35,114 nucleotides of DNA from Candidatus Omnitrophota bacterium (GTDB lineage: Bacteria; Omnitrophota; Gorgyraeia; 2-01-FULL-45-10). The stretch lies in the NCBI GenBank assembly GCA_028716065.1, contig JAQUQN010000004.1, positions 1 to 35,114 of the forward strand, read 5' to 3'. The notes beneath the pieces are model-generated. The model did no database searches, had not been told where the DNA came from, and saw nothing but the letters and a program-made list of their open reading frames with translations. Numbering within the stretch: position 1 is the stretch's first letter; the number at the start of each line of letters is the position of its first letter. A program made the translations under genes and the position numbers. This document shows, piece by piece, positions 1 to 35,114 of the stretch.

Positions 1-1140
1 GTCGTTCGAGAAGAGGCTCACGGTGTGGCCGATACCTCCGTGAAAATTAAGGTCTATGCAGAGGTTGACGGCATGCTCGATATCATTGGCCGCATAAAAG
101 GCGAGTATCGGCGGAAGTATTTCGCACGAGAGAGGGCACTTTTTGCCTATCTCTTTTAAGGGCGCTATCAATAACCGCACATTGGAAGATACCTTGACCC
201 CGGCCATCTTGGCTATTGCCGCGGCGCTCTGCCCGACTATTGAAGCATTCATTATCCCGCGTTCGCTGTCGAAGGCGATTTTTTCGATCCGTTTTATATC
301 TTCTTCCGAAAGAAAATGGGCGTTATTCTGTTCAAAGGCCTCTTTGACCTTATCGGCTATCGCCCGTTCCACCACGATGGCCTGTTCGCTCGCGCAGATG
401 GTGCCGTTGTCGAAGGTCTTTGAATACATTATCTGTTCTACAGCAAATTTTATGTCGGCGCTCTTTTCTATGAATACCGGGACGTTGCCGGGCCCGACCC
501 CTATGGCCGGTGTACCGGAACTGTAGGCCGCCCCGACCAATGCCGCGCCTCCCGTGGCAAGGACGAGGGCCAGTTTTTTGTGGCTCATCAAGGCGTGGGT
601 CATTTCCATGGAGCTCTTGTCCAACCACTGTATACAGTCTTCCGGGGCGTCTTCTTTCATGGCCGCTTCATAACAGATACGGGCGGTTTCGTTGCTGCAT
701 TTAGCGGCTCTGGGATGAGGGCCGATTATTATGGGATTTCTCGTTTTTAACGCGCTCAGGATCTTGAACATCACGGTCGACGTAGGGTTGGTCACTGGGA
801 TGAGGGCGAATATAGGGCCCAACGGCTGGGCTATTTCCACGATCCCCTTTTCCTCGTCTTCCGATATGATGCCGACCGTTTTGAGGTTTTTGATATCTTC
901 ATAGACGAACTGGGTGGCCACGACGTTCTTTATTACCTTATCTCTCCAGTTACCCAGGCCCGTCTCCTCGTGCGCCATCTTGGCCAGTCTCACGCGGTTA
1001 TTGAATCCAACCTCATATACCGCCTTTACGATGCGGTCCGTCTTTTTCTGATCGAACTGGCTGAAGATGCCCGCCGCGCAGGACGCCTTTCCCATTATTT
1101 CGTTCACATCTTGCAAATTGGCAGTATTTGTCTTGTCCAT
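1..1140 (-). CDS. adhE: AdhE-type CoA-acylating aldehyde dehydrogenase, N-terminal ~380 aa, runs off the left edge
   Basis: Manual minus-strand translation from ATG at 1140 (SD GGGAGG upstream): MDKTNTANLQDVNEIMGKA...IPVTNPTST...LATGGAALVGAAYSSGTPAIGVGPGNVP...KTFDNGTICASEQ. No stop codon within the window, so it is absent from the ORF track. Whether an Fe-ADH domain is fused cannot be seen. Confidence 0.85.
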   Translation of the reverse strand, partial: MDKTNTANLQDVNEIMGKASCAAGIFSQFDQKKTDRIVKAVYEVGFNNRVRLAKMAHEETGLGNWRDKVIKNVVATQFVYEDIKNLKTVGIISEDEEKGIVEIAQPLGPIFALIPVTNPTSTVMFKILSALKTRNPIIIGPHPRAAKCSNETARICYEAAMKEDAPEDCIQWLDKSSMEMTHALMSHKKLALVLATGGAALVGAAYSSGTPAIGVGPGNVPVFIEKSADIKFAVEQIMYSKTFDNGTICASEQAIVVERAIADKVKEAFEQNNAHFLSEEDIKRIEKIAFDSERGIMNASIVGQSAAAIAKMAGVKVSSNVRLLIAPLKEIGKKCPLSCEILPPILAFYAANDIEHAVNLCIDLNFHGGIGHTVSLFSND

Positions 1141-1192
1141 CGTACCTCCCTTGATTAAATCCATAGACATCGTTGCAGCATGGCCGGGTTAA

Positions 1193-1221
1193 ATTCTATC
1201 AGTCCGGCCGGTAAAAGTCAA
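1193..1221 (-). promoter_or_regulatory. sigma70-type promoter for adhE (TTGACT-17 nt-TAGAAT, extended -10 TG)
   Basis: The minus strand reads TTGACT tttaccggccggactga TAGAAT, about 50 nt upstream of the start codon. Confidence 0.7.
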
Positions 1222-1258
1222 TTTTTTACTACAGACTACCGGGCGCGAAAAAAATGTC

Positions 1259-1287
1259 TTGCATAAGTAGTTTATATTAAGTAGGAT
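1259..1287 (+). promoter_or_regulatory. putative sigma70 promoter for the plus-strand envelope cluster
   Basis: TTGCAT-17 nt-TAGGAT, followed by SD AGGAGGT (1297-1303) and ATG at 1310. Confidence 0.45.
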
Positions 1288-1309
1288 AGTATAAAAAGGA
1301 GGTAAGGAT

Positions 1310-1699
1310 ATGAGGAAGAAAAGATGGTGCCTGACGATCACTTTGATCTTCGCGTTCTGTTTTGCGGTTTCCTCCATTCTGGCCGAAGAGAACCAGGATG
1401 AACTGCGCTCGAAACTGAGAGACCTGGGCTACCAGAAGGAAAAACTGACCAGAGAGTATCAAAACCAGGTGGACAAGATATCCAGGGCTTCCGGAGATAA
1501 GCTGGCCGAGATAAAAGAAGAGTTTCACAGAAAGCGCGACGCCTGCCTGAACGACAAGAAGGACAAGCTCAATGCCGCCAAGAAGGATTATGAGACCAGG
1601 ATAGAGCCTCTGGCCGAAAAGGAGAAAGAGATCATACAGAAATTGGCACCCGAAGGCGGGTCCAATTTTGCGAAATCCAAATCGGAAAAGAAAAAATAG
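1310..1699 (+). CDS. secreted coiled-coil hypothetical protein
   Basis: Strong SD, Sec-type signal peptide, K/E-rich helical body. Confidence 0.8.
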   Translation: MRKKRWCLTITLIFAFCFAVSSILAEENQDELRSKLRDLGYQKEKLTREYQNQVDKISRASGDKLAEIKEEFHRKRDACLNDKKDKLNAAKKDYETRIEPLAEKEKEIIQKLAPEGGSNFAKSKSEKKK

Positions 1700-1708
1700 G
1701 AGGAGTAG

Positions 1709-2167
1709 ATGGGCCGGACGATCGGAAGTACTTTAGCGGTAGTCGCGTTCCTGGTTTTCAGCGCTTCTTTTTCATATTGCCTCGTAGTGGAGCCGGAGAT
1801 ATTCGTCGATGAGTATAACGCGGCCACGGACCTGCAGCGCGCTCAGATGGACGACCAGTACCGGTATGTCGAAATGAATGTCAGCGGCACGATAAAGAAT
1901 GTCGAGGACTGGGACACCTTCGATGAGAGGACCGATACGAGCAGGCATTATTACAGGGTGACGCTCGATACCACCGCGAGCCCGAAAGGCGTACCTTACG
2001 AGATACTGATCTTCTCGAATGATAAGGACAAGGTGAGCATGCTCAACAGGGGAGAGAAGATGCATTTTACCGGGACTTTCCTGAAGATCATAGACCAGCG
2101 GCTACTCTATTCGATATGGGTGTATAACGGGGAGTTGACGGAAGAAGATAAGGTAATGTTCAGGTAA
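1709..2167 (+). CDS. exported hypothetical protein, probable OB-fold (tRNA_anti-like)
   Basis: SD AGGAG and N-terminal hydrophobic segment. The beta-strand pattern VSGTIKNV...YRVTL...LNRGEKMHFTG resembles extracytoplasmic OB folds. The family call is inference. Confidence 0.6.
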   Translation: MGRTIGSTLAVVAFLVFSASFSYCLVVEPEIFVDEYNAATDLQRAQMDDQYRYVEMNVSGTIKNVEDWDTFDERTDTSRHYYRVTLDTTASPKGVPYEILIFSNDKDKVSMLNRGEKMHFTGTFLKIIDQRLLYSIWVYNGELTEEDKVMFR

Positions 2168-2177
2168 GAGAGATGCT

Positions 2178-3608
2178 ATGAAACGGATTTTAACTTTAAT
2201 AATAATCTCAGTCGCCCTTCTATTATATATGGGCGGATCTTCATTTTCCGAAGACGCAAGCGGGACAAAGGCGCCTGCCGTCCAGGGGGAAGGGAAATCT
2301 GCCGGTACAACAGCCGGGGATAAAAACACTTCGAACGGAACTAAAAAGGACGAGATAAAGAAACTTGAGGAAAAGGTAGAGGCGACGAAAGAGATCATAA
2401 AGAATAAAGAAAACACCGTGGACGTCGCCAGGATCGAGGTTGAAAAGGCCCTGGCCGAGAAAGAGGACATTGAAAAGACCGCCAAGTTAAAAGGAGAAGC
2501 CGCCGCGCTGACGAAAAAAGAGGCGGAACTTACGAAGAAAGAGGCGAAGGATACAGAGAATAAGGAGTTATTGAAAAAGGCCAGGGAGCTTGAAAAAGAA
2601 GCAAAAAGGCTAGAAAAAGAAGCAGAGCTTTACTATAAGAAATTGGGAGTAGTAGAATCGAAGGCGCAGATCGCCCTGGAGGGCGTAGCTACCAAAGAGA
2701 CAAATGTCCAAAGTCTAAAAAAAGCGCTCGAGTCCCTTGAGAGGGAGAAGAGCGAAAGGCGCAGCCTTTCGGAAAAACTCCTGGAAACCCTGAAGATAAT
2801 AGCGATAGGGATATTTTTCATATTATTCCTGAATGTGGCCATAAAAAGTTTTGAGAAACTGAGCTTCAGGAGCCACGTGGCCGGAGAAAGGGAGATAGTT
2901 CTCAGAATAAAGACCTTCGGAAAGATCCTCTACTGGCTATTGGCCGTATTCGCGCTTCTCATGGTCGTTTACGCCATACTGGAGGTTTTCGGGATAAGCG
3001 TAGCGCCGCTTTTGGCCGGGGCCGGCGTGATAGGCCTGGCGTTCGGGTTCGGGGGCCAGTACCTTATCCGTGACGTCATAAACGGTTTCTTCATTCTGGT
3101 CGAAGGCCAGTACCGGATAGACGATGTAATAAAGGTAGGGGAATACTCCGGCCTAGTCGAAGACGTCAATCTGCGGACCACTACACTCAGGGACCTTGAG
3201 GGCAGGGCCATCATCATCCCGAACGGCGAGATAAAGACGGTAGTCAACTTTACCAAGGAATATGCCCAGGCGCTTTTCGACATAGGCATCGCGTATAAAG
3301 AGGATGTCGACCGTGTCATAGGTGTCATAAAGGATATCGGCAAGGGTATGCGGCAGGACCCGTATTTCGGACGCCTCATACTGGATGATCTGGAGATGTT
3401 CGGCGTTGACAATTTTACCGACTCGGCGGTAATAATTAAATTCCGTATAAAGACATTACCGATAAGGCAATGGGAGGTCTCGAGGGAATTCAAAAGGCGC
3501 CTGAAGAACCGTTTCGACGAACTCGGGATAGAGATACCGTTTCCGCATCGTAAGATTTACTGGCAGGAGGATGGCGGTCGTCCTCGTAAGGGCCAGCAGA
3601 AACCCTAA
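2178..3608 (+). CDS. MscS-family small-conductance mechanosensitive channel with long N-terminal coiled coil
   Basis: C-terminal half has AGAGVIGLAFGFGGQYLIRDVINGFFILVEGQYRIDDVI...GLVEDVNLRTT...IIPNG...FDELGIEIPFP. Signal peptide and ~140-aa K/E/A heptad region at the N-terminus. Confidence 0.92.
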   Translation: MKRILTLIIISVALLLYMGGSSFSEDASGTKAPAVQGEGKSAGTTAGDKNTSNGTKKDEIKKLEEKVEATKEIIKNKENTVDVARIEVEKALAEKEDIEKTAKLKGEAAALTKKEAELTKKEAKDTENKELLKKARELEKEAKRLEKEAELYYKKLGVVESKAQIALEGVATKETNVQSLKKALESLEREKSERRSLSEKLLETLKIIAIGIFFILFLNVAIKSFEKLSFRSHVAGEREIVLRIKTFGKILYWLLAVFALLMVVYAILEVFGISVAPLLAGAGVIGLAFGFGGQYLIRDVINGFFILVEGQYRIDDVIKVGEYSGLVEDVNLRTTTLRDLEGRAIIIPNGEIKTVVNFTKEYAQALFDIGIAYKEDVDRVIGVIKDIGKGMRQDPYFGRLILDDLEMFGVDNFTDSAVIIKFRIKTLPIRQWEVSREFKRRLKNRFDELGIEIPFPHRKIYWQEDGGRPRKGQQKP

Positions 3609-3626
3609 AACCATAGGAGGGAGTAG

Positions 3627-3875
3627 ATGGCGAAGTTGGACGCGAAGGCATTCGGGCTCGCTTGCGGCATAATATGGGGCGCGCTCATGTTCATCATGGG
3701 CATGGCCGATGTCTATAGCACATGGGGAGACAGGTTCGGGTCCGTCATGGCGTCGGTATATATAGGGTACTCTCCCACCATCGTGGGGAGCATCATAGGC
3801 GGTGTATGGGGTTTCATCGATGCAGGTATAGGCGGAGCGGTACTTGCGTGGCTCTACAATAAATTTGCGAAATAA
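3627..3875 (+). CDS. small membrane protein, holin-like family
   Basis: 82 aa with SD GGAGG and 2-3 hydrophobic Gly-rich segments. The motifs AFGLACGIIWG...YIGYSPTIVGSIIGGVWGFIDA...AWLYN resemble a family often annotated as bacteriophage holin (recalled similarity, not searched). Confidence 0.55.
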   Translation: MAKLDAKAFGLACGIIWGALMFIMGMADVYSTWGDRFGSVMASVYIGYSPTIVGSIIGGVWGFIDAGIGGAVLAWLYNKFAK

Positions 3876-3897
3876 TATCGGGCTCGGAGTACAGACG

Positions 3898-3941
3898 ATC
3901 AGTAGGCCGTGATCAAAAAAAGCGGCCTGCTGATTCTTTTT
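3898..3941 (+). terminator. intrinsic terminator-like hairpin
   Basis: 12-bp stem ATCAGTAGGCCG / CGGCCTGCTGAT (one G-U pair), 13-nt loop, then TCTTTTT. Confidence 0.5.
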
Positions 3942-3955
3942 GTCTATTTGATGAG

Positions 3956-4660
3956 ATGATTGCGAAAAATCTGGTAATTGCAGTTTTATTCCTGACGGTT
4001 ACGCTTGCGGGCCTCGCGGAGTTGACAGCCGCGCCGTCCAACGGCACCCGCTTCCCGCCCGCCAGGAAAGTAGAATTGGGTTACGAATATAATGCCATGT
4101 TCGAAAGGCCTCTCGACCGCTCATACGGCGAGCTCAAGACACAGGACCATTTTTATACGGTCTCTTTCGGGGTCTCGGACTGGTTTTCTCTGGACGGCAA
4201 GATAGGAATAGGAGATGTTACCGCCAGCGCCAACGATCACCTGCCCAGGCTTGAATATAATACCGGGTTCGCCGGAGGGTACGGTTTCCGCATAAAGGCG
4301 TTCGACTACAAGAGATGGGGCATACGGCTCATAACGGGATTTCAGCACATCAGCGTCCATCCTCAGGACAGGAGCGCCGACGACGACAAGTATGAATGCT
4401 TTCTGGACGACTGGCAGGTTAGCGGCATAGTGGCCAAGGACTGGAGATCGGTGACGGCGTACGTGGGCATGAAAGGTTCGGACTGCGAGATAGTATATAA
4501 GTTGAACAAGCACGACAAGAAGCGCCGGTATTCCAAAGAACATCTCGGGCTCATAACCGGATTGGAATTATATTTTTTCGATAATAAAGCGCGCGTCAAT
4601 TTGGAAGGACGCTTTTTTGACGAGACCGCTCTTTCCGCCGCGGTATCGTACCTGTTTTAG
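3956..4660 (+). CDS. outer-membrane beta-barrel protein
   Basis: Signal peptide, alternating amphipathic strands, C-terminal aromatic motif ...VSYLF. Confidence 0.75.
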   Translation: MIAKNLVIAVLFLTVTLAGLAELTAAPSNGTRFPPARKVELGYEYNAMFERPLDRSYGELKTQDHFYTVSFGVSDWFSLDGKIGIGDVTASANDHLPRLEYNTGFAGGYGFRIKAFDYKRWGIRLITGFQHISVHPQDRSADDDKYECFLDDWQVSGIVAKDWRSVTAYVGMKGSDCEIVYKLNKHDKKRRYSKEHLGLITGLELYFFDNKARVNLEGRFFDETALSAAVSYLF

Positions 4661-4689
4661 AAAACGGTCCAAACCCAAGGAGGCATGGA

Positions 4690-5574
4690 GTGAAAAGAAG
4701 AACATTCTTCATTATGGCAGCGGCGCTACTTTGTGTTTTCTGCGCCGTGGCTGCAGTGGCAGTCTCATCTCTGGAGTATCAGCATGAAAGGACGAAAGAG
4801 CTGGTAGGCCTGGTCGATGACGCCGCTGGACTTGTAAAGGATAAAGGCGAGGCCGCGTTCCCTGAATTCAGGATCTCCGGCAGCAAATGGCTGACCGGCG
4901 ATACCTATATTTTCGTACTCGACCCGGAAGGCAACATGCTGGTCCATCCCGACGAGGCGCTTGAAGGAAAGAACGAAATGAACTTAAAAGACGCGAACGG
5001 AAAACCCATCGTCAGCATGCTCATAGAGACAGCTTCCGGCAAAGACGGCGAAGGATGGGTGCATTATCTATGGCCGAAGCCGCGCCAGATCGAGCCTTCA
5101 TGGAAGAGCGCTTTCGCGAAGGCCGTCACCGCTCCTTCCGGCAAGATATACATAGTGGGAAGCGGCTGTTACGACCTGAAGATGGAAAAGAAATTCATCA
5201 GCGATGTTGTCGATGAGGCGTCGAAACTGATCGAGAAGAAAGGCGCGAAGGCGTTCGCGGACATACGCGATAAGGCCGGAGCATTCACCTTCCTGGATAC
5301 TTATGTCTTTGTCGATACGCCTGACGGCGTGGAAGTGGTGAACGCCGCCTTTCCGTCAATAGAGGGCAAGAACATGATGAATTTCAGGGATGTTGGAGGG
5401 AAGTATGTCGTGATGGATTATATCAATGCCGCCCTTACCAAGGGCTCCGCATGGGTGGATTATCTCTGGCCGAAACCGGGCGAGACGAACCCATCGATAA
5501 AATATACCTACGTCAGAAAAGTAAATCACGGTAATGAGGTATTCATAGTCGGGTCCGGAGCGTACCTGGATTGA
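4690..5574 (+). CDS. exported protein with two tandem single-Cache (sCache_2-like) domains and no output domain
   Basis: Internal repeat TYIFVLD...EGKN..N.KDANGK...GWVHYLWPKP...IVGSG versus TYVFVD...EGKN..N.RDVGGK...WVDYLWPKP...IVGSG. Signal peptide present, no further transmembrane segment. Confidence 0.85.
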   Translation: MKRRTFFIMAAALLCVFCAVAAVAVSSLEYQHERTKELVGLVDDAAGLVKDKGEAAFPEFRISGSKWLTGDTYIFVLDPEGNMLVHPDEALEGKNEMNLKDANGKPIVSMLIETASGKDGEGWVHYLWPKPRQIEPSWKSAFAKAVTAPSGKIYIVGSGCYDLKMEKKFISDVVDEASKLIEKKGAKAFADIRDKAGAFTFLDTYVFVDTPDGVEVVNAAFPSIEGKNMMNFRDVGGKYVVMDYINAALTKGSAWVDYLWPKPGETNPSIKYTYVRKVNHGNEVFIVGSGAYLD

Positions 5575-5654
5575 GGCGCCGCCGGTCCTGTCACTTAGAA
5601 GGATTTTGTTATACGCTTTAAACAGATGATGCCTTGTAATTCAGATATTAAAAG

Positions 5655-6899
5655 ATGGATGCCTGTATGAAGAGACAAAAGATTCTGTTTCTTTTTCTTG
5701 CGGTTGTTGTCCTTGTTACGGCTTCCGGATGCGCGCATCTTCGTAACGCAGTGCCGAAAGACCTGACAGACTCGGCGGAGATAGCAGGCATGCCGGATAT
5801 CCGTTCATATTTCGATGACCCGAATCCTCTGGTCGAAAGAAGTCTCCTGGAGGCGATAAAGGAAGAGCCGAAAGGTGAATACCCTCTCAATGCCGAAGGC
5901 ATAAAGATCTATCCGATGCTTGCCCTATCGGGAGGCGCGGCGAACGGAGCCTACGGAGTGGGCCTCCTGAAAGGCTGGTCCGAGGAAGGCTCACGGCCGG
6001 TCTTCAAGGCCGTCACCGGAGTCAGCACGGGAGCCATCATCGCGGTCTTAGCGTTTCGGGGAAAGGATTATGATAACGAACTGGAGAAGTTGTATACGAC
6101 GGTTTCGACAAAGGACATCATGAAAGAGAAGGGATTGTTCAGCGCCGTTTTTGGAGACTCGCTGGCGAGCTCGAAACCGCTTGGGCGATACATCGCCTCT
6201 TTCGTGGATGAAAAACTATTGAAAAGAGTAGCCGAGGAGCACAGGCGCGGCCGCAGGTTATTCGTGGGAACCGTAAATCTCGACGCCCAGAAGTTCGTCA
6301 TATGGGACATGGGCGCCCTGGCCTGTAAAGGAGGGCCGGCAGCCGAGGAACTTTTCCAGAAGGTGCTCCTGGCATCGGCTTCCATTCCCGTTACCTTCCC
6401 ACCGGTCTATTTTAAGGTAGAGGCGGACGGAAAAGTTTATGATGAAATGCACGTGGACGGCGGCACCATGACCCAGGTATTTTATCTTTACGGATTTCTC
6501 AAGAACATGGAAGCCATGGCCAAGGCCGCGCATGTCAATCCGTCGAAGTTCAGGCCCGACCTTTACGTGATCAGGAACGGCTACGTCTCGGCCAACTGGG
6601 AGCAGGTGCGGGATAATCTCGCCTCCATCAGTTCCCGCGCCATCGATACGTTCGTTGACTCCCAGGCGGTAGGAGACCTATATAGACTATATGTCTTTAC
6701 GAAGAGAAGAGGAGGCACTTTTAACCTCGCCTATATCCCGCCCGATTTTAAGCCCAAGGCAAAAGAACTTTTCGACATGGCCGAGATGCGGCGCCTGTTC
6801 CTGAGGGGTTACCACGATGGCCTGAACGGCTACCAGTGGCACAAGACGCCTCCGGGTTTAAAGGAAAGTTCCGACGCCCAGGACTGGTCGACCAAATAG
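5655..6899 (+). CDS. patatin-like phospholipase lipoprotein (alternative start 5667)
   Basis: Lipobox ASGC, oxyanion loop SGGAANGAYG, nucleophile motif GVSTG, and DGG acid motif. Confidence 0.9.
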   Translation: MDACMKRQKILFLFLAVVVLVTASGCAHLRNAVPKDLTDSAEIAGMPDIRSYFDDPNPLVERSLLEAIKEEPKGEYPLNAEGIKIYPMLALSGGAANGAYGVGLLKGWSEEGSRPVFKAVTGVSTGAIIAVLAFRGKDYDNELEKLYTTVSTKDIMKEKGLFSAVFGDSLASSKPLGRYIASFVDEKLLKRVAEEHRRGRRLFVGTVNLDAQKFVIWDMGALACKGGPAAEELFQKVLLASASIPVTFPPVYFKVEADGKVYDEMHVDGGTMTQVFYLYGFLKNMEAMAKAAHVNPSKFRPDLYVIRNGYVSANWEQVRDNLASISSRAIDTFVDSQAVGDLYRLYVFTKRRGGTFNLAYIPPDFKPKAKELFDMAEMRRLFLRGYHDGLNGYQWHKTPPGLKESSDAQDWSTK

Positions 6900-6905
6900 A
6901 AGAGA

Positions 6906-8285
6906 ATGGCGAAATTCTCGAGATGCTTAATTCTTCTAGTTCTGGCCGTCTCGCTTGCGGGATGTGTGCACGATACGACGCGCCAGGCGGGCCTTCGTGC
7001 CTGGGCCGGCGAACTTCCTTTCGTTACACGCCAGATGAAGACGGCCGGATTCTGGATAGCGCGCCATCCCCATCCCGATAAAATCATATTGACCCCCAAA
7101 GAGATAACGTCTTATAACTCTTATATTACCTGTGACCTGGGACTTACCAACGATATTGCCAACGCTGCTCCCCGCTATTCCGGCGATTTATTATCCGGAG
7201 CGCTTAAGGAGGCGCTGAGTTCCGTCGAAGATAAGGGCCTTTACGATATCCACACTAGACCCGCGGGAAAGGCCTTTTTCGTACGAATGCAAAAGAAGAT
7301 GCGCCTGGAGGAGATAGGACCTGAAATAAATGTCAGATACGGTTTCATCAGCCGTTATTGCGACCAGCGCATCCTGCCTTCTGATGAGGGTCTCTTCGCT
7401 TCGCCCGACGATATCGATTTCGATGAATTACAGAATAGTTCCCTGGAGATAGGGGCCCCGGTCCTCATACTTCATGAAAGTAACGACGGGGCGTGGCTCT
7501 ATGTGGTGGCTGCGGCCAGTTCCGGATGGGTGAAGTCCGGCAACGTGGCGTTCTGTGATAAAGCCGTACTGGCCGATTATGTAAACAGAAGGCCCATTGC
7601 GGTCATGACGGCGAGCAAGGCCGATATCTACCTCGACCCTTCTTTAAGAGATCATTACGGTTATGTTCACATGGGTTTCGTCCTGCCGCTCGCCGAAGAA
7701 GGCGCCTCCGATGCGGTAAAGGTGATGGTGCCGTTCAGGGCCGACGACGGCAGGTTTACAGCTCGCGCCTGCTACATGAAAAAGGACGAAGTAAATATAG
7801 GATACCTTCCTTATACGCCGCGAACTATATTAGAGCAGGCATTTAAAATGCTCAATGCCCCTTACGGCTGGGGAGGCATGCGCGGCGAACAGGACTGCAG
7901 CATGTTCATCCAGGAAATATTCGGGACAGTGGGATTAAAGTTGCCCAGAAACTCCTCGGCTCAAGGAAAAGTGGGTTATCCCGCGGGTGAAATAGATAAA
8001 AATACTACAGATGAAGATAAATATGATATACTCTCAAAAAGGGCTATCAGCGGCATAACGCTTTTATACATGAAAGGGCACATCATGTTATATTTAGGCT
8101 CCGTCGATGGACGCCCGTATGCCATAAATGCCTTATGGGCTTACCGTGAAAAGCAAGGGGATGAGGAACTGACGCGTGTCGTGAACCGCGTGGCCGTGGC
8201 TGAATTATCGCTTGGCAAAGGCAGCGCGAAAGGTTCCCTTCTTAACAGGATCTCGTCGATTCGCATAATAGGTAATCCGCGTTGA
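6906..8285 (+). CDS. SH3-containing NlpC/P60 (C40) cell-wall peptidase lipoprotein
   Basis: Lipobox LAGC, PYGWGG...QDCS catalytic Cys, MKGHIMLYLG catalytic His, and an N-terminal SH3-type region (DFDELQNSSLEIGAPVLILHES..GAWLYV). Confidence 0.9.
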   Translation: MAKFSRCLILLVLAVSLAGCVHDTTRQAGLRAWAGELPFVTRQMKTAGFWIARHPHPDKIILTPKEITSYNSYITCDLGLTNDIANAAPRYSGDLLSGALKEALSSVEDKGLYDIHTRPAGKAFFVRMQKKMRLEEIGPEINVRYGFISRYCDQRILPSDEGLFASPDDIDFDELQNSSLEIGAPVLILHESNDGAWLYVVAAASSGWVKSGNVAFCDKAVLADYVNRRPIAVMTASKADIYLDPSLRDHYGYVHMGFVLPLAEEGASDAVKVMVPFRADDGRFTARACYMKKDEVNIGYLPYTPRTILEQAFKMLNAPYGWGGMRGEQDCSMFIQEIFGTVGLKLPRNSSAQGKVGYPAGEIDKNTTDEDKYDILSKRAISGITLLYMKGHIMLYLGSVDGRPYAINALWAYREKQGDEELTRVVNRVAVAELSLGKGSAKGSLLNRISSIRIIGNPR

Positions 8286-8330
8286 TATAACGGCGTTTCT
8301 GCCGTAGATTTTACAGGAAAGGAGGAAGGT

Positions 8331-8696
8331 GTGGTCATACTTGTAAAGAGTATAGGCGCGTTGATCATATTCGTGGGAGCGCTATGCATCTTGAACCCGC
8401 AGGCCATGAAAGGGCTGCTCTCTTTCTGGAAGGCGGGCAAGAGGGTATATGCGATAGGAATTATACGTCTGGTATTCGGCATATTATTTTTAATTGCCGC
8501 GCCGCAGTGTAAGGAGCCGTGGCTGATAAGGGTCTTCGGCGTCCTGATGCTCTTGAGCGCCTTTACCATTTTTTTCATGGGCCTGGAGAAGATAAAGGGA
8601 ATGTTCGAATGGTTCGATAAAAGGCCGTTATCCGTAATTCGTATACTGGCGCTTGTAGCTTTTGTTATAGGGGCTTTGATAGCATACTCGGCGTAA
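8331..8696 (+). CDS. 4-TM hypothetical membrane protein
   Basis: SD AGGAGG, GTG start, four hydrophobic segments. Confidence 0.75.
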   Translation: MVILVKSIGALIIFVGALCILNPQAMKGLLSFWKAGKRVYAIGIIRLVFGILFLIAAPQCKEPWLIRVFGVLMLLSAFTIFFMGLEKIKGMFEWFDKRPLSVIRILALVAFVIGALIAYSA

Positions 8697-8723
8697 AACT
8701 TAAAAGAAAGGAAGGATTTTGGC

Positions 8724-9293
8724 ATGGTGAATAGAATAGCGGTAGTCATATTTTTGTTATGCATGGTCGTTCAATGCGCATTTTGCGCGACGGAAGAACC
8801 TATCGGTTCGATGTACCAGGACAAGATGCCGGTTAAGGTATATATCAAAGGATTTACGGATGAATCAGGTAATAAGCTGATAAGTTCCGAGTCTTTTAAG
8901 AAGGCGATCGAAGACGGCCTTCTGAACAGGAAGTCCATGACGTTCAAGATAGTCGATGATCCCGCCCAGAGTGCCATACAGATATCGGGCGTGATAAAGA
9001 GATATCAGTATCTCGAGCGCGGTCCCATCAAATTATCGGTCGGCGTAGGCACCCTCATCGCGGACGCCGCGGCTACCGCGACCATGAATTATGCGGACAT
9101 GGTAGTGGACTTTACCGTGACCGACACGAAGACGAATAAGGTGGTGTGGAATGACACCATAGAGTCATACATAAAGAAGATAATGACGCCCGAGCAGAGT
9201 GTCCCTTTCGTGTACGGCAAGATGACGAGAGAGTTTTTGTGGAAATGCCTGGGTAAGCCCAAGAAGGCGGGCCATACCTTCGACATGATTTGA
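8724..9293 (+). CDS. exported hypothetical protein (LptE/CsgG/DUF4410-like alpha/beta fold, tentative)
   Basis: Signal peptide and the pattern VYIKGF...FKKAIEDGL...ISGVIKRY...VDFTVTDTKTNKVVW. Confidence 0.6.
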   Translation: MVNRIAVVIFLLCMVVQCAFCATEEPIGSMYQDKMPVKVYIKGFTDESGNKLISSESFKKAIEDGLLNRKSMTFKIVDDPAQSAIQISGVIKRYQYLERGPIKLSVGVGTLIADAAATATMNYADMVVDFTVTDTKTNKVVWNDTIESYIKKIMTPEQSVPFVYGKMTREFLWKCLGKPKKAGHTFDMI

Positions 9294-9336
9294 TGTGCTG
9301 TTGCACCTGTAACATACCTCCAATTATCCAGCATCC

Positions 9337-9368
9337 ATAGTAGGGGACATTTAAATGTCCCCTACTAT
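9337..9368. repeat. 32-bp perfect palindrome, GTAG-type REP-like element (copy A)
   Basis: ATAGTAGGGGACATTT|AAATGTCCCCTACTAT is its own reverse complement. It is related to the palindrome at 19727-19756. Confidence 0.8.
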
Positions 9369-9425
9369 TTAAATCCCTCTTTTTATATCACTTGTTAGGA
9401 ATCAAAAAATCTACCTAACTTTCTC

Positions 9426-9453
9426 TTGACTTAACGCAATTATATGATATATT
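9426..9453 (+). promoter_or_regulatory. sigma70 promoter for the riboswitch/giant gene leader
   Basis: TTGACT-16 nt-TATATT with TG at the extended -10 position. The predicted start site falls just before the aptamer. Confidence 0.6.
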
Positions 9454-9465
9454 TATACTACAGTA

Positions 9466-9556
9466 TATATTCTAGATAAAGGCAAATCCGCCGTAAGGCG
9501 GAGACGCAACATTCCAGATCTAGCATAAGATAGATGGCTGAATTGCCTAGAATATG
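9466..9556 (+). ncRNA. c-di-GMP-I (GEMM-I) riboswitch aptamer
   Basis: P1 ATATTCTAG/CTAGAATAT (9467-9475 with 9547-9555), then AAAGGCAAA, P2 TCCGCC-GTAA-GGCGGA with a GNRA loop, GACGCAA, P3 ATTC-CAG-ATCTA/TAGAT-CTG-GAAT, and TGCC. The equivalents of Vc2 G20, A47 and C92 are retained. Confidence 0.9.
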
Positions 9557-9578
9557 ACTTTTTAGGTGGTTCAGCCAT
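9534..9578 (+). promoter_or_regulatory. riboswitch expression platform: alternative 17-bp hairpin
   Basis: ATGGCTGAATTGCCTAG (9534-9550) pairs end to end with TTAGGTGGTTCAGCCAT (9562-9578), using 4 G-U pairs. It is mutually exclusive with aptamer P1/P3. Confidence 0.75.
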
Positions 9579-12500
9579 ATATATTTATGCAGATAATATA
9601 TAAATCCTCAATATTTAACTGGAAATTCATAAAGAAGACCCTTGCGGCCGTTCTGGCAGGGGTCTTTTTGTTTACGAATACTTTTAGCTGGGCGCAGGAA
9701 GAGAAGCTGTTCCTTACTGGAATGGGGAATACTTCTTCTTCCGGCCCGGCTAATACCTCCAAACTGGCCCCTAAACTTTTCCTGGCCAATGCCGAAAAGC
9801 GCGCGGAATTGCAGGCAGCGTTGATATGCGACCTCATCGAAAAAAACGCTAATTACGGCAAAAAGATTGATGAGGTTAATCTGAGAGATCTTCTTTTGTG
9901 GAAAGGCGCTAAGGACAGGGCCTTCGACAATTGCACATTTCAAATTCTGCCTGGAGAGATAAGGATAAATATACCCCAAAGCAACCTTAGCGTCCGTTAT
10001 TACGATCCACAGGTAGTGGGTAATGCCCTTCCGCCTTATTCCGATGTCCGCGACCTTAAAACACGGCCGATCGGCCCCTCGCCGTTTGATCCCGCGAGAC
10101 TTCAGAGACAGATAATCTACAGGGTAAGAGCGCTGCCGGAACCGCGCTCCGAAGAGACGTCAAAATCGCCTAGCCGGATATTCAGCATGTTTAGCGATAT
10201 GAAGGAAAATCCCGGATCAGATTATAAGAACATGCTTGGGGTATTACTTGAAAAAGCAGCTCATCTTGACAGGCCATTTGTATTAGAAATAAGGGACGAG
10301 GAAGGTAACCTCAAGAAGATTTCGATATATAGAAAAAATCTTGAAGGTGATTATGACAGGGAAGATATAAAAACTAAAGATACGAAGTATTTCGACCTCC
10401 TTGCGACAGAGGGAGCCGTCGAAGTGGCCGAAGTCAGGTTATCGAAGGATAATCTGATAATCGGTGTTACCAAATTAAGTTATGAAACTGATTTTAATAG
10501 AGTCAACATCGAAATGCGGGATATAAGGATTACGAAAGTCTTGGACGAATTGAAAAAGAGGCTTCCGATGTATGCCGAATTTATCGACGATCAGTATGAA
10601 TTGGGTTATCTTGGATGTAAAGAGATGGTCTACAAGTATGACGGTATTAACTGCCGCTACCGGATTTTACTCCCTCATTTCATAGACGAAGCCTTTAGAA
10701 AAGTGCGGCAAAAGAGAGGCTACGCGGACAACACGAGAATGGTATTTTTGAAAGCAGGGGCGGAACCTTTGGCCGAAATCGCCAGGGTGATGGCCCGCAT
10801 CGACAAAGGACGGTTTCCAGAAAGCGCTATTTGTAGCGTCTGGGGCACGATGGGTAATTATAAAGCAGTTAAAGAGGGCCTTGCGGCGCACGACCCTACC
10901 CAGGCGGCCTATTTCCTGAAATATCTCCACGACCATGGAGTTCTCGGACCGAATATAAACAATATTTTGTTCGTAGATACAGACTCCAGGATCGGATCTC
11001 GCTATGGCATGGTCTCCAGGACAGGTCCCCCCATAGGTACGGAGCTTCTCATCTATCGTACCCTATTAAACAGGGATGCTGTCAACGAAGCAAATAAGCT
11101 TTTCGGAAGAGACGGGTATGAATTTTCATGTTGGAATGAGAAAAATGGCGTTCGTTCGGCAGAGATGTTTTACATGTACATCGATCCGGATACAGTGAAG
11201 TTACCGGAATTTGCTCTGGCAGCGGAGGGTATATCCGGCGATGAACAGAAGGAATATGATACAAGGATGAATGTATCTTCTTTCAACCACGGTATTGATC
11301 TGAAAATAACAAGAAACAGGATATCTATGCTATGGGCGAAGGTGGACGATGTGTCAAAAACCGAATCAGTCGACGAAGAGTTTATTCTTAAAGATGATGG
11401 TACGGCAGGGCTGCGCAGCAGGAAACCCTACCGGCAACCGAATATGGGTGTAAGGCTCGAGATACAGAATGTGCTCGAATATGCCGGCTTCGTGATGGGG
11501 ACGCTCGATTTTATGGAGGCGCAGGGCTTCGACGTCTCCGAAGAGGCCGAGAGATACTTCGCGGAACTTGGCAGAAAATTTGAAGAAATCAGCGGGAAGA
11601 ATAGAGATAATATCAGTTTATCCAAGATGCAAGAACCATCTGTACTGACGGCATCCGCATTCGAAGATACCACGAAGCCCGGCAGCCTGCATTTTCTCGG
11701 TAAGATACTGGGAATACGCTACACGAGTTATTTTCACGCGCCTGTCATAGAGGAACTCTTCAAGATAGGGGGGCCTTTGACGTTATCTGCGATAGTGGAA
11801 AGACTCCACCCCGGCTGGCCTGTCCTGAACACGCTTGTATTCACGACTTTCCTCGCGGTTTTTGGCGTCACCTACATAATTCTTCACACGCTCAATGAAA
11901 GAGCGCCTCCCGAAGAAGCTACCGGAATAAAAGATAAGCTGAAATTTTATTATAATGAACTCAAATCCATCCGCTCTAACATCAAAGCCCTCACCAGGGA
12001 ACAAAAACTGAATATATTCCGCGGCCCCTTCCTGATAGCAGTGTCCGGAATCATAATGTCCATGATATTCATAACAGATCCATCGATGACCCTAATGAGC
12101 AGCATGCTCGCCCACCTGGTCATAGATGTTGGGATCGAGCACTTTAAGAACAATGATAAAACGCCGCCCGAGCCGGGCACGGCGGCGTACCAGAAGAATC
12201 TTGAACGTTTGAGAAGCAACCTGATAAAAGATCCTGGGAGCGTATCAACACGTGACGCTATGCGGAGTATATTGTATGAAGCAGGCATCGGCGTGAGGGA
12301 GCAGGTTTCTGATAATTTGATATCCAATCTTATATATGTTACGAGAGAACTCCTGATAAACCCCATACAATCAGCCGCATTATTGAAAAGGAATATTAAG
12401 AGCAGTTATGGGGTTGAGATGGATCTGCAGGATGTAAGGGACATCTATATATTATTGAGACGTTTGAGCGTTATCCAGGACCTCCTGACATACGAATCGG

Positions 12501-15500
12501 CAAGGCCGAGAGCGCTGAGCGTATTCAGAGAATTTTTGGCGCTAGAACCGGCCAGGATCGAAAGGATATTGGGGGGTGAAATAACGCCGTTGGCCCTTGA
12601 GATCCACCCAAGCCCGCGATGCAACTTCAGGTGCGCCCACTGTTTCAACGCGACGGCGTTGCAAAGGACCGGTGAAGTAAAAATAAAATCTTTTGCGGCT
12701 GCGGTGAGTCCCGAAGAGAAAGAGAGGGCGCTCGGGCTTATAAGCCAATATATCGCCAGCGGCGTCGACAAAATATATCTGAGTGGCGGTGGAGAGCCGT
12801 TCATGGAAGACCTGCATTCTTATATCGACCATATAAGGAAAACCAGCCCCGACATATATGTTTCCATAAATACGAATGGCGAGCTTCTTACAGAGAGAGA
12901 TATCGCGTTATGCGTCGCGAAGGTCAACAGGCTCTTTTTCTCCATGGATGCCGCGACTTCGCGCACGTTGGGGCGTCTGAAAGGCATAGAAGACAGCGAG
13001 AGTGAGGCGCGGTTCTTCAGGATCGTGAGCAATATGCGCCGGGCCGTGGCGACGAGGGATCAGCAAAGGATTGAAGGGAAGACTTCTCTGAAGATTGGCA
13101 TGGGTTTTGTCGTGGGCGAGATCAACTGTGTGGAAACGGAACAGTTCTTAAAGCTCGCGAAGGATACTGGAGTCGATTTTGTCAATTTCACCGCCCGGTT
13201 AGGTAAGGGCGAGTATGATTCAAAGATCTTGGATACGATCGAAAATATCTACCGCAAGGTAAGGGCGGGCGAGTTCGGCGGCATAGCCGTATTTTTTGAC
13301 GATTCATTCTCGCAATATCTGATGCAGAAAGAATTACGCGAGTCGAATGACGTAACCGGCAGAGAAGCGATGCTAGCAAAAGGTATCTGTTCGGTGGCCT
13401 CCGGCCTTTTGACGCCTGCTTATGCCGCTGGCGCAGGCTTTGTGTTTAGCTGCATCACTAAAGCCCAACCGGCAAATTCGAGCGACCGCTACAAGCTGTT
13501 CAATACGCGGCAGGTTGCTTTACGAAGCGTCAAGGAACTTATGGAGGATAAAAAAGCCGATTTGAGAGCATTAGACCCGGCCGAATGCGAGTATTGCAGG
13601 AAAGCGGATAAGTATATTAATGAGATAATAACAGCTATTAGAGAGGATGCAAAAGATGGTTTGAAAGTGTCTGAACTTCCGATAATTTTCTACGAGGACT
13701 CTTATCTGCGAACGATGGGCATAGGAAAAGGGGGCAGAGTCGATTTAGCCGGCTCGCAAGGGCCCGCCTTGTATCATTTGCCAGGAACGAAAACGTCGAG
13801 TTCAGGTACCGGCCCTGCGCTCTTTGTTGATCCGGACGGCACGGTGCGCGAGCTCAGTCAAGATGAACATAAGGAACTTAATCCAAAGCTTGCTGAAATA
13901 GTCGGTGACTTCGACAATCCCAATAAAGGTGTTGAGAAATTATCTCTGGGAAAGACAGTAGAGCTCTGCGGTCAAACGCATATAGGCCCGGATAAGAATA
14001 GAGGTCCTCCTGTATCGGTATACGTCATCGATGACGAAAAGCTCCCTGAAAAGTTCCAAAACGGCCTCATAACTCATGCCGGCACATTCAAAGGCAAGGC
14101 ATATAACCTCTTCATCCCGCGTTCAGTATACAACGTACTTCTTATATTAACACCAGCAGAACTACAGATCTGGCGCAACCACGAAGTCGGCCATCTCCTC
14201 GATCGCACTGCCAATATCACGCCTACAGAAGAAGAAAAAGAAGTAGCGAAGAAGATATATGAAGCTGCTAGGAAAGCCCCCGCGCCGGCAACGGCCGCGC
14301 CGCAGAAGAGGATAAGTCCGCTGAATCTTGAGAAAATGCCGGCCGGAGAGCTTTTATCCGCTTTGGGTCTAAAGGATCCTCGCAGCATAGAGGGAGCCGA
14401 TATTATCGGTGAAACAGAGGAATATGGTTATACAAGGCAAAGGATTAGCGTAAGAGAACAACTAGACCTTATTCAGCCGCCACGGGGCATATCGATTTTA
14501 CAGCGGGAGCTGGCCAACCCCGATGTCCTAAGGATTAAAGAATTCGACCTTATCTATAACAAAGATGGCCATTTGATAGCAGTCTTTCCTGTCCTGGCTC
14601 CCGGCATGAAACCGTCTGCCGATGATTTAAAATATTTTGATTTCAGCTATTATTATTTCGAAATTCCCAGCGTTAAGGATTCGGATGCGCGGGCTAAATG
14701 GACAGGATTCGCCCGTTCAAGAGAGGCGGATGCATCGTTGATAGAGGATTATAAAACGAGGCATGGTCTTGACGGAATAGAGATGGTCGGAAAGCATCAA
14801 TCGCCGTATATTTATATCGGCGTCAAAGGTGATATGGAGAATGGATGGGATCCTACCGAGATAATAATCGATGACCCTGACAATATCTTCCTGCCGGAAC
14901 CCGAGGATGGCATGGAGCAGATAATAATACCAGTTTTCCCAACGGTCTATTCGCCGGCGCATTGGATGCACAAGGGCGGTGATAAGAGGTATTATGATAA
15001 ATTTTATGAGGGTTCTCAACTGGCAAAGGGCCAGGATATACTGATAATCGGACCGGGTACGGGATGTGACACATGGCTCGCGTGGCTTAAGACGCGGAAT
15101 AAGATGTTCGCAGTAGGATATAACCCGCTGGAAATAGCCAACCTGCGCGCAACCGCTGGAATAGCCGGCTTCGAAGTAGAAGCGGTGGTCGGTGATAATA
15201 TAATCGATGAAGAAGGAAGGCCCAGGTTCGGAGAGAGGAAATTCGACCGTGTCTCCTGGAACATGCCCGCTTATAATCAGATCTATGATGTCGAAAAGCC
15301 CGGTCAGGTTATAAGATCACTTAGCGAGGCATGGGACGGGGATAAGGGGGGCGTTATCCTAAGGCGTTTCGCGAAAGGCCTTCCCGAAGTATTGAAACGG
15401 GGTAGTGGAGCGTTGTCACGGATCTGGAATCAATCTACCTATAACCCGGATATCGACATGATCATGGAAACCGGCGGAGCGAGAAATACTACCGACAGGC

Positions 15501-16798
15501 CTCTTGAGGTTGAATGGAAGAATTCCGCCTATATTATAAAATTGAAAGGCAATATTCAGGAGAAGATTATATCTGCACAGGGTACAGTTTCCGGAGATAT
15601 TAATGCTATAAGAAAAATGTTGGGGATCGAAGGCGAAGAAGAGAAGATAGTGGAGGAAAGAGCGTATAGTAACGGTATATATTATCGGGATCTTATTTCT
15701 TTTACTGAAAATTCAATAATAACGACGACTCGTATCGAACCGGCCGGCATGTCAGGAATGACGACAGACGGGGAAGGGATAAGGTGTTTCTATGAACATG
15801 AGATCGAATGGATACCCGGCAAAACAAAAATAGTTTACCGCAGGACCAAGGTAACCAAAAAAGAGGAAGTGAGCGCGAAAGAGACAGTTCGTGAAGAATT
15901 TGTAACATGCGTGTACAAGGGGCCTGAAGCGAGGGTGAAGATAGGCCTGAAAGACGGCAAACCTTTCCTCGTCATGAATGATAACGCGTTAGAATATTTC
16001 AGGCAGAAGGGTTTCGATATCAGGCGTCGTGAGGATAAGCCTTATCTTGCCATGGGGTGCTGGGGCGCGGTCCCTGAAGATAGACAGATAGCATATGTAG
16101 ACAAAAACGAAACGCTGTTCAAAGAGATGCTCGGCGAAGGGAAAGAACCGGTTCTATTGAGGGTTCCGGTGCAGGGTCTTGAGGCGATGGCCGTCGAAAA
16201 TGCCAGAGACTTCCTGGAAGCGTTCCAGAAAGCGCCCAACGCATATGTGGAATTATTTTCCACAACCGGTAGCGGTGAGGTAAACGCTGCTGATTATCAG
16301 AAAAAATACGGCTTTGAGAAAAAGTCCTTGCCCGAAGGTTTCATGAGGACAAGAAAGAATACAATAACCCTATTTGCCGCGTCAAAAGACGAGAATATTG
16401 ATAAACCGAGCATTGATTCAAGGCTTGGGTCCATTGGCATGAAACAGGAAGATACGCTTCTTTCCCCGATAATCTTGGGGTGCGATGAGGCCGGCCTCGT
16501 TAGGGCGACCATTTTCGGGTTAAAGATGCTCGAAATATCAAAAACTAGGCAAAATAAAACCAGAGAGAAGCTTTTAGCCGAGGTGTTGATGGCCTTGCTC
16601 GACTATAAAAACGCCTGCGATCCCGGCACGCCTTTTGAATTCAGTCATAAAGAGGTAGAAGATATATTGGGCCTTATCGAAGGCAATATTAACAGGGTCG
16701 TTGCCGCGTTAAAGAAGTTGCTGCAGTTCCTGCCCGCAAAACCGATAGACGGCGCAGCCCTGATAAGGCACGCGATAAAGGTCATGACAGCCGCCTAA
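9566..16798 (+). CDS. giant (2410 aa) exported/membrane mosaic protein: signal peptide, CPBP-like TM segment, radical SAM, HExxH domain, class I SAM methyltransferase (likely start ATG 9587)
   Basis: Signal KKTLAAVLAGVFLFTNTFSWA; APVIEE/F..H/H...D TM motifs; CNFRCAHC (12620-12643) with LSGGGEP and TNG; HEVGH (14180-14194); ILIIGPGTG and FDRVSWNMP. Confidence 0.9.
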   Translation: MVQPYIFMQIIYKSSIFNWKFIKKTLAAVLAGVFLFTNTFSWAQEEKLFLTGMGNTSSSGPANTSKLAPKLFLANAEKRAELQAALICDLIEKNANYGKKIDEVNLRDLLLWKGAKDRAFDNCTFQILPGEIRINIPQSNLSVRYYDPQVVGNALPPYSDVRDLKTRPIGPSPFDPARLQRQIIYRVRALPEPRSEETSKSPSRIFSMFSDMKENPGSDYKNMLGVLLEKAAHLDRPFVLEIRDEEGNLKKISIYRKNLEGDYDREDIKTKDTKYFDLLATEGAVEVAEVRLSKDNLIIGVTKLSYETDFNRVNIEMRDIRITKVLDELKKRLPMYAEFIDDQYELGYLGCKEMVYKYDGINCRYRILLPHFIDEAFRKVRQKRGYADNTRMVFLKAGAEPLAEIARVMARIDKGRFPESAICSVWGTMGNYKAVKEGLAAHDPTQAAYFLKYLHDHGVLGPNINNILFVDTDSRIGSRYGMVSRTGPPIGTELLIYRTLLNRDAVNEANKLFGRDGYEFSCWNEKNGVRSAEMFYMYIDPDTVKLPEFALAAEGISGDEQKEYDTRMNVSSFNHGIDLKITRNRISMLWAKVDDVSKTESVDEEFILKDDGTAGLRSRKPYRQPNMGVRLEIQNVLEYAGFVMGTLDFMEAQGFDVSEEAERYFAELGRKFEEISGKNRDNISLSKMQEPSVLTASAFEDTTKPGSLHFLGKILGIRYTSYFHAPVIEELFKIGGPLTLSAIVERLHPGWPVLNTLVFTTFLAVFGVTYIILHTLNERAPPEEATGIKDKLKFYYNELKSIRSNIKALTREQKLNIFRGPFLIAVSGIIMSMIFITDPSMTLMSSMLAHLVIDVGIEHFKNNDKTPPEPGTAAYQKNLERLRSNLIKDPGSVSTRDAMRSILYEAGIGVREQVSDNLISNLIYVTRELLINPIQSAALLKRNIKSSYGVEMDLQDVRDIYILLRRLSVIQDLLTYESARPRALSVFREFLALEPARIERILGGEITPLALEIHPSPRCNFRCAHCFNATALQRTGEVKIKSFAAAVSPEEKERALGLISQYIASGVDKIYLSGGGEPFMEDLHSYIDHIRKTSPDIYVSINTNGELLTERDIALCVAKVNRLFFSMDAATSRTLGRLKGIEDSESEARFFRIVSNMRRAVATRDQQRIEGKTSLKIGMGFVVGEINCVETEQFLKLAKDTGVDFVNFTARLGKGEYDSKILDTIENIYRKVRAGEFGGIAVFFDDSFSQYLMQKELRESNDVTGREAMLAKGICSVASGLLTPAYAAGAGFVFSCITKAQPANSSDRYKLFNTRQVALRSVKELMEDKKADLRALDPAECEYCRKADKYINEIITAIREDAKDGLKVSELPIIFYEDSYLRTMGIGKGGRVDLAGSQGPALYHLPGTKTSSSGTGPALFVDPDGTVRELSQDEHKELNPKLAEIVGDFDNPNKGVEKLSLGKTVELCGQTHIGPDKNRGPPVSVYVIDDEKLPEKFQNGLITHAGTFKGKAYNLFIPRSVYNVLLILTPAELQIWRNHEVGHLLDRTANITPTEEEKEVAKKIYEAARKAPAPATAAPQKRISPLNLEKMPAGELLSALGLKDPRSIEGADIIGETEEYGYTRQRISVREQLDLIQPPRGISILQRELANPDVLRIKEFDLIYNKDGHLIAVFPVLAPGMKPSADDLKYFDFSYYYFEIPSVKDSDARAKWTGFARSREADASLIEDYKTRHGLDGIEMVGKHQSPYIYIGVKGDMENGWDPTEIIIDDPDNIFLPEPEDGMEQIIIPVFPTVYSPAHWMHKGGDKRYYDKFYEGSQLAKGQDILIIGPGTGCDTWLAWLKTRNKMFAVGYNPLEIANLRATAGIAGFEVEAVVGDNIIDEEGRPRFGERKFDRVSWNMPAYNQIYDVEKPGQVIRSLSEAWDGDKGGVILRRFAKGLPEVLKRGSGALSRIWNQSTYNPDIDMIMETGGARNTTDRPLEVEWKNSAYIIKLKGNIQEKIISAQGTVSGDINAIRKMLGIEGEEEKIVEERAYSNGIYYRDLISFTENSIITTTRIEPAGMSGMTTDGEGIRCFYEHEIEWIPGKTKIVYRRTKVTKKEEVSAKETVREEFVTCVYKGPEARVKIGLKDGKPFLVMNDNALEYFRQKGFDIRRREDKPYLAMGCWGAVPEDRQIAYVDKNETLFKEMLGEGKEPVLLRVPVQGLEAMAVENARDFLEAFQKAPNAYVELFSTTGSGEVNAADYQKKYGFEKKSLPEGFMRTRKNTITLFAASKDENIDKPSIDSRLGSIGMKQEDTLLSPIILGCDEAGLVRATIFGLKMLEISKTRQNKTREKLLAEVLMALLDYKNACDPGTPFEFSHKEVEDILGLIEGNINRVVAALKKLLQFLPAKPIDGAALIRHAIKVMTAA

Positions 16799-16817
16799 TA
16801 GTGAGGCATAATTTTGC

Positions 16818-16845
16818 TTGAATTCGACTAACTTTGTGGTATACT
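16818..16845 (+). promoter_or_regulatory. putative promoter (extended -10 TGgTATACT)
   Basis: TTGAAT-16 nt-TATACT upstream of ATG 16883. Confidence 0.45.
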
Positions 16846-16882
16846 CTTGTCTAAACGAATCCGAAGGGGGTGAGTCAGAATC

Positions 16883-17239
16883 ATGAAGAAAATCGTAATA
16901 GTAATATTAGCGTTGGCATTTGTAGCGGGTCTCTCTTACGCGGCGGAGAAGCAGCCTAAGGCCACCGAGCCGGTAGGGGCTGTCGTGGAGACGACGGGTG
17001 TATTCGTAGGTAAGATCGTAGGTGCGGCCGAGAGGGCCACCACCGGCAGCGATAAGATCACCGTTCAGAGCGATACGGGTGAGACGAGGGTATTTCCTTT
17101 TGACCAGACGGTAAAGGTCCTCGATACCTCGTTTCATGCCCTTACTTTGAATCAACTGAATCCTGGCGAAAAGGTGACGGTCGAATATTCAAAGACAGAC
17201 AAGGCGCAGAAGGCCAAGACGATAAAGGTAGCGAAGTAA
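16883..17239 (+). CDS. small secreted beta-rich protein (OB-fold/DUF5666-like, tentative)
   Basis: Classic signal peptide; FVGKIV...ITVQ...VLD...LNPGEKVTVEY pattern. Confidence 0.75.
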   Translation: MKKIVIVILALAFVAGLSYAAEKQPKATEPVGAVVETTGVFVGKIVGAAERATTGSDKITVQSDTGETRVFPFDQTVKVLDTSFHALTLNQLNPGEKVTVEYSKTDKAQKAKTIKVAK

Positions 17240-17260
17240 GCGTTCAAGATAATCATATAT

Positions 17261-17296
17261 AGCGGGGGCGGTTCATCTAACCGTCCCCGCTTTTTT
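17261..17296 (+). terminator. intrinsic terminator
   Basis: 13-bp stem AGCGGGGGCGGTT / AACCGTCCCCGCT, loop CATCT, followed by a T run. Confidence 0.85.
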
Positions 17297-17340
17297 AATT
17301 GGCTTCGGAAGGTTCTCATCTCAGGGGAAATTTTAGGGTC

Positions 17341-17370
17341 CCCGCCTTCGCCAAGGCTTCGGCGGGCAAG
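17341..17370. repeat. 30-bp hairpin module CCCGCCTTCGCCAAGGCTTCGGCGGGCAAG inserted into a TTTTAGGGTC^CTGCCACTCCCT site
   Basis: The same flanks without the module occur at 34830-34851. Confidence 0.7.
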
Positions 17371-17392
17371 CTGCCACTCCCTAAAATTTCTA

Positions 17393-17684
17393 CCCGTTCC
17401 CCAAGTAAAATATTTTGTGTCCTCAGGCGATGGCAGCATAAGATTTTTTCGCACTTTTTGTTGTAAGGCGGAACTTTTGTGGTAAGCCGGAGCGACTGTA
17501 TAAAAATGCGATACATTAAGGCGGTTTAGGCTTTATCATCGCATTTTTATCCACAGTCCCGTTACATGCCTAATGTAACGGGACGGCAAGCGGAGGCGGC
17601 CACAAAAGTAAACGCCTCACTTGGATAAAGTGCGAAAAAATCTTTAAGCCGCCTTTTGGTGCGGCACACAAAAATGATTTTACG
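17393..17684 (+). repeat. ~290-nt highly structured repeat, copy 1
   Basis: Direct repeat of 24721-25015. Stems: 18 bp (17440-57/17627-44), 10 bp (17473-82/17600-09), 13 bp (17500-12/17538-50), and side hairpin CCGTTACAT/ATGTAACGG. Confidence 0.9.
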
Positions 17685-17698
17685 ACCCGCTTTTTTAA

Positions 17699-17728
17699 TT
17701 GGAGATTTGGCGTAAGACGAGGTATAAT
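17699..17728 (+). promoter_or_regulatory. putative promoter (TTGGAG-18 nt-TATAAT)
   Basis: Perfect -10 at 17723-17728 upstream of SD AAGGAG. The -35 lies mostly in the 17-bp direct repeat. Confidence 0.45.
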
Positions 17729-17745
17729 CCTGGTAAAACAAGGAG

Positions 17746-18933
17746 ATGGATATGAAGAATATGAGATGGAACGTGTTGTCGAGGGCGGTGGCGGTGCCGT
17801 TATGTTTCTCTTTTTTGCTTACCGGCTGCGCGTCCTTTCCGGTCCAGACCGGAGCCAAATACGCCAAGGACCTCTACAGGCGTATCCCTTATAAGGTAGA
17901 GGGTCAGTACAGGGTGATAAATGTCTTTTACGCGACCGACAGGGTAGTAGAGGAGAAGAAAGATTCCTCATTATCCTTTAAGCATAAAATGGCCAAGGGC
18001 ATGACATACGGCGACCTGACCGTCAAGATAGACCCCAGCATAAAGATAGGAAAGATGCTTCCGCGCAGGTTAAAGATGAAGGGCGAGATAGGCATCCAGG
18101 AGATAGCGAGGTTGAATGACGACGTATTCATTAAGCAGTTGACCGACGCCGTCGCCGCCTCTCCGCATAACTCATTGCTCGTGATGGTATTCGGCTACAA
18201 GGACGATTTCGAGGCCACAGCCATAAAGGCGGCGTATTTCTCGTATCTTCTGGACGTCAACACACCGGTTCTCTTGTTCGATTGGCCCGGCGACCAGCCG
18301 TTCGCCATCGCAGGTTATTTCACGGCGCAGTCTTGCGCCAAGGAATCGGGGCCATATTTAGGCGAGCTATTGACGACGATAATACGTAAAGTGAAGCCGG
18401 AAAAGCTATGGGTAAAGGCATCGAGCCTAGGATGCCAGGTGGTCTGCGACGCTTTCGACCACATGTATAAATATGATGACCTTTCGGACGCGGACATGGA
18501 AATAGACCACGTTATCCTTGCCGCGCCGGATGTTGGACAGAATGAATTTGATAACCAGTTCAAGGATGAGCTGGCCGCGCTTTCGAAAAAACTCACGACC
18601 TACGTATCCTCCAATGATACGGCTCTATTGATGAGCGGGATGTTGAACCAGGAGAAGCGGCTTGGCAGGCAAAAGGAGGTCCCCCACGAACAGTTTGACG
18701 AGGCAAAGGACCTGCTCTATCTTAAGTCGCTCCATCCCGACAGGATCACCGTCATAGATGTGACGCCCATCAACGTGGCGTCTTACAAGCACGGTTATTA
18801 TCTGGAGTGCCCGGAATTTTATGACGACTTTTACATGCGTATCTTCGATAAAGACCCGAACGTGAATAGACGTCTATATCTTCTCACGTTCAAGGATAAG
18901 GTAGATTATTGGGTGCTGCAGAACGACAAGTGA
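17746..18933 (+). CDS. DUF900-type alpha/beta hydrolase lipoprotein (likely start 17752)
   Basis: Lipobox LTGC, NVFYATDR, FDWPG, nucleophile elbow ASSLG, ILAAPDV, YVSSND.AL, KHGYY. Confidence 0.85.
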   Translation: MDMKNMRWNVLSRAVAVPLCFSFLLTGCASFPVQTGAKYAKDLYRRIPYKVEGQYRVINVFYATDRVVEEKKDSSLSFKHKMAKGMTYGDLTVKIDPSIKIGKMLPRRLKMKGEIGIQEIARLNDDVFIKQLTDAVAASPHNSLLVMVFGYKDDFEATAIKAAYFSYLLDVNTPVLLFDWPGDQPFAIAGYFTAQSCAKESGPYLGELLTTIIRKVKPEKLWVKASSLGCQVVCDAFDHMYKYDDLSDADMEIDHVILAAPDVGQNEFDNQFKDELAALSKKLTTYVSSNDTALLMSGMLNQEKRLGRQKEVPHEQFDEAKDLLYLKSLHPDRITVIDVTPINVASYKHGYYLECPEFYDDFYMRIFDKDPNVNRRLYLLTFKDKVDYWVLQNDK

Positions 18934-19691
18934 AGCATCTTTTATTAACCTTATTAGCGTTGACATGCGTGGCTGTTGCGCCTGGCGAGACAGAAATAAA
19001 AACGCATCCGGCGCGGTTACCCGTCGGTGAAGTATTGGTTTATAAAGTGACGTGGCTGGGCATACCCGTAGGCACGGCGAAGGCATCCGTAAAGGGAATA
19101 AAGAAGATAAACGGACGCGATGCCTATGAGCTGGAGATCGAGGCCAGGACCAACGAATTTTGTTCCCGCATATACAGGATCGAGGACCGCTACATATCTT
19201 ACATGGATGTTAACGAACTCTACACGCTGCGCCACGAAGTTTACCGCCGTGACGGCCGCTACAGGAAGGACGCCGTCACGGATTTTGACCAGATAAACCA
19301 CAAGGCCTATTTTCAGAACTTCCTCGATAAATCGAAAAAGGTGTTGGATATCCCGCCCGGAGTGCAGGACCCGGTCAGCATGATCTATTACTTCAGGATG
19401 GTCCCGCTCAAGATAGGCGAGATGAAAGAATATAACGTTTATAATAACGAATCCACGTACCAGATTTACGGCGTGGCGGACCGCTTGGGCATGATAAAGG
19501 TGCCGCATCTGGGCATGAGGAAGGTCTTTCATCTGCAGCCGTACGCGAAACTTAAAGGCGAGGAAGTAAAGAGAGGCAGGGCGAGCGCCTATTTCAGCTG
19601 CGATGAGGACAGGATACCTTTAATAGGCATCGTCAAGGGGCCCGTATTTACTCAGGTCGTAGGTTATTTGGAAAAAGGGGATCCTTCTTAA
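18930..19691 (+). CDS. DUF3108 domain exported protein
   Basis: GTG start overlaps the upstream TGA (GTGA). Motifs GEVLVYKVTWLGIPVGTA, QDPVSMIYYFR, DEDRIPL. Confidence 0.8.
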   Translation: MKHLLLTLLALTCVAVAPGETEIKTHPARLPVGEVLVYKVTWLGIPVGTAKASVKGIKKINGRDAYELEIEARTNEFCSRIYRIEDRYISYMDVNELYTLRHEVYRRDGRYRKDAVTDFDQINHKAYFQNFLDKSKKVLDIPPGVQDPVSMIYYFRMVPLKIGEMKEYNVYNNESTYQIYGVADRLGMIKVPHLGMRKVFHLQPYAKLKGEEVKRGRASAYFSCDEDRIPLIGIVKGPVFTQVVGYLEKGDPS

Positions 19692-19726
19692 TTATAAGAA
19701 TATAGGATATCTTATTAGAAGTCAAA

Positions 19727-19756
19727 TAGTAGGGCACCCTTAAGGGTGCCCTACTA
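19727..19756. repeat. 30-bp perfect palindrome, GTAG-type REP-like element (copy B)
   Basis: TAGTAGGGCACCCTT|AAGGGTGCCCTACTA is its own reverse complement. Confidence 0.8.
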
Positions 19757-19796
19757 CTGTGGATAAGCAAATCGTCATTCAGCGTCAGGCCGCGAT

Positions 19797-19824
19797 TTGC
19801 TTTTTTTTATTTATAAGGTATACT
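19797..19824 (+). promoter_or_regulatory. putative promoter for the sugar uptake genes
   Basis: TTGCTT-16 nt-TATACT, then SD GAGGAGG and ATG 19849. Confidence 0.45.
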
Positions 19825-19848
19825 TTAGGTCAAAAGAGGAGGAAAACT

Positions 19849-21300
19849 ATGGGGCCAAAGGCCGAGAACGCGGCGGATAGCCGTATTAAGGTATCCATTT
19901 ATACGATAGCATTTATCGCTGCTTTGGCTGGATTACTCTTTGGGTATGATACCGGTGTGATATCCGGCGCGATACTTTTCATAAAGGACCAGTTCAAGCT
20001 TACCGCAGGCGCTCAGGAAGGCGTGGTCAGTTCCGTCCTCTTGGGAGCGGTCATCGGAGCAGCCTTCAGTGGCGGCATAGCCGACCGGTTCGGGAGGCGC
20101 CGTAGTATAATCGTTACCGCATTGTTATTTGCCGTTGGCGCGATAGGAAGCGCTTTGGCCCCTAATCTTAACATGGACATAGCTTATAGCCAGAGTAACT
20201 TTCATATCACGATACCGGCGGTTGCGGTCATAATACTCTTCCGGCTCATGATAGGCATAGCCATAGGCGTGGCTTCATATGTGGCGCCGTTGTATATCTC
20301 AGAGATCTCACCGGCAGACATAAGAGGCGGGCTCGTTTCCTTAAACCAACTGATGATAACCTGCGGTATTGTCGTGTCTTATTTGGTGGATTACATGCTC
20401 AGCATGGGGCAGCAGGAATGGCGATGGATGTTCGGTTTTGGCGCCATACCGGCCCTCATCCTTATAGTCGGAATGATATCCCTGCCGGATTCTCCGCGTT
20501 GGCTCATGAGTAAAGGGCTTGTCGAGCAGGCCCGCGGCGTCCTTTCACGCACTCATAGGAAAGAGAGCGTGGAAGAGGCGATAAACGAGATCAATAAGAC
20601 ATTGGGCCAGAAGGAATGCAGCTGGGCAGAGGTATTTGAACCCTGCCTCAGGCCGGCGCTCTTTGTGGGAATAATGCTCGCCTTCTTTCAACAGGTTACA
20701 GGTATAAATACGATAATCTATTACGCGCCTACCATATTTGAATTCGCCGGATTTGCATCACATAATGTAGCTATACTTGCCACTATCGGTGTGGGCATGG
20801 TGAACGTCCTCATGACAGTGGTCGCGATATGGCTTTTGGACAAAGTGGGCCGTAAGCCGCTATTATATGTAGGTATGGCCGGGATGGCATTGAGCCTTGG
20901 GATGCTTGGTGTGGCATTTTTCCTGCCGACATTATCCGGCGCGTTAAAATGGATCGCCGTCGGCAGCGTGCTATGTTATATAGCGTCTTTCGCCGTCAGT
21001 TTAGGCCCCATATTCTGGCTCCTGATAGCCGAGATATATCCTTTGAGGGTCCGGGGCAGGGCGATGAGTCTGGCAACAGTGGCCAATTGGGGATTCAATA
21101 TGATAGTGGCCGCCACGTTCCTTACTTTGATGGAAAAGCTCGGAAAACCGGGAGCGTTCTGGTTATACGGCGCGCTCTCCGTAGCCGGTATTATCTTTAC
21201 ATATCTATTCGTGCCGGAGACTAAGGGAAAGACGCTGGAACAGATAGAGGAACATCTGCGCAGCGGTAAAAGTTTAAGGACACTCAAGGCCCAGGCATAA
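19849..21300 (+). CDS. MFS sugar porter (SP family, GalP/XylE/GlcP-like)
   Basis: GLLFGYDTGVISGA, DRFGRR, PLYISEISP..RG.LVSLNQL, PDSPRWL, QQVTGINTIIYYAP, DKVGRKPLL, EIYPL..RG, PETKGKTLE. The SD-supported start at 19849 is preferred over 19759. Confidence 0.95.
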   Translation: MGPKAENAADSRIKVSIYTIAFIAALAGLLFGYDTGVISGAILFIKDQFKLTAGAQEGVVSSVLLGAVIGAAFSGGIADRFGRRRSIIVTALLFAVGAIGSALAPNLNMDIAYSQSNFHITIPAVAVIILFRLMIGIAIGVASYVAPLYISEISPADIRGGLVSLNQLMITCGIVVSYLVDYMLSMGQQEWRWMFGFGAIPALILIVGMISLPDSPRWLMSKGLVEQARGVLSRTHRKESVEEAINEINKTLGQKECSWAEVFEPCLRPALFVGIMLAFFQQVTGINTIIYYAPTIFEFAGFASHNVAILATIGVGMVNVLMTVVAIWLLDKVGRKPLLYVGMAGMALSLGMLGVAFFLPTLSGALKWIAVGSVLCYIASFAVSLGPIFWLLIAEIYPLRVRGRAMSLATVANWGFNMIVAATFLTLMEKLGKPGAFWLYGALSVAGIIFTYLFVPETKGKTLEQIEEHLRSGKSLRTLKAQA

Positions 21301-21309
21301 GAGGTTGCG

Positions 21310-22701
21310 ATGAGGACAGAGAATAGCATAAGGATTTTTGCCATATTTTTATCGTTGCTTCTTTTATGTTGCGCGTTCTTCGCTCCAAACGTCATGGCTG
21401 GACCAGAACTCGCGAAGAGAGAGATAGCAAAAGAAGAAACGGCATCGCCGTGGTGGATTGCGCCTACTTACAACCCTCGCAACAGCATGACGGGGGATTG
21501 GGGCGGATTCAGAGATAAGCTATCGGATGAAGGGATATTAGTAACATCAACCTATGTATGCGACGTCCTGGCCGATCCCGTAGGCGGCATGAACACCGGG
21601 ACACAGTACAATCATTCCTGGGGCGGAGATATAAACTTCGACCTTGAGAAACTTCTGAATCTCGTAGGATTGCAGTTCCATATATCCTCTCTATGGCGTT
21701 ACGGCGGGAACCTCTCCAAAAAGAATATAGGCAATGATTTTACTGTTAGCAGTATATACGGGTCCCAGGTCTTCAAATTCTACGGCCTCTATTTGGACCA
21801 GTCGTTGTTCGACGGTAAGCTTGACATACGCATCGGGCGCCAGGCCACGGGCGATGATTTCGCCGCTTCGCAGGTCTACCAGATATCACTCAATAACGCC
21901 ATAGACGGCAACCCTGTAAGTTTGCCGCAGAATTCCTTCTTTTCCGCCTATCCCACCGCCGTGTGGGGCGCGCGCATGATCATAAAGCCTTTCAAGGATT
22001 TTTATTCGCTCTCCGGTATCTATAACGCCGACGACAGGGTGGGGCGCGACGAGGCGCACGGGCTGGATTTCAGCCTGCGGTTATCGCAGGGTATATTTTA
22101 CGCGCAGGAATTCGGATACACGCCGAATAACGATAAAGATTCCCAGGGCCTCCCCGGCCATTACAAGATAGGCGCGGTCTATGACAGCGGAAACTTTTAT
22201 GATTTCTATCAGGACAGGGACGGTGGCTCATGGGTAGTGTCTGGAAAATCGCCCAGAAAGATCGCGGGGAACTACGGTTTTTATGCCCTTCAGGATCAGA
22301 TGGTCTACAGGGAGGGAGGTCCCGGCACGGATCAGGGCCTGGTAGAATTCGTGGCCATAACGTGGGCGACACCTAACATAAACAAGTGGCCCTTCTTCAT
22401 AGACGGCGGCCTCATTTATAAGGGGCTAATACCGGGCCGCGACAATGACCTGTCTTCATTCGGTTTCGCTTACGGCCACTATAGCCCGAACATCGCCCAT
22501 TCCGAGAGGGATGACCGCGATATCAACGGCATCCAGACCGATAAGCAGATATTCGAAATGATGTTCGATTTCAGCTATCGCGTCCAGGTGACTCCGTGGA
22601 TGTATGTCCAGCCCGATATACAGTATATCGTCAGACCCAAAGGCACGGGCAAGACGCCTAACGCGATGGTTATAGGTTCACGGCTGGGTATAACTTTCTA
22701 A
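21310..22701 (+). CDS. oprB: carbohydrate-selective porin, OprB family
   Basis: Signal peptide, MTGDWGGFRDKL..EG, YK.GAVYDSG, NYGFY...DQMVYRE, VQPDIQYI..P.G, C-terminal ...LGITF. Confidence 0.9.
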   Translation: MRTENSIRIFAIFLSLLLLCCAFFAPNVMAGPELAKREIAKEETASPWWIAPTYNPRNSMTGDWGGFRDKLSDEGILVTSTYVCDVLADPVGGMNTGTQYNHSWGGDINFDLEKLLNLVGLQFHISSLWRYGGNLSKKNIGNDFTVSSIYGSQVFKFYGLYLDQSLFDGKLDIRIGRQATGDDFAASQVYQISLNNAIDGNPVSLPQNSFFSAYPTAVWGARMIIKPFKDFYSLSGIYNADDRVGRDEAHGLDFSLRLSQGIFYAQEFGYTPNNDKDSQGLPGHYKIGAVYDSGNFYDFYQDRDGGSWVVSGKSPRKIAGNYGFYALQDQMVYREGGPGTDQGLVEFVAITWATPNINKWPFFIDGGLIYKGLIPGRDNDLSSFGFAYGHYSPNIAHSERDDRDINGIQTDKQIFEMMFDFSYRVQVTPWMYVQPDIQYIVRPKGTGKTPNAMVIGSRLGITF

Positions 22702-24371
22702 TCTTCAATAGCCGGCTTACTCAAATCCTTATCCATGACAACTCTCTCGTATTCCGTAAGAGCCATCATTAACCCTGCCTTTGCCCAGTTGAGCGGCGTG
22801 ATGGGCGATGGAAGGTAGTATCTCTTGCCGTCTATCACCGCCGTATTGATACTTTCCGGGGTCTGCCACGCCTTTACATTTTTACCATCAGCGGTTATCA
22901 TCTCCCCGGTTATCTGTCCGAGCGCGCGCTTCAGGTGGACCGTCGCGAAATAGATATCCTCTCTCTTCAATTTCGGGTCCTTCGTTATCTCGGCTAAGTG
23001 GAGCCTCGCCAGGACGAGGAGGCTGTCGAAGAACCACTGGGCCTCGGTGTCAGGTATGAGCTTGCTCAGCCGCCATAAAAATGCGTTTGCAGATGATGTG
23101 TCGCCGGTAAGTGAAGGTTTATCCTTTTCTTCTTCGGAGGTGTCTTTGATCCAGTAATTTCCTGACTGGTAACTGTCATTACGATAGCGGAGGATCCCCG
23201 CCGGCCGGACGAGCGTTTCGATTATGAGGAGGGCCTTTCTGGCCTCTTCTTCCGAGAGCCCCTCCAAAGGCGATGGTTGTATCAGGACGACCAATGCGAA
23301 ATCGGCAAGACGGAAATGTATATCTTCCGGGTCGTAATCAGGAGATTCGCCCCCGAGCCGCAACTGATATTTTACCTTTGCGAGGCCCCTGTCCACCAGC
23401 CGGCCCAGCATCGGTTCCGTCCACATGCTATGTATTTCGCTTTTGCCGCCGTCTTTTTTAAGAAATTCATCGAATCTATCGCGGAATAATTCCGCTTCGT
23501 CCGAGGCCTTAGAGCCATACATCACGCTTTTCCAGGCCTGTATGGAACGCGTGGCGAGAGCTATGCTGGAGGTATTCCTGCGCTGTATCTCCTCCCATGC
23601 GCCGGCGTCCTCATACTCTTCGAAACCGATACGGTAGAGAAAGAGGGGGTAGAGGCTCAATACCTTTAGACGTTTTTCCGAGAGGTCGTTCGGCCCTACC
23701 ATATTTTTTTCTATTGCCTCGGCGAGCGCCGTGAAGAATAGCCCATGCGCGTCTATTTGGCTATGGTTCCAGGTTTCGGGTTTTCCGTCTATCATGACGT
23801 CGCCCAGGTCCGGAGAGTTGGCATCGAAGCGTATGTGCGGCATCGCCATCGGATCCTTGGATAGTTTAGGGTCGGCGATGATATTCTCGAAGCGCGATAT
23901 CTGCGCGTCGGTCGCGTAATAGTCCCACAATGCAAGTAGCATTCTTCTTGCGTCTTCTCTCCGTTCCGGATCCTGGAGTAATGAATAATATATCCAGACG
24001 CTGTCTCTCACCCATATGGCGTCATAGTGGGTCTCGTCGGTTTTACCGCTGACGGCTCGCGTGGCCGCGGAGGCAAAGCCTCTCTTATTCAGCTCTATGC
24101 GCAGATGAGGAGCGAGCGTCCGACGTATCTCGCCGATCAATTGCTTATCGAGCTTTTTGGCGACCCATTCGGCTATCTTTTCATTGAAAGCTACGACGAA
24201 TTCTCCTTCGGGAGTGAGGACTTCCCTGTAAGGAGTAGTGGATGAGACATAATCCTTCACTTTTTGATAGGCGGACTGTTTTTCATTGGTTTCCGTAGCC
24301 AGAGTAGGTGACAAGCAGACTAAAAAAGCGCCAATTAACAATAAAAACGCTCCCATTATCCGTTTTGACAT
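22698..24371 (-). CDS. exported GH15-like (six-hairpin, phosphorylase-kinase-alpha/beta-related) glycoside hydrolase
   Basis: SD AGGAGG, signal peptide, YDAIWVRDS, QIDAHGLF, AGAWEE...NTSSIALA, GILRYRNDSY, PLNWA. Confidence 0.75.
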   Translation of the reverse strand: MSKRIMGAFLLLIGAFLVCLSPTLATETNEKQSAYQKVKDYVSSTTPYREVLTPEGEFVVAFNEKIAEWVAKKLDKQLIGEIRRTLAPHLRIELNKRGFASAATRAVSGKTDETHYDAIWVRDSVWIYYSLLQDPERREDARRMLLALWDYYATDAQISRFENIIADPKLSKDPMAMPHIRFDANSPDLGDVMIDGKPETWNHSQIDAHGLFFTALAEAIEKNMVGPNDLSEKRLKVLSLYPLFLYRIGFEEYEDAGAWEEIQRRNTSSIALATRSIQAWKSVMYGSKASDEAELFRDRFDEFLKKDGGKSEIHSMWTEPMLGRLVDRGLAKVKYQLRLGGESPDYDPEDIHFRLADFALVVLIQPSPLEGLSEEEARKALLIIETLVRPAGILRYRNDSYQSGNYWIKDTSEEEKDKPSLTGDTSSANAFLWRLSKLIPDTEAQWFFDSLLVLARLHLAEITKDPKLKREDIYFATVHLKRALGQITGEMITADGKNVKAWQTPESINTAVIDGKRYYLPSPITPLNWAKAGLMMALTEYERVVMDKDLSKPAIED

Positions 24372-24446
24372 TATCCAACCTCCTTTTATACCGTAAAGTA
24401 TACCCTATCATCTCCCCAAAAGCCAGAATGGGAGAAATTCCTCTAT

Positions 24447-24635
24447 AAGGTTCCCCTCTCGGGTGGGCATTTCGCGGGAACGCGTGATTTTCCCCGGCGT
24501 GGAAAATCACGCTCGGAAAAATCGCTCGCTCTCCGCCTTCGCAATCAATAAGGGATAGGTAAGGTGCTTCGGCGGATCCATGCCCGCTCGCGATTTTTAC
24601 GTCCCGCTCCATGCCGCACCCTCGGGGGACCCCTT
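24447..24635. repeat. ~190-nt nested hairpin module
   Basis: Stems GGGTG/CACCC, GGCAT/ATGCC, GCGGGA/TCCCGC, GCGTGATTTTCC/GGAAAATCACGC (12 bp), AAAAATCGC/GCGATTTTT, TCCGCC/GGCGGA. Confidence 0.7.
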
Positions 24636-24720
24636 TTCAGAAGAAAGGAAATTTCGCTTCGCGGAATTCCCTATGCGTCTTATAGGGGGAATTTTAGGGT
24701 GACACGACCGAGACTTTTGT

Positions 24721-25015
24721 CCCGTTCCCCAAGTAAGATATTTTGTGTCCGGGTAGAGAGCGGTAATACAAGATTTTTTCGCACTTTTTGTTGTAAGGCG
24801 GAACTTTTGTGGTAAGCCGGAGCGACTGTATAAAAATGCGATACATTATGGCGGTTTAGGCAATATCAATCGCATTTTTATCCACAGTCCCGTTACATGC
24901 CTAATGTAACGGGACGGCAAGCGGAGGCGGCCACAAAAGTAAACGCCTCACTTGGATAAAGTGCGAAAAAATCTTTAAGCCGCCTTTTGGCGCGGCGGAC
25001 AAAAATGATTTTACG
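24721..25015 (+). repeat. ~290-nt highly structured repeat, copy 2
   Basis: Near-identical to 17393-17684. Differences are concentrated in one 17-19 nt variable segment, the apical hairpin and the basal stem. Confidence 0.9.
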
Positions 25016-25028
25016 CCCTTATTTCTGC

Positions 25029-25056
25029 TTGTAATTACAGATTTATAGGGTATAAT
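25029..25056 (+). promoter_or_regulatory. putative promoter for the galT-exporter-GH3 operon
   Basis: TTGTAA-16 nt-TATAAT, followed by SD AAGGAG and ATG 25079. Confidence 0.55.
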
Positions 25057-25078
25057 TTTATTAAGTAAAAGGAGTATT

Positions 25079-26077
25079 ATGTCGGAATTACGGTATAATC
25101 TGATCACCCGTGATTGGGTGGTAATCTCCACCGAACGGGCGAAGCGTCCCCACGATTTCAAGAAACCATCTCAAGAAAACAAACCCAAACCCCCATATAA
25201 GAAGGATTGCCCATTCTGTATCGGCAACGAAGGCGGCCGGACGGACGAGACTTATTGCCTCGGCGACAAAAGCGCGTGGAAGACGAGGGCGGTATATAAC
25301 AAATTTCCGGCCCTTTCCCCTGAACTGGAAGAGAAGAGGTCTGTTGGGGGATTCTATAATTCCATCACCGGTTTCGGCGTCCATGAAGTGATAATAGAGA
25401 ATCCCCTCCATAACCGGTATATCCCCACCATGTCGGATGAGGAGGTCGCCAATATCTTCAGGACATACAGGGACCGTTACGTATCTATCCAGGAGATTAA
25501 AGGTATAGAGGCCATCACCATCTTCAAGAACCACGGCCCGGGAGCGGGTTGTTCGCTTGAACATCCCCATTCCCAGCTCGTAGCCACTCCCATCGTGCCT
25601 CCGGATGTCCGCGATCGCATGGAACAGGCGGCCAGGTATTTTGACATCATAGGCAGGTGCAGTTTTTGCGAAATGATGGAGCAGGAACTTGAGGCTAAGG
25701 AGAGATTGGTGCTCGAGACGGATAAATTCGTCTCTTTCGTTCCTTACGCGGCCGCGGCCCCTTTCATCATATGGGTGTTACCGCGCCGTCACATGGCTTC
25801 GTTTGACGAGATCGACGACAATGAATTGCGAGACCTTTCTATCAACATGAGGGTCACGCTCGCCAAGCTCTATTACGGCCTCGACAACCCCGATTTCAAT
25901 TTCCTCGTAAGATCGGTTCCGGTCAGGGAAAAGGGGGTCGAGTTTTTTCACTGGGGGATAAGCATCATCCCGCGCCTCAGCCAGCCCGCCGGTTTTGAGC
26001 TGGGTTCCGGAATGTACATAAACGCCTCTCTGCCGGAAGAGTGCGCGAAATTTTTAAGGCAGGTAGATTGTAAATGA
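25079..26077 (+). CDS. galT: galactose-1-phosphate uridylyltransferase (GalT/HIT-related hexose-1-P nucleotidyltransferase)
   Basis: ELRYNLITRDWVVIS.ERAKRP, CPFC, NKFPAL, HEVIIE, FKNHGPGAGCSLEHPHSQ (HxHxQ), GFELGSG. Confidence 0.92.
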   Translation: MSELRYNLITRDWVVISTERAKRPHDFKKPSQENKPKPPYKKDCPFCIGNEGGRTDETYCLGDKSAWKTRAVYNKFPALSPELEEKRSVGGFYNSITGFGVHEVIIENPLHNRYIPTMSDEEVANIFRTYRDRYVSIQEIKGIEAITIFKNHGPGAGCSLEHPHSQLVATPIVPPDVRDRMEQAARYFDIIGRCSFCEMMEQELEAKERLVLETDKFVSFVPYAAAAPFIIWVLPRRHMASFDEIDDNELRDLSINMRVTLAKLYYGLDNPDFNFLVRSVPVREKGVEFFHWGISIIPRLSQPAGFELGSGMYINASLPEECAKFLRQVDCK

Positions 26078-27453
26078 AAATAAGAATTTTTCCATGCGCC
26101 TTTATTCTTTTATCCGCGTTCCTTTGCGCGCTCCCGTACGGTTTTTGCGAAGAGAACGACCCCACCGCCTATGACGCGCTCTCCCTGGGCGATTCGATAG
26201 CGGTCGCGCACAAGAATAACATAGACATACAGATAGCCGAGCAGGAGATAAGGACGGCCAGGGCCGATATAATGGCCGCGGAAGGCGCCTTCCTGCCGAC
26301 CGCGGACGTGACCGCCAGCTATCTATATAGCGGCCAGTATTTCAAACTGGGAAACGCCGCCAGCCCGGGGTTAAAAAAGGACATAGGCGTCTTTAACGGA
26401 TACCAGAATGACAATAAACTCGATTTTACTTTTAACGAAGTCATCTTTGACGGCGGGGCGAGGATAGCTAACTTCAAACAGTCCAAATTGAATCTGAAGG
26501 TCCAGGAAGAGACGGTGCGCGCGAAAAAACTCTTCATCGAATACGAGACGAAACGGCTTTATTACGGGCTCCTGCTGGCTTATGAAACGAAACGCATAGC
26601 GCAGAATCTTTATGACCAGGCCCTGGCCCATTATGAAGACGCCAGTAAGAAGTATACCCAGGGCACCGTCTCGAAATTCGACGTCCTCCAGTCGAAGGTG
26701 CAGGTCTCGAAGGTGATGCCCGAACTGGTAAAGGCCGAGAACTCGATCGAATTGATAAAGGCGGACTTCAGGAAGCTGCTGAGGCTGGATATGAGGGAGC
26801 CCGTAAATCTGAAAGACAATAACCTGCCCTACGCATCGGTCGATATCGATGAAAAAGGTTTTTTGGGACGGGCATTTCAGTATAATCCGGAAATGATATT
26901 GAAATCGCTGGGCATAGACGTTAACAAGTGGGCAGTAGAATTTGCTAAGGCCGGTTACGGCCCGCAGATAAACGCGACCTTCGGGTACGGCTTCAGGTCC
27001 AATAGGGTCGCTACGATGTTTGGTTATAAACACAATAACTGGAATGTTGGAGGGAGCATAAGCGTTCCCATATTCGACGGTTTCTCTACCAAGTCCAAGG
27101 TCGATCAGGCAAAGGTCAAGTATGACCAGGCGCGCCTGGAAAAAGAGAACGTGGCCGATCAGGTGGTGGTCGACATTACGAAAGGGTGCCTGGATATGAG
27201 AGAGGCCCAGGCCATAATAGATTACGAGAAGGACGGCATCGAAGAGGCAAAGGACGCTTTGAGGATATCCAACCTGAGGTTCGATAACGGTGTCGGGACG
27301 AATCTCGATGTCCTGGATTCACAGGTATCTTTAAGCCAGGTAGAGAAGAATTACGTGGAAGGGGTTTATGACTATCTGATGGCGAAGGCATTTTTGGACA
27401 GGACGATGGGTGATGAGTTTCTAAAGGAGGCAGATAATGAAAAGAAAGATTAA
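26074..27453 (+). CDS. TolC-family outer membrane efflux protein
   Basis: Signal peptide and two OEP repeats (A..NN.DI..A...I..ARA...AA...FLP; YNPE...KAGYGPQI...RFDNGVGTNLDVLDSQ). ATGA overlap with galT. Confidence 0.92.
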   Translation: MKIRIFPCAFILLSAFLCALPYGFCEENDPTAYDALSLGDSIAVAHKNNIDIQIAEQEIRTARADIMAAEGAFLPTADVTASYLYSGQYFKLGNAASPGLKKDIGVFNGYQNDNKLDFTFNEVIFDGGARIANFKQSKLNLKVQEETVRAKKLFIEYETKRLYYGLLLAYETKRIAQNLYDQALAHYEDASKKYTQGTVSKFDVLQSKVQVSKVMPELVKAENSIELIKADFRKLLRLDMREPVNLKDNNLPYASVDIDEKGFLGRAFQYNPEMILKSLGIDVNKWAVEFAKAGYGPQINATFGYGFRSNRVATMFGYKHNNWNVGGSISVPIFDGFSTKSKVDQAKVKYDQARLEKENVADQVVVDITKGCLDMREAQAIIDYEKDGIEEAKDALRISNLRFDNGVGTNLDVLDSQVSLSQVEKNYVEGVYDYLMAKAFLDRTMGDEFLKEADNEKKD

Positions 27454-28273
27454 TCTGACAGTCGCGATCGCTTTGGTTGCGATAATCGCGATAGGTTCTG
27501 GCCTGTTCGTTCTGATAAAACGCGCTCACAAGAGCAACATCATCAAGGTCTCCGGCAACATCGAAGGTAACGACGTGCGTATATCGTTCCGGGTCGAAGG
27601 CCAGATAGAGAATCTGGTGGCGGATGAGGGTACGGTCCTTAAGGTCGGCCAGGTGGTTGCGCGGCTCAAGACGGATGAATTGCGAAAGATCAGGGATGAG
27701 GCAAAGGGTTCTCTGGAAGCGGCCCAGCATCAGTATAAACTGGACTGGGACGACTATCTCAGGGCCGAGAACCTCTATCTGGGCGGAGCCATATCCGCTC
27801 AGCAGAGGGACGCGGCGAAGACCCAGGCCTTATCCGATCAGTCAAACATTGACCAGTTGCGTGCGTCCCTGGAACTGGCCCAGACACGGTTAGGTTTTTG
27901 CGAACTTGCGTCCCCATTGAACGGTTACGTGATCGCCAAGAGCGCGGAACAAGGCGAAGTCGTGCAGGTAGGCGCGCCTGTATTCACGGCTGTGGATCTT
28001 AATGATGTCTGGGTTACCGCTTACATCAACGAGACGGATCTTGGCAGGGTCAAGTTGAACCAGAAGGCATACGTGAAGACTGACTCCTATCCTGACAAAA
28101 AATACAACGGCTGGATCTCGTTTATCTGCCAGCAGACCGAATTTACCCCGAAATATATCCAGACTACCGAAGAACGCGTCAAATACGTTTACAGGATAAA
28201 GGTCAGGGTCGATAATTCCAGCCTGGACTTAAAACCCGGCATGCCCGCGGACGCTTACATCACAGTCGAGTAA
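27437..28273 (+). CDS. HlyD-family membrane fusion protein, YbhG-like
   Basis: N-terminal TM, VSGNIEG..VRISFRVEG.I, L.SPLNG.V, AYINETDLGRVKL, EFTPK.IQT.EER...VYRIKV, LKPGMPAD. Confidence 0.9.
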   Translation: MKRKINLTVAIALVAIIAIGSGLFVLIKRAHKSNIIKVSGNIEGNDVRISFRVEGQIENLVADEGTVLKVGQVVARLKTDELRKIRDEAKGSLEAAQHQYKLDWDDYLRAENLYLGGAISAQQRDAAKTQALSDQSNIDQLRASLELAQTRLGFCELASPLNGYVIAKSAEQGEVVQVGAPVFTAVDLNDVWVTAYINETDLGRVKLNQKAYVKTDSYPDKKYNGWISFICQQTEFTPKYIQTTEERVKYVYRIKVRVDNSSLDLKPGMPADAYITVE

Positions 28274-28274
28274 G

Positions 28275-29009
28275 ATGGCCACGATAAAGACAACCGCCTT
28301 AACCAGGAAGTTCAACACTCTCACCGCCGTAGATAATCTTAATATAGAAGTAGAGGAAGGGGAGATATTCGGCCTCGTCGGTCCCGACGGCGCCGGCAAG
28401 ACCACCACAATGCGCCTTCTGACCGGCATACTCGATCCCACCTCGGGCGAGGGGTGGGTCTACGGAAAGCATATCGTGAAGGAAGCGGAAATGCTAAAGG
28501 ATAACATCGCCTACATGTCGCAGCGTTTCGGCCTTTATGAGGACCTCACCGTCCTCGAAAATATAAACTTTTACGCCGATATCTACTGCGTCCCGAAAAA
28601 AGATAGGTCCGCCACCATAGATAAACTTCTCGGTTTCAGCGGCCTAGAGCCTTTCAGGGCGAGGTTCGCCGGAAAACTCTCGGGCGGCATGAAACAGAAA
28701 CTGGGCCTCGCCTGCGCCCTCATACATACGCCGAAGGTGTTATTCCTGGATGAGCCCACCAACGGCGTCGACCCCGTGTCCCGGAGAGACTTTTGGAAGA
28801 TACTGTATCAGTTATTGAAGGAGAAAGTGACGATACTTTACTCCACTTCCTATCTCGATGAGGCGGAACGCTGCAAGAGGGTGGGCCTCATGCATAAAGG
28901 CAAACTTCTGAAATGCGATACGCCGGACGTGATAAAGAAGGAATGCAGCGCCAAGACGCTCGAGGAAGCGTTCATATCCATAATAGGTAAATATGACCAG
29001 CCCCAATAA
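28275..29009 (+). CDS. ABC transporter ATP-binding protein (YbhF first-NBD-like)
   Basis: Walker A GPDGAGKT, signature LSGGMKQKL, Walker B FLDEPT, switch STSY. Confidence 0.95.
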   Translation: MATIKTTALTRKFNTLTAVDNLNIEVEEGEIFGLVGPDGAGKTTTMRLLTGILDPTSGEGWVYGKHIVKEAEMLKDNIAYMSQRFGLYEDLTVLENINFYADIYCVPKKDRSATIDKLLGFSGLEPFRARFAGKLSGGMKQKLGLACALIHTPKVLFLDEPTNGVDPVSRRDFWKILYQLLKEKVTILYSTSYLDEAERCKRVGLMHKGKLLKCDTPDVIKKECSAKTLEEAFISIIGKYDQPQ

Positions 29010-29964
29010 CGGCGTAGCGGTCAGCGTCCAGAACCTGGAGAAGAAATTCGGCCAGTTCACGGCCGTCAACCGGATAAATTTTGACGTCAAGGGCGGAGAG
29101 ATATTCGGCTTTCTCGGTCCCAACGGCGCCGGAAAGTCCACCACCATAAGGATGCTATGCGGCATCCTCATGCCCACATCCGGCTCCGGCAAGGTCGGAG
29201 GGTTCGACATAATAAAAGAGCAGGCCCAGATAAAGCAGCATATCGGATACATGTCCCAGAAATTTTCTTTATATGACGATCTCACCGTGGAGGAGAATAT
29301 AAATTTTTACAGCGGTATCTACAAATTGTCCAAAAAAGAGAAGGAAGAGCGTAAGGAAAAGATAATAAAACTCGCGGATCTGGAGGCATTCAAGACGAGG
29401 CTCACCAAGACGCTTTCCGGAGGATGGAAGCAGCGGCTCGCCCTGGGATGCGCCATAATCCACCAGCCCAGCATAATATTTCTCGATGAACCGACTTCGG
29501 GAGTTGACCCCATAACGAGGGGTAATTTCTGGGATATCATCAAGGGCATGGCCGCCAAGGGGATAACGATCTTCGTCACCACACATTACATGGATGAGGC
29601 GGAGAATTGCGACAGGATGTGCCTCATATATAAAGGCAACATAATCGCCATGGGGACGCCGAACCAGATGAAGACCGAGCACATGAAGAACGATATACTG
29701 GAGATCACGATGCCGCATGCCGAGAACTGGATAGATAAGATCTCCGCCCTTGAAGTGGTCAAGGAGACGTCCCTTTTCGGAGCGGCACTCCATGCTGTCG
29801 TCGAGACGGAGAAGGCCGCAGTGCCCGCCATAAAGGCGATGTTCAAAAAAGATGGGTTAAAAGATTATACCATCAGGAAGATCATGCCGTCTTTGGAAGA
29901 CGTCTTCGTATCTTCGATAGAAAATTACGACAGGACCGTGGGGAATGAATCTAAGAAGAACTAA
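28993..29964 (+). CDS. ABC transporter ATP-binding protein (YbhF second-NBD-like)
   Basis: GPNGAGKS, LSGGWKQRL, FLDEPTSGVDP, TTHY, C-terminal PSLEDVF. Confidence 0.95.
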   Translation: MTSPNNGVAVSVQNLEKKFGQFTAVNRINFDVKGGEIFGFLGPNGAGKSTTIRMLCGILMPTSGSGKVGGFDIIKEQAQIKQHIGYMSQKFSLYDDLTVEENINFYSGIYKLSKKEKEERKEKIIKLADLEAFKTRLTKTLSGGWKQRLALGCAIIHQPSIIFLDEPTSGVDPITRGNFWDIIKGMAAKGITIFVTTHYMDEAENCDRMCLIYKGNIIAMGTPNQMKTEHMKNDILEITMPHAENWIDKISALEVVKETSLFGAALHAVVETEKAAVPAIKAMFKKDGLKDYTIRKIMPSLEDVFVSSIENYDRTVGNESKKN

Positions 29965-31078
29965 GGCCGTATTTAACAAGGAGTTCATACAGATAATGCG
30001 GGACCCGCGCAGTCTCGCCCTGGCGCTACTCATTCCGATAGTCCTGATAGTCCTCTTCGGTTACGGCCTGAGCCTCGACATCAATAATATCCCGCTGGCT
30101 ATTTGGGACCAGGATAATACAACCGTCTCCAGAGATTTTATCCTCAATTTCAAGAATTCGTATTATTTCAAGATAATCGGGTATTATGATAACTACAGGG
30201 ATCTCCAAAGGTTGCTGGATAAGTCGGATGCCATGTTGGCCATGGTGATACCGAAGCATTTTACCTGGCACATACAGGCGAAGCAGGCCGCGCCCGTGCA
30301 GATGATACTGGACGGCAGCGATTCCAATACCGCCAACATAGCCTTAGGCTATGTCAATAGCGTCGTCTCCATCTACAATTCCAATTTTATGGTCAACGCG
30401 CTAAAGAACATGACGCTGGTAAACCCGACACCGATAGACGTCCGGCCGCGGGTATGGTTCAACCAGGATTTCGAGAGTAAAAATTTCATAGTCCCGGGCC
30501 TCATAGCCGTCATAATGATGATAATAGCCGCGCTCCTGACGTCGCTGACCATAGCAAGAGAGTGGGAGAGGGGCACGATGGAGCAGCTGATAGCCACGCC
30601 GATAAGGCCGCTCGAGCTTATAATAGGGAAGTTCGGACCTTATTTCGTCATAGGCATGATCGATCTGGCTATAGCGGTCCTCATGGGTAAGTTCGTGTTC
30701 GGTGTGCCGTTTCGGGGAAGTATCGTCCTCCTGGTGGTCTTGTCCAGCATATTTCTCACGGGGTCCCTCATGCTCGGTATATTCATATCGATCGTATCTA
30801 AAAGCCAGCTCATGGCGAGCCAGATGGCCATCCTCACGTCGTTTTTGCCGACATTTTTATTGTCCGGATTTACTTATGAGATATTTAACATGCCGCAATG
30901 GGTCCAGGATATAACCTATCTCATACCGGCGAGATATTTCATAGTAATATTAAGGGGTATCTATCTGAAGGGCGTCGGGGTGAGGGTCCTGTATGATGAG
31001 ACACTGTGCCTGATCGTCTTCGCGTTGATCACGACGGCGCTCGCTACCAGGCGTTTCAAGAAGAAGATAACGGTATAA
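29945..31078 (+). CDS. ABC-2 type permease, YbhS-like
   Basis: KEFIQIMRD, DGSDSN, VPGLIA...AREWERGTMEQL..TP. Confidence 0.92.
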   Translation: MNLRRTKAVFNKEFIQIMRDPRSLALALLIPIVLIVLFGYGLSLDINNIPLAIWDQDNTTVSRDFILNFKNSYYFKIIGYYDNYRDLQRLLDKSDAMLAMVIPKHFTWHIQAKQAAPVQMILDGSDSNTANIALGYVNSVVSIYNSNFMVNALKNMTLVNPTPIDVRPRVWFNQDFESKNFIVPGLIAVIMMIIAALLTSLTIAREWERGTMEQLIATPIRPLELIIGKFGPYFVIGMIDLAIAVLMGKFVFGVPFRGSIVLLVVLSSIFLTGSLMLGIFISIVSKSQLMASQMAILTSFLPTFLLSGFTYEIFNMPQWVQDITYLIPARYFIVILRGIYLKGVGVRVLYDETLCLIVFALITTALATRRFKKKITV

Positions 31079-31081
31079 AAC

Positions 31082-32212
31082 ATGTTTGAACGGATCATTG
31101 CGGTCATCGTGAAGGAATTTCTCCAGGTCCTGAGGGATCCCAGGATGAAGATAATCATATTCATCTCTCCTCTCATTCAGGTCCTGATATTCGGTTATGC
31201 GGCCACCATGGACATAACCAATATCCCTACAGGAATTTATGACCTCGACAAGACGAAGCAAAGCCGCGATGTCATAAGGGCCTTTACCTATTCGAAATAT
31301 TTCATTGCAAAGCGTTACATATCTAATGAACAGGAGATGATAGACGTCATCAATAGGTCCGAAGTGAACGCCGTCATCAAGTTCAACCGCGGTTTCGCCA
31401 GGGACCTCACCGGAAATGGAAGCGCCCAGATGCAGGTCATAGTGGACGGCACCGATTCGAATGCCGCCCAGATAATCCTCAGTTACGGCGCCCAGATCAT
31501 TGCCAAGTATAATTATGAGGTGCTGAAAGAGAGGGCGAATATTTTCCTGACAAAAAAGAACCTCTTCCCGAGCGTGGACCTGCGGGACCGCAGATGGTTC
31601 AACGAGAATCTCGAGTCAAAAAATTATTATCTGCCGGGCGTCATAGCGCTCATAGTGAGCATAATGTCGCTTCTATTGACATCGATGGCCATCGTGAGGG
31701 AAAAGGAGATAGGCACGATGGAGCAATTGATAGTGAGCCCAATAAAGCCGATCGAGCTCATTGCCGGCAAGATCGTTCCATTCGGCATAATAGCGATAAT
31801 ACAGGTTGTGGTCGTGACCACGGTGGGCGTCTTATGGTTCAAGATACCGATAAGGGGCAGTTTAATTCTACTTTTCGGCAGTACCGTCATATATCTTCTT
31901 ACCACTTTAGGCATAGGGCTTTTCATCTCGACCTTATCCTCTACACAACAGGAAGCCCTCATGTCGGTATTTCTTTTCTATTTTCCAGCGGTGCTTCTTT
32001 CCGGATTCGCGTATCCGATAGCGAACATGCCGCGGGTCATACAGTACATAACCTTTTTTAACCCTTTGAGATATTATCTTGTAATACTGAGAAGTATCTT
32101 TTTAAAAGGAGTCGGCGTAGCCATACTATGGCCGGAACTTACGGTGCTTCTGTTGATGGGCGCAATTATCATTACGTTGAGCGCCTCCCGTTTCAAGAGC
32201 CGTCTTGGATGA
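31082..32212 (+). CDS. ABC-2 type permease, YbhR-like
   Basis: KEFLQVLRD, DGTDSN, LPGVIA...VREKEIGTMEQL..SP, NPLRYY. Confidence 0.92.
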   Translation: MFERIIAVIVKEFLQVLRDPRMKIIIFISPLIQVLIFGYAATMDITNIPTGIYDLDKTKQSRDVIRAFTYSKYFIAKRYISNEQEMIDVINRSEVNAVIKFNRGFARDLTGNGSAQMQVIVDGTDSNAAQIILSYGAQIIAKYNYEVLKERANIFLTKKNLFPSVDLRDRRWFNENLESKNYYLPGVIALIVSIMSLLLTSMAIVREKEIGTMEQLIVSPIKPIELIAGKIVPFGIIAIIQVVVVTTVGVLWFKIPIRGSLILLFGSTVIYLLTTLGIGLFISTLSSTQQEALMSVFLFYFPAVLLSGFAYPIANMPRVIQYITFFNPLRYYLVILRSIFLKGVGVAILWPELTVLLLMGAIIITLSASRFKSRLG

Positions 32213-33900
32213 GCCACGTCAGGGATATCGATATGATGAAGAACGAAATTGTAAAATTCGCCGTGAAATTTCTGGCCCCGAAGGCTAAGGCCTTCGAAGA
32301 TGCGACGAAGGATCCCCTCGAGGCGCAGCGCAAGATCCTCCTGGAGTACCTTGCGCGGAACAGAAAGACGGAATATGGCCTTAAATACGGATTTTCGGAT
32401 ATCCGGTCGATAGAGGGATATAGAAAAGCGGTGCCTTTAAGCGATTGCGAGTCGATGCGGCCCTATCTCGAAAGAATAGCGAAGGGCGAAGAAAATATTC
32501 TCATGGTGGACAAGCCCGTGTTTTTCGGCGCGACGAGCGGCACGACGAACGCGCCGAAATACATACCCTCCACCGTATATTCTAACGCTAAAAAAGAGGA
32601 ATTGACCGATATCTGGGGGTATTACATAGCGCGCGACCATCCGGATATCTTTAAAGGAAAGATCCTGGCAATAATGAGTTCGGAGGTAGAGGGATATACG
32701 GCCTCGGGAGTACCGTACGGCGCAGAGAGCGGACATGGTTATAAGGGCCTGAACCCCTTGATAAGATCGATGTATGTCCTGCCCTATGAAGTGCTCGAGA
32801 TACCGGATTTTGACGCAAGATATTATTGTATACTCAGGATCTCGATAGCCGAGAATGTCACTACCATAGCCACATTGAACCCGAACACGATAATACTCTT
32901 GTGCAGGAAGATAGGCCAGTGGCAGGATAGGATAATAGAGGATATTAAAAACGGCAAACTGAGCACGGATATTAGCGTTCCCGATGATATCCGTAAAAAG
33001 ATAGAGAAGCATTTGAAGCCCGATCCCGAAAGGGCCTCTGAATTAAGGGATATACTCGATAAAAAGAAAGAACTGTTGCCTAAATATTTCTGGCCGGACC
33101 TTGATGTCATAGAATGCTGGAAGGGCGGTACCATGAAAGTCTATCTAAAGGAGCTGCCTTCCTATTTCGGCAAAGTCTCGGTGAGGGATATAGGTTACGT
33201 GGCAACGGAGGCGCGCAGCTCCATACCTGTCAGCGATGAAGGGGCGGGGGGCGTACTGGCCATACAGACTAATTTTTATGAGTTCATCCCGAAGGAGGAT
33301 ATGGGCAGAAAGGACAAACGCCTTCTTCTGTGCGACGAGCTGGAAAAGGGCAGGGATTATTTCATAGTGGTGACGACCGCGGGCGGCTTGTACAGATATA
33401 ATATAGATGATATTATACACGTGAACGCGTTTTTCAATAAGACCCCCGTTATCGAATTTGTTCAGAAGGGACGGGGCGCCGCCTCGCTTGCGGGAGAGAA
33501 ACTTTATGAGTCGCACGTGGACGAAGCGCTGAACCGCGTATTGAACAGGACGAAGTTGCCGGTCGAATTTTTCTGCGCGGTGGCTATCGGCGGAGACGCT
33601 TCGCATTACGCGTTTCTGGTGGAATTCTCCGGTACCGGCCTTTCCCGGGATGTTAAGAGGGATTTTCTGAAGTCGATGGAGGAGGAATTGCGCCGGCAGG
33701 ACAGGGAATATGATTATGTAAGGAACGCGCAGCTCCTGGATCCGCCAGTGTTGAGAGTGGTCAGGAAGGGGGAATTTGAAAAGTACAGGACGAGACGCCT
33801 GCAGGAAGGCGCGCATGACAGCCAGTTCAAAGTCCCGGAACTCACCGCGGACCCGGCCTTTCAGGATAACTTCAGCATGGAAGAAGAGATAGTGTTGTAA
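32209..33900 (+). CDS. GH3-family acyl-acid amido synthetase-like protein (ANL adenylating enzyme)
   Basis: Q...LLEYLARN..TEYG, P-loop TSGTT..PKYIP, GYVATE, YEFIP, TTAGGLYRYNIDD, QFKVP. The start is set at the ATGA overlap with the permease stop rather than 32128. Confidence 0.9.
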   Translation: MSHVRDIDMMKNEIVKFAVKFLAPKAKAFEDATKDPLEAQRKILLEYLARNRKTEYGLKYGFSDIRSIEGYRKAVPLSDCESMRPYLERIAKGEENILMVDKPVFFGATSGTTNAPKYIPSTVYSNAKKEELTDIWGYYIARDHPDIFKGKILAIMSSEVEGYTASGVPYGAESGHGYKGLNPLIRSMYVLPYEVLEIPDFDARYYCILRISIAENVTTIATLNPNTIILLCRKIGQWQDRIIEDIKNGKLSTDISVPDDIRKKIEKHLKPDPERASELRDILDKKKELLPKYFWPDLDVIECWKGGTMKVYLKELPSYFGKVSVRDIGYVATEARSSIPVSDEGAGGVLAIQTNFYEFIPKEDMGRKDKRLLLCDELEKGRDYFIVVTTAGGLYRYNIDDIIHVNAFFNKTPVIEFVQKGRGAASLAGEKLYESHVDEALNRVLNRTKLPVEFFCAVAIGGDASHYAFLVEFSGTGLSRDVKRDFLKSMEEELRRQDREYDYVRNAQLLDPPVLRVVRKGEFEKYRTRRLQEGAHDSQFKVPELTADPAFQDNFSMEEEIVL

Positions 33901-33933
33901 CGGCGGCATGAACATTAAGAAAGGAAGGTTTGT

Positions 33934-34329
33934 ATGGGAGAGATAAAAGATATAGTCCAGAGCGCGGATTGGAAACAGGAAAAGCATGTTCCGGTGATCG
34001 AAACTTCCGATAAGGCGAAGAAGGGTGAGATGCTGAAGATAACGGTCACGGTGGGTAAAGAGATACCCCATCCCAATAAGACAGAACATCATATCAGATG
34101 GATAAGTGTTTATTTTCATCCCAGGGGCGAGAAGTTTCCTTGCCAGATAGGAAAGGTCGAGTTTACGGCCCACGGCGAATCTCCTCAGGGGCCTGATACG
34201 AGCACGATATGCACGCATCCAGAAGCAGTTTTGAATTTCAAGTCGGAAAAGAGCGGCACGATATACGCCGTATCCTATTGTAACATTCACGGCCTCTGGC
34301 AAAATTCGAAGGAGATAGAGGTAGCTTAA
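33934..34329 (+). CDS. single-iron superoxide reductase (neelaredoxin/class II SOR-like)
   Basis: EKHVP, HPNKTEHHI, CNIHGLW iron ligands. No N-terminal desulforedoxin domain. Confidence 0.92.
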   Translation: MGEIKDIVQSADWKQEKHVPVIETSDKAKKGEMLKITVTVGKEIPHPNKTEHHIRWISVYFHPRGEKFPCQIGKVEFTAHGESPQGPDTSTICTHPEAVLNFKSEKSGTIYAVSYCNIHGLWQNSKEIEVA

Positions 34330-34350
34330 TCATACGGAGAGGAGGAGAGC

Positions 34351-34782
34351 ATGAAGGCAAGCATGAAAGCGGTATTTTTTGTAATGATATTATGCGCCTC
34401 CATGGCCGCTATTTCTCAGGACCTTGGCGCAAGGTGCGGCCCGGTGCACGGATCATATTACATTCCGGAACCCAGATTGATACAGCCGACCACGGAATTG
34501 GTCGATCTTAGCGGTAAGAGCCAGCTCAAATTTGAATGGAGCCCACATGAGGGTGACCGTTCAAAGAGGAAATATTATGACTTCAGGCTCTATCAAGGCG
34601 AACAGATGCTCGAGGCGGGCCTGGTCTTCAAGAAGCGCGTCGATCCCGACACTGCTGTCATATCCCTGGATGCCGGACTCTTCAAAGACGGCCAGGCATA
34701 TACGTGGTCATTGAGGCAGGTATACGACACGCAGGGCAAGAGCAGAAGAAGCTTCTATACCTTCCAGGTGGTCAAGAAGTAA
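34351..34782 (+). CDS. secreted hypothetical protein (Ig/FN3-like beta sandwich, tentative)
   Basis: SD GGAGG, signal peptide, LKFEWSP...YDFRLY...YTWSLRQ pattern. Confidence 0.7.
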   Translation: MKASMKAVFFVMILCASMAAISQDLGARCGPVHGSYYIPEPRLIQPTTELVDLSGKSQLKFEWSPHEGDRSKRKYYDFRLYQGEQMLEAGLVFKKRVDPDTAVISLDAGLFKDGQAYTWSLRQVYDTQGKSRRSFYTFQVVKK

Positions 34783-34824
34783 AATCCTCTATATCTTCAA
34801 AGAATCCACGTATTATCTTTTAAT

Positions 34825-34851
34825 AAATTTTTTAGGGTCCTGCCACTCCCT
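34825..34851. repeat. partial AAATTTTAGGGTC-CTGCCACTCCCT repeat (empty site)
   Basis: Matches 17328-17340 plus 17371-17382 without the 30-bp insert. Confidence 0.6.
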
Positions 34852-34987
34852 CGCCTTTTGTGCTCCGCGCTCCGCGTGGGGTTCACAATAGACGAGTATA
34901 TAGCTAATTGGTGTCTGTATGTCCGCCAGGATTGCCTACAACAGGACTATCTAAAGCTGGGGCGCGGGCTTACTATCATGCAATCCT

Positions 34988-35114
34988 TGTGCAACTGGAA
35001 CATGGGTTACACTTTAAACCGGAGACATAGGTTACACTATCTATAATCGTTTTCAAAGGGTTCTAGTTTCTTTGTATGCAGGTTAAGAATAGATATCGGT
35101 TGGAAGCCGAAGTT
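34988..35114 (-). mobile_element. probable right end of an IS481-family insertion sequence, with the last 25 codons of its transposase
   Basis: Terminal TGT at 34988 and two ACAT(G/A)GGTTACACT boxes 25 bp apart (35000-35013, 35025-35038). A minus-strand frame open from the edge reads NFGFQPISILNLHTKKLEPFENDYR* (stop 35037-35039), resembling IS481-type C-termini as recalled, not searched. Confidence 0.55.

Follow-up and report, generated by a model that had tools for sequence, protein, structure and literature searches.

Introduction

The Bc2 RNA from Bacillus thuringiensis BMB171, located upstream of cap (collagen adhesion protein), contains a class-I c-di-GMP aptamer and functions as a terminator/antiterminator ON switch, which keeps its target repressed by default and de-represses it at high c-di-GMP (PMC4933901). 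The type example of the corresponding Rfam family, RF01051, is Vc2 from V. cholerae, in which P1, P2 and P3 meet in a junction and a GAAA loop is combined with an 11-nt receptor. The role of G20 is known from the Vc2 structures, a G at this position conferring specificity for c-di-GMP, and A47 inserts itself between the two guanines of c-di-GMP.

Omnitrophota encode long and giant mosaic proteins that have been described as 'Archaeovorins', for which the links to c-di-GMP consist of GGDEF domains inside the giants and pilZ genes nearby (bioRxiv 10.1101/2023.11.21.568195; 10.64898/2026.06.07.730766). The word riboswitch is absent from both of these giant-gene papers. A full-text literature search combining Omnitrophota with riboswitch or c-di-GMP found papers on other topics only. 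To our knowledge, neither a function nor a mode of regulation is known for these long and giant proteins.

Here, we analyzed a stretch of 35,114 nucleotides (the window) from an Omnitrophota genome, a 75%-complete metagenome-assembled genome of an uncultured organism, in which a leader of the c-di-GMP-I type precedes a long mosaic gene. The leader shares with Bc2 the class-I aptamer and the predicted ON logic, and the hairpins and U-tracts of its relatives resemble the terminator/antiterminator of Bc2. However, it comes from another phylum, its own U-tract has decayed, its OFF helix extends over the AUG, and the protein encoded downstream is a radical SAM/methyltransferase-like mosaic instead of an adhesin. 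It has in common with Vc2 the P1-P2-P3 junction, the equivalents of G20, A47 and C92, and a GNRA loop on P2, whereas this loop is GUAA without the 11-nt receptor, and the expression platform is different. Just like Archaeovorins, the protein begins with a membrane or signal segment and continues with enzyme domains that are normally cytoplasmic, radical SAM and methyltransferase among them, although with 2,403 aa it stands at their short end.

Results

The only Rfam match across the window was to RF01051 (c-di-GMP-I) at 9471-9550 on the forward strand, with 59.1 bits (E 2.9e-9) against a gathering score of 35 bits and with model positions 1-87 of 87 covered. Some miRNA-like Rfam matches on the downstream hairpin, far below their cut-offs, were discarded as noise from the hairpin shape. 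A sequence-only reading had proposed a GEMM-I aptamer with a 9-bp P1, a GNRA loop and equivalents of G20, A47 and C92, as well as a promoter in front of it. The alignments recovered each of these aptamer elements (Table 1), the UUGCC around the C92 equivalent being aligned to the consensus UgCC in RF01051 and UGCc in RF03167. Computation thus identifies the RNA as a member of the c-di-GMP-I family, and judging from its sequence it is almost certainly a genuine aptamer that would bind c-di-GMP.

Table 1. Features of the leader and of the regulated gene in the window (positions count from the first letter of the window)
Feature	Position	Strand	Details
Sigma-70-type promoter-like site	9426..9453	+	TTGACT 9426-9431, 16-nt spacer, extended -10 TG-n-TATATT (9448-9453)
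Complete c-di-GMP-I aptamer	9467..9555	+	RF01051 match and RF03167 alignment including P1 pairs
P1, 9 bp	9467-9475 with 9547-9555	+	Sequence reading; seen in aptamer-segment fold
G20 equivalent	G9481	+	Aligned to first G of consensus GGCAAA (RF01051, RF03167)
G21-C22 / G45-C46 equivalents	9482-9483 with 9506-9507	+	
P2, 6+2 bp	9487-9492 with 9497-9502	+	Loop GUAA (GNRA) 9493-9496
A47 equivalent	A9508	+	RF01051 alignment: GACGCAA versus consensus GACGCAAA
P3, at least 11 pairs	9510-9544	+	Aptamer alignments
C92 equivalent	C9546	+	First C of GCC, directly 5' of P1 3' strand
Terminator-type OFF-state hairpin, 19 bp	9534-9552 with 9560-9578	+	Loop 9553-9559 (7 nt), -26.1 kcal/mol
Extended OFF helix, 33 bp	9518-9552 with 9560-9594	+	Minimum-free-energy fold
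AGGTGG	9564..9569	+	Inside hairpin 3' arm; resembles Shine-Dalgarno
Degenerate U-tract AUAUAUUUAUGC	9579..9590	+	Overlaps start codon
Regulated mosaic gene, 2,403 codons and stop	9587..16798	+	N-terminal signal or anchor segment
Conserved head, aa 1-192	9587..10162	+	Signal/anchor segment, NTKLAP motif, ~130-aa domain
Radical SAM domain, aa 1007-1151	12605..13039	+	CxxxCxxC; PF04055 46.4 bits, E 6e-12
SAM-dependent methyltransferase-like region, aa 1813-1942	15023..15412	+	TIGR00537 (HemK-related), weak

Promoter (9426-9453), aptamer and start codon (ATG 9587) all lie on the strand of the gene. The promoter also held up on inspection: 10 of 12 positions were matched, TG was present, and the site was kept in the four orthologous leaders as CTTTCTnTTGAyTTAAC ... 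TATGrTATAaT. From its position, transcription would start near 9460, 6-7 nt 5' of P1. The terminator scan did not count the palindrome located upstream, near 9335-9364, as a terminator, so that read-through from the upstream gene is possible.

We considered whether the aptamer might sense another cyclic dinucleotide, such as 3',3'-cGAMP, or share the ligand specificity of the GGC variant. The c-di-GMP-I-GGC family (RF03167) belongs to the same clan with the same fold, its consensus resembles the short, receptor-less P3 of the window RNA, and it was the best match by E-value in a small search. However, its score of 56.7 bits did not reach the gathering score of 59 set for RF03167, and the G at column 47 that defines the variant is replaced by A9508; the GGC variant was thus rejected. 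The cGAMP-sensing GEMM-Ib RNAs, as Kellenberger and Nelson are said to have described in 2015, carry an A at position 20. The window RNA has G9481 at this position, for which reason the cGAMP type was rejected as well. We regard a ligand other than c-di-GMP as extremely improbable.

In the alignment of five orthologues, 95.7% of the aptamer cells were paired, and compensatory changes were found in P2 and P3. One of them, a C-G to U-A change in P3, leaves the 3' partner still paired in the terminator (A-U or G-U). The columns of the 11-nt tetraloop receptor in P3 were gaps in the RF01051 alignment, a point against our main reading, and tertiary docking of the GNRA loop would have to use another contact. 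The CU:AG step at 9520-9521 / 9532-9533 might replace the receptor.

The 5' arm of the OFF-state hairpin consists of the 3' part of P3, C92 and the 3' strand of P1. Because the hairpin reuses these strands, the ligand-bound aptamer and the hairpin are mutually exclusive, and this arrangement of the sequence would very probably give the platform an ON logic. The mutual exclusivity had already been proposed by the sequence-only reading, with a hairpin of 17 bp; the former stands, and the stem is 19 bp long, with 6 G-C pairs. Both structures are conserved: the terminator helix had 94% of its cells paired across the five orthologues, one side varied without loss of pairing in 8 of its 17 pairs, and none of the other four hairpins is as strong as that of the window. 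The proposed ON-type platform before a long gene was likewise supported; the dual use of the P3 and P1 3' strands is conserved in the orthologues and recurs class-wide.

The leader folded with -54.3 kcal/mol as compared with -26.7 +/- 3.6 kcal/mol for shuffled sequences (z = -7.75), none of 200 being as good. In the minimum-free-energy fold, the hairpin is extended by pairing of 9518-9532 with 9580-9594, which places the AUG (9587-9589) opposite CAU 9524-9526. This extension amounts to -10.3 kcal/mol, a value equalled by 2 of 500 composition-matched shuffled tails, and the same test in the nearest relative was not significant (67 of 500). The unconstrained fold reached -57.4 kcal/mol versus -35.9 kcal/mol with the aptamer enforced, favoring the OFF state by about 21 kcal/mol. 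We assumed that the ON state must therefore be kinetically trapped, and the modeled energetics points to a kinetic, co-transcriptional decision. For the AUG, the probability of being unpaired was 0.001 in the free ensemble, and enforcing the aptamer raised it to 0.51; even then, the region of the 30S footprint was on average only 33% unpaired.

The orthologous hairpins are followed by clear U-tracts (UUUUUGUUUAU, CUUUUUAUUUAU, UUUUAUUUU and UUCUAUUUAUG). The weakness of the window's own U-tract had been remarked on from the letters alone, and rightly so: among 31 leaders of the same architecture (median T-tail score about 4.6), only one scores lower than the 1.33 obtained here. The bases 3' of the stem, AUAUAUUUAU, pass a loose terminator scan (5 T in 8), and the four stem-adjacent ones are AUAU. 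With a U-tract of this kind, efficient termination is less likely.

As previously described, the motif AGGTGG is buried by the hairpin, of whose 3' arm it is a part, and is 17 nt away from ATG 9587; it had been called Shine-Dalgarno (SD)-like. A role as an SD sequence was rejected, since SD-like cores in the genome peak at 4-10 nt before the ATG and drop to background beyond 14 nt, and since the motif is absent in the four orthologous leaders. Judging by position and conservation, AGGTGG is probably no SD sequence. The earlier ON-switch interpretation thus keeps its canonical aptamer and its ON platform and loses its buried SD. At ATG 9587, we did not find an SD sequence placed 4-10 nt before the start and masked, as in an SD-sequestering riboswitch; it is the AUG itself that is masked in the OFF fold. 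Only 8 nt separate stem and AUG, both here and in the nearest relative (L042), and the ATG occupies the same alignment column in three of four leaders. The lack of a well-placed SD sequence at ATG 9587 also counts against our main reading, because it concerns initiation even in the ON state.

A search with the whole protein against an index of 5.8 billion proteins returned three partial homologues covering 10-14% of it, two of which are named Candidatus Omnitrophota/Omnitrophica. The radical SAM region also matched several radical SAM NCBIfam models below their cut-offs. The TIGR00537 match (E 1.9e-6) was below the cut-off too, and the translation contains the GxGxG-type motif ILIIGPGTG in this region. 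The protein thus unites an N-terminal segment, a chain of unrelated enzyme domains and relatives in Omnitrophota, as is the case for the mosaic proteins of this phylum. An adjacent PilZ gene, as reported for giant genes, was looked for directly downstream, and the ORF at 16883-17239 had no PilZ match in Pfam. In the conserved head, the ~130-aa domain ends in RQIIxRV/I-x-ALP. The head matched no Pfam family, and on its own it found no match in the 5.8-billion-protein index; its AlphaFold2 model had a pLDDT of 62, and Foldseek against the PDB gave nothing with E < 0.6.

In four relatives from the same family, this series of promoter, aptamer and hairpin recurs before genes with the same head of ~190 residues. 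Head and riboswitch leader are conserved together, and beyond the head the sequences diverge completely. Of 401 genomes searched in the class, 112 contained a full-length match to a leader model (R1). Among the new top matches of this model with a measurable downstream frame, 15 of 23 precede frames of about 1,000-3,700 codons. Other long proteins encoded behind the same leader type have SNF2 and MTase, cytidylate kinase, rSAM with B12, HD and UDPGP, or PfkB domains. The window's own genome contains 11 GGDEF and 11 PilZ matches as well as Rho and RNase III. The idea that all of its giant genes might carry the same leader was rejected: RF01051 was found upstream of only 2 of the 23 frames with at least 1000 codons and a 5' end within the contig.

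Discussion

Our analysis suggests that the window likely contains a genuine c-di-GMP-I ON switch controlling the 2,403-codon gene. The region 9426-9594 could act as a self-contained leader in which the promoter and the GEMM-I aptamer are combined with an overlapping hairpin that goes back to an intrinsic terminator. During transcription, c-di-GMP would bind the aptamer once it is finished at 9555 and lock P1 and P3. This would withhold 9534-9552 from the hairpin, so that the polymerase continues, the AUG region stays open and the 7.2-kb gene is expressed. Without ligand, the far more stable hairpin would form and shut off the gene. For the copy in the window, we expect a leaky terminator together with occlusion of the initiation site. 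As a consequence, the untranslated 7.2-kb frame might be subject to Rho-dependent polarity, or RNase III might cleave the long duplex.

The level at which the window's copy exerts control can be approached from its relatives. Their clear U-tracts suggest termination/antitermination as the ancestral mode, and the degraded U-tract together with the OFF helix over the AUG indicates that the window's copy probably acts also, or mainly, on translation initiation. Termination and start-site occlusion are not exclusive of each other. We modestly favor a substantial contribution of start-site occlusion in this copy, and for intrinsic termination the chances of a substantial share appear evenly balanced.

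A switch that works purely by transcription as in the relatives, with the hairpin and AUAUAUUUAU terminating efficiently and the pairing of the AUG being incidental, has the Bc2 precedent behind it, and a hairpin with a U-tract is present in every orthologous leader and in most of the leaders across the class. The window's site is terminator-like in the scan, its hairpin is unsurpassed among the orthologues, and NusA or NusG might perhaps help. Nevertheless, we find it doubtful in view of the low T-tail score, the AUAU adjoining the stem and an extension over the AUG that is unlikely for the base composition. The opposite extreme would be constant read-through, with the 33-bp helix hiding the AUG and the upstream landing zone of the ribosome in the absence of ligand. 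The degraded U-tract, the opening of the AUG when the aptamer is enforced and the short distance between stem and AUG, shared with the nearest relative, speak for such purely translational control, to which Rho could add polarity. Yet once transcription is over, the lead of the OFF fold at equilibrium would be difficult to overturn, AGGTGG lies in the wrong place for an SD sequence, and the platform is clearly derived from a terminator, so that this explanation appears unlikely. An OFF switch or a non-functional relic, with the gene repressed by c-di-GMP or unaffected by it, is very improbable, because no alternative anti-terminator is visible, the 5' arm of the terminator is aptamer sequence, and the ligand contacts and helices are all intact as well as conserved.

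Beyond the mixed ON switch that we prefer for the window's copy, the promoter, the c-di-GMP-I ON leader and the signal-anchor head of ~190 aa might together form a portable 5' cassette that defines a c-di-GMP regulon of long mosaic proteins, with the window's copy possibly on its way from control by a terminator to occlusion of the start codon. This tentative idea arises from the conservation of head and leader among proteins whose bodies share almost nothing, and from the long frames behind most of the new top leader matches. Within the class, such a cassette would be joined to many unrelated enzyme mosaics.

The switch type itself is well known and textbook; the clue is its link to long mosaic genes. 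High c-di-GMP usually accompanies the attached or sessile state in other bacteria. An ON switch predicts that the mosaic protein is made when c-di-GMP is high, and as the same leader type stands before many long genes across the class, this prediction may hold more widely. The recurrent association of leader and long gene thus offers a testable clue to when the long genes of Omnitrophota are made.

Identity and anatomy of the aptamer

The sequence-only reading had placed a c-di-GMP-I aptamer in front of the long gene, which an Rfam scan confirmed: RF01051 matched at 9471-9550 of the forward strand with 59.1 bits against a gathering score of 35, covering model positions 1-87, and no other Rfam family was matched in the whole 35-kb window. 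Alignment and sequence reading also recovered the 9-bp P1, the GNRA loop and the equivalents of G20, A47 and C92. In a small search, c-di-GMP-I-GGC (RF03167) was best by E-value, yet its 56.7 bits fell below its own cut-off of 59, and the G that its consensus carries at position 47 is an A in the window; we rejected this identity. Because cGAMP-sensing GEMM-Ib RNAs have A at position 20 and the window has G, that class was rejected as well. Judged by its sequence, the aptamer is thus of the canonical G20/A47/C92 type. The 11-nt tetraloop receptor is absent from it (gaps in the RF01051 alignment); a possible docking site for the GUAA loop is the CU:AG step within the invariant GAUCUAG.

Features of the leader and of the long gene
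Feature	Position	Strand	Description and basis
Promoter-like site	9426-9453	+	TTGACT-16-TG-n-TATATT; scan of sequence
P1	9467-9475 with 9547-9555	+	AUAUUCUAG paired with CUAGAAUAU, 9 bp; alignment and sequence
P2	loop 9493-9496	+	UCCGCC/GGCGGA, GUAA loop; alignment and sequence
P3	9510-9544	+	alignment and sequence
Ligand-contact positions	G9481, A9508, C9546	+	G20, A47, C92, all canonical; alignment
Hairpin	9534-9552 with 9560-9578	+	19 pairs, 7-nt loop; scan of sequence
Long gene ORF	9587-16798	+	2,403 residues
Signal or anchor segment	N-terminal part of the protein
Conserved head	N-terminal, ~190 aa		without Pfam family
Radical SAM domain	aa 1007-1151		domain search
Methyltransferase-like region	aa 1813-1942		weak match

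The promoter that had been read from the sequence was found again by our scan, and its position makes a transcription start a few bases upstream of P1 likely. A CTTTCT block abutting the -35 hexamer (window 9415-9431) is invariant in the window and three aligned leaders of relatives (L038, L039 and L042) and occurs at the same position in two further loci, L040 and L046; an UP element or the binding site of a regulator are possible roles for it. The stretch from the upstream gene to the promoter contains a perfect 30-nt palindrome (9335-9364, TAGTAGGGGACATTTAAATGTCCCCTACTA). Since the scan did not call this palindrome a terminator, it is uncertain whether the leader is insulated from transcription coming from upstream.

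Switch logic

The 5' arm of the hairpin is built from aptamer sequence, namely the 3' strand of P3, C92 and the 3' strand of P1. Aptamer and hairpin are therefore mutually exclusive folds, and bound ligand would block the hairpin, in keeping with the predicted ON-type logic. The earlier description was right except for the stem, which has 19 pairs rather than 17. The minimum-free-energy fold prolongs it into a 33-bp helix reaching 9518/9594, and the leader fold is far more stable than shuffled sequences (z = -7.75). The aptamer pairs alone give -26.3 kcal/mol, the best fold in which the aptamer is imposed gives -35.9 kcal/mol and the unconstrained fold -57.4 kcal/mol. The switch would be decided kinetically during transcription and then trapped, which fits the very slow dissociation of ligand from the Vc2 riboswitch.

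Conservation of the leader

The source assembly (1.40 Mb, 174 contigs, 75% complete, with the window on contig C4) contains six RF01051 matches above cut-off, and the family is present in 58 of 61 relatives, with a maximum of 16 per genome. Promoter, aptamer and hairpin are all kept in the window and in loci of four relatives (G017, G020, G024 and G006), the promoter as CTTTCTnTTGAyTTAAC ... TATGrTATAaT in the four orthologous leaders. In the alignment of these five related sequences, too few for the pair counts to be more than supportive, 96% of cells are paired in the aptamer helices and 94% in the terminator helix, where 8 of 17 pairs show one-sided variation with pairing kept. One P3 pair covaries from C-G to U-A; whether G or A, the 3' base of this pair is paired with an invariant U in the terminator as well, so that a single nucleotide serves both folds. 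The hairpins of the relatives are followed by UUUUUGUUUAU, CUUUUUAUUUAU, UUUUAUUUU or UUCUAUUUAUG and, by sequence, appear to be ordinary intrinsic terminators. A covariance model of the leader found full-length matches in 112 of 401 genomes of the class, and nearly all of the top matches inspected carried the complement of the aptamer 3' side followed by a T run.

Individual leaders deviate. That of G024 (L040:1252-1463, contig C36) has a strongly structured insertion of ~75 nt within P2, and its aptamer gave no Rfam match at E<0.01. At L046 (~850-1000, G028:C63), the same promoter (CTTTCTCTTGATTTAAC ... TATGGTATAAT) and a homologous head flank a short leader without riboswitch, which looks like a loss of aptamer and terminator. 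Six loci of the class-wide set (L053, L054, L056, L064, L065 and L066) share a second conserved element, TTGGTCTGR ... AAGGGTGGCnYTATCCTTCC, between terminator and ORF, 20-40 nt past the T-tract, with a possible AAGGGU/AUCCUU hairpin; it is absent from the window.

Peculiarities of the window's copy

With a T-tail score of 1.33, the window ranks second lowest among 31 leaders (median ~4.6). Its post-stem tract AUAUAUUUAUGCAGAU is complementary to apical P3, adding 14 pairs that bury the AUG at 9587-9589. These added pairs contribute -10.3 kcal/mol, a value reached by only 2 of 500 composition-matched shuffles, as against an unremarkable 67 of 500 for the nearest relative. Most of the U-tract is gone from the terminator-derived platform of this copy, and pairing over the start codon has been acquired. 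The AGGTGG buried in the hairpin, previously read as SD-like, is unconvincing: it lies 17 nt from the ATG and is missing from the orthologous leaders, whereas SD-like cores of 488 frames with near-unambiguous ATG starts peak at 4-10 nt and fall to background beyond 14 nt. The ATG follows the stem by 8 nt in both the window and G006, at which distance the hairpin by itself would block the ribosome. Rho and RNase III are encoded in the genome; the OFF state could be reinforced by polarity across the untranslated 7.2-kb frame or by cleavage of the 33-bp duplex.

Genes behind the leader

All three homologues of the long protein are partial, and two of them are named Candidatus Omnitrophota/Omnitrophica. 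When its first 700 residues were searched in the family, homologues covered residues ~11-190 only, as N-termini of frames of 601 to 5,311 codons; this head has no Pfam family and no fold match. Four of these homologues are the ones preceded by the orthologous leaders of G017, G020, G024 and G006.

Among 27 new loci from the covariance-model search of the class, the first downstream frame has 998-3,733 codons at 15 (four running off the contig) and fewer than 400 at eight; it is cut by the contig end at three, and one locus has no frame of at least 80 codons. Of the 23 loci where the frame could be measured, 15 therefore have one of at least about 1,000 codons behind the leader; in G006 the frame has 2,448 codons. 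The nine long proteins scanned with Pfam are mosaics; the domains matched are SNF2 helicase with methyltransferase, cytidylate kinase, radical SAM with B12, HD and UDPGP, or PfkB, and four of the proteins gave no match. Most share the N-terminal pattern basic-x-IA-x-VCLF-x-N-x-I-x-WA; the window protein has only the head and one internal module in common with them. The best plain RF01051 matches in relatives precede mixed targets: small secreted proteins are among them, as are proteins that look pilin-like or haemagglutinin-like from their N-terminal sequences. Also in relatives, same-strand RF01051 pairs within 60-170 nt of each other (G039:C17:5338-5565, G054:C45:15052-15414 and G038:C40:9458-9803) suggest tandem c-di-GMP riboswitches.

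Within the source genome, three near-identical c-di-GMP-I leaders (C22:4333-4413, C112:3198-3278 and C171:790-870) have clean ON-type terminators (ACCAGGTTTTTTATTTA), and their AAGGTGAT SDs are well placed; the secreted proteins encoded behind them are paralogues with abundant YD-type repeats (1,210 aa on C22). A divergent or decayed aptamer could account for a sub-threshold RF01051 match of 28.7 bits (C8:23456-23536), behind which lie a terminator and the ORF of a secreted protein. The assembly holds 39 frames of at least 1000 codons, the largest of which exceeds 5,200 codons and is truncated by contig ends; two contain GGDEF domains (C7, 4,157 aa; C23, 2,226 aa).

Discussion

Aptamers of this class are established, and so are ON-type terminator platforms. 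Among studied cases the nearest is Bc2 of B. thuringiensis, in which the terminator lies directly against the ORF of a large exported protein (PMC4933901). Omnitrophota giants have been described with radical SAM, methyltransferase and GGDEF domains and with pilZ genes alongside, in papers in which the word riboswitch is absent (bioRxiv 10.1101/2023.11.21.568195, 10.64898/2026.06.07.730766); full-text searches for Omnitrophota together with riboswitches and c-di-GMP found papers on other topics only. Many of these giants have been reported to have pilZ genes beside them, whereas the 118-aa ORF just 3' of the long gene (16883-17239) has no PilZ or other credible Pfam match.

On the sequence evidence, we regard the leader as a real, canonical c-di-GMP-I riboswitch with predicted ON logic. 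The sequence-only reading had suggested checking whether other giant genes of the genome carry the same leader: among 23 frames of at least 1000 codons with a visible 5' end, only two have the riboswitch. The leader is thus typical of a subset of long genes rather than a general mark of them.

Follow-up and report, generated by a model that had tools for sequence, protein, structure and literature searches.

Bacteria of the Omnitrophota are ultrasmall and mostly depend on hosts, and their giant mosaic proteins present a published puzzle, in that cytoplasmic, cofactor-requiring enzymes are encoded behind export signals. A gene of this kind lies in the window analyzed here (35,114 nucleotides, positions 1 to 35,114 of contig JAQUQN010000004.1, assembly GCA_028716065.1), raising the question of whether it is a real gene, to which kind of protein its product belongs, and what its signals imply for the fate of that product. 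An earlier note described a signal peptide followed by a chain of cytoplasmic-type enzymes, and this is borne out by the leader (K-rich n-region, hydrophobic core), a Radical_SAM match and a methyltransferase-like unit. In our best explanation, which we consider reasonably probable, the gene is end-capped, Sec-exported and switched on by c-di-GMP, and the conserved head (N-terminal) and tail (C-terminal) modules of the protein serve as common address or assembly modules.

The 2,410-residue reading frame (Table 1) is a real gene, from a bacterium of the Omnitrophota. It should be noted that the source assembly is a fragmented metagenome-assembled genome (174 contigs, 75.5% complete, 4.2% contamination) and that the middle 1,950 residues of the protein are almost without homologs; the search with the whole length returned only two relatives, both partial. 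These properties would fit an assembly chimera or a decaying pseudogene, functionless as a single protein. Against this possibility, the frame is uninterrupted by stops over 7.2 kb, codon usage is even along the gene (r of about 0.8 to the neighboring genes in all four quarters), in itself a weak indicator, the catalytic motifs are intact, the relative P0003 is collinear with the protein across residues 1415-2176, and the head and tail occur on one reading frame, as they do in more than 70 relatives. An artifact or a relic of this kind is extremely improbable.

Table 1. Features of the giant gene and its surroundings (positions in the window; residues counted from GTG 9566).
Feature	Position	Strand	Details
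Sigma-70-like promoter TTGACT-16-TATATT, extended -10 TG	9426..9453	+	10/12 matches; kept in the G051 leader alignment
c-di-GMP-I (GEMM-I) riboswitch aptamer	9471..9550	+	RF01051, 59.1 bits vs gathering score 35, model positions 1-87 of 87
Expression platform, 19-bp hairpin	9534..9578	+	Overlaps the aptamer 3' side; A/T-rich tail after
Giant ORF	9566..16798	+	2410 aa counted from GTG 9566; alternative, probable start ATG 9587 (2403 aa), as in the gene caller
Sec-type signal peptide, MQIIYKSSIFNWKFIKKTLAAVLAGVFLFTNTFSWA then QEE	9587..9694	+	K-rich n-region, hydrophobic core, SWA then QEE; predicted cleavage
Head (N-) module, residues 65-194	9758..10147	+	Begins at invariant L-A-P; AF2 pLDDT 81, pTM 0.74; no PDB fold match
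Orphan cargo region, residues 200-700	10163..11665	+	No Pfam, NCBIfam or PDB match
Hydrophobic block, residues about 705-862	11678..12151	+	Strong TM helices 756-774, 817-835; weaker flanking helices
Radical SAM domain	12578..13615	+	Core 1014-1158; CX3CX2C at 1019-1026; further Cys 1275, 1296, 1341, 1344
Small conserved module with HEVGH (1539)	13808..14260	+	Common to P0003 and P0026
Methyltransferase unit, residues 1587-2176	14324..16093	+	Class-I core about 1780-1990: GPGTG, NPLEIAN, GDNI, WNMPAY
Tail (C-) module, residues 2177-2410	16094..16795	+	Ends ...VMTAA-COOH; AF2 pLDDT 93.6, pTM 0.92; no PDB fold match
Small protein, 118 aa, with own signal peptide	16883..17239	+	Downstream of the giant gene
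Intrinsic-terminator-like site	17261..17291	+	First such site downstream of the giant gene

The identity of the protein is best seen from its two ends. Family profiles match the head with an E-value of 5.7e-67 and the tail with 1.3e-87, and the protein ends in residues ...TAA directly before the stop. The tail, described in the earlier note as a helical domain, contains a five-helix bundle, but the other half of its AF2 model is alpha/beta; Foldseek comparisons of the head and tail models to the PDB gave nothing significant. Among 182 representatives carrying the tail (E<=1e-3; lengths 215-4420 aa), the domain is at the extreme C-terminus in all, and in genomes 43/43 copies end 0-2 residues before the stop, 39/43 with a final Ala. 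The tail is carried by 25 of 401 Omnitrophota genomes, all of a single class, with 1-7 copies per genome. The head is present in 71 of the 114 full-length tail-bearing representatives, where it is preceded by a Sec-type leader, a short variable linker and L-[A/S]-P (L48 and P50 are invariant); it occurs in 39/401 genomes of the same one class, and also stands at the front of reading frames as long as 10,736 aa. The metagenome set further contains some short proteins that consist of the tail alone and lack a leader; these may be fragments.

The region between the two ends is hypervariable. In samples of 35 and 37 members we counted 47 and 32 different cargo Pfam families, respectively, including Radical_SAM (7), B12-binding domains, SAM methyltransferases, deaminases, GT5, HAD, HD, kinases, DnaJ and HTH. 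Among 262 pairs with tails at least 60% identical, 96% had no cargo similarity, a figure that is inflated because the representatives were clustered at 50% identity. Many proteins have in common the N-terminal domain (AELQAALIC) and the C-terminal domain (LLRVPV...NTITLF) but enclose wholly different cargo, as the earlier note anticipated; the opposite outcome it named, an invariant order of domains serving a single pathway, is not what the family displays. Its expectation of paralogs does not hold for the source genome, which has a single gene with the tail. The giant protein is a member of an as yet unnamed, class-restricted, end-capped family composed of a leader, a head, hypervariable cytoplasmic-type cargo, and a tail.

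Mosaic giants of the Omnitrophota have been published as "Archaeovorins" (West-Roberts et al. 2023, bioRxiv 10.1101/2023.11.21.568195), and a "multi-enzyme metabolic cluster" class of long proteins from this phylum appears in a later preprint (bioRxiv 10.64898/2026.06.07.730766). As far as the available text of these sources goes, the end-capped family has several properties in common with the published giants: it belongs to the same phylum; it shares GT5, SAM methyltransferases, radical SAM, HAD, HD, HATPase_c, GNAT and response regulators; and such domains likewise follow a signal peptide, TM helices or both. The head module is also present on reading frames of 5,000-10,700 aa. The published giants are far larger than the protein described here (2.4 kaa). 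Archaeovorins are given in the same text a domain set of GT, MTase, GH, peptidase and NUDIX, often with a C39/S8 head and pilZ downstream; the protein has no C39, S8, GT, GH or NUDIX domain, and no PilZ gene was found downstream of the giant gene. Membership in the Archaeovorins, as they are presented there, was rejected, since only the mosaic principle and the methyltransferase and radical SAM content are shared. We found neither the head/tail family nor its riboswitch control in the available text of West-Roberts et al. (2023) and of the 2026 preprint, or in a full-text literature search.

The domains of this particular copy agree only in part with those named in the earlier note: the radical SAM domain and the methyltransferase-like unit stand, whereas the PRTase and CPBP assignments fail direct profile tests. 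For the supposed PRTase-like region (residues 200-700), a PF00156 match that takes in the PRPP loop was sought, but the ORF gave none with thresholds as permissive as E<=10; a search of the genome at the same threshold found six other loci, the giant ORF not being among them, and the region as a stand-alone query has no homologs. The radical SAM assignment is secure (PF04055, 46.4 bits versus a cut-off of 29.5, residues 1014-1158, with CNFRCAHC at 1019). A more specific identity as viperin, MoaA or a SPASM maturase was rejected: the NCBIfam scores are far below the cut-offs (viperin_w_prok 47 versus 180, moaA 42 versus 284, W_rSAM_matur 55 versus 380), and the PDB matches to viperin and MoaA are at E>=1e-4 only. 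A reading as a defense system was also discarded, PADLOC having given only weak pVip-like radical SAM matches.

The next module does contain the predicted HExxH (HEVGH at 1539), which is kept in P0003, but its spacing is broken in P0026 (HEIAGH), one of only two relatives; the module, considered as a candidate zincin metallopeptidase, has no match in Pfam or the PDB. The unit that had been called a HemK-like methyltransferase has class-I-type motifs and a HemK2/MTQ2 match with an E-value of 1.9e-6, but the score is below the cut-off (TIGR00537, 27.7 bits versus 87), and no Pfam family matches it. GPGTG and WNMPAY are kept in P0003, in which the unit is duplicated (both copies), and in P0154-P0157, the motif being N-M-P-x-Y, not NPPY; one of these methyltransferase relatives, P0157, carries PF13847 and PF06325. 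We describe it as a putative PrmA/HemK-like, class-I N-methyltransferase-like unit.

Whether these enzymes leave the cytoplasm depends on the leader and the hydrophobic block. The leader was found in 20 of the 22 complete genomic genes of the family, and its charge across the family is +3.3 ahead of the helix and -0.8 behind it, suggesting that the giant protein is exported by the Sec route; a twin-arginine motif, which would permit export of a folded Fe-S protein, is absent from the leader. In the hydrophobic block, two helices are strong and the one or two beside them are weaker, so that we describe it as a 2-4-helix block. The CPBP-like character attributed to it did not survive: PF02517, sought over the EExxxR, FxxxH and HxxxN helices, has no match on the protein at E<=1, nor at the ORF in a genome search at E<=10 that recovers a true CPBP gene on contig 9. 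An identity as a CPBP/Rce1-like intramembrane protease was rejected, given the negative PF02517 result and a resemblance at the motif level only.

The block allows a different topology, in which export by the leader is limited to the head and the orphan region (about 45-700), and an odd number of spans within 705-862 keeps the enzymes and the tail in the cytoplasm. Besides the helices themselves, the charges are consistent with this topology: judged by eye, the loop 775-816 carries about +3 and the segment after residue 860 about +2, as for the cytoplasmic loops of a three-span arrangement, so that the radical SAM, methyltransferase and tail parts would return to the cytoplasm. The enzymes require SAM, reductant and Fe-S assembly and, to our knowledge, there is no extracytoplasmic cofactor supply for radical SAM, SAM-, ATP- or NAD-dependent enzymes. 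The available text of the 2026 preprint (10.64898/2026.06.07.730766) also reads many Omnitrophota long proteins as anchored, with the bulk of the chain in the cytoplasm. Conversely, most family members (92 of 119) lack TM helices beyond the leader, yet behind the same leader they carry comparable cargo, radical SAM among it, and the same tail, so that under the anchored topology the side on which the tail resides would differ among members. We regard membrane anchoring as rather unlikely. It can be added that enzymes retained in the cytoplasm could, e.g., modify a substrate whose export or sensing involves the outer part.

The modules are joined by Pro/Ser/Ala/Gly-rich linkers, as originally proposed; short P/S/A/G/T-rich stretches are located at about 46-66, 1393-1420 and 1560-1580. 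Together with the HExxH motif, such linkers would suit a polyprotein precursor, in which separate enzymes are released by cleavage at these stretches, either by a host protease or by a protease within the protein itself (the HEVGH module or the membrane block). The candidate junction motifs R-S-E-x-R, GARL and G-L/M-E-E are absent from the protein and are not enriched in the family compared to shuffles (observed/expected 5/6.3, 4/6.4 and 2/2.2, respectively), and a de novo search of the family yielded no recurrent junction motif. The negative CPBP profile, the HExxH spacing not kept in P0026, and the absence of DNA-level support for the resemblance between linkers 54-69 and 1407-1420 also argue against processing, which we consider quite improbable. 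The same two linkers were evaluated as a recombination scar; this was rejected, since the peptides resemble each other but the DNA similarity is not above that of shuffles.

The riboswitch noticed ahead of the gene is confirmed as c-di-GMP-I class by the RF01051 match (59.1 bits). The expression platform has a minimum free energy of -54.3 kcal/mol (z -8.95), was called terminator-like, and buries AGGTGG (9564-9569) and GTG 9566. The leader of G051 has an equivalent hairpin with a U-tract, and the promoter, aptamer and hairpin are 78% identical there; this riboswitch is directly upstream of a member of the end-capped family with a different, B12-rSAM-HAD cargo, and no synteny was found between the flanks of the G051 riboswitch and gene and those of the giant gene. 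From the overlap of the two structures, an ON switch is predicted: the c-di-GMP-bound aptamer would take up the 5' arm of the hairpin, so that the gene would be expressed at high c-di-GMP. It should be noted that, of the roughly 43 family genes examined, just 2 are directly preceded by the riboswitch, and none was found in the P0003 and P0004 loci; c-di-GMP control is thus lineage-specific, not a family trait. The type example of the c-di-GMP-I (GEMM-I) class is Vc2 of Vibrio cholerae. As in other RF01051 riboswitches, the match is full-length and above the gathering score, and as in ON-type c-di-GMP-I switches, the downstream hairpin is mutually exclusive with the aptamer; what differs is the gene under predicted control, a 7.2-kb mosaic-enzyme gene. 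A full-text literature search on c-di-GMP riboswitches in Omnitrophota returned only the ComFB paper and its preprint, on another subject. The genome has five other c-di-GMP riboswitches with a readable downstream ORF, and 5/5 of the products have an N-terminal hydrophobic leader; genome-wide, there are 11 GGDEF matches and three secretins.

Under the explanation we favor, the following sequence of events is envisaged: (i) transcription would start at the gene's own promoter and, without c-di-GMP, the 19-bp terminator-like hairpin would form, with the ribosome-binding site buried; (ii) at high c-di-GMP, the bound aptamer would occupy the 5' arm of the hairpin and allow expression; (iii) the leader would bring the giant protein to the Sec translocon; (iv) the head and tail, shared across the family, would function in addressing or assembly at a downstream step used by all members (surface display, release or docking); and (v) the swapped cargo would supply the activity, in this copy the 500-aa orphan region, the 2-4-helix block, the radical SAM domain with its intact cluster motif, the HEVGH module and the putative PrmA/HemK-like unit.

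The earlier note went further and suggested a cargo array that is delivered into another cell. In this model of a delivered effector array, the protein, after Sec export, would pass into a host or prey cell where cytoplasmic cofactors activate the enzymes, and the head and tail would be translocation signals. Several observations are consistent with such delivery: every cargo type needs cytoplasmic cofactors; Omnitrophota are reported to be host-dependent or predatory, as cited in the available text of West-Roberts et al.; the flanks of the giant gene carry patatin, NlpC/P60-SH3 and DUF900 hydrolase genes; the predicted riboswitch control would couple expression to c-di-GMP; and the cargo turns over in a cassette-like manner, as in effector repertoires. 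On the other hand, no translocation machinery was found to accompany the family, an immunity-like gene is absent, and an offensive role is not obvious for some of the cargo (e.g., DnaJ, adenylate kinase, aminotransferase and HTH regulators). Delivery of this kind is doubtful in our estimation. Equally tentative is a more specific proposal, in which the head and tail would serve as a pair of address labels for a sorting or delivery pathway not described before and restricted to one Omnitrophota class. This pathway would export whole cytoplasmic-type enzymes (radical SAM, B12, SAM, ATP and NAD enzymes, chaperone and regulator domains), the most plausible destination being an attached host or prey cell that has their cofactors; in this lineage, the c-di-GMP ON riboswitch, which travels with the gene, would time delivery to the attached state.

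Two known kinds of system help to place the family. Polymorphic toxin and effector systems (CdiA, Rhs, MARTX) combine conserved trafficking parts with swappable enzymatic modules. The end-capped family likewise swaps payloads, and close relatives have unrelated ones; however, its variable part is central with both ends conserved, and its payloads are mostly housekeeping-type enzymes. Assignment to the CDI, Rhs or MARTX type was rejected, as neither an immunity gene nor a dedicated transporter nor an autoprocessing domain was found, and there is no CPD or Rhs match. The second comparison is to the T9SS CTD, a beta-sandwich sorting tag of roughly 80-100 aa that is used with an N-terminal signal peptide. 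In both cases a Sec leader and an extreme C-terminal domain are found on many unrelated cargo proteins, whereas the tail described here is longer (230 aa), consists of an alpha/beta half and a helical bundle, and has no PDB relative. No sorting machinery like that of the T9SS was identified for the family, and no conserved neighbor, either sorting machinery or immunity-like, was found at the family loci.

The locus makes the fate and recognition of Omnitrophota enzymes approachable by ordinary experiments. At 2.4 kaa the giant gene is clonable, compared to giants of 30-150 kaa; the head and tail are short, confidently folding family marks without a PDB relative, one of which also heads true giants; and a self-contained promoter and c-di-GMP riboswitch are on the same gene. 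If the head and tail are indeed sorting tags, they would define a secretion or assembly route that is new; should the enzymes remain inside, the "extracellular enzyme" reading of such proteins would be corrected.

The loci of the closest relatives are not syntenic with the window. The downstream 118-aa gene is possibly co-transcribed with the giant gene, because no terminator-like site precedes it. A second large-protein family, with a "HIQDAHCN" head, is located downstream in 6 of 22 family loci.

A whole-length search with the giant protein returned two relatives only, both partial: P0003 (3548 aa), which holds two copies of the HEVGH and methyltransferase block together with cytidine deaminase and HEAT repeats, and P0004, a protein of 1754 aa that contains a starch-synthase domain and whose similarity is limited to the last 230 residues of the window protein. 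Used as query in an exhaustive HMMER search, these 230 residues (the tail) matched 182 representative proteins (length 215-4420 aa); in every match listed, the tail domain was the extreme C-terminus. In 43 genomic copies, the tail ended 0-2 residues before the stop codon, with Ala as the last residue in 39. The N-terminus was also common to many tail-bearing proteins. It opens with a K/R-rich n-region and a hydrophobic helix (in close relatives ...ILAGVFLFTNTxSWA), continues through a variable linker to an invariant L-[A/S]-P, and leads into a ~130-aa domain, the head, with the motifs A.IC..IE, E.I..P, RYFDP and Q.I. The earlier note had proposed a search for paralogs with common terminal domains and different internal cargo. 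Proteins of this kind exist, in line with its key prediction, and head and tail are carried together by 71 of 114 full-length representatives (purpose-built HMM). Most representatives negative for this HMM have another head, likewise behind a leader, and a leader is visible in 20 of the 22 complete genomic genes.

The cargo between head and tail is interchangeable. Only three family proteins resemble the window protein anywhere within residues 200-2170, and cargo similarity was undetectable in 96% of 262 pairs with tails at least 60% identical, a figure inflated by the clustering of the representatives at 50%. Two Pfam tallies (72 members altogether) gave 47 and 32 different families, including Radical_SAM (7 members), B12-binding, several SAM methyltransferase models, cytidine deaminase, GT5 starch synthase, NTP transferase, HAD, APH, PHP, HD, HATPase_c, UDP-GlcNAc 2-epimerase, class-V aminotransferase, NAD epimerases, DnaJ, adenylate kinase, receiver, Fis and PucR HTH, and protein kinase.

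The predicted tail fold is of very high confidence (pLDDT 93.6, pTM 0.92) and combines an alpha/beta half with a five-helix bundle; the head, predicted with good confidence (pLDDT 81, pTM 0.74), has two helices and a five-stranded sheet. Neither had a significant structural neighbor in the PDB (best E-values 0.03 for the tail and 0.6 for the head), and TM-scores were below 0.3 among the top-ranked matches. It should be noted that the head is split in some members (locus L020 and P0009), its helical and beta-sheet halves lying ~350 residues apart with cargo inserted between them (in P0009, the insert is an HD domain), and that locus L027 encodes a partial head-like module at residues 3395-3495, immediately before the tail.

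The window protein is encoded by one stop-free frame. A start at GTG 9566 gives 2410 codons, and the public gene call of an identical protein (2403 aa) starts at ATG 9587. Codon usage of all four quarters agrees equally with that of the remaining contig genes (r 0.78-0.81), and GC3 drifts only from 0.46 to 0.61. The sole Pfam match is Radical_SAM at residues 1014-1158 (46.4 bits, cut-off 29.5), with the cluster motif CNFRCAHC at 1019 and four more Cys at 1275, 1296, 1341 and 1344; in NCBIfam, PDB and PADLOC comparisons, this domain is nearest to MoaA, viperin and the SPASM-maturase group, and misses all subfamily cut-offs by far. Residues 1820-1949 match the NCBIfam HemK2/MTQ2 model (E 1.9e-6, under the cut-off of the model), the unit has few relatives, which keep the motifs GPGTG, NPLEIAN, GDNI and WNMPAY, and in one of them Methyltransf_31 and PrmA also match; judged from these features, the unit is a putative class-I methyltransferase, probably N-directed. 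HEVGH at 1539 lies in a ~150-aa module common to two other proteins, one of which has HEIAGH, so that assignment as a zincin is unsafe. Residues 200-700 had no detectable relatives, and a hydrophobic block at ~705-862 comprises two strong helices, to which one or two weaker helices add. From the domain list of the earlier note, whose observation was largely right overall, radical SAM and methyltransferase were retained; the PRTase-like and CPBP-like labels were dropped, as PF00156 and PF02517 had no match on the ORF even at E<=10, genuine members of both being found elsewhere in the genome.

Across the family, the leader has a charge bias of +3.3 before the helix and -0.8 after it, and 92 of 119 members have no other TM helix, which argues for export through Sec. 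Against this, the cargo types need SAM, ATP, NAD, B12 and Fe-S assembly, and the leader of the window protein lacks a twin-arginine motif. Three spans in the membrane block of the window protein would return its C-terminal two thirds to the cytoplasm, where it could act as a cytoplasmic enzyme, but this cannot be a family-wide solution, and we consider it unlikely. Delivery of the protein into another cell, as raised in the earlier note, seems improbable to much the same degree. Processing as a polyprotein is still less probable, the candidate cleavage punctuation motifs (R-S-E-x-R, GARL, G-L/M-E-E) being absent here. We favor export, in which head and tail would serve as shared address or assembly modules; the joint statement of end-capped architecture, export and an ON switch is, in our judgment, somewhat probable.

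The switch is a c-di-GMP-I aptamer preceded by a sigma-70-like promoter. The hairpin on its 3' side (fold z = -8.95) is also classed as terminator-like, and a model in which it and the ligand-stabilized P1 are mutually exclusive predicts an ON switch. In G051, a genome of the same taxonomic family, a promoter, aptamer and hairpin 78% identical to those of the window lie directly 5' of a family member with B12-binding, radical SAM and HAD cargo, and the flanking genes are unrelated; promoter, switch, head and tail thus behave like a single unit in which the payload has been exchanged. A riboswitch immediately upstream is absent from most of the other family genes. Seven c-di-GMP-I matches were counted in the window's own genome, along with 11 GGDEF matches and three secretins; the downstream ORF is readable for six of the riboswitches, window gene included, and all six encode N-terminal hydrophobic leaders. 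Three other riboswitches precede paralogs of a ~1210-aa leader-bearing protein starting ...AETYEYYYWNS, and leader-bearing proteins of 411 aa and 201 aa have one further riboswitch each. Two matches in genome G303 lie just downstream of the stop of a tail-family gene, suggesting gating of the next genes and not of the family gene itself.

Coordinates of features in the window, in its own genome and at loci of relatives
Feature	Location	Position	Strand	Remark
Promoter TTGACT-16-TATATT	window	9426-9453	+	sigma-70-like; 5' of aptamer
c-di-GMP-I aptamer	window	9471-9550	+	full-length; 59.1 bits
19-bp hairpin	window	9534-9578	+	overlaps aptamer 3' side; buries AGGTGG and GTG 9566; A/T-rich tail after
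Giant gene	window	9566-16798	+	
118-aa protein gene	window	16883-17239		3' of giant gene
First terminator-like site	window	17261-17291		
Flanking genes	window	5655-8285, 17746-19691		
c-di-GMP-I match	own genome, C10	4301-4392	-	
c-di-GMP-I match	own genome, C22	4333-4413	-	
c-di-GMP-I match	own genome, C112	3198-3278	+	
c-di-GMP-I match	own genome, C171	790-870	+	
c-di-GMP-I match	own genome, C102	52-138	-	
c-di-GMP-I match	own genome, C8	23456-23536	-	weak
c-di-GMP-I matches	G303, C37	21435-21546, 23171-23253	-	
Tandem head-bearing ORFs	own genome, C21 (L089)	3918-10100, 10108-14214		
Split-head gene	L020 (G033, C5)	4982-10072	-	
HIQDAHCN-head gene	L024	8925-13643		
HIQDAHCN-head gene	L031	11492-15245		
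HIQDAHCN-head gene	L035	11692-16104		
HIQDAHCN-head gene	L037	11629-14379		
HIQDAHCN-head gene	L038	12650-15216		

Record titles of the relatives name Candidatus Omnitrophota. Of 401 genomes sampled from the phylum, 25 have the tail; all 25 belong to one class and carry 1-7 copies each (a single copy in the window's genome), and the tail is patchily distributed also among members of the window's own taxonomic family. Among 401 genomes of that class, 39 carry the head; the longest head-bearing ORF is 10,736 aa, and head-bearing giants are also found in the tail-free genomes G246, G249, G117 and G039. Therefore, the giants already published from Omnitrophota are relatives of the window protein, which is small by comparison. 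Mosaic giants in which this set of domains follows signal peptides and TM helices are already known (10.1101/2023.11.21.568195; 10.64898/2026.06.07.730766), and the passages searched in these two accounts make no mention of the head/tail pair or the riboswitch. In the window's own genome, two tandem ORFs carry the head without the tail, one of 2060 aa with HATPase_c and one of at least 1369 aa with an MraZ-like match; they lie directly behind gcpE and the gene for prolyl-tRNA synthetase. This bin totals 1.40 Mb in 174 contigs and is 75.5% complete, and the window is its contig 4. Across all contigs (1.4 Mb), 19 frames of 1500 codons or more are free of stops, and many of these run off contig ends (up to 5229 codons), indicating that the bin has many long genes, probably broken up in assembly.

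The protein encoded 3' of the giant gene has 118 aa, a signal peptide of its own (MKKIVIVILALAFVAGLSYA followed by AEK) and no Pfam family, and no terminator-like site separates the two genes. The flanking genes encode a patatin-like phospholipase, an NlpC/P60 and SH3b peptidoglycan hydrolase, a DUF900 alpha/beta hydrolase and a DUF3108 protein; together, these could be a lytic set, but relatives do not share this neighborhood. In 6 of 22 loci, the gene directly 3' of the tail-family gene belongs to a second family of large proteins with signal peptides, marked by a ~500-aa conserved head (FTVP.HLGEV...VIHIQDAHCN...NLEGG.G.YDL). The window's own genome contains at least five copies of this second family (contigs C23, C137, C149, C115 and C81), one of which is a 2226-aa ORF with a GGDEF match inside.

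Follow-up and report, generated by a model that had tools for sequence, protein, structure and literature searches.

Several described systems resemble parts of the locus analysed here. The REP and BIME sequences of Escherichia coli and the REPIN-RAYT systems are gene-less intergenic palindromes that form mosaic clusters and leave no target duplication, and the REP unit itself is a GTAG-headed palindrome of 20-40 nt. Classical MITEs carry a short fixed duplication at every copy, such as the TA of Correia elements. Insertion sequences of the IS1634 group, which are 1.8 kb long and have both terminal inverted repeats and a gene for a DDE transposase, reportedly create long, variable direct repeats in Mycoplasma mycoides, a result attributed to Vilei et al. 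in 1999. Casposons leave a 14-15-bp duplication at each copy, IS200/IS605 elements insert free of duplication and have direct hairpins at their ends, and group IIC introns home to intrinsic terminators; to our knowledge, group II introns leave no duplication. At tRNA genes, the 178-bp repeats after E. coli tyrT are said to carry the last 19 nt of the tRNA in each unit (Egan and Landy, in 1978), and partial tRNA duplications have reportedly been described at integrase att sites (Williams, in 2002). Pneumococcal BOX, Neisseria Correia, ERIC and Rickettsia RPE sequences are modular or MITE-like intergenic repeats (PMC10969869, PMC3184786).

The locus lies in a window of 35,114 nt, the whole stretch of DNA that was analysed, and the host belongs to the Omnitrophota, a group of ultra-small bacteria whose compact genomes measure 1.5-2 Mb. 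The source MAG comprises 1.4 Mb in 174 contigs and is ~75% complete, with a contamination of 4.2%. At other places in this MAG, several exact 127-nt tandem repeats are strain-merging artefacts that match the assembler word size.

Two exact copies of the 17-mer CCCGCTTTTTTAATTGG lie between a gene for a 118-aa protein and a DUF900 gene, and the interval between them is exactly 383 bp (Table 1). No further match was found in the window at up to two mismatches, where 0.03 are expected, and a third copy is absent from the whole MAG, even at two mismatches. The exact duplication on both sides of the insert, which a sequence-only reading of the window had reported, is therefore a unique pair in the window and the MAG. 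The left copy had been equated with the 3' arm and U-tract of the terminator; it does contain the T-tract, together with only the final five nucleotides of the arm and with AATTGG after the T6. The right copy had been credited with the -35 of the next promoter, and it supplies the first four bases, TTGG, and the spacer upstream of them, not the whole hexamer. The claim that both host signals survive holds, as terminator and promoter scans predict both to be intact around the insert. The terminator stem-loop, also seen in the fold, has 13 pairs, nine of them G-C, and a loop of 5. The promoter is a 10/12 match, scored by the scan as TGGAGA-17-TATAAT. The upstream protein has no Pfam family. The DUF900 gene likely starts at 17752, 3' of the AAGGAG at 17740-17745, and the closest homologue of its protein in a search of 5.8 billion proteins is 70% identical.

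Table 1. Coordinates of features at the 17-nt repeat locus, and tRNA genes of the MAG with partial copies (positions are those of the window; contigs are given for tRNA genes)
Feature	Position	Strand	Description
Upstream gene	16883..17239	+	118 aa, from the ORF list; bears the terminator with the left repeat copy
Intrinsic terminator	17261..17297	+	Stem-loop 17261-17291, then T-tract; terminator scan
Left 17-nt repeat copy	17286..17302	+	CCCGC (end of 3' arm), TTTTTT, AATTGG
Private filler	17303..17323	+	CTTCGGAAGGTTCTCATCTCA, 21 nt; nowhere else in the MAG (blastn-short of pieces)
Module A	17324..17390	+	Hairpin from the terminal inverted repeat of a ~230-nt MITE-like family
Module B	17383..17404	+	Conserved leader AAAATTTC..CCCGTTCCCCAA, 5' of the T unit at most loci
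T unit	17405..17683	+	279-nt near-perfect hairpin; terminal inverted repeats GTAAAATATTTTGTGTCC, GCACACAAAAATGATTTTAC
Right 17-nt repeat copy	17686..17702	+	Fills the 15-nt gap from T-unit end to -35 and overlaps the -35
Promoter of DUF900 gene	17699..17728	+	Sigma-70 type; TTGGAG (17699-17704), 18-nt spacer, TATAAT (17723-17728); promoter scan
DUF900 alpha/beta hydrolase gene	17746..18933	+	Downstream gene; Pfam PF05990, E = 3e-27
Copy 2 of A-end/B/T cluster	24685..25014	+	T unit 97-98% identical to copy 1
tRNA Pro	C63		Duplicated positions 1-56
tRNA Gly	C142		Duplicated positions ~1-34 (two mismatches; longest exact run 13-34) and 62-74 plus 17 nt of flank
tRNA Thr	C48		Duplicated positions 1-20
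tRNA Leu	C111		Duplicated positions 66-85
tRNA Leu	C72		Duplicated positions 67-86

The left junction, from the terminator through the 17-mer and the filler to the start of module A, is reproduced by an independent Logan contig from run SRR22315506 (SRR22315506_497462), which has an identical upstream protein and the same junction downstream of it. This was the only contig returned when an empty site was sought by exact look-ups of the flanking proteins; it stops inside module A, and the right junction is known from the MAG contig alone. Metagenome scans for the empty-site junction and for the terminator gave no match, gene order is not kept in relatives reached through full-length matches to the DUF900 protein (51-70% identical), and no close relative of the locus was found in any collection searched. 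The 17-bp duplication of host DNA around 383 bases of nested hairpin repeats is confirmed as real, and from the assembled sequence we infer the polarity of the insertion and the linkage of its two junctions on a single molecule.

The 383 bp are inserted, non-coding, repeat-derived DNA, as had been proposed, and none of the four small ORFs inside them matches a Pfam family. The insert had, however, been taken for one structured element; instead, members of three or more repeat families are nested within it as a cluster. It folds far better than shuffled sequences, with z = -8.4 on the plus strand and -10.5 on the minus strand. The repeat-depth profile is zero up to about 17326. The MITE-like family of module A has the terminal inverted repeat AAATTTTAGGGTCC...TGCCACTCCCTAAAATTT; further copies of the module lie on contigs C54, C64, C48, C7 and C10, and it occurs without interruption at 34828-34851 of the window, while a 30-nt hairpin is nested within the copy at the locus (17342-17371). 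Module B is present at a minimum of 12 loci, often immediately 3' of a stop codon. The T unit is the main member of the cluster, with a conserved core at 17440-17644 and terminal inverted repeats of 18-20 nt, so that the absence of such repeats noted in the sequence-only reading applies to the ends of the 383-bp block bounded by the 17-mers and not to the T unit. Copy 2 ends on its right side 14 nt upstream of the -35 of a galT-like gene and has no flanking repeat, in agreement with what had been observed before.

The T core occurs in ~18 copies in the MAG, many of them at contig ends. Of 41 related genomes, 23 have multiple copies, at 70-85% identity, and the core is absent from the remaining families sampled within the class. 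All copies are ~175-300 nt long and lack an ORF. An alignment of 25 distinct copies yields 48 consensus pairs, with 98.6% of cells canonical and compensatory changes at 20 pairs, which shows the fold to be under selection, as RNA or as single-stranded DNA. No Rfam family matches the T unit, and positions 17200-17800 give only chance-level matches at E values up to 10; the sole Rfam match at gathering score in the window is a c-di-GMP-I riboswitch at 9471-9550. Downstream of the right end of the T unit, marked by the motif ACAAAAATAATTTTAC, nine of 12 copies have a promoter that matches at 10/12 or better, a score reached by only 0.8% of random sites, and in most of these nine the -35 begins 11-16 nt after the element end (15-16 nt in copy 1). 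Given these right-end promoters and the left ends of module B at stop codons, the clusters fill the space between the end of one gene and the next promoter, in one orientation. Across Omnitrophota genomes, the hairpin repeat families are normally intergenic and without target duplication.

In these respects the families resemble REP and REPIN-RAYT systems, with which they also share the presence of RAYT-like genes in the genome and a site between gene end and next promoter. They differ in that the T unit is 279 nt long with a branched, covarying core, far from the short REP palindrome, that the three RAYT genes present here have distinct palindromes of their own, unlinked to the T, B and A sequences, and that a 17-bp host duplication is not a feature of REP. 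With BOX, Correia, ERIC and RPE sequences they have in common that they are small, non-autonomous hairpin repeats, modular or nested, which lie beside promoters and terminators and can either provide these signals or leave them intact. Unlike in classical MITEs, the copies have no duplication except for the 17 bp at one locus, and no parent insertion sequence was found; the T unit and module A have inverted ends, whereas the 383-bp block has none.

Long flanking repeats are not shared by other copies of the T unit. Among the 17 other core copies in the MAG, flanking repeats never reach 15 nt and none exceeds 13 nt; in 66 clusters from 20 or more related genomes they likewise stay below 15 nt, the longest being at most 14 nt. 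Repeat lengths in these 66 clusters are distributed as in mismatched controls, in which the left flank of one locus was paired with the right flank of another, and a short target duplication is not evident in the aligned element ends. The sequence-only reading had likened the 17-mer pair to a target-site duplication and had named a consistent absence of flanking repeats at other copies as a ground for rejecting this. Since the other copies lack long flanking repeats, the 17-bp repeat is not a family-typical target-site duplication; it is an exception within a family that inserts without target duplication. The 17-mer is also not a conserved part of the element, the other outcome that would have spoken against a duplication, as it occurs only twice in the genome and the right flanks of other T units share with it only a loose C-rich and then T-rich character.

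Other candidates were examined and rejected. The filler is not supported as a decayed second copy of the left half of the terminator (local alignment, P = 0.14-0.23). The sequence TCTACCCGT to the left of the T unit was considered as a terminator remnant, a reading that two substitutions at most could favour, and was discarded given that CCCGTTCCCC is conserved at other loci. An assembly artefact at word size 127 was rejected as the source of the 17-nt repeat. A 58-nt pair at C5:19910/20381 is not an insertion; it is a leader hairpin present in front of each of two neighbouring genes. When repeat-rich DNA throughout the MAG was scanned for long repeats on its two sides, only the 17-mer locus and a set of tRNA genes were returned, and ~490 kb of relatives' loci scanned for terminator-tail duplications yielded nothing clearly comparable.

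At tRNA genes of the lineage, duplications of host signals around these elements are a recurrent finding. In the MAG, five of 24 tRNA genes are accompanied, at a distance of 73-148 nt, by exact partial copies of 13-56 nt, with hairpin elements between copy and gene (Table 1). At these loci an intact tRNA is followed by 2-41 nt of filler and then by an orphan fragment. A hairpin element, itself inserted without duplication, breaks this fragment in its D, anticodon or T loop, in many cases after ..TTC, and 5-10 nt of tRNA continue past the element. Such duplications affect 16 of 36 tRNA genes in the closed genome of Ca. Velamenicoccus archaeovorus LiM, and 7 of 20 and 9 of 20 in two other families. 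The share of tRNA genes with interrupted orphan fragments is thus 21-45% in four genomes, one of them closed, against a calculated chance expectation of ~0.004 partial copies per tRNA. A number of repeats continue for 2-19 nt into the flanking sequence, and one of them for 140 nt; the repeats are therefore DNA-level duplications and not copies of mature tRNA. A model in which the repeats end at mature tRNA ends is weakened by this extension and by the lack of a reverse transcriptase. No uninterrupted short tandem duplication was found near tRNA genes or in the non-coding DNA of the MAG. Neither the tRNA pattern nor these hairpin repeats were found described in the literature searched.

These loci share with att sites and the tyrT repeats an intact gene beside an orphan fragment, and host-derived repeats with one end in a tRNA loop and the other at the tRNA end. 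They differ in that the hairpin repeats forming the spacers amount to only ~50-350 nt, 5' and 3' fragments are equally common, and up to 44% of tRNA genes are affected, with only two tyrosine recombinases in the MAG. The 17-mer locus differs further in that it is a terminator and not a tRNA. The analogy between the 17-mer locus and the tRNA loci is itself imperfect, because no terminator remnant is detectable beyond the 383-bp insert, unlike the tRNA bases that continue past the element.

It is probable that an HUH-type enzyme mobilises the hairpin elements in the form of folded single strands, although the RAYT-like genes are unlinked to these families. Three RAYT-like Y1 genes are present in the MAG (on C165, C154 and C6), and 33 of 41 relatives have the family as well. 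The palindromes beside these three genes are distinct and particular to each gene, and the T, B and A sequences adjoin none of the three; the palindrome type GTAGGGCACCC, which flanks one of these genes, is also present in the window at 9337-9368 and 19724-19756. The comparison with IS200/IS605 elements is mixed: insertion is duplication-free and Y1 genes are present, but the ends here are inverted and not direct hairpins. The conserved left flank, which exceeds 15 nt, is probably part of the unit and not a short target word of the IS200/IS605 type. Rolling-circle elements of the IS91 type have GTTC/CTTG as their target and a Y2 HUH transposase; the Y2_Tnp profile (PF04986) had no match in 41 genomes, nor in any control genome, and therefore carries no information here. 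No parent insertion sequence with the same ends that encodes a transposase was found in the MAG for the T family.

The reading favoured here, with about even confidence, is that the pair of 17-mers is a single duplication of host DNA that arose at the insertion of the nested hairpin cluster and preserved both signals. In the ancestral site, the terminator tail and the upstream region of the promoter would have overlapped: when the flanks are joined, the terminator 3' arm and T-tract would fall within the 15 nt before the -35. Because of this overlap, no position would have spared both signals. The right end of the T unit, at its usual distance from the -35, would have landed inside the terminator of the upstream gene, and the insertion would have been sealed by a 17-bp duplication reaching from inside the 3' arm to inside the -35, the terminator being made whole by the left copy and the promoter by the right one. 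The duplication would be a repair or replication by-product of one insertion and not part of the transposition chemistry of the element; staggered-break fill-in, template switching and a prior small duplication are candidate routes. It may then have been kept because both signals were preserved. Since loss of a terminator is not lethal, selection by itself is a less stringent filter here than in the case of tRNA genes. By analogy with the tRNA loci, the 17-bp case is best read as belonging with the recurrent class of host-hairpin duplications of the phylum.

A mechanical link between insertion and duplication can also be considered, and is a tentative proposal that is somewhat unlikely to be correct. 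The hairpin elements would seek out host RNA stem-loops, namely the D, anticodon and T loops of tRNAs and the arms of terminators, and each insertion would be coupled to a short duplication that spans from a few bases past the insertion point to roughly where the transcription unit ends. The tRNA or terminator would thereby be restored in whole, next to an orphan fragment, and the 17-mer would be the terminator version of this process, which may involve nicking by an HUH enzyme and target-primed repair synthesis.

It is unlikely that the duplication is only apparent, as it would be if two duplication-free insertions had occurred 17 bp apart and had later been joined, whether by homologous recombination within the shared element or in silico, by an assembler joining two strain haplotypes. 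The family normally inserts without duplication, the site is at the usual position of the family and is possibly a hotspot, the MAG contains the 127-nt strain-merging artefacts together with its 4.2% contamination, and reads of ~150 nt cannot phase junctions that are 400 nt apart. Such a history would nevertheless require the same multi-part cluster to arrive twice, independently, within 17 bp, and no alternative-allele contig exists in the MAG. The tRNA analogues cannot have arisen in this way, as one parental allele would lack a working tRNA, which argues that the tRNA duplications cannot all stem from recombination between two viable alleles. They also occur in a closed genome, and another route of duplication must therefore exist in the lineage.

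Similarly doubtful is an order of events in which the duplication came first, as a spontaneous tandem copy of the segment formed by terminator tail and promoter upstream region, and was later split and stabilised by hairpin elements. At the tRNA loci the elements do lie in the spare partial copy, with tRNA bases beyond them, and the repeats that run 2-19 nt past the tRNA are as expected of plain DNA duplication. At the 17-mer locus, however, the elements would have had to strike the exact joint of the two 17-mers and harm neither, and the 21-nt filler is left unexplained. The uninterrupted tandem duplications that should precede such events are missing from the surroundings of tRNA genes and from the non-coding DNA of the MAG.

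A true target-site duplication is improbable, whether it was made on the 383-bp unit by an enzyme with a long stagger, such as an IS1634-type DDE transposase or a Cas1-type casposase, or represents a 17-bp att core of a site-specific recombinase. The geometry of host, 17 bp, insert, 17 bp and host is as expected, and a long direct repeat of target DNA (17 bp or more) is shared with the IS1634 group, elements of which have been reported from other Omnitrophota genomes (bioRxiv 10.64898/2026.06.07.730766). The 383-bp unit, unlike IS1634, has no inverted repeats at its ends and no transposase gene, and the other copies have no such repeat. The sequence-only reading had named a family of insertion sequences with long direct repeats as one alternative, and this found no backing: a search of the ~75%-complete MAG for DDE transposases, which covered the DDE_Tnp_1 family (PF01609, IS4/IS1634), gave no match. 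Cas1 (PF01867) likewise had no match in the MAG, and a casposon would be expected to leave its duplication at every copy. For an att core, the only two tyrosine recombinase genes of the MAG could be invoked, but they lie on C63 and C145 and not on the contig of the window. The insert is moreover gene-less, the 17-mer is found nowhere else in the MAG, and one integrase cannot serve the many different repeats linked to tRNA genes.

RNA-templated insertion, in which a structured transcript of the cluster would be reverse-transcribed at a nicked target with a duplication of variable length, and which the sequence-only reading had also raised, is highly improbable: the conserved fold of the T unit is RNA-like, the ends of several tRNA-linked repeats coincide with those of the mature tRNA or lie close to them, variable long duplications are typical of target-primed reverse transcription, and insertion at a terminator stem-loop recalls group IIC introns, but no reverse transcriptase (PF00078) was found in the MAG or in 36 of 41 relatives, including element-rich ones, Rfam scans returned no group II intron or other retroelement RNA and no intron RNA domains are present, the other copies are without duplications, and some tRNA-linked repeats run 11-19 nt into their flanks, with one running 140 nt.

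Taken alone, the 17-mer is a modest curiosity, an insertion tolerated where overlapping signals leave no free base. Omnitrophota carry several undescribed families of nested, structurally conserved hairpin repeats between gene end and next promoter, and a large share of the tRNA genes in four of their genomes is flanked by element-interrupted orphan fragments, far beyond chance, which is a practical warning for the annotation of tRNAs and terminators in Omnitrophota genomes. Should insertion and duplication prove to be coupled, mobile DNA would have a new means of inhabiting essential structured genes, a self-compensating and lineage-wide mode that has not been described for any mobile element. 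If they are uncoupled, the loci would still be a clear example of selection shaping where selfish DNA persists.

The T unit, the 279-nt hairpin repeat with inverted ends that forms the outer hairpin family, terminates on its right in ACAAAAATAATTTTAC, and in 9 of 12 copies a strong sigma-70-like promoter comes after this end. The -35 element of the promoter-bearing copies usually starts 11-16 nt past the right end, and the promoters always point to the downstream gene, whose start codon lies 63-86 nt away. In sequence, the promoters are unrelated to each other. At two further loci, the inverted end GTAAAAT of a T unit appears to overlap the TAA stop codon of a convergent gene and to supply it (...CTCAAGAAGTAA, opposite strand).

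The MAG that holds the window also possesses three RAYT-like Y1/HUH genes. Their HUH and Tyr motifs are intact, and every one of the genes is bordered by its own palindrome. The palindrome adjoining the gene on contig C165 is of the GTAGGGCACCC..GGGTGCCCTAC type, two more of which are present in the window. Elsewhere in the window, an ORF of 2410 aa is immediately preceded by a c-di-GMP-I riboswitch (59 bits). On contig C5, a 58-nt leader containing a hairpin is repeated exactly before two adjacent small genes, with AAGGAGG after each copy, and looks like a shared cis-regulatory leader rather than an insertion.

The MAG holds several exact 127-nt direct repeats at a spacing of 227-360 nt. These pairs are the signature of an assembler with a word size of 127 placing strain variants in tandem, and local tandem structures in the MAG therefore require read support.

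Exact partial direct copies (orphans) of 13-56 nt lie beside 5 of the 24 tRNA genes of the MAG, at a distance of 73-148 nt. Each orphan is broken in one of its tRNA loops by a hairpin element that caused no duplication on insertion, and between the orphan and the intact gene there are 2-41 nt of filler. A family of hairpin elements, termed P, is ~76-80 nt long with the layout TCCCGCCTAAACCAGAC..ATGGCGGGATCCCGCCAT..GTCTGGTTTAGGCGGGA; of 40 genomes of the taxonomic family, 11 carry it. P inserts, mostly into tRNA-derived loops, between ..TTC on the left and A on the right, and does so without duplication.

The same orphan layout is present at 16 of 36 tRNAs in the closed genome of Ca. Velamenicoccus archaeovorus (LiM; NZ_CP019384.1; loci L156-L185) and at 7/20 and 9/20 tRNAs in genomes of two other families (G029 and G035; loci L188-L217). 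In these genomes beyond the MAG, 5' pieces lie upstream and 3' pieces lie downstream. At a further LiM locus, a stretch of 400 nt contains two or three occurrences of a tRNA-like 3' end (..GGTTCGAGTCCTCGCGGGGGAGCCA), possibly that of tmRNA. This may be one more gene for a host RNA that is accompanied by orphan pieces of its 3' end. The orphan case of tRNA-Thr(cgt) appears to be common to the MAG and another genus (L069).

Positions of the features described (C, contigs of the MAG; L, loci from other genomes)
Feature	Sequence	Positions
T-unit right end and promoter region	window	17668-17728; 24999-25060
Other T-unit right ends examined	C9, C14, C20, C28, C31, C32, C48, C118	
T-unit end over stop codon	C137	~2590-2620
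T-unit end over stop codon	C3	~35360-35392
RAYT-like Y1/HUH gene	C165	447-791
RAYT-like Y1/HUH gene	C154	1828-2163
RAYT-like Y1/HUH gene	C6	16342-16506
Palindromes of C165 type	window	9337-9368; 19724-19756
c-di-GMP-I riboswitch	window	9471-9550
2410-aa ORF	window	9566-16798
58-nt leader copies	C5	19910-19967; 20381-20438
127-nt repeat pair	C22	759/1059
127-nt repeat pairs	C50	2031/2391; 2258/2546
127-nt repeat pair	C69	1674/1901
127-nt repeat pair	C109	1067/1294
tRNA gene and orphan copy	C63	5913-6171
tRNA gene and orphan copy	C142	2523-2894
tRNA gene and orphan copy	C48	4433-4670
tRNA gene and orphan copy	C111	2959-3162
tRNA gene and orphan copy	C72	5077-5310
Orphan layout, further relatives	L064, L068-L072, L076, L079	
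P copy	C111	2979-3054
P copy	C63	6039-6114
P copy	C142	2784-2858
P copy	C10	13958-14031
P copies in relatives	L063-L072	
Repeated tRNA-like 3' end	L051 (LiM)	629-1035

Follow-up and report, generated by a model that had tools for sequence, protein, structure and literature searches.

Both loci described here are members of a dispersed, gene-less and uncatalogued family of structured repeats in Omnitrophota. A sequence-only reading of the analysed stretch of DNA (hereafter, the window; 35,114 nt) had described two copies; they are not a pair but two of the at least 18 core copies in this 1.4-Mb, 75%-complete Omnitrophota MAG. The family has a core of ~156 nt on the plus strand of the window, in which a P2-P3-P4 stem leads to a three-way junction with the hairpins P5 and P6. 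The core is closed by P1 and additional outer layers, variable arms of an inverted repeat that extend it to a rod of ~290 nt in the window. The family is multicopy, its positions change among related genomes, and recent bursts have occurred within genomes.

The two copies in the window

The direct copies A and B span 17372-17700 and 24700-25030, with rods at 17405-17683 and 24733-25014, and share 97-98% identity across the central ~220-250 nt (17440-17690). As the sequence-only reading described, they are look-alikes of ~290 nt in the same orientation, and each is predicted to fold as a long, interrupted rod that carries two side hairpins. The minimum free energies as RNA were -122.7 (A) and -121.4 (B) kcal/mol, with z about -8 relative to shuffled sequences, and DNA folding parameters gave a z of -9 for the rod. 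The fully swapped segment noted between the copies was recovered as two different copy-specific stretches (Table 1).

Table 1 Positions of features in and around copies A and B (window coordinates)
Feature	Position	Strand	Evidence or remark
Copy A, outermost rod layer, 5' arm GTAAAATATTTTGTGTCC	17405-17422	+	
Copy A, copy-specific 17-nt segment TCAGGCGATGGCAGCAT	17423-17439	+	without match elsewhere
Copy A, closing helix P1, 5' arm AAGATTTTTTCGCACTTT	17440-17457	+	partner 17627-17644
Copy A, conserved core P2-P6	17464-17619	+	covariance-model match 179.4 bits; fold; covariation
Copy A, P2	17466-17470/17613-17617	+	
Copy A, P3	17473-17483/17599-17609	+	
Copy A, P4	17486-17488/17595-17597	+	
Copy A, junction strand GGAGCGA	17489-17495	+	
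Copy A, hairpin P5	17496-17556	+	
Copy A, hairpin P6, loop GCCTA	17557-17583	+	
Copy A, junction strand CGGCAAGCGGA	17584-17594	+	
Copy A, P1 3' arm AAAGTGCGAAAAAATCTT	17627-17644	+	
Copy A, small hairpin GCCGCCTTTTGGTGCGGC	17648-17665	+	
Copy A, outermost 3' arm ACACAAAAATGATTTTAC	17666-17683	+	
17-nt direct repeat CCCGCTTTTTTAATTGG, left copy	17286-17302	+	coincides with the 3' half plus T-tract of the 118-aa gene's terminator
17-nt direct repeat, right copy	17686-17702	+	3 nt past rod end; shares 3 nt (17700-17702) with downstream -35 hexamer
Promoter-like site after copy A, TGGAGA-17-TATAAT	17700-17728		
Copy B, outer 5' arm GTAAGATATTTTGTGTCC	24733-24750	+	
Copy B, copy-specific 19-nt segment GGGTAGAGAGCGGTAATAC	24751-24769	+	
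Copy B, P1 5' arm	24770-24787	+	
Copy B, conserved core	24794-24950	+	covariance-model match 171.3 bits; fold
Copy B, junction strand GGAGCGA	24819-24825	+	
Copy B, P5	24826-24887	+	
Copy B, P6	24888-24914	+	
Copy B, junction strand CGGCAAGCGGA	24915-24925	+	
Copy B, P1 3' arm	24958-24975	+	
Copy B, hairpin GCCGCCTTTTGGCGCGGC	24979-24996	+	
Copy B, outer 3' arm GGACAAAAATGATTTTAC	24997-25014	+	
Promoter-like site after copy B, TTGTAA-16-TATAAT	25029-25056		

Copy A is flanked by a 17-nt direct repeat with only these two occurrences genome-wide, the left one overlapping the terminator of a 118-aa gene (17261-17291). Between them lies a 400-bp insertion made up of an upstream hairpin module (~17322-17390) and the rod, and the filled left junction was also present in a second assembly (Logan SRR22315506). 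Both copies had been described as ending upstream of a TATAAT promoter. Promoter-like hexamers do follow both, but these sites are outside the repeat and are not a general feature of it, as sense-direction downstream promoter-like sites were detected at only 22 of 85 copies. Each window element lies between an upstream gene or terminator and the promoter-like site of the next gene, and is likely to leave both genes largely or wholly unaffected.

Conserved fold and covariation of the core

Across 86 sequences, 92.1% of the alignment cells at the core helices were paired, versus 35-42% with slid partners, and double compensatory changes were found in 46 of the 48 base pairs, which none of 500 shuffles matched. 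A set of 16 sequences gave a similar picture (92.4% paired versus 29-42% when slid, with double changes in 24 of 48 pairs). Divergent copies with 57-74% identity still formed 36-48 of the 48 pairs and differed from one another by 10-20 double changes. The junction strands GGAGCGA and CGNCAAGCGGA were nearly invariant across copies, and 12 unpaired consensus columns were conserved at ≥90% over eight families. The P6 stem was hypervariable and its loop constant; the P1 arms vary from copy to copy yet remain complementary.

Covariation in the remaining helices was genuine once relatives had been added, but the apex change that had been taken as compensatory (TAAGGC/GCTTTA versus TATGGC/GCAATA) was not. 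All four combinations occur among the 15 short-form copies of this genome, the mismatched one being the most frequent in our own alignment count. The pairing was also asymmetric between strands, with G-U/U-G outnumbering A-C/C-A (76 versus 22) and G-A/A-G outnumbering C-U/U-C (246 versus 12). The G-U and tandem G-A pairs indicate that the plus strand of the window is the folded strand.

In a third large-form copy (contig C28), the corresponding left-side segment is largely taken up in pairing with the right-hand side of the rod. In one genome (G187), an IS200-like element with its own, differing ends lies inside a P1-bounded rod.

Distribution and mobility

Covariance-model matches were obtained in all 40 genomes and all 21 genera of the family to which this genome belongs, at 1-25 copies per genome, and a class-wide sample contained the element in 39 of 301 genomes from eight families. 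A scan of the whole window against Rfam 15 returned a single match, a c-di-GMP-I riboswitch at 9471-9550, and nothing at the element; a permissive scan of 17250-17800 reached at best E = 0.36 (19 bits), and four divergent copies from other families likewise had no Rfam match at the element. The suggestion of a new mobile structured element is thus sustained by the missing Rfam match, the strong covariation and a dispersed pattern of gain and loss.

Within a single genus, one site is filled in genome G033, empty in G409 and occupied by another repeat in G163, and the closest named relative has no element at the galT-side site. Nearest-neighbour copies were 97-100% identical inside G033, G548 and this genome, where half of the copies are close to contig ends. 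The neighbours are unrelated housekeeping genes (trpBA, rodA/PBP2, nusB, xseA and lpxL), beside which the element is found in both orientations, and no gene family recurred within 3 kb of the 86 copies or in a 23-copy set. The unrelated neighbours, the shifting positions and the high identity within genomes together indicate that the element is mobile or copied. In its behaviour it resembles small mobile DNA, and neither a guide RNA nor a gene switch. Some positions recur between families, for example the 3' flank of rodA and trpB|trpA, which could mean retention and not re-insertion.

No exact pair of empty and filled sites with alignable flanks was found. The 17-nt repeat of copy A was the only flanking direct repeat of ≥10 nt not plausibly due to chance among the 18 copies scanned, which showed no consistent target-site duplication. 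The scan covered repeats of ≥10 nt only; a 5-bp duplication was judged by eye on the alignment, and none was evident.

Placement relative to genes was biased. The intergenic spacer had a median of 42.5 nt on the 3' side of the element and 225 nt on the 5' side, the latter being the longer in 56 of 74 cases (p = 1e-5). The nearest gene end was a convergent stop in 43 of 85 copies (median distance 19 nt), and stop codons follow immediately after ...GCCGAAAAAT. New copies enter short intergenic spacers, in most cases with the 3' end next to the adjoining gene and often directly abutting the stop codon of a convergent gene; there the terminal (G)TA(A/G) supplies or restores the stop.

Possible mode of movement

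We consider it reasonably probable that the family belongs with structured repeats of the bcr1/REPIN kind. On this reading the element is non-autonomous, and a folded single strand of it would be copied or moved in trans by an enzyme that is encoded elsewhere and recognises the invariant junction and loops. Since reverse transcriptase is missing from most carrier genomes, DNA is a likelier form of this strand than RNA.

Genes of the IS110, IS200-605 and reverse transcriptase kinds had been named as possible associates. TnpB (PF07282) was detected in none of the 40 carrier genomes, IS110 (PF01548) in two and reverse transcriptase (RVT_1) in nine, and the genomes with 13-25 copies had none of the three. 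Only Y1_Tnp (RAYT-type) genes were common (34/40), but they were unlinked to the element and not specific to its carriers. Y1/RAYT genes occurred in 247 of the 301 class genomes, with or without the element, and their number showed no relation to its copy number (Spearman rho -0.01). The ten Y1_Tnp loci with the highest scores had no element in the surrounding 1.5 kb, and at least two of the three RAYT-like genes of this genome are flanked by repeats of their own. Y1 HUH (RAYT-like) enzymes are the sole tested class available in most genomes, with nothing tying them to the element.

The 12 conserved unpaired columns exceed what is usual for simple selfish hairpins and also fit a functional RNA. 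Such an RNA would be useful to the host as a trans-acting RNA or RNP scaffold, as a self-processing RNA, or as a cis module at gene 3' ends for transcript termination, insulation or stabilisation, with selection on the RNA fold maintaining each locus. The element is present in all 40 genomes of the family, even in those with one or two copies; the invariant junction and loop nucleotides in eight families, the retention of pairs by divergent copies and the asymmetry pointing to a single folded strand also agree with it, as do the identical operon positions occupied across families and the copies tight against stop codons. We nevertheless regard this as unlikely. Within co-directional operons, copies lie in both orientations (39 antisense, 24 sense), and the commonest layout puts the less structured complement on the operon transcript. 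Promoter-like sites upstream in the sense direction were not enriched (8/81), copy number ranges from 1 to 25, positions are not kept inside one genus, and bursts of 97-100% identical copies typify mobile DNA.

A further, speculative and rather doubtful possibility is a new class of structured nucleic-acid elements that have the three-way junction as their active centre. The element may process itself as a catalytic RNA or DNA, or may be the specific substrate of an Omnitrophota structure-recognising machinery that copies the folded plus strand and pastes it beside stop codons. The junction combines purine-rich GGAGCGA/CAAGCGGA strands, a tandem G-A at the base of P6, a constant GCNUA(A)U loop and a conserved P5 apex. 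A second, 'AGCGA-rich' repeat family has the same outer arms, a hint of a superfamily with one mechanism.

The element could also be a classical MITE, in which case a DDE transposase would recognise terminal inverted repeats of the form (G)TA-AATTTTTCGGC ... GCCGAAAAATT-TA(C), move the element as double-stranded DNA by cut and paste, and target TA, including the TA of stop codons. Terminal inverted repeats are present in the form of the P1 arms (for example, GTAAAATTTTTCGGC / GCCGAAAAATTTTAC and AAGATTTTTTCGCACTTT / AAAGTGCGAAAAAATCTT). These arms are common to families with other interiors, in this genome at C9:4168-4376, C28:4204-4426 and C14:4128-4354, and TA stands at either side of many copies, with stop codons overlapping the end. 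However, TA is self-complementary and a G...C pair flanks it, so the TA ends are equally well read as a stem extension. Near-identical cores in G033 carry differing P1 arms and linkers, contrary to what a unit defined by its inverted repeats predicts, and the internal covariation and strand asymmetry are unexpected under a double-stranded mechanism. This assembly contains no multicopy transposase-like ORF, and neither its ORFs nor searches for IS630-type transposase (DDE_3, 1/40 genomes) and IS110 (2/40) revealed an autonomous relative with matching ends. With neither such an element nor a consistent target duplication, classical MITE status is unproven, and we consider it quite improbable.

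Least probable is that the element serves an RNA-guided mobile system (TnpB/IscB omega-RNA or IS110 bridge RNA) as guide or partner RNA, or is a retro-mobile RNA (SINE- or retron-like), with the 17-19-nt segment or the P6 stem as the specificity determinant. The conserved scaffold with a copy-specific segment, the hypervariable P6 stem beneath its constant loop and the one copy with a long flanking duplication recall such systems, but the 17-19-nt segments had no above-chance, target-like match elsewhere in the assembly, the corresponding C28 segment is largely paired, and P6 is fully base-paired and hence not free for guiding. The partner genes are missing from nearly all carriers, none lies within 3 kb of the 86 copies, and no HEARO, IS605-orfB or other Rfam family matched; the omega-RNA test comprised PF07282, neighbouring genes and Rfam. 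On these grounds the earlier idea of a scaffold with a variable guide is largely refuted.

Comparison with known repeats and implications

The closest analogy, and an analogy only, is bcr1 (group A repeats) of the Bacillus cereus group, a small, gene-less, multicopy intergenic repeat of ~155 bp. Its predicted cruciform-like fold has a basal stem and two stem-loops with compensatory changes, its distribution is not conserved among relatives, and no mobilising enzyme is known for it (review PMC3184786). The Omnitrophota element resembles it in intergenic multiplicity, fold and shifting location but comes from a different phylum and has no sequence relation to it. Moreover, bcr1 is flanked by 5-bp direct repeats and its structures reportedly lose stability repeatedly, whereas the Omnitrophota family lacks a consistent duplication, keeps its fold and junction bases over eight families, and is placed flush with stops and with an orientation bias.

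REP, REPIN and BIME repeats are likewise non-autonomous, palindromic, intergenic and long-persisting, often lie just past gene ends, form mosaics and presumably function as single-stranded DNA in folded form. REPs are hairpins of 20-40 nt tagged GTAG or CGTC (PMC3733652), whereas the present unit is a 156-nt three-way junction, with GTAG only beside some outer arms in G033. In REP systems the RAYT gene is flanked by its own REPs; the Omnitrophota RAYT loci carry other repeats, and RAYT is not element-specific.

The ERIC, Correia (CREE) and RUP MITEs measure 100-170 bp, carry terminal inverted repeats with TA at each terminus, insert near genes and can join transcripts (PMC3184786). The Omnitrophota element shares the inverted repeats, TA termini, size and insertion near genes, but those MITEs give little sign of a conserved, branched core whose unpaired bases are invariant, and they have a clear TA duplication and known or suspected related transposases, which contrasts with the single Omnitrophota genome with an IS630-type gene. 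Omega-RNAs (TnpB/IscB, HEARO) and IS110 bridge RNAs are also multi-helix, 150-300 nt long, possibly multicopy and equipped with a variable segment, but they adjoin a nuclease or recombinase gene, unlike the Omnitrophota element among its housekeeping neighbours.

Omnitrophota are uncultured bacteria with small genomes. Persistence over eight families in such genomes implies that the repeat must pay its way or spread very effectively. In practical terms, copies of the family fragment assemblies at contig ends and remodel the 3' ends of genes, and annotators could take them for riboswitches, small RNAs or guide RNAs; the covariance model allows them to be masked or tracked. The deep covariation, few invariant bases, strand asymmetry and orientation-specific, stop-flush habit of this family make it a well-defined test case for the movement of gene-less folded repeats.

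Identification of a structured repeat family in the host genome

The branched, RNA-like element that the sequence-only reading described in the window is genuine and belongs to a repeat family that is structured, deeply conserved, uncatalogued and probably non-autonomous. Repeat finding and alignment placed the two as direct copies, A and B, with 97-98% identity across the central ~220-250 nt and divergence in a segment of 17-19 nt and beyond ~17405 and ~17683 (copy A). Each is predicted to fold as a long, interrupted rod bearing two side hairpins, and the folding energies of the RNA were -122.7 and -121.4 kcal/mol for copies A and B, with z of ~-8 against dinucleotide shuffles for both. Similarly strong folds were obtained from the reverse strand and with DNA parameters, as expected of a near-palindrome.

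Both window copies are genuine, but they are not a pair, as the core (~156 nt, with the junction strands GGAGCGA and CAAGCGGA) is present in at least 18 copies in the host assembly (1.40 Mb, 174 contigs, 75% complete). Roughly half of these lie within ~700 nt of a contig end, which is typical of assembly-breaking repeats. Counted on the alignment, all four combinations of the apex pair occur among the host copies, so a compensatory reading of the change is not supported, and the variable segment that had been proposed as a guide had no match elsewhere in the genome. The host is an Omnitrophota MAG, whose GalT-like protein has its best named relative in 'Candidatus Omnitrophota bacterium STD1_81' (63% identity).

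Most host copies have the outer arms (closing helix P1) GTAAAATTTTTCGGC / GCCGAAAAATTTTAC, and the two in the window, like one on contig C28, have AAGATTTTTTCGCACTTT / AAAGTGCGAAAAAATCTT plus an additional outer layer. The hairpin P6 occurs in two forms with a common GCCTA loop, one a perfect Watson-Crick stem and the other GCGAGCGAGGAT/ATCCGAGCGAGC with tandem G-A pairs; the hairpin P5 is either short or ~45 nt longer. A second family, in the host and in another Omnitrophota genome (G033), has the same P1 arms as the element and an interior that is different yet AGCGA-rich. In all, the shared outer arms, AAATTTTTCGSC / GSCGAAAAATTT, were seen on repeats with different interiors at five loci, and GAGCGA motifs are abundant in the shared-arm family at four of the loci tabulated (C9, C28, L093 and L089).

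Upstream of copy A is the terminator of a 118-aa gene, and downstream is the promoter-like site of a DUF900 hydrolase gene. The copy is flanked by a 17-nt direct repeat, composed of the terminator 3' arm and its T-tract and found at these two genome sites only, which encloses a 400-bp insertion made up of an upstream hairpin module and the rod. This repeat greatly exceeds typical transposase duplications in length, and no comparable flanking direct repeat was found at any other copy in this genome. Small repeat modules (for example, GGGAAATTTTAGGGT... and AATTTTAGGGTG) were observed 5' of the rods and at 11 places in the genome, and the 5' spacers of element copies are mosaics of such modules.

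Coordinates of the element copies and of other features in the window, the host and related genomes
Feature	Record	Position	Remark
Direct copy A	window	~17372-17700	
Direct copy B	window	~24700-25030	
Rod, copy A	window	17405-17683	
Rod, copy B	window	24733-25014	
Core, copy A	window	17464-17619	
Core, copy B	window	24794-24950	
Variable segment, copy A	window	17423-17439	
Variable segment, copy B	window	24751-24769	
Terminator of 118-aa gene	window	17261-17291	5' of copy A
17-nt direct repeat, left	window	17286-17302	
17-nt direct repeat, right	window	17686-17702	
Promoter-like site	window	17700-17728	between copy A and DUF900 hydrolase gene
Promoter-like site	window	25029-25056	between copy B and GalT-like gene
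Small modules, 5' of rod A	window	~17322-17390	
Small modules, 5' of rod B	window	24680-24700	
c-di-GMP-I riboswitch (RF01051)	window	9471-9550 (+)	59.1 bits; immediately before giant ORF
Giant ORF	window	9566-16798	2410 aa
Shared-arm repeat	host C9	4168-4376	
Shared-arm repeat	host C28	4204-4426	
Shared-arm repeat	host C14	4128-4354	
Shared-arm repeat	G033 L093	7350-7568	
Shared-arm repeat	G033 L089	8966-9182	
RAYT-like (Y1_Tnp) gene	host C6	~16000-16950	
RAYT-like (Y1_Tnp) gene	host C154	1565-2307	
RAYT-like (Y1_Tnp) gene	host C165	144-815	
IS200-like element within rod	L103 (G187:C30)	1266-2175	
IS200-like element within rod	L102 (G421:C32)		
Alternative repeat	G163 L114 (C32)	~5320-5500	
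c-di-GMP-I-GGC riboswitch	L138 (G521:C1)	2731-2836 (-)	68.6 bits; ~165 nt from an element copy

Distribution and conservation of the fold

BLASTN detected copies in a sister family and elsewhere in the host's own family, in genera other than the host's, at 70-83% identity. Every one of the family's 40 genomes and 21 genera was matched by the covariance model R1 (156 positions, 48 pairs), at 1-25 copies per genome, numbers that are lower bounds because the searches scored the best 10-75 candidates per genome. Matches were also found in 39 of the 301 genomes sampled over the class, in eight families, all full-length and scoring 60-180 bits. A known RNA family was rejected, given that neither the window copies nor four divergent copies matched any Rfam family, and full-text literature searches gave no report of a repeat like this in Omnitrophota. 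Two copies on one G421 contig of 4.9 kb (L060, C15) are 97-98% identical to copies in G033, a genome of a different genus, which could reflect binning contamination or recent transfer.

In a MAFFT alignment of 16 sequences, 92.4% of the cells were paired, compared with 29-42% when the partners were slid, and double changes occurred in 24 of the 48 pairs; 0-2 of 500 shuffles reached the observed values, depending on the measure. Covariation held when 86 copies from eight families were fitted to the model (92.1% of cells paired, 35-42% with partners slid, double changes in 46/48 pairs, 0/500 shuffles), an alignment that favours the model's structure, though the margin is nonetheless very large. 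The sequences around the three-way junction (GCC-GGAGCGA-CU, ACAG and CGNCAAGCGGA-GGC) are nearly invariant across families, the P5 apex motif is kept, and GCCUA is the commonest P6 loop (38/86 copies). The mismatches are one-sided, with 76 G-U/U-G versus 22 A-C/C-A and 246 G-A/A-G versus 12 C-U/U-C, and selection on the fold thus acts on the window's + strand.

Placement relative to genes

Using ORFs called by a simple longest-ORF script, we profiled the layouts of 74 copies with ORFs on both sides. Co-directional gene pairs predominated, with the element antisense in 39 and sense in 24, a split that is not significant alone (two-sided binomial p ~0.08); 7 were divergent and 4 convergent. The neighbouring ORF is at a median of 42.5 nt on the 3' side (≤40 nt in 36/74) and 225 nt on the 5' side, the 5' spacer being the longer in 56/74 (p = 1.1e-5). 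In 43 of 85 copies, the closest gene terminus is a stop codon belonging to a gene that runs toward the element 3' end, and it lies a median of 19 nt away from the core; sense-orientation stops facing the element are few and far away (10 copies, median 257 nt). Upstream of the core, an own promoter was not enriched (8/81).

In ~12 copies a reverse-complement stop codon (TTA, CTA or TCA) immediately follows ...GCCGAAAAAT, and the gene there reads TAA or TAG and then ATTTTTCGGC, so the element end supplies or restores the stop. ORFs ending exactly at, or a few codons into, the 3' arm were seen at several loci (for example, L162, L063, L091 and L090), where the neighbouring gene takes its stop codon from the repeat.

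Because the copies adjoin unrelated genes in both orientations, and because the closest named relative carries none at the galT site, the element was rejected as a cis-regulatory leader for the DUF900 and galT-like operons. Five of 30 family genomes, and one from the sister family, have a copy in the rodA 3' flank, just past the stop and mostly antisense; these copies are mutually 57-74% identical. The pattern resembles a hot spot more than it does clear orthology; a single conserved 'master' locus was rejected, as so few genomes are filled and the copies resemble one another no more than random copies do.

Mobility and candidate partner enzymes

The element behaves as mobile or copied DNA. 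Its neighbours are unrelated housekeeping genes (trpB/trpA, rodA/PBP2, nusB, xseA, lpxL and ABC transporters), and the closest named relative lacks the element at the copy B site. Three genomes of a single genus differ at one intergenic site, which carries the element in G033, is empty (~33 nt) in G409 and in G163 is occupied by another repeat, built from CTAACCAGGTTAG palindromes. In G033, G548 and the host, the nearest neighbours of copies are same-genome copies of 97-100% identity, which indicates recent bursts or homogenisation. The G033 cores are 98-99% identical, yet their P1 arms (ATTTTTCGGC or GCGAAAATATC) and linkers differ, thus the homogeneous unit is the core, not the whole rod.

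A search of the host genome and of 177 kb from G033 for empty P1 hairpins that could be landing pads found none. A second assembly (a Logan contig) had the same filled junction and ends within the repeat, the flanking 395-aa protein had no record elsewhere, and the intergenic DNA of same-genus genomes was too diverged to align, so neither assembly nor genus comparison gave an exact insertion site.

To seek partner genes we compared all ORFs within 3 kb of 23, then 86 copies, all against all; only synteny and no recurring gene family was detected. Y1 HUH (RAYT-like) genes are the most widespread candidates (34/40 family genomes), but the evidence runs against them as the mobiliser, since they are common yet neither specific, linked nor correlated: they occur in 247/301 class genomes, irrespective of element presence, gene number is uncorrelated with element copy number (rho -0.01), no element was near any of ten loci checked, and at least two of the host's three genes carry their own flanking repeats. 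GTAG-type REP hairpins (ACACCGCGTAGGTGT) flank the C6 gene, and a 34-nt inverted repeat flanks the C154 gene. Reverse transcriptase (9/40), IS110 (2/40), IS630-type DDE (1/40) and the TnpB zinc-ribbon (0/40) failed on presence, which leaves guide-RNA, retro-element and IS630-MITE readings without a partner; the host genome has no multicopy transposase-like ORF. A single-stranded DNA route via an HUH-type or other enzyme may account for the copying.

At two loci a canonical IS200-like element (TnpA ~145 aa, 130 bits) was inserted within the rod, which is bounded by GTAAAATTTTTCGCC ... GCGAAAAATTTTAC; its hairpin ends are its own, unlike those of the rod.

By analogy, its closest functional counterparts are bcr1 (Bacillus cereus group) and REPINs (PMC3184786), from which the Omnitrophota family differs in its large invariant junction, its strand asymmetry, and its stop-codon-flush, orientation-biased placement.
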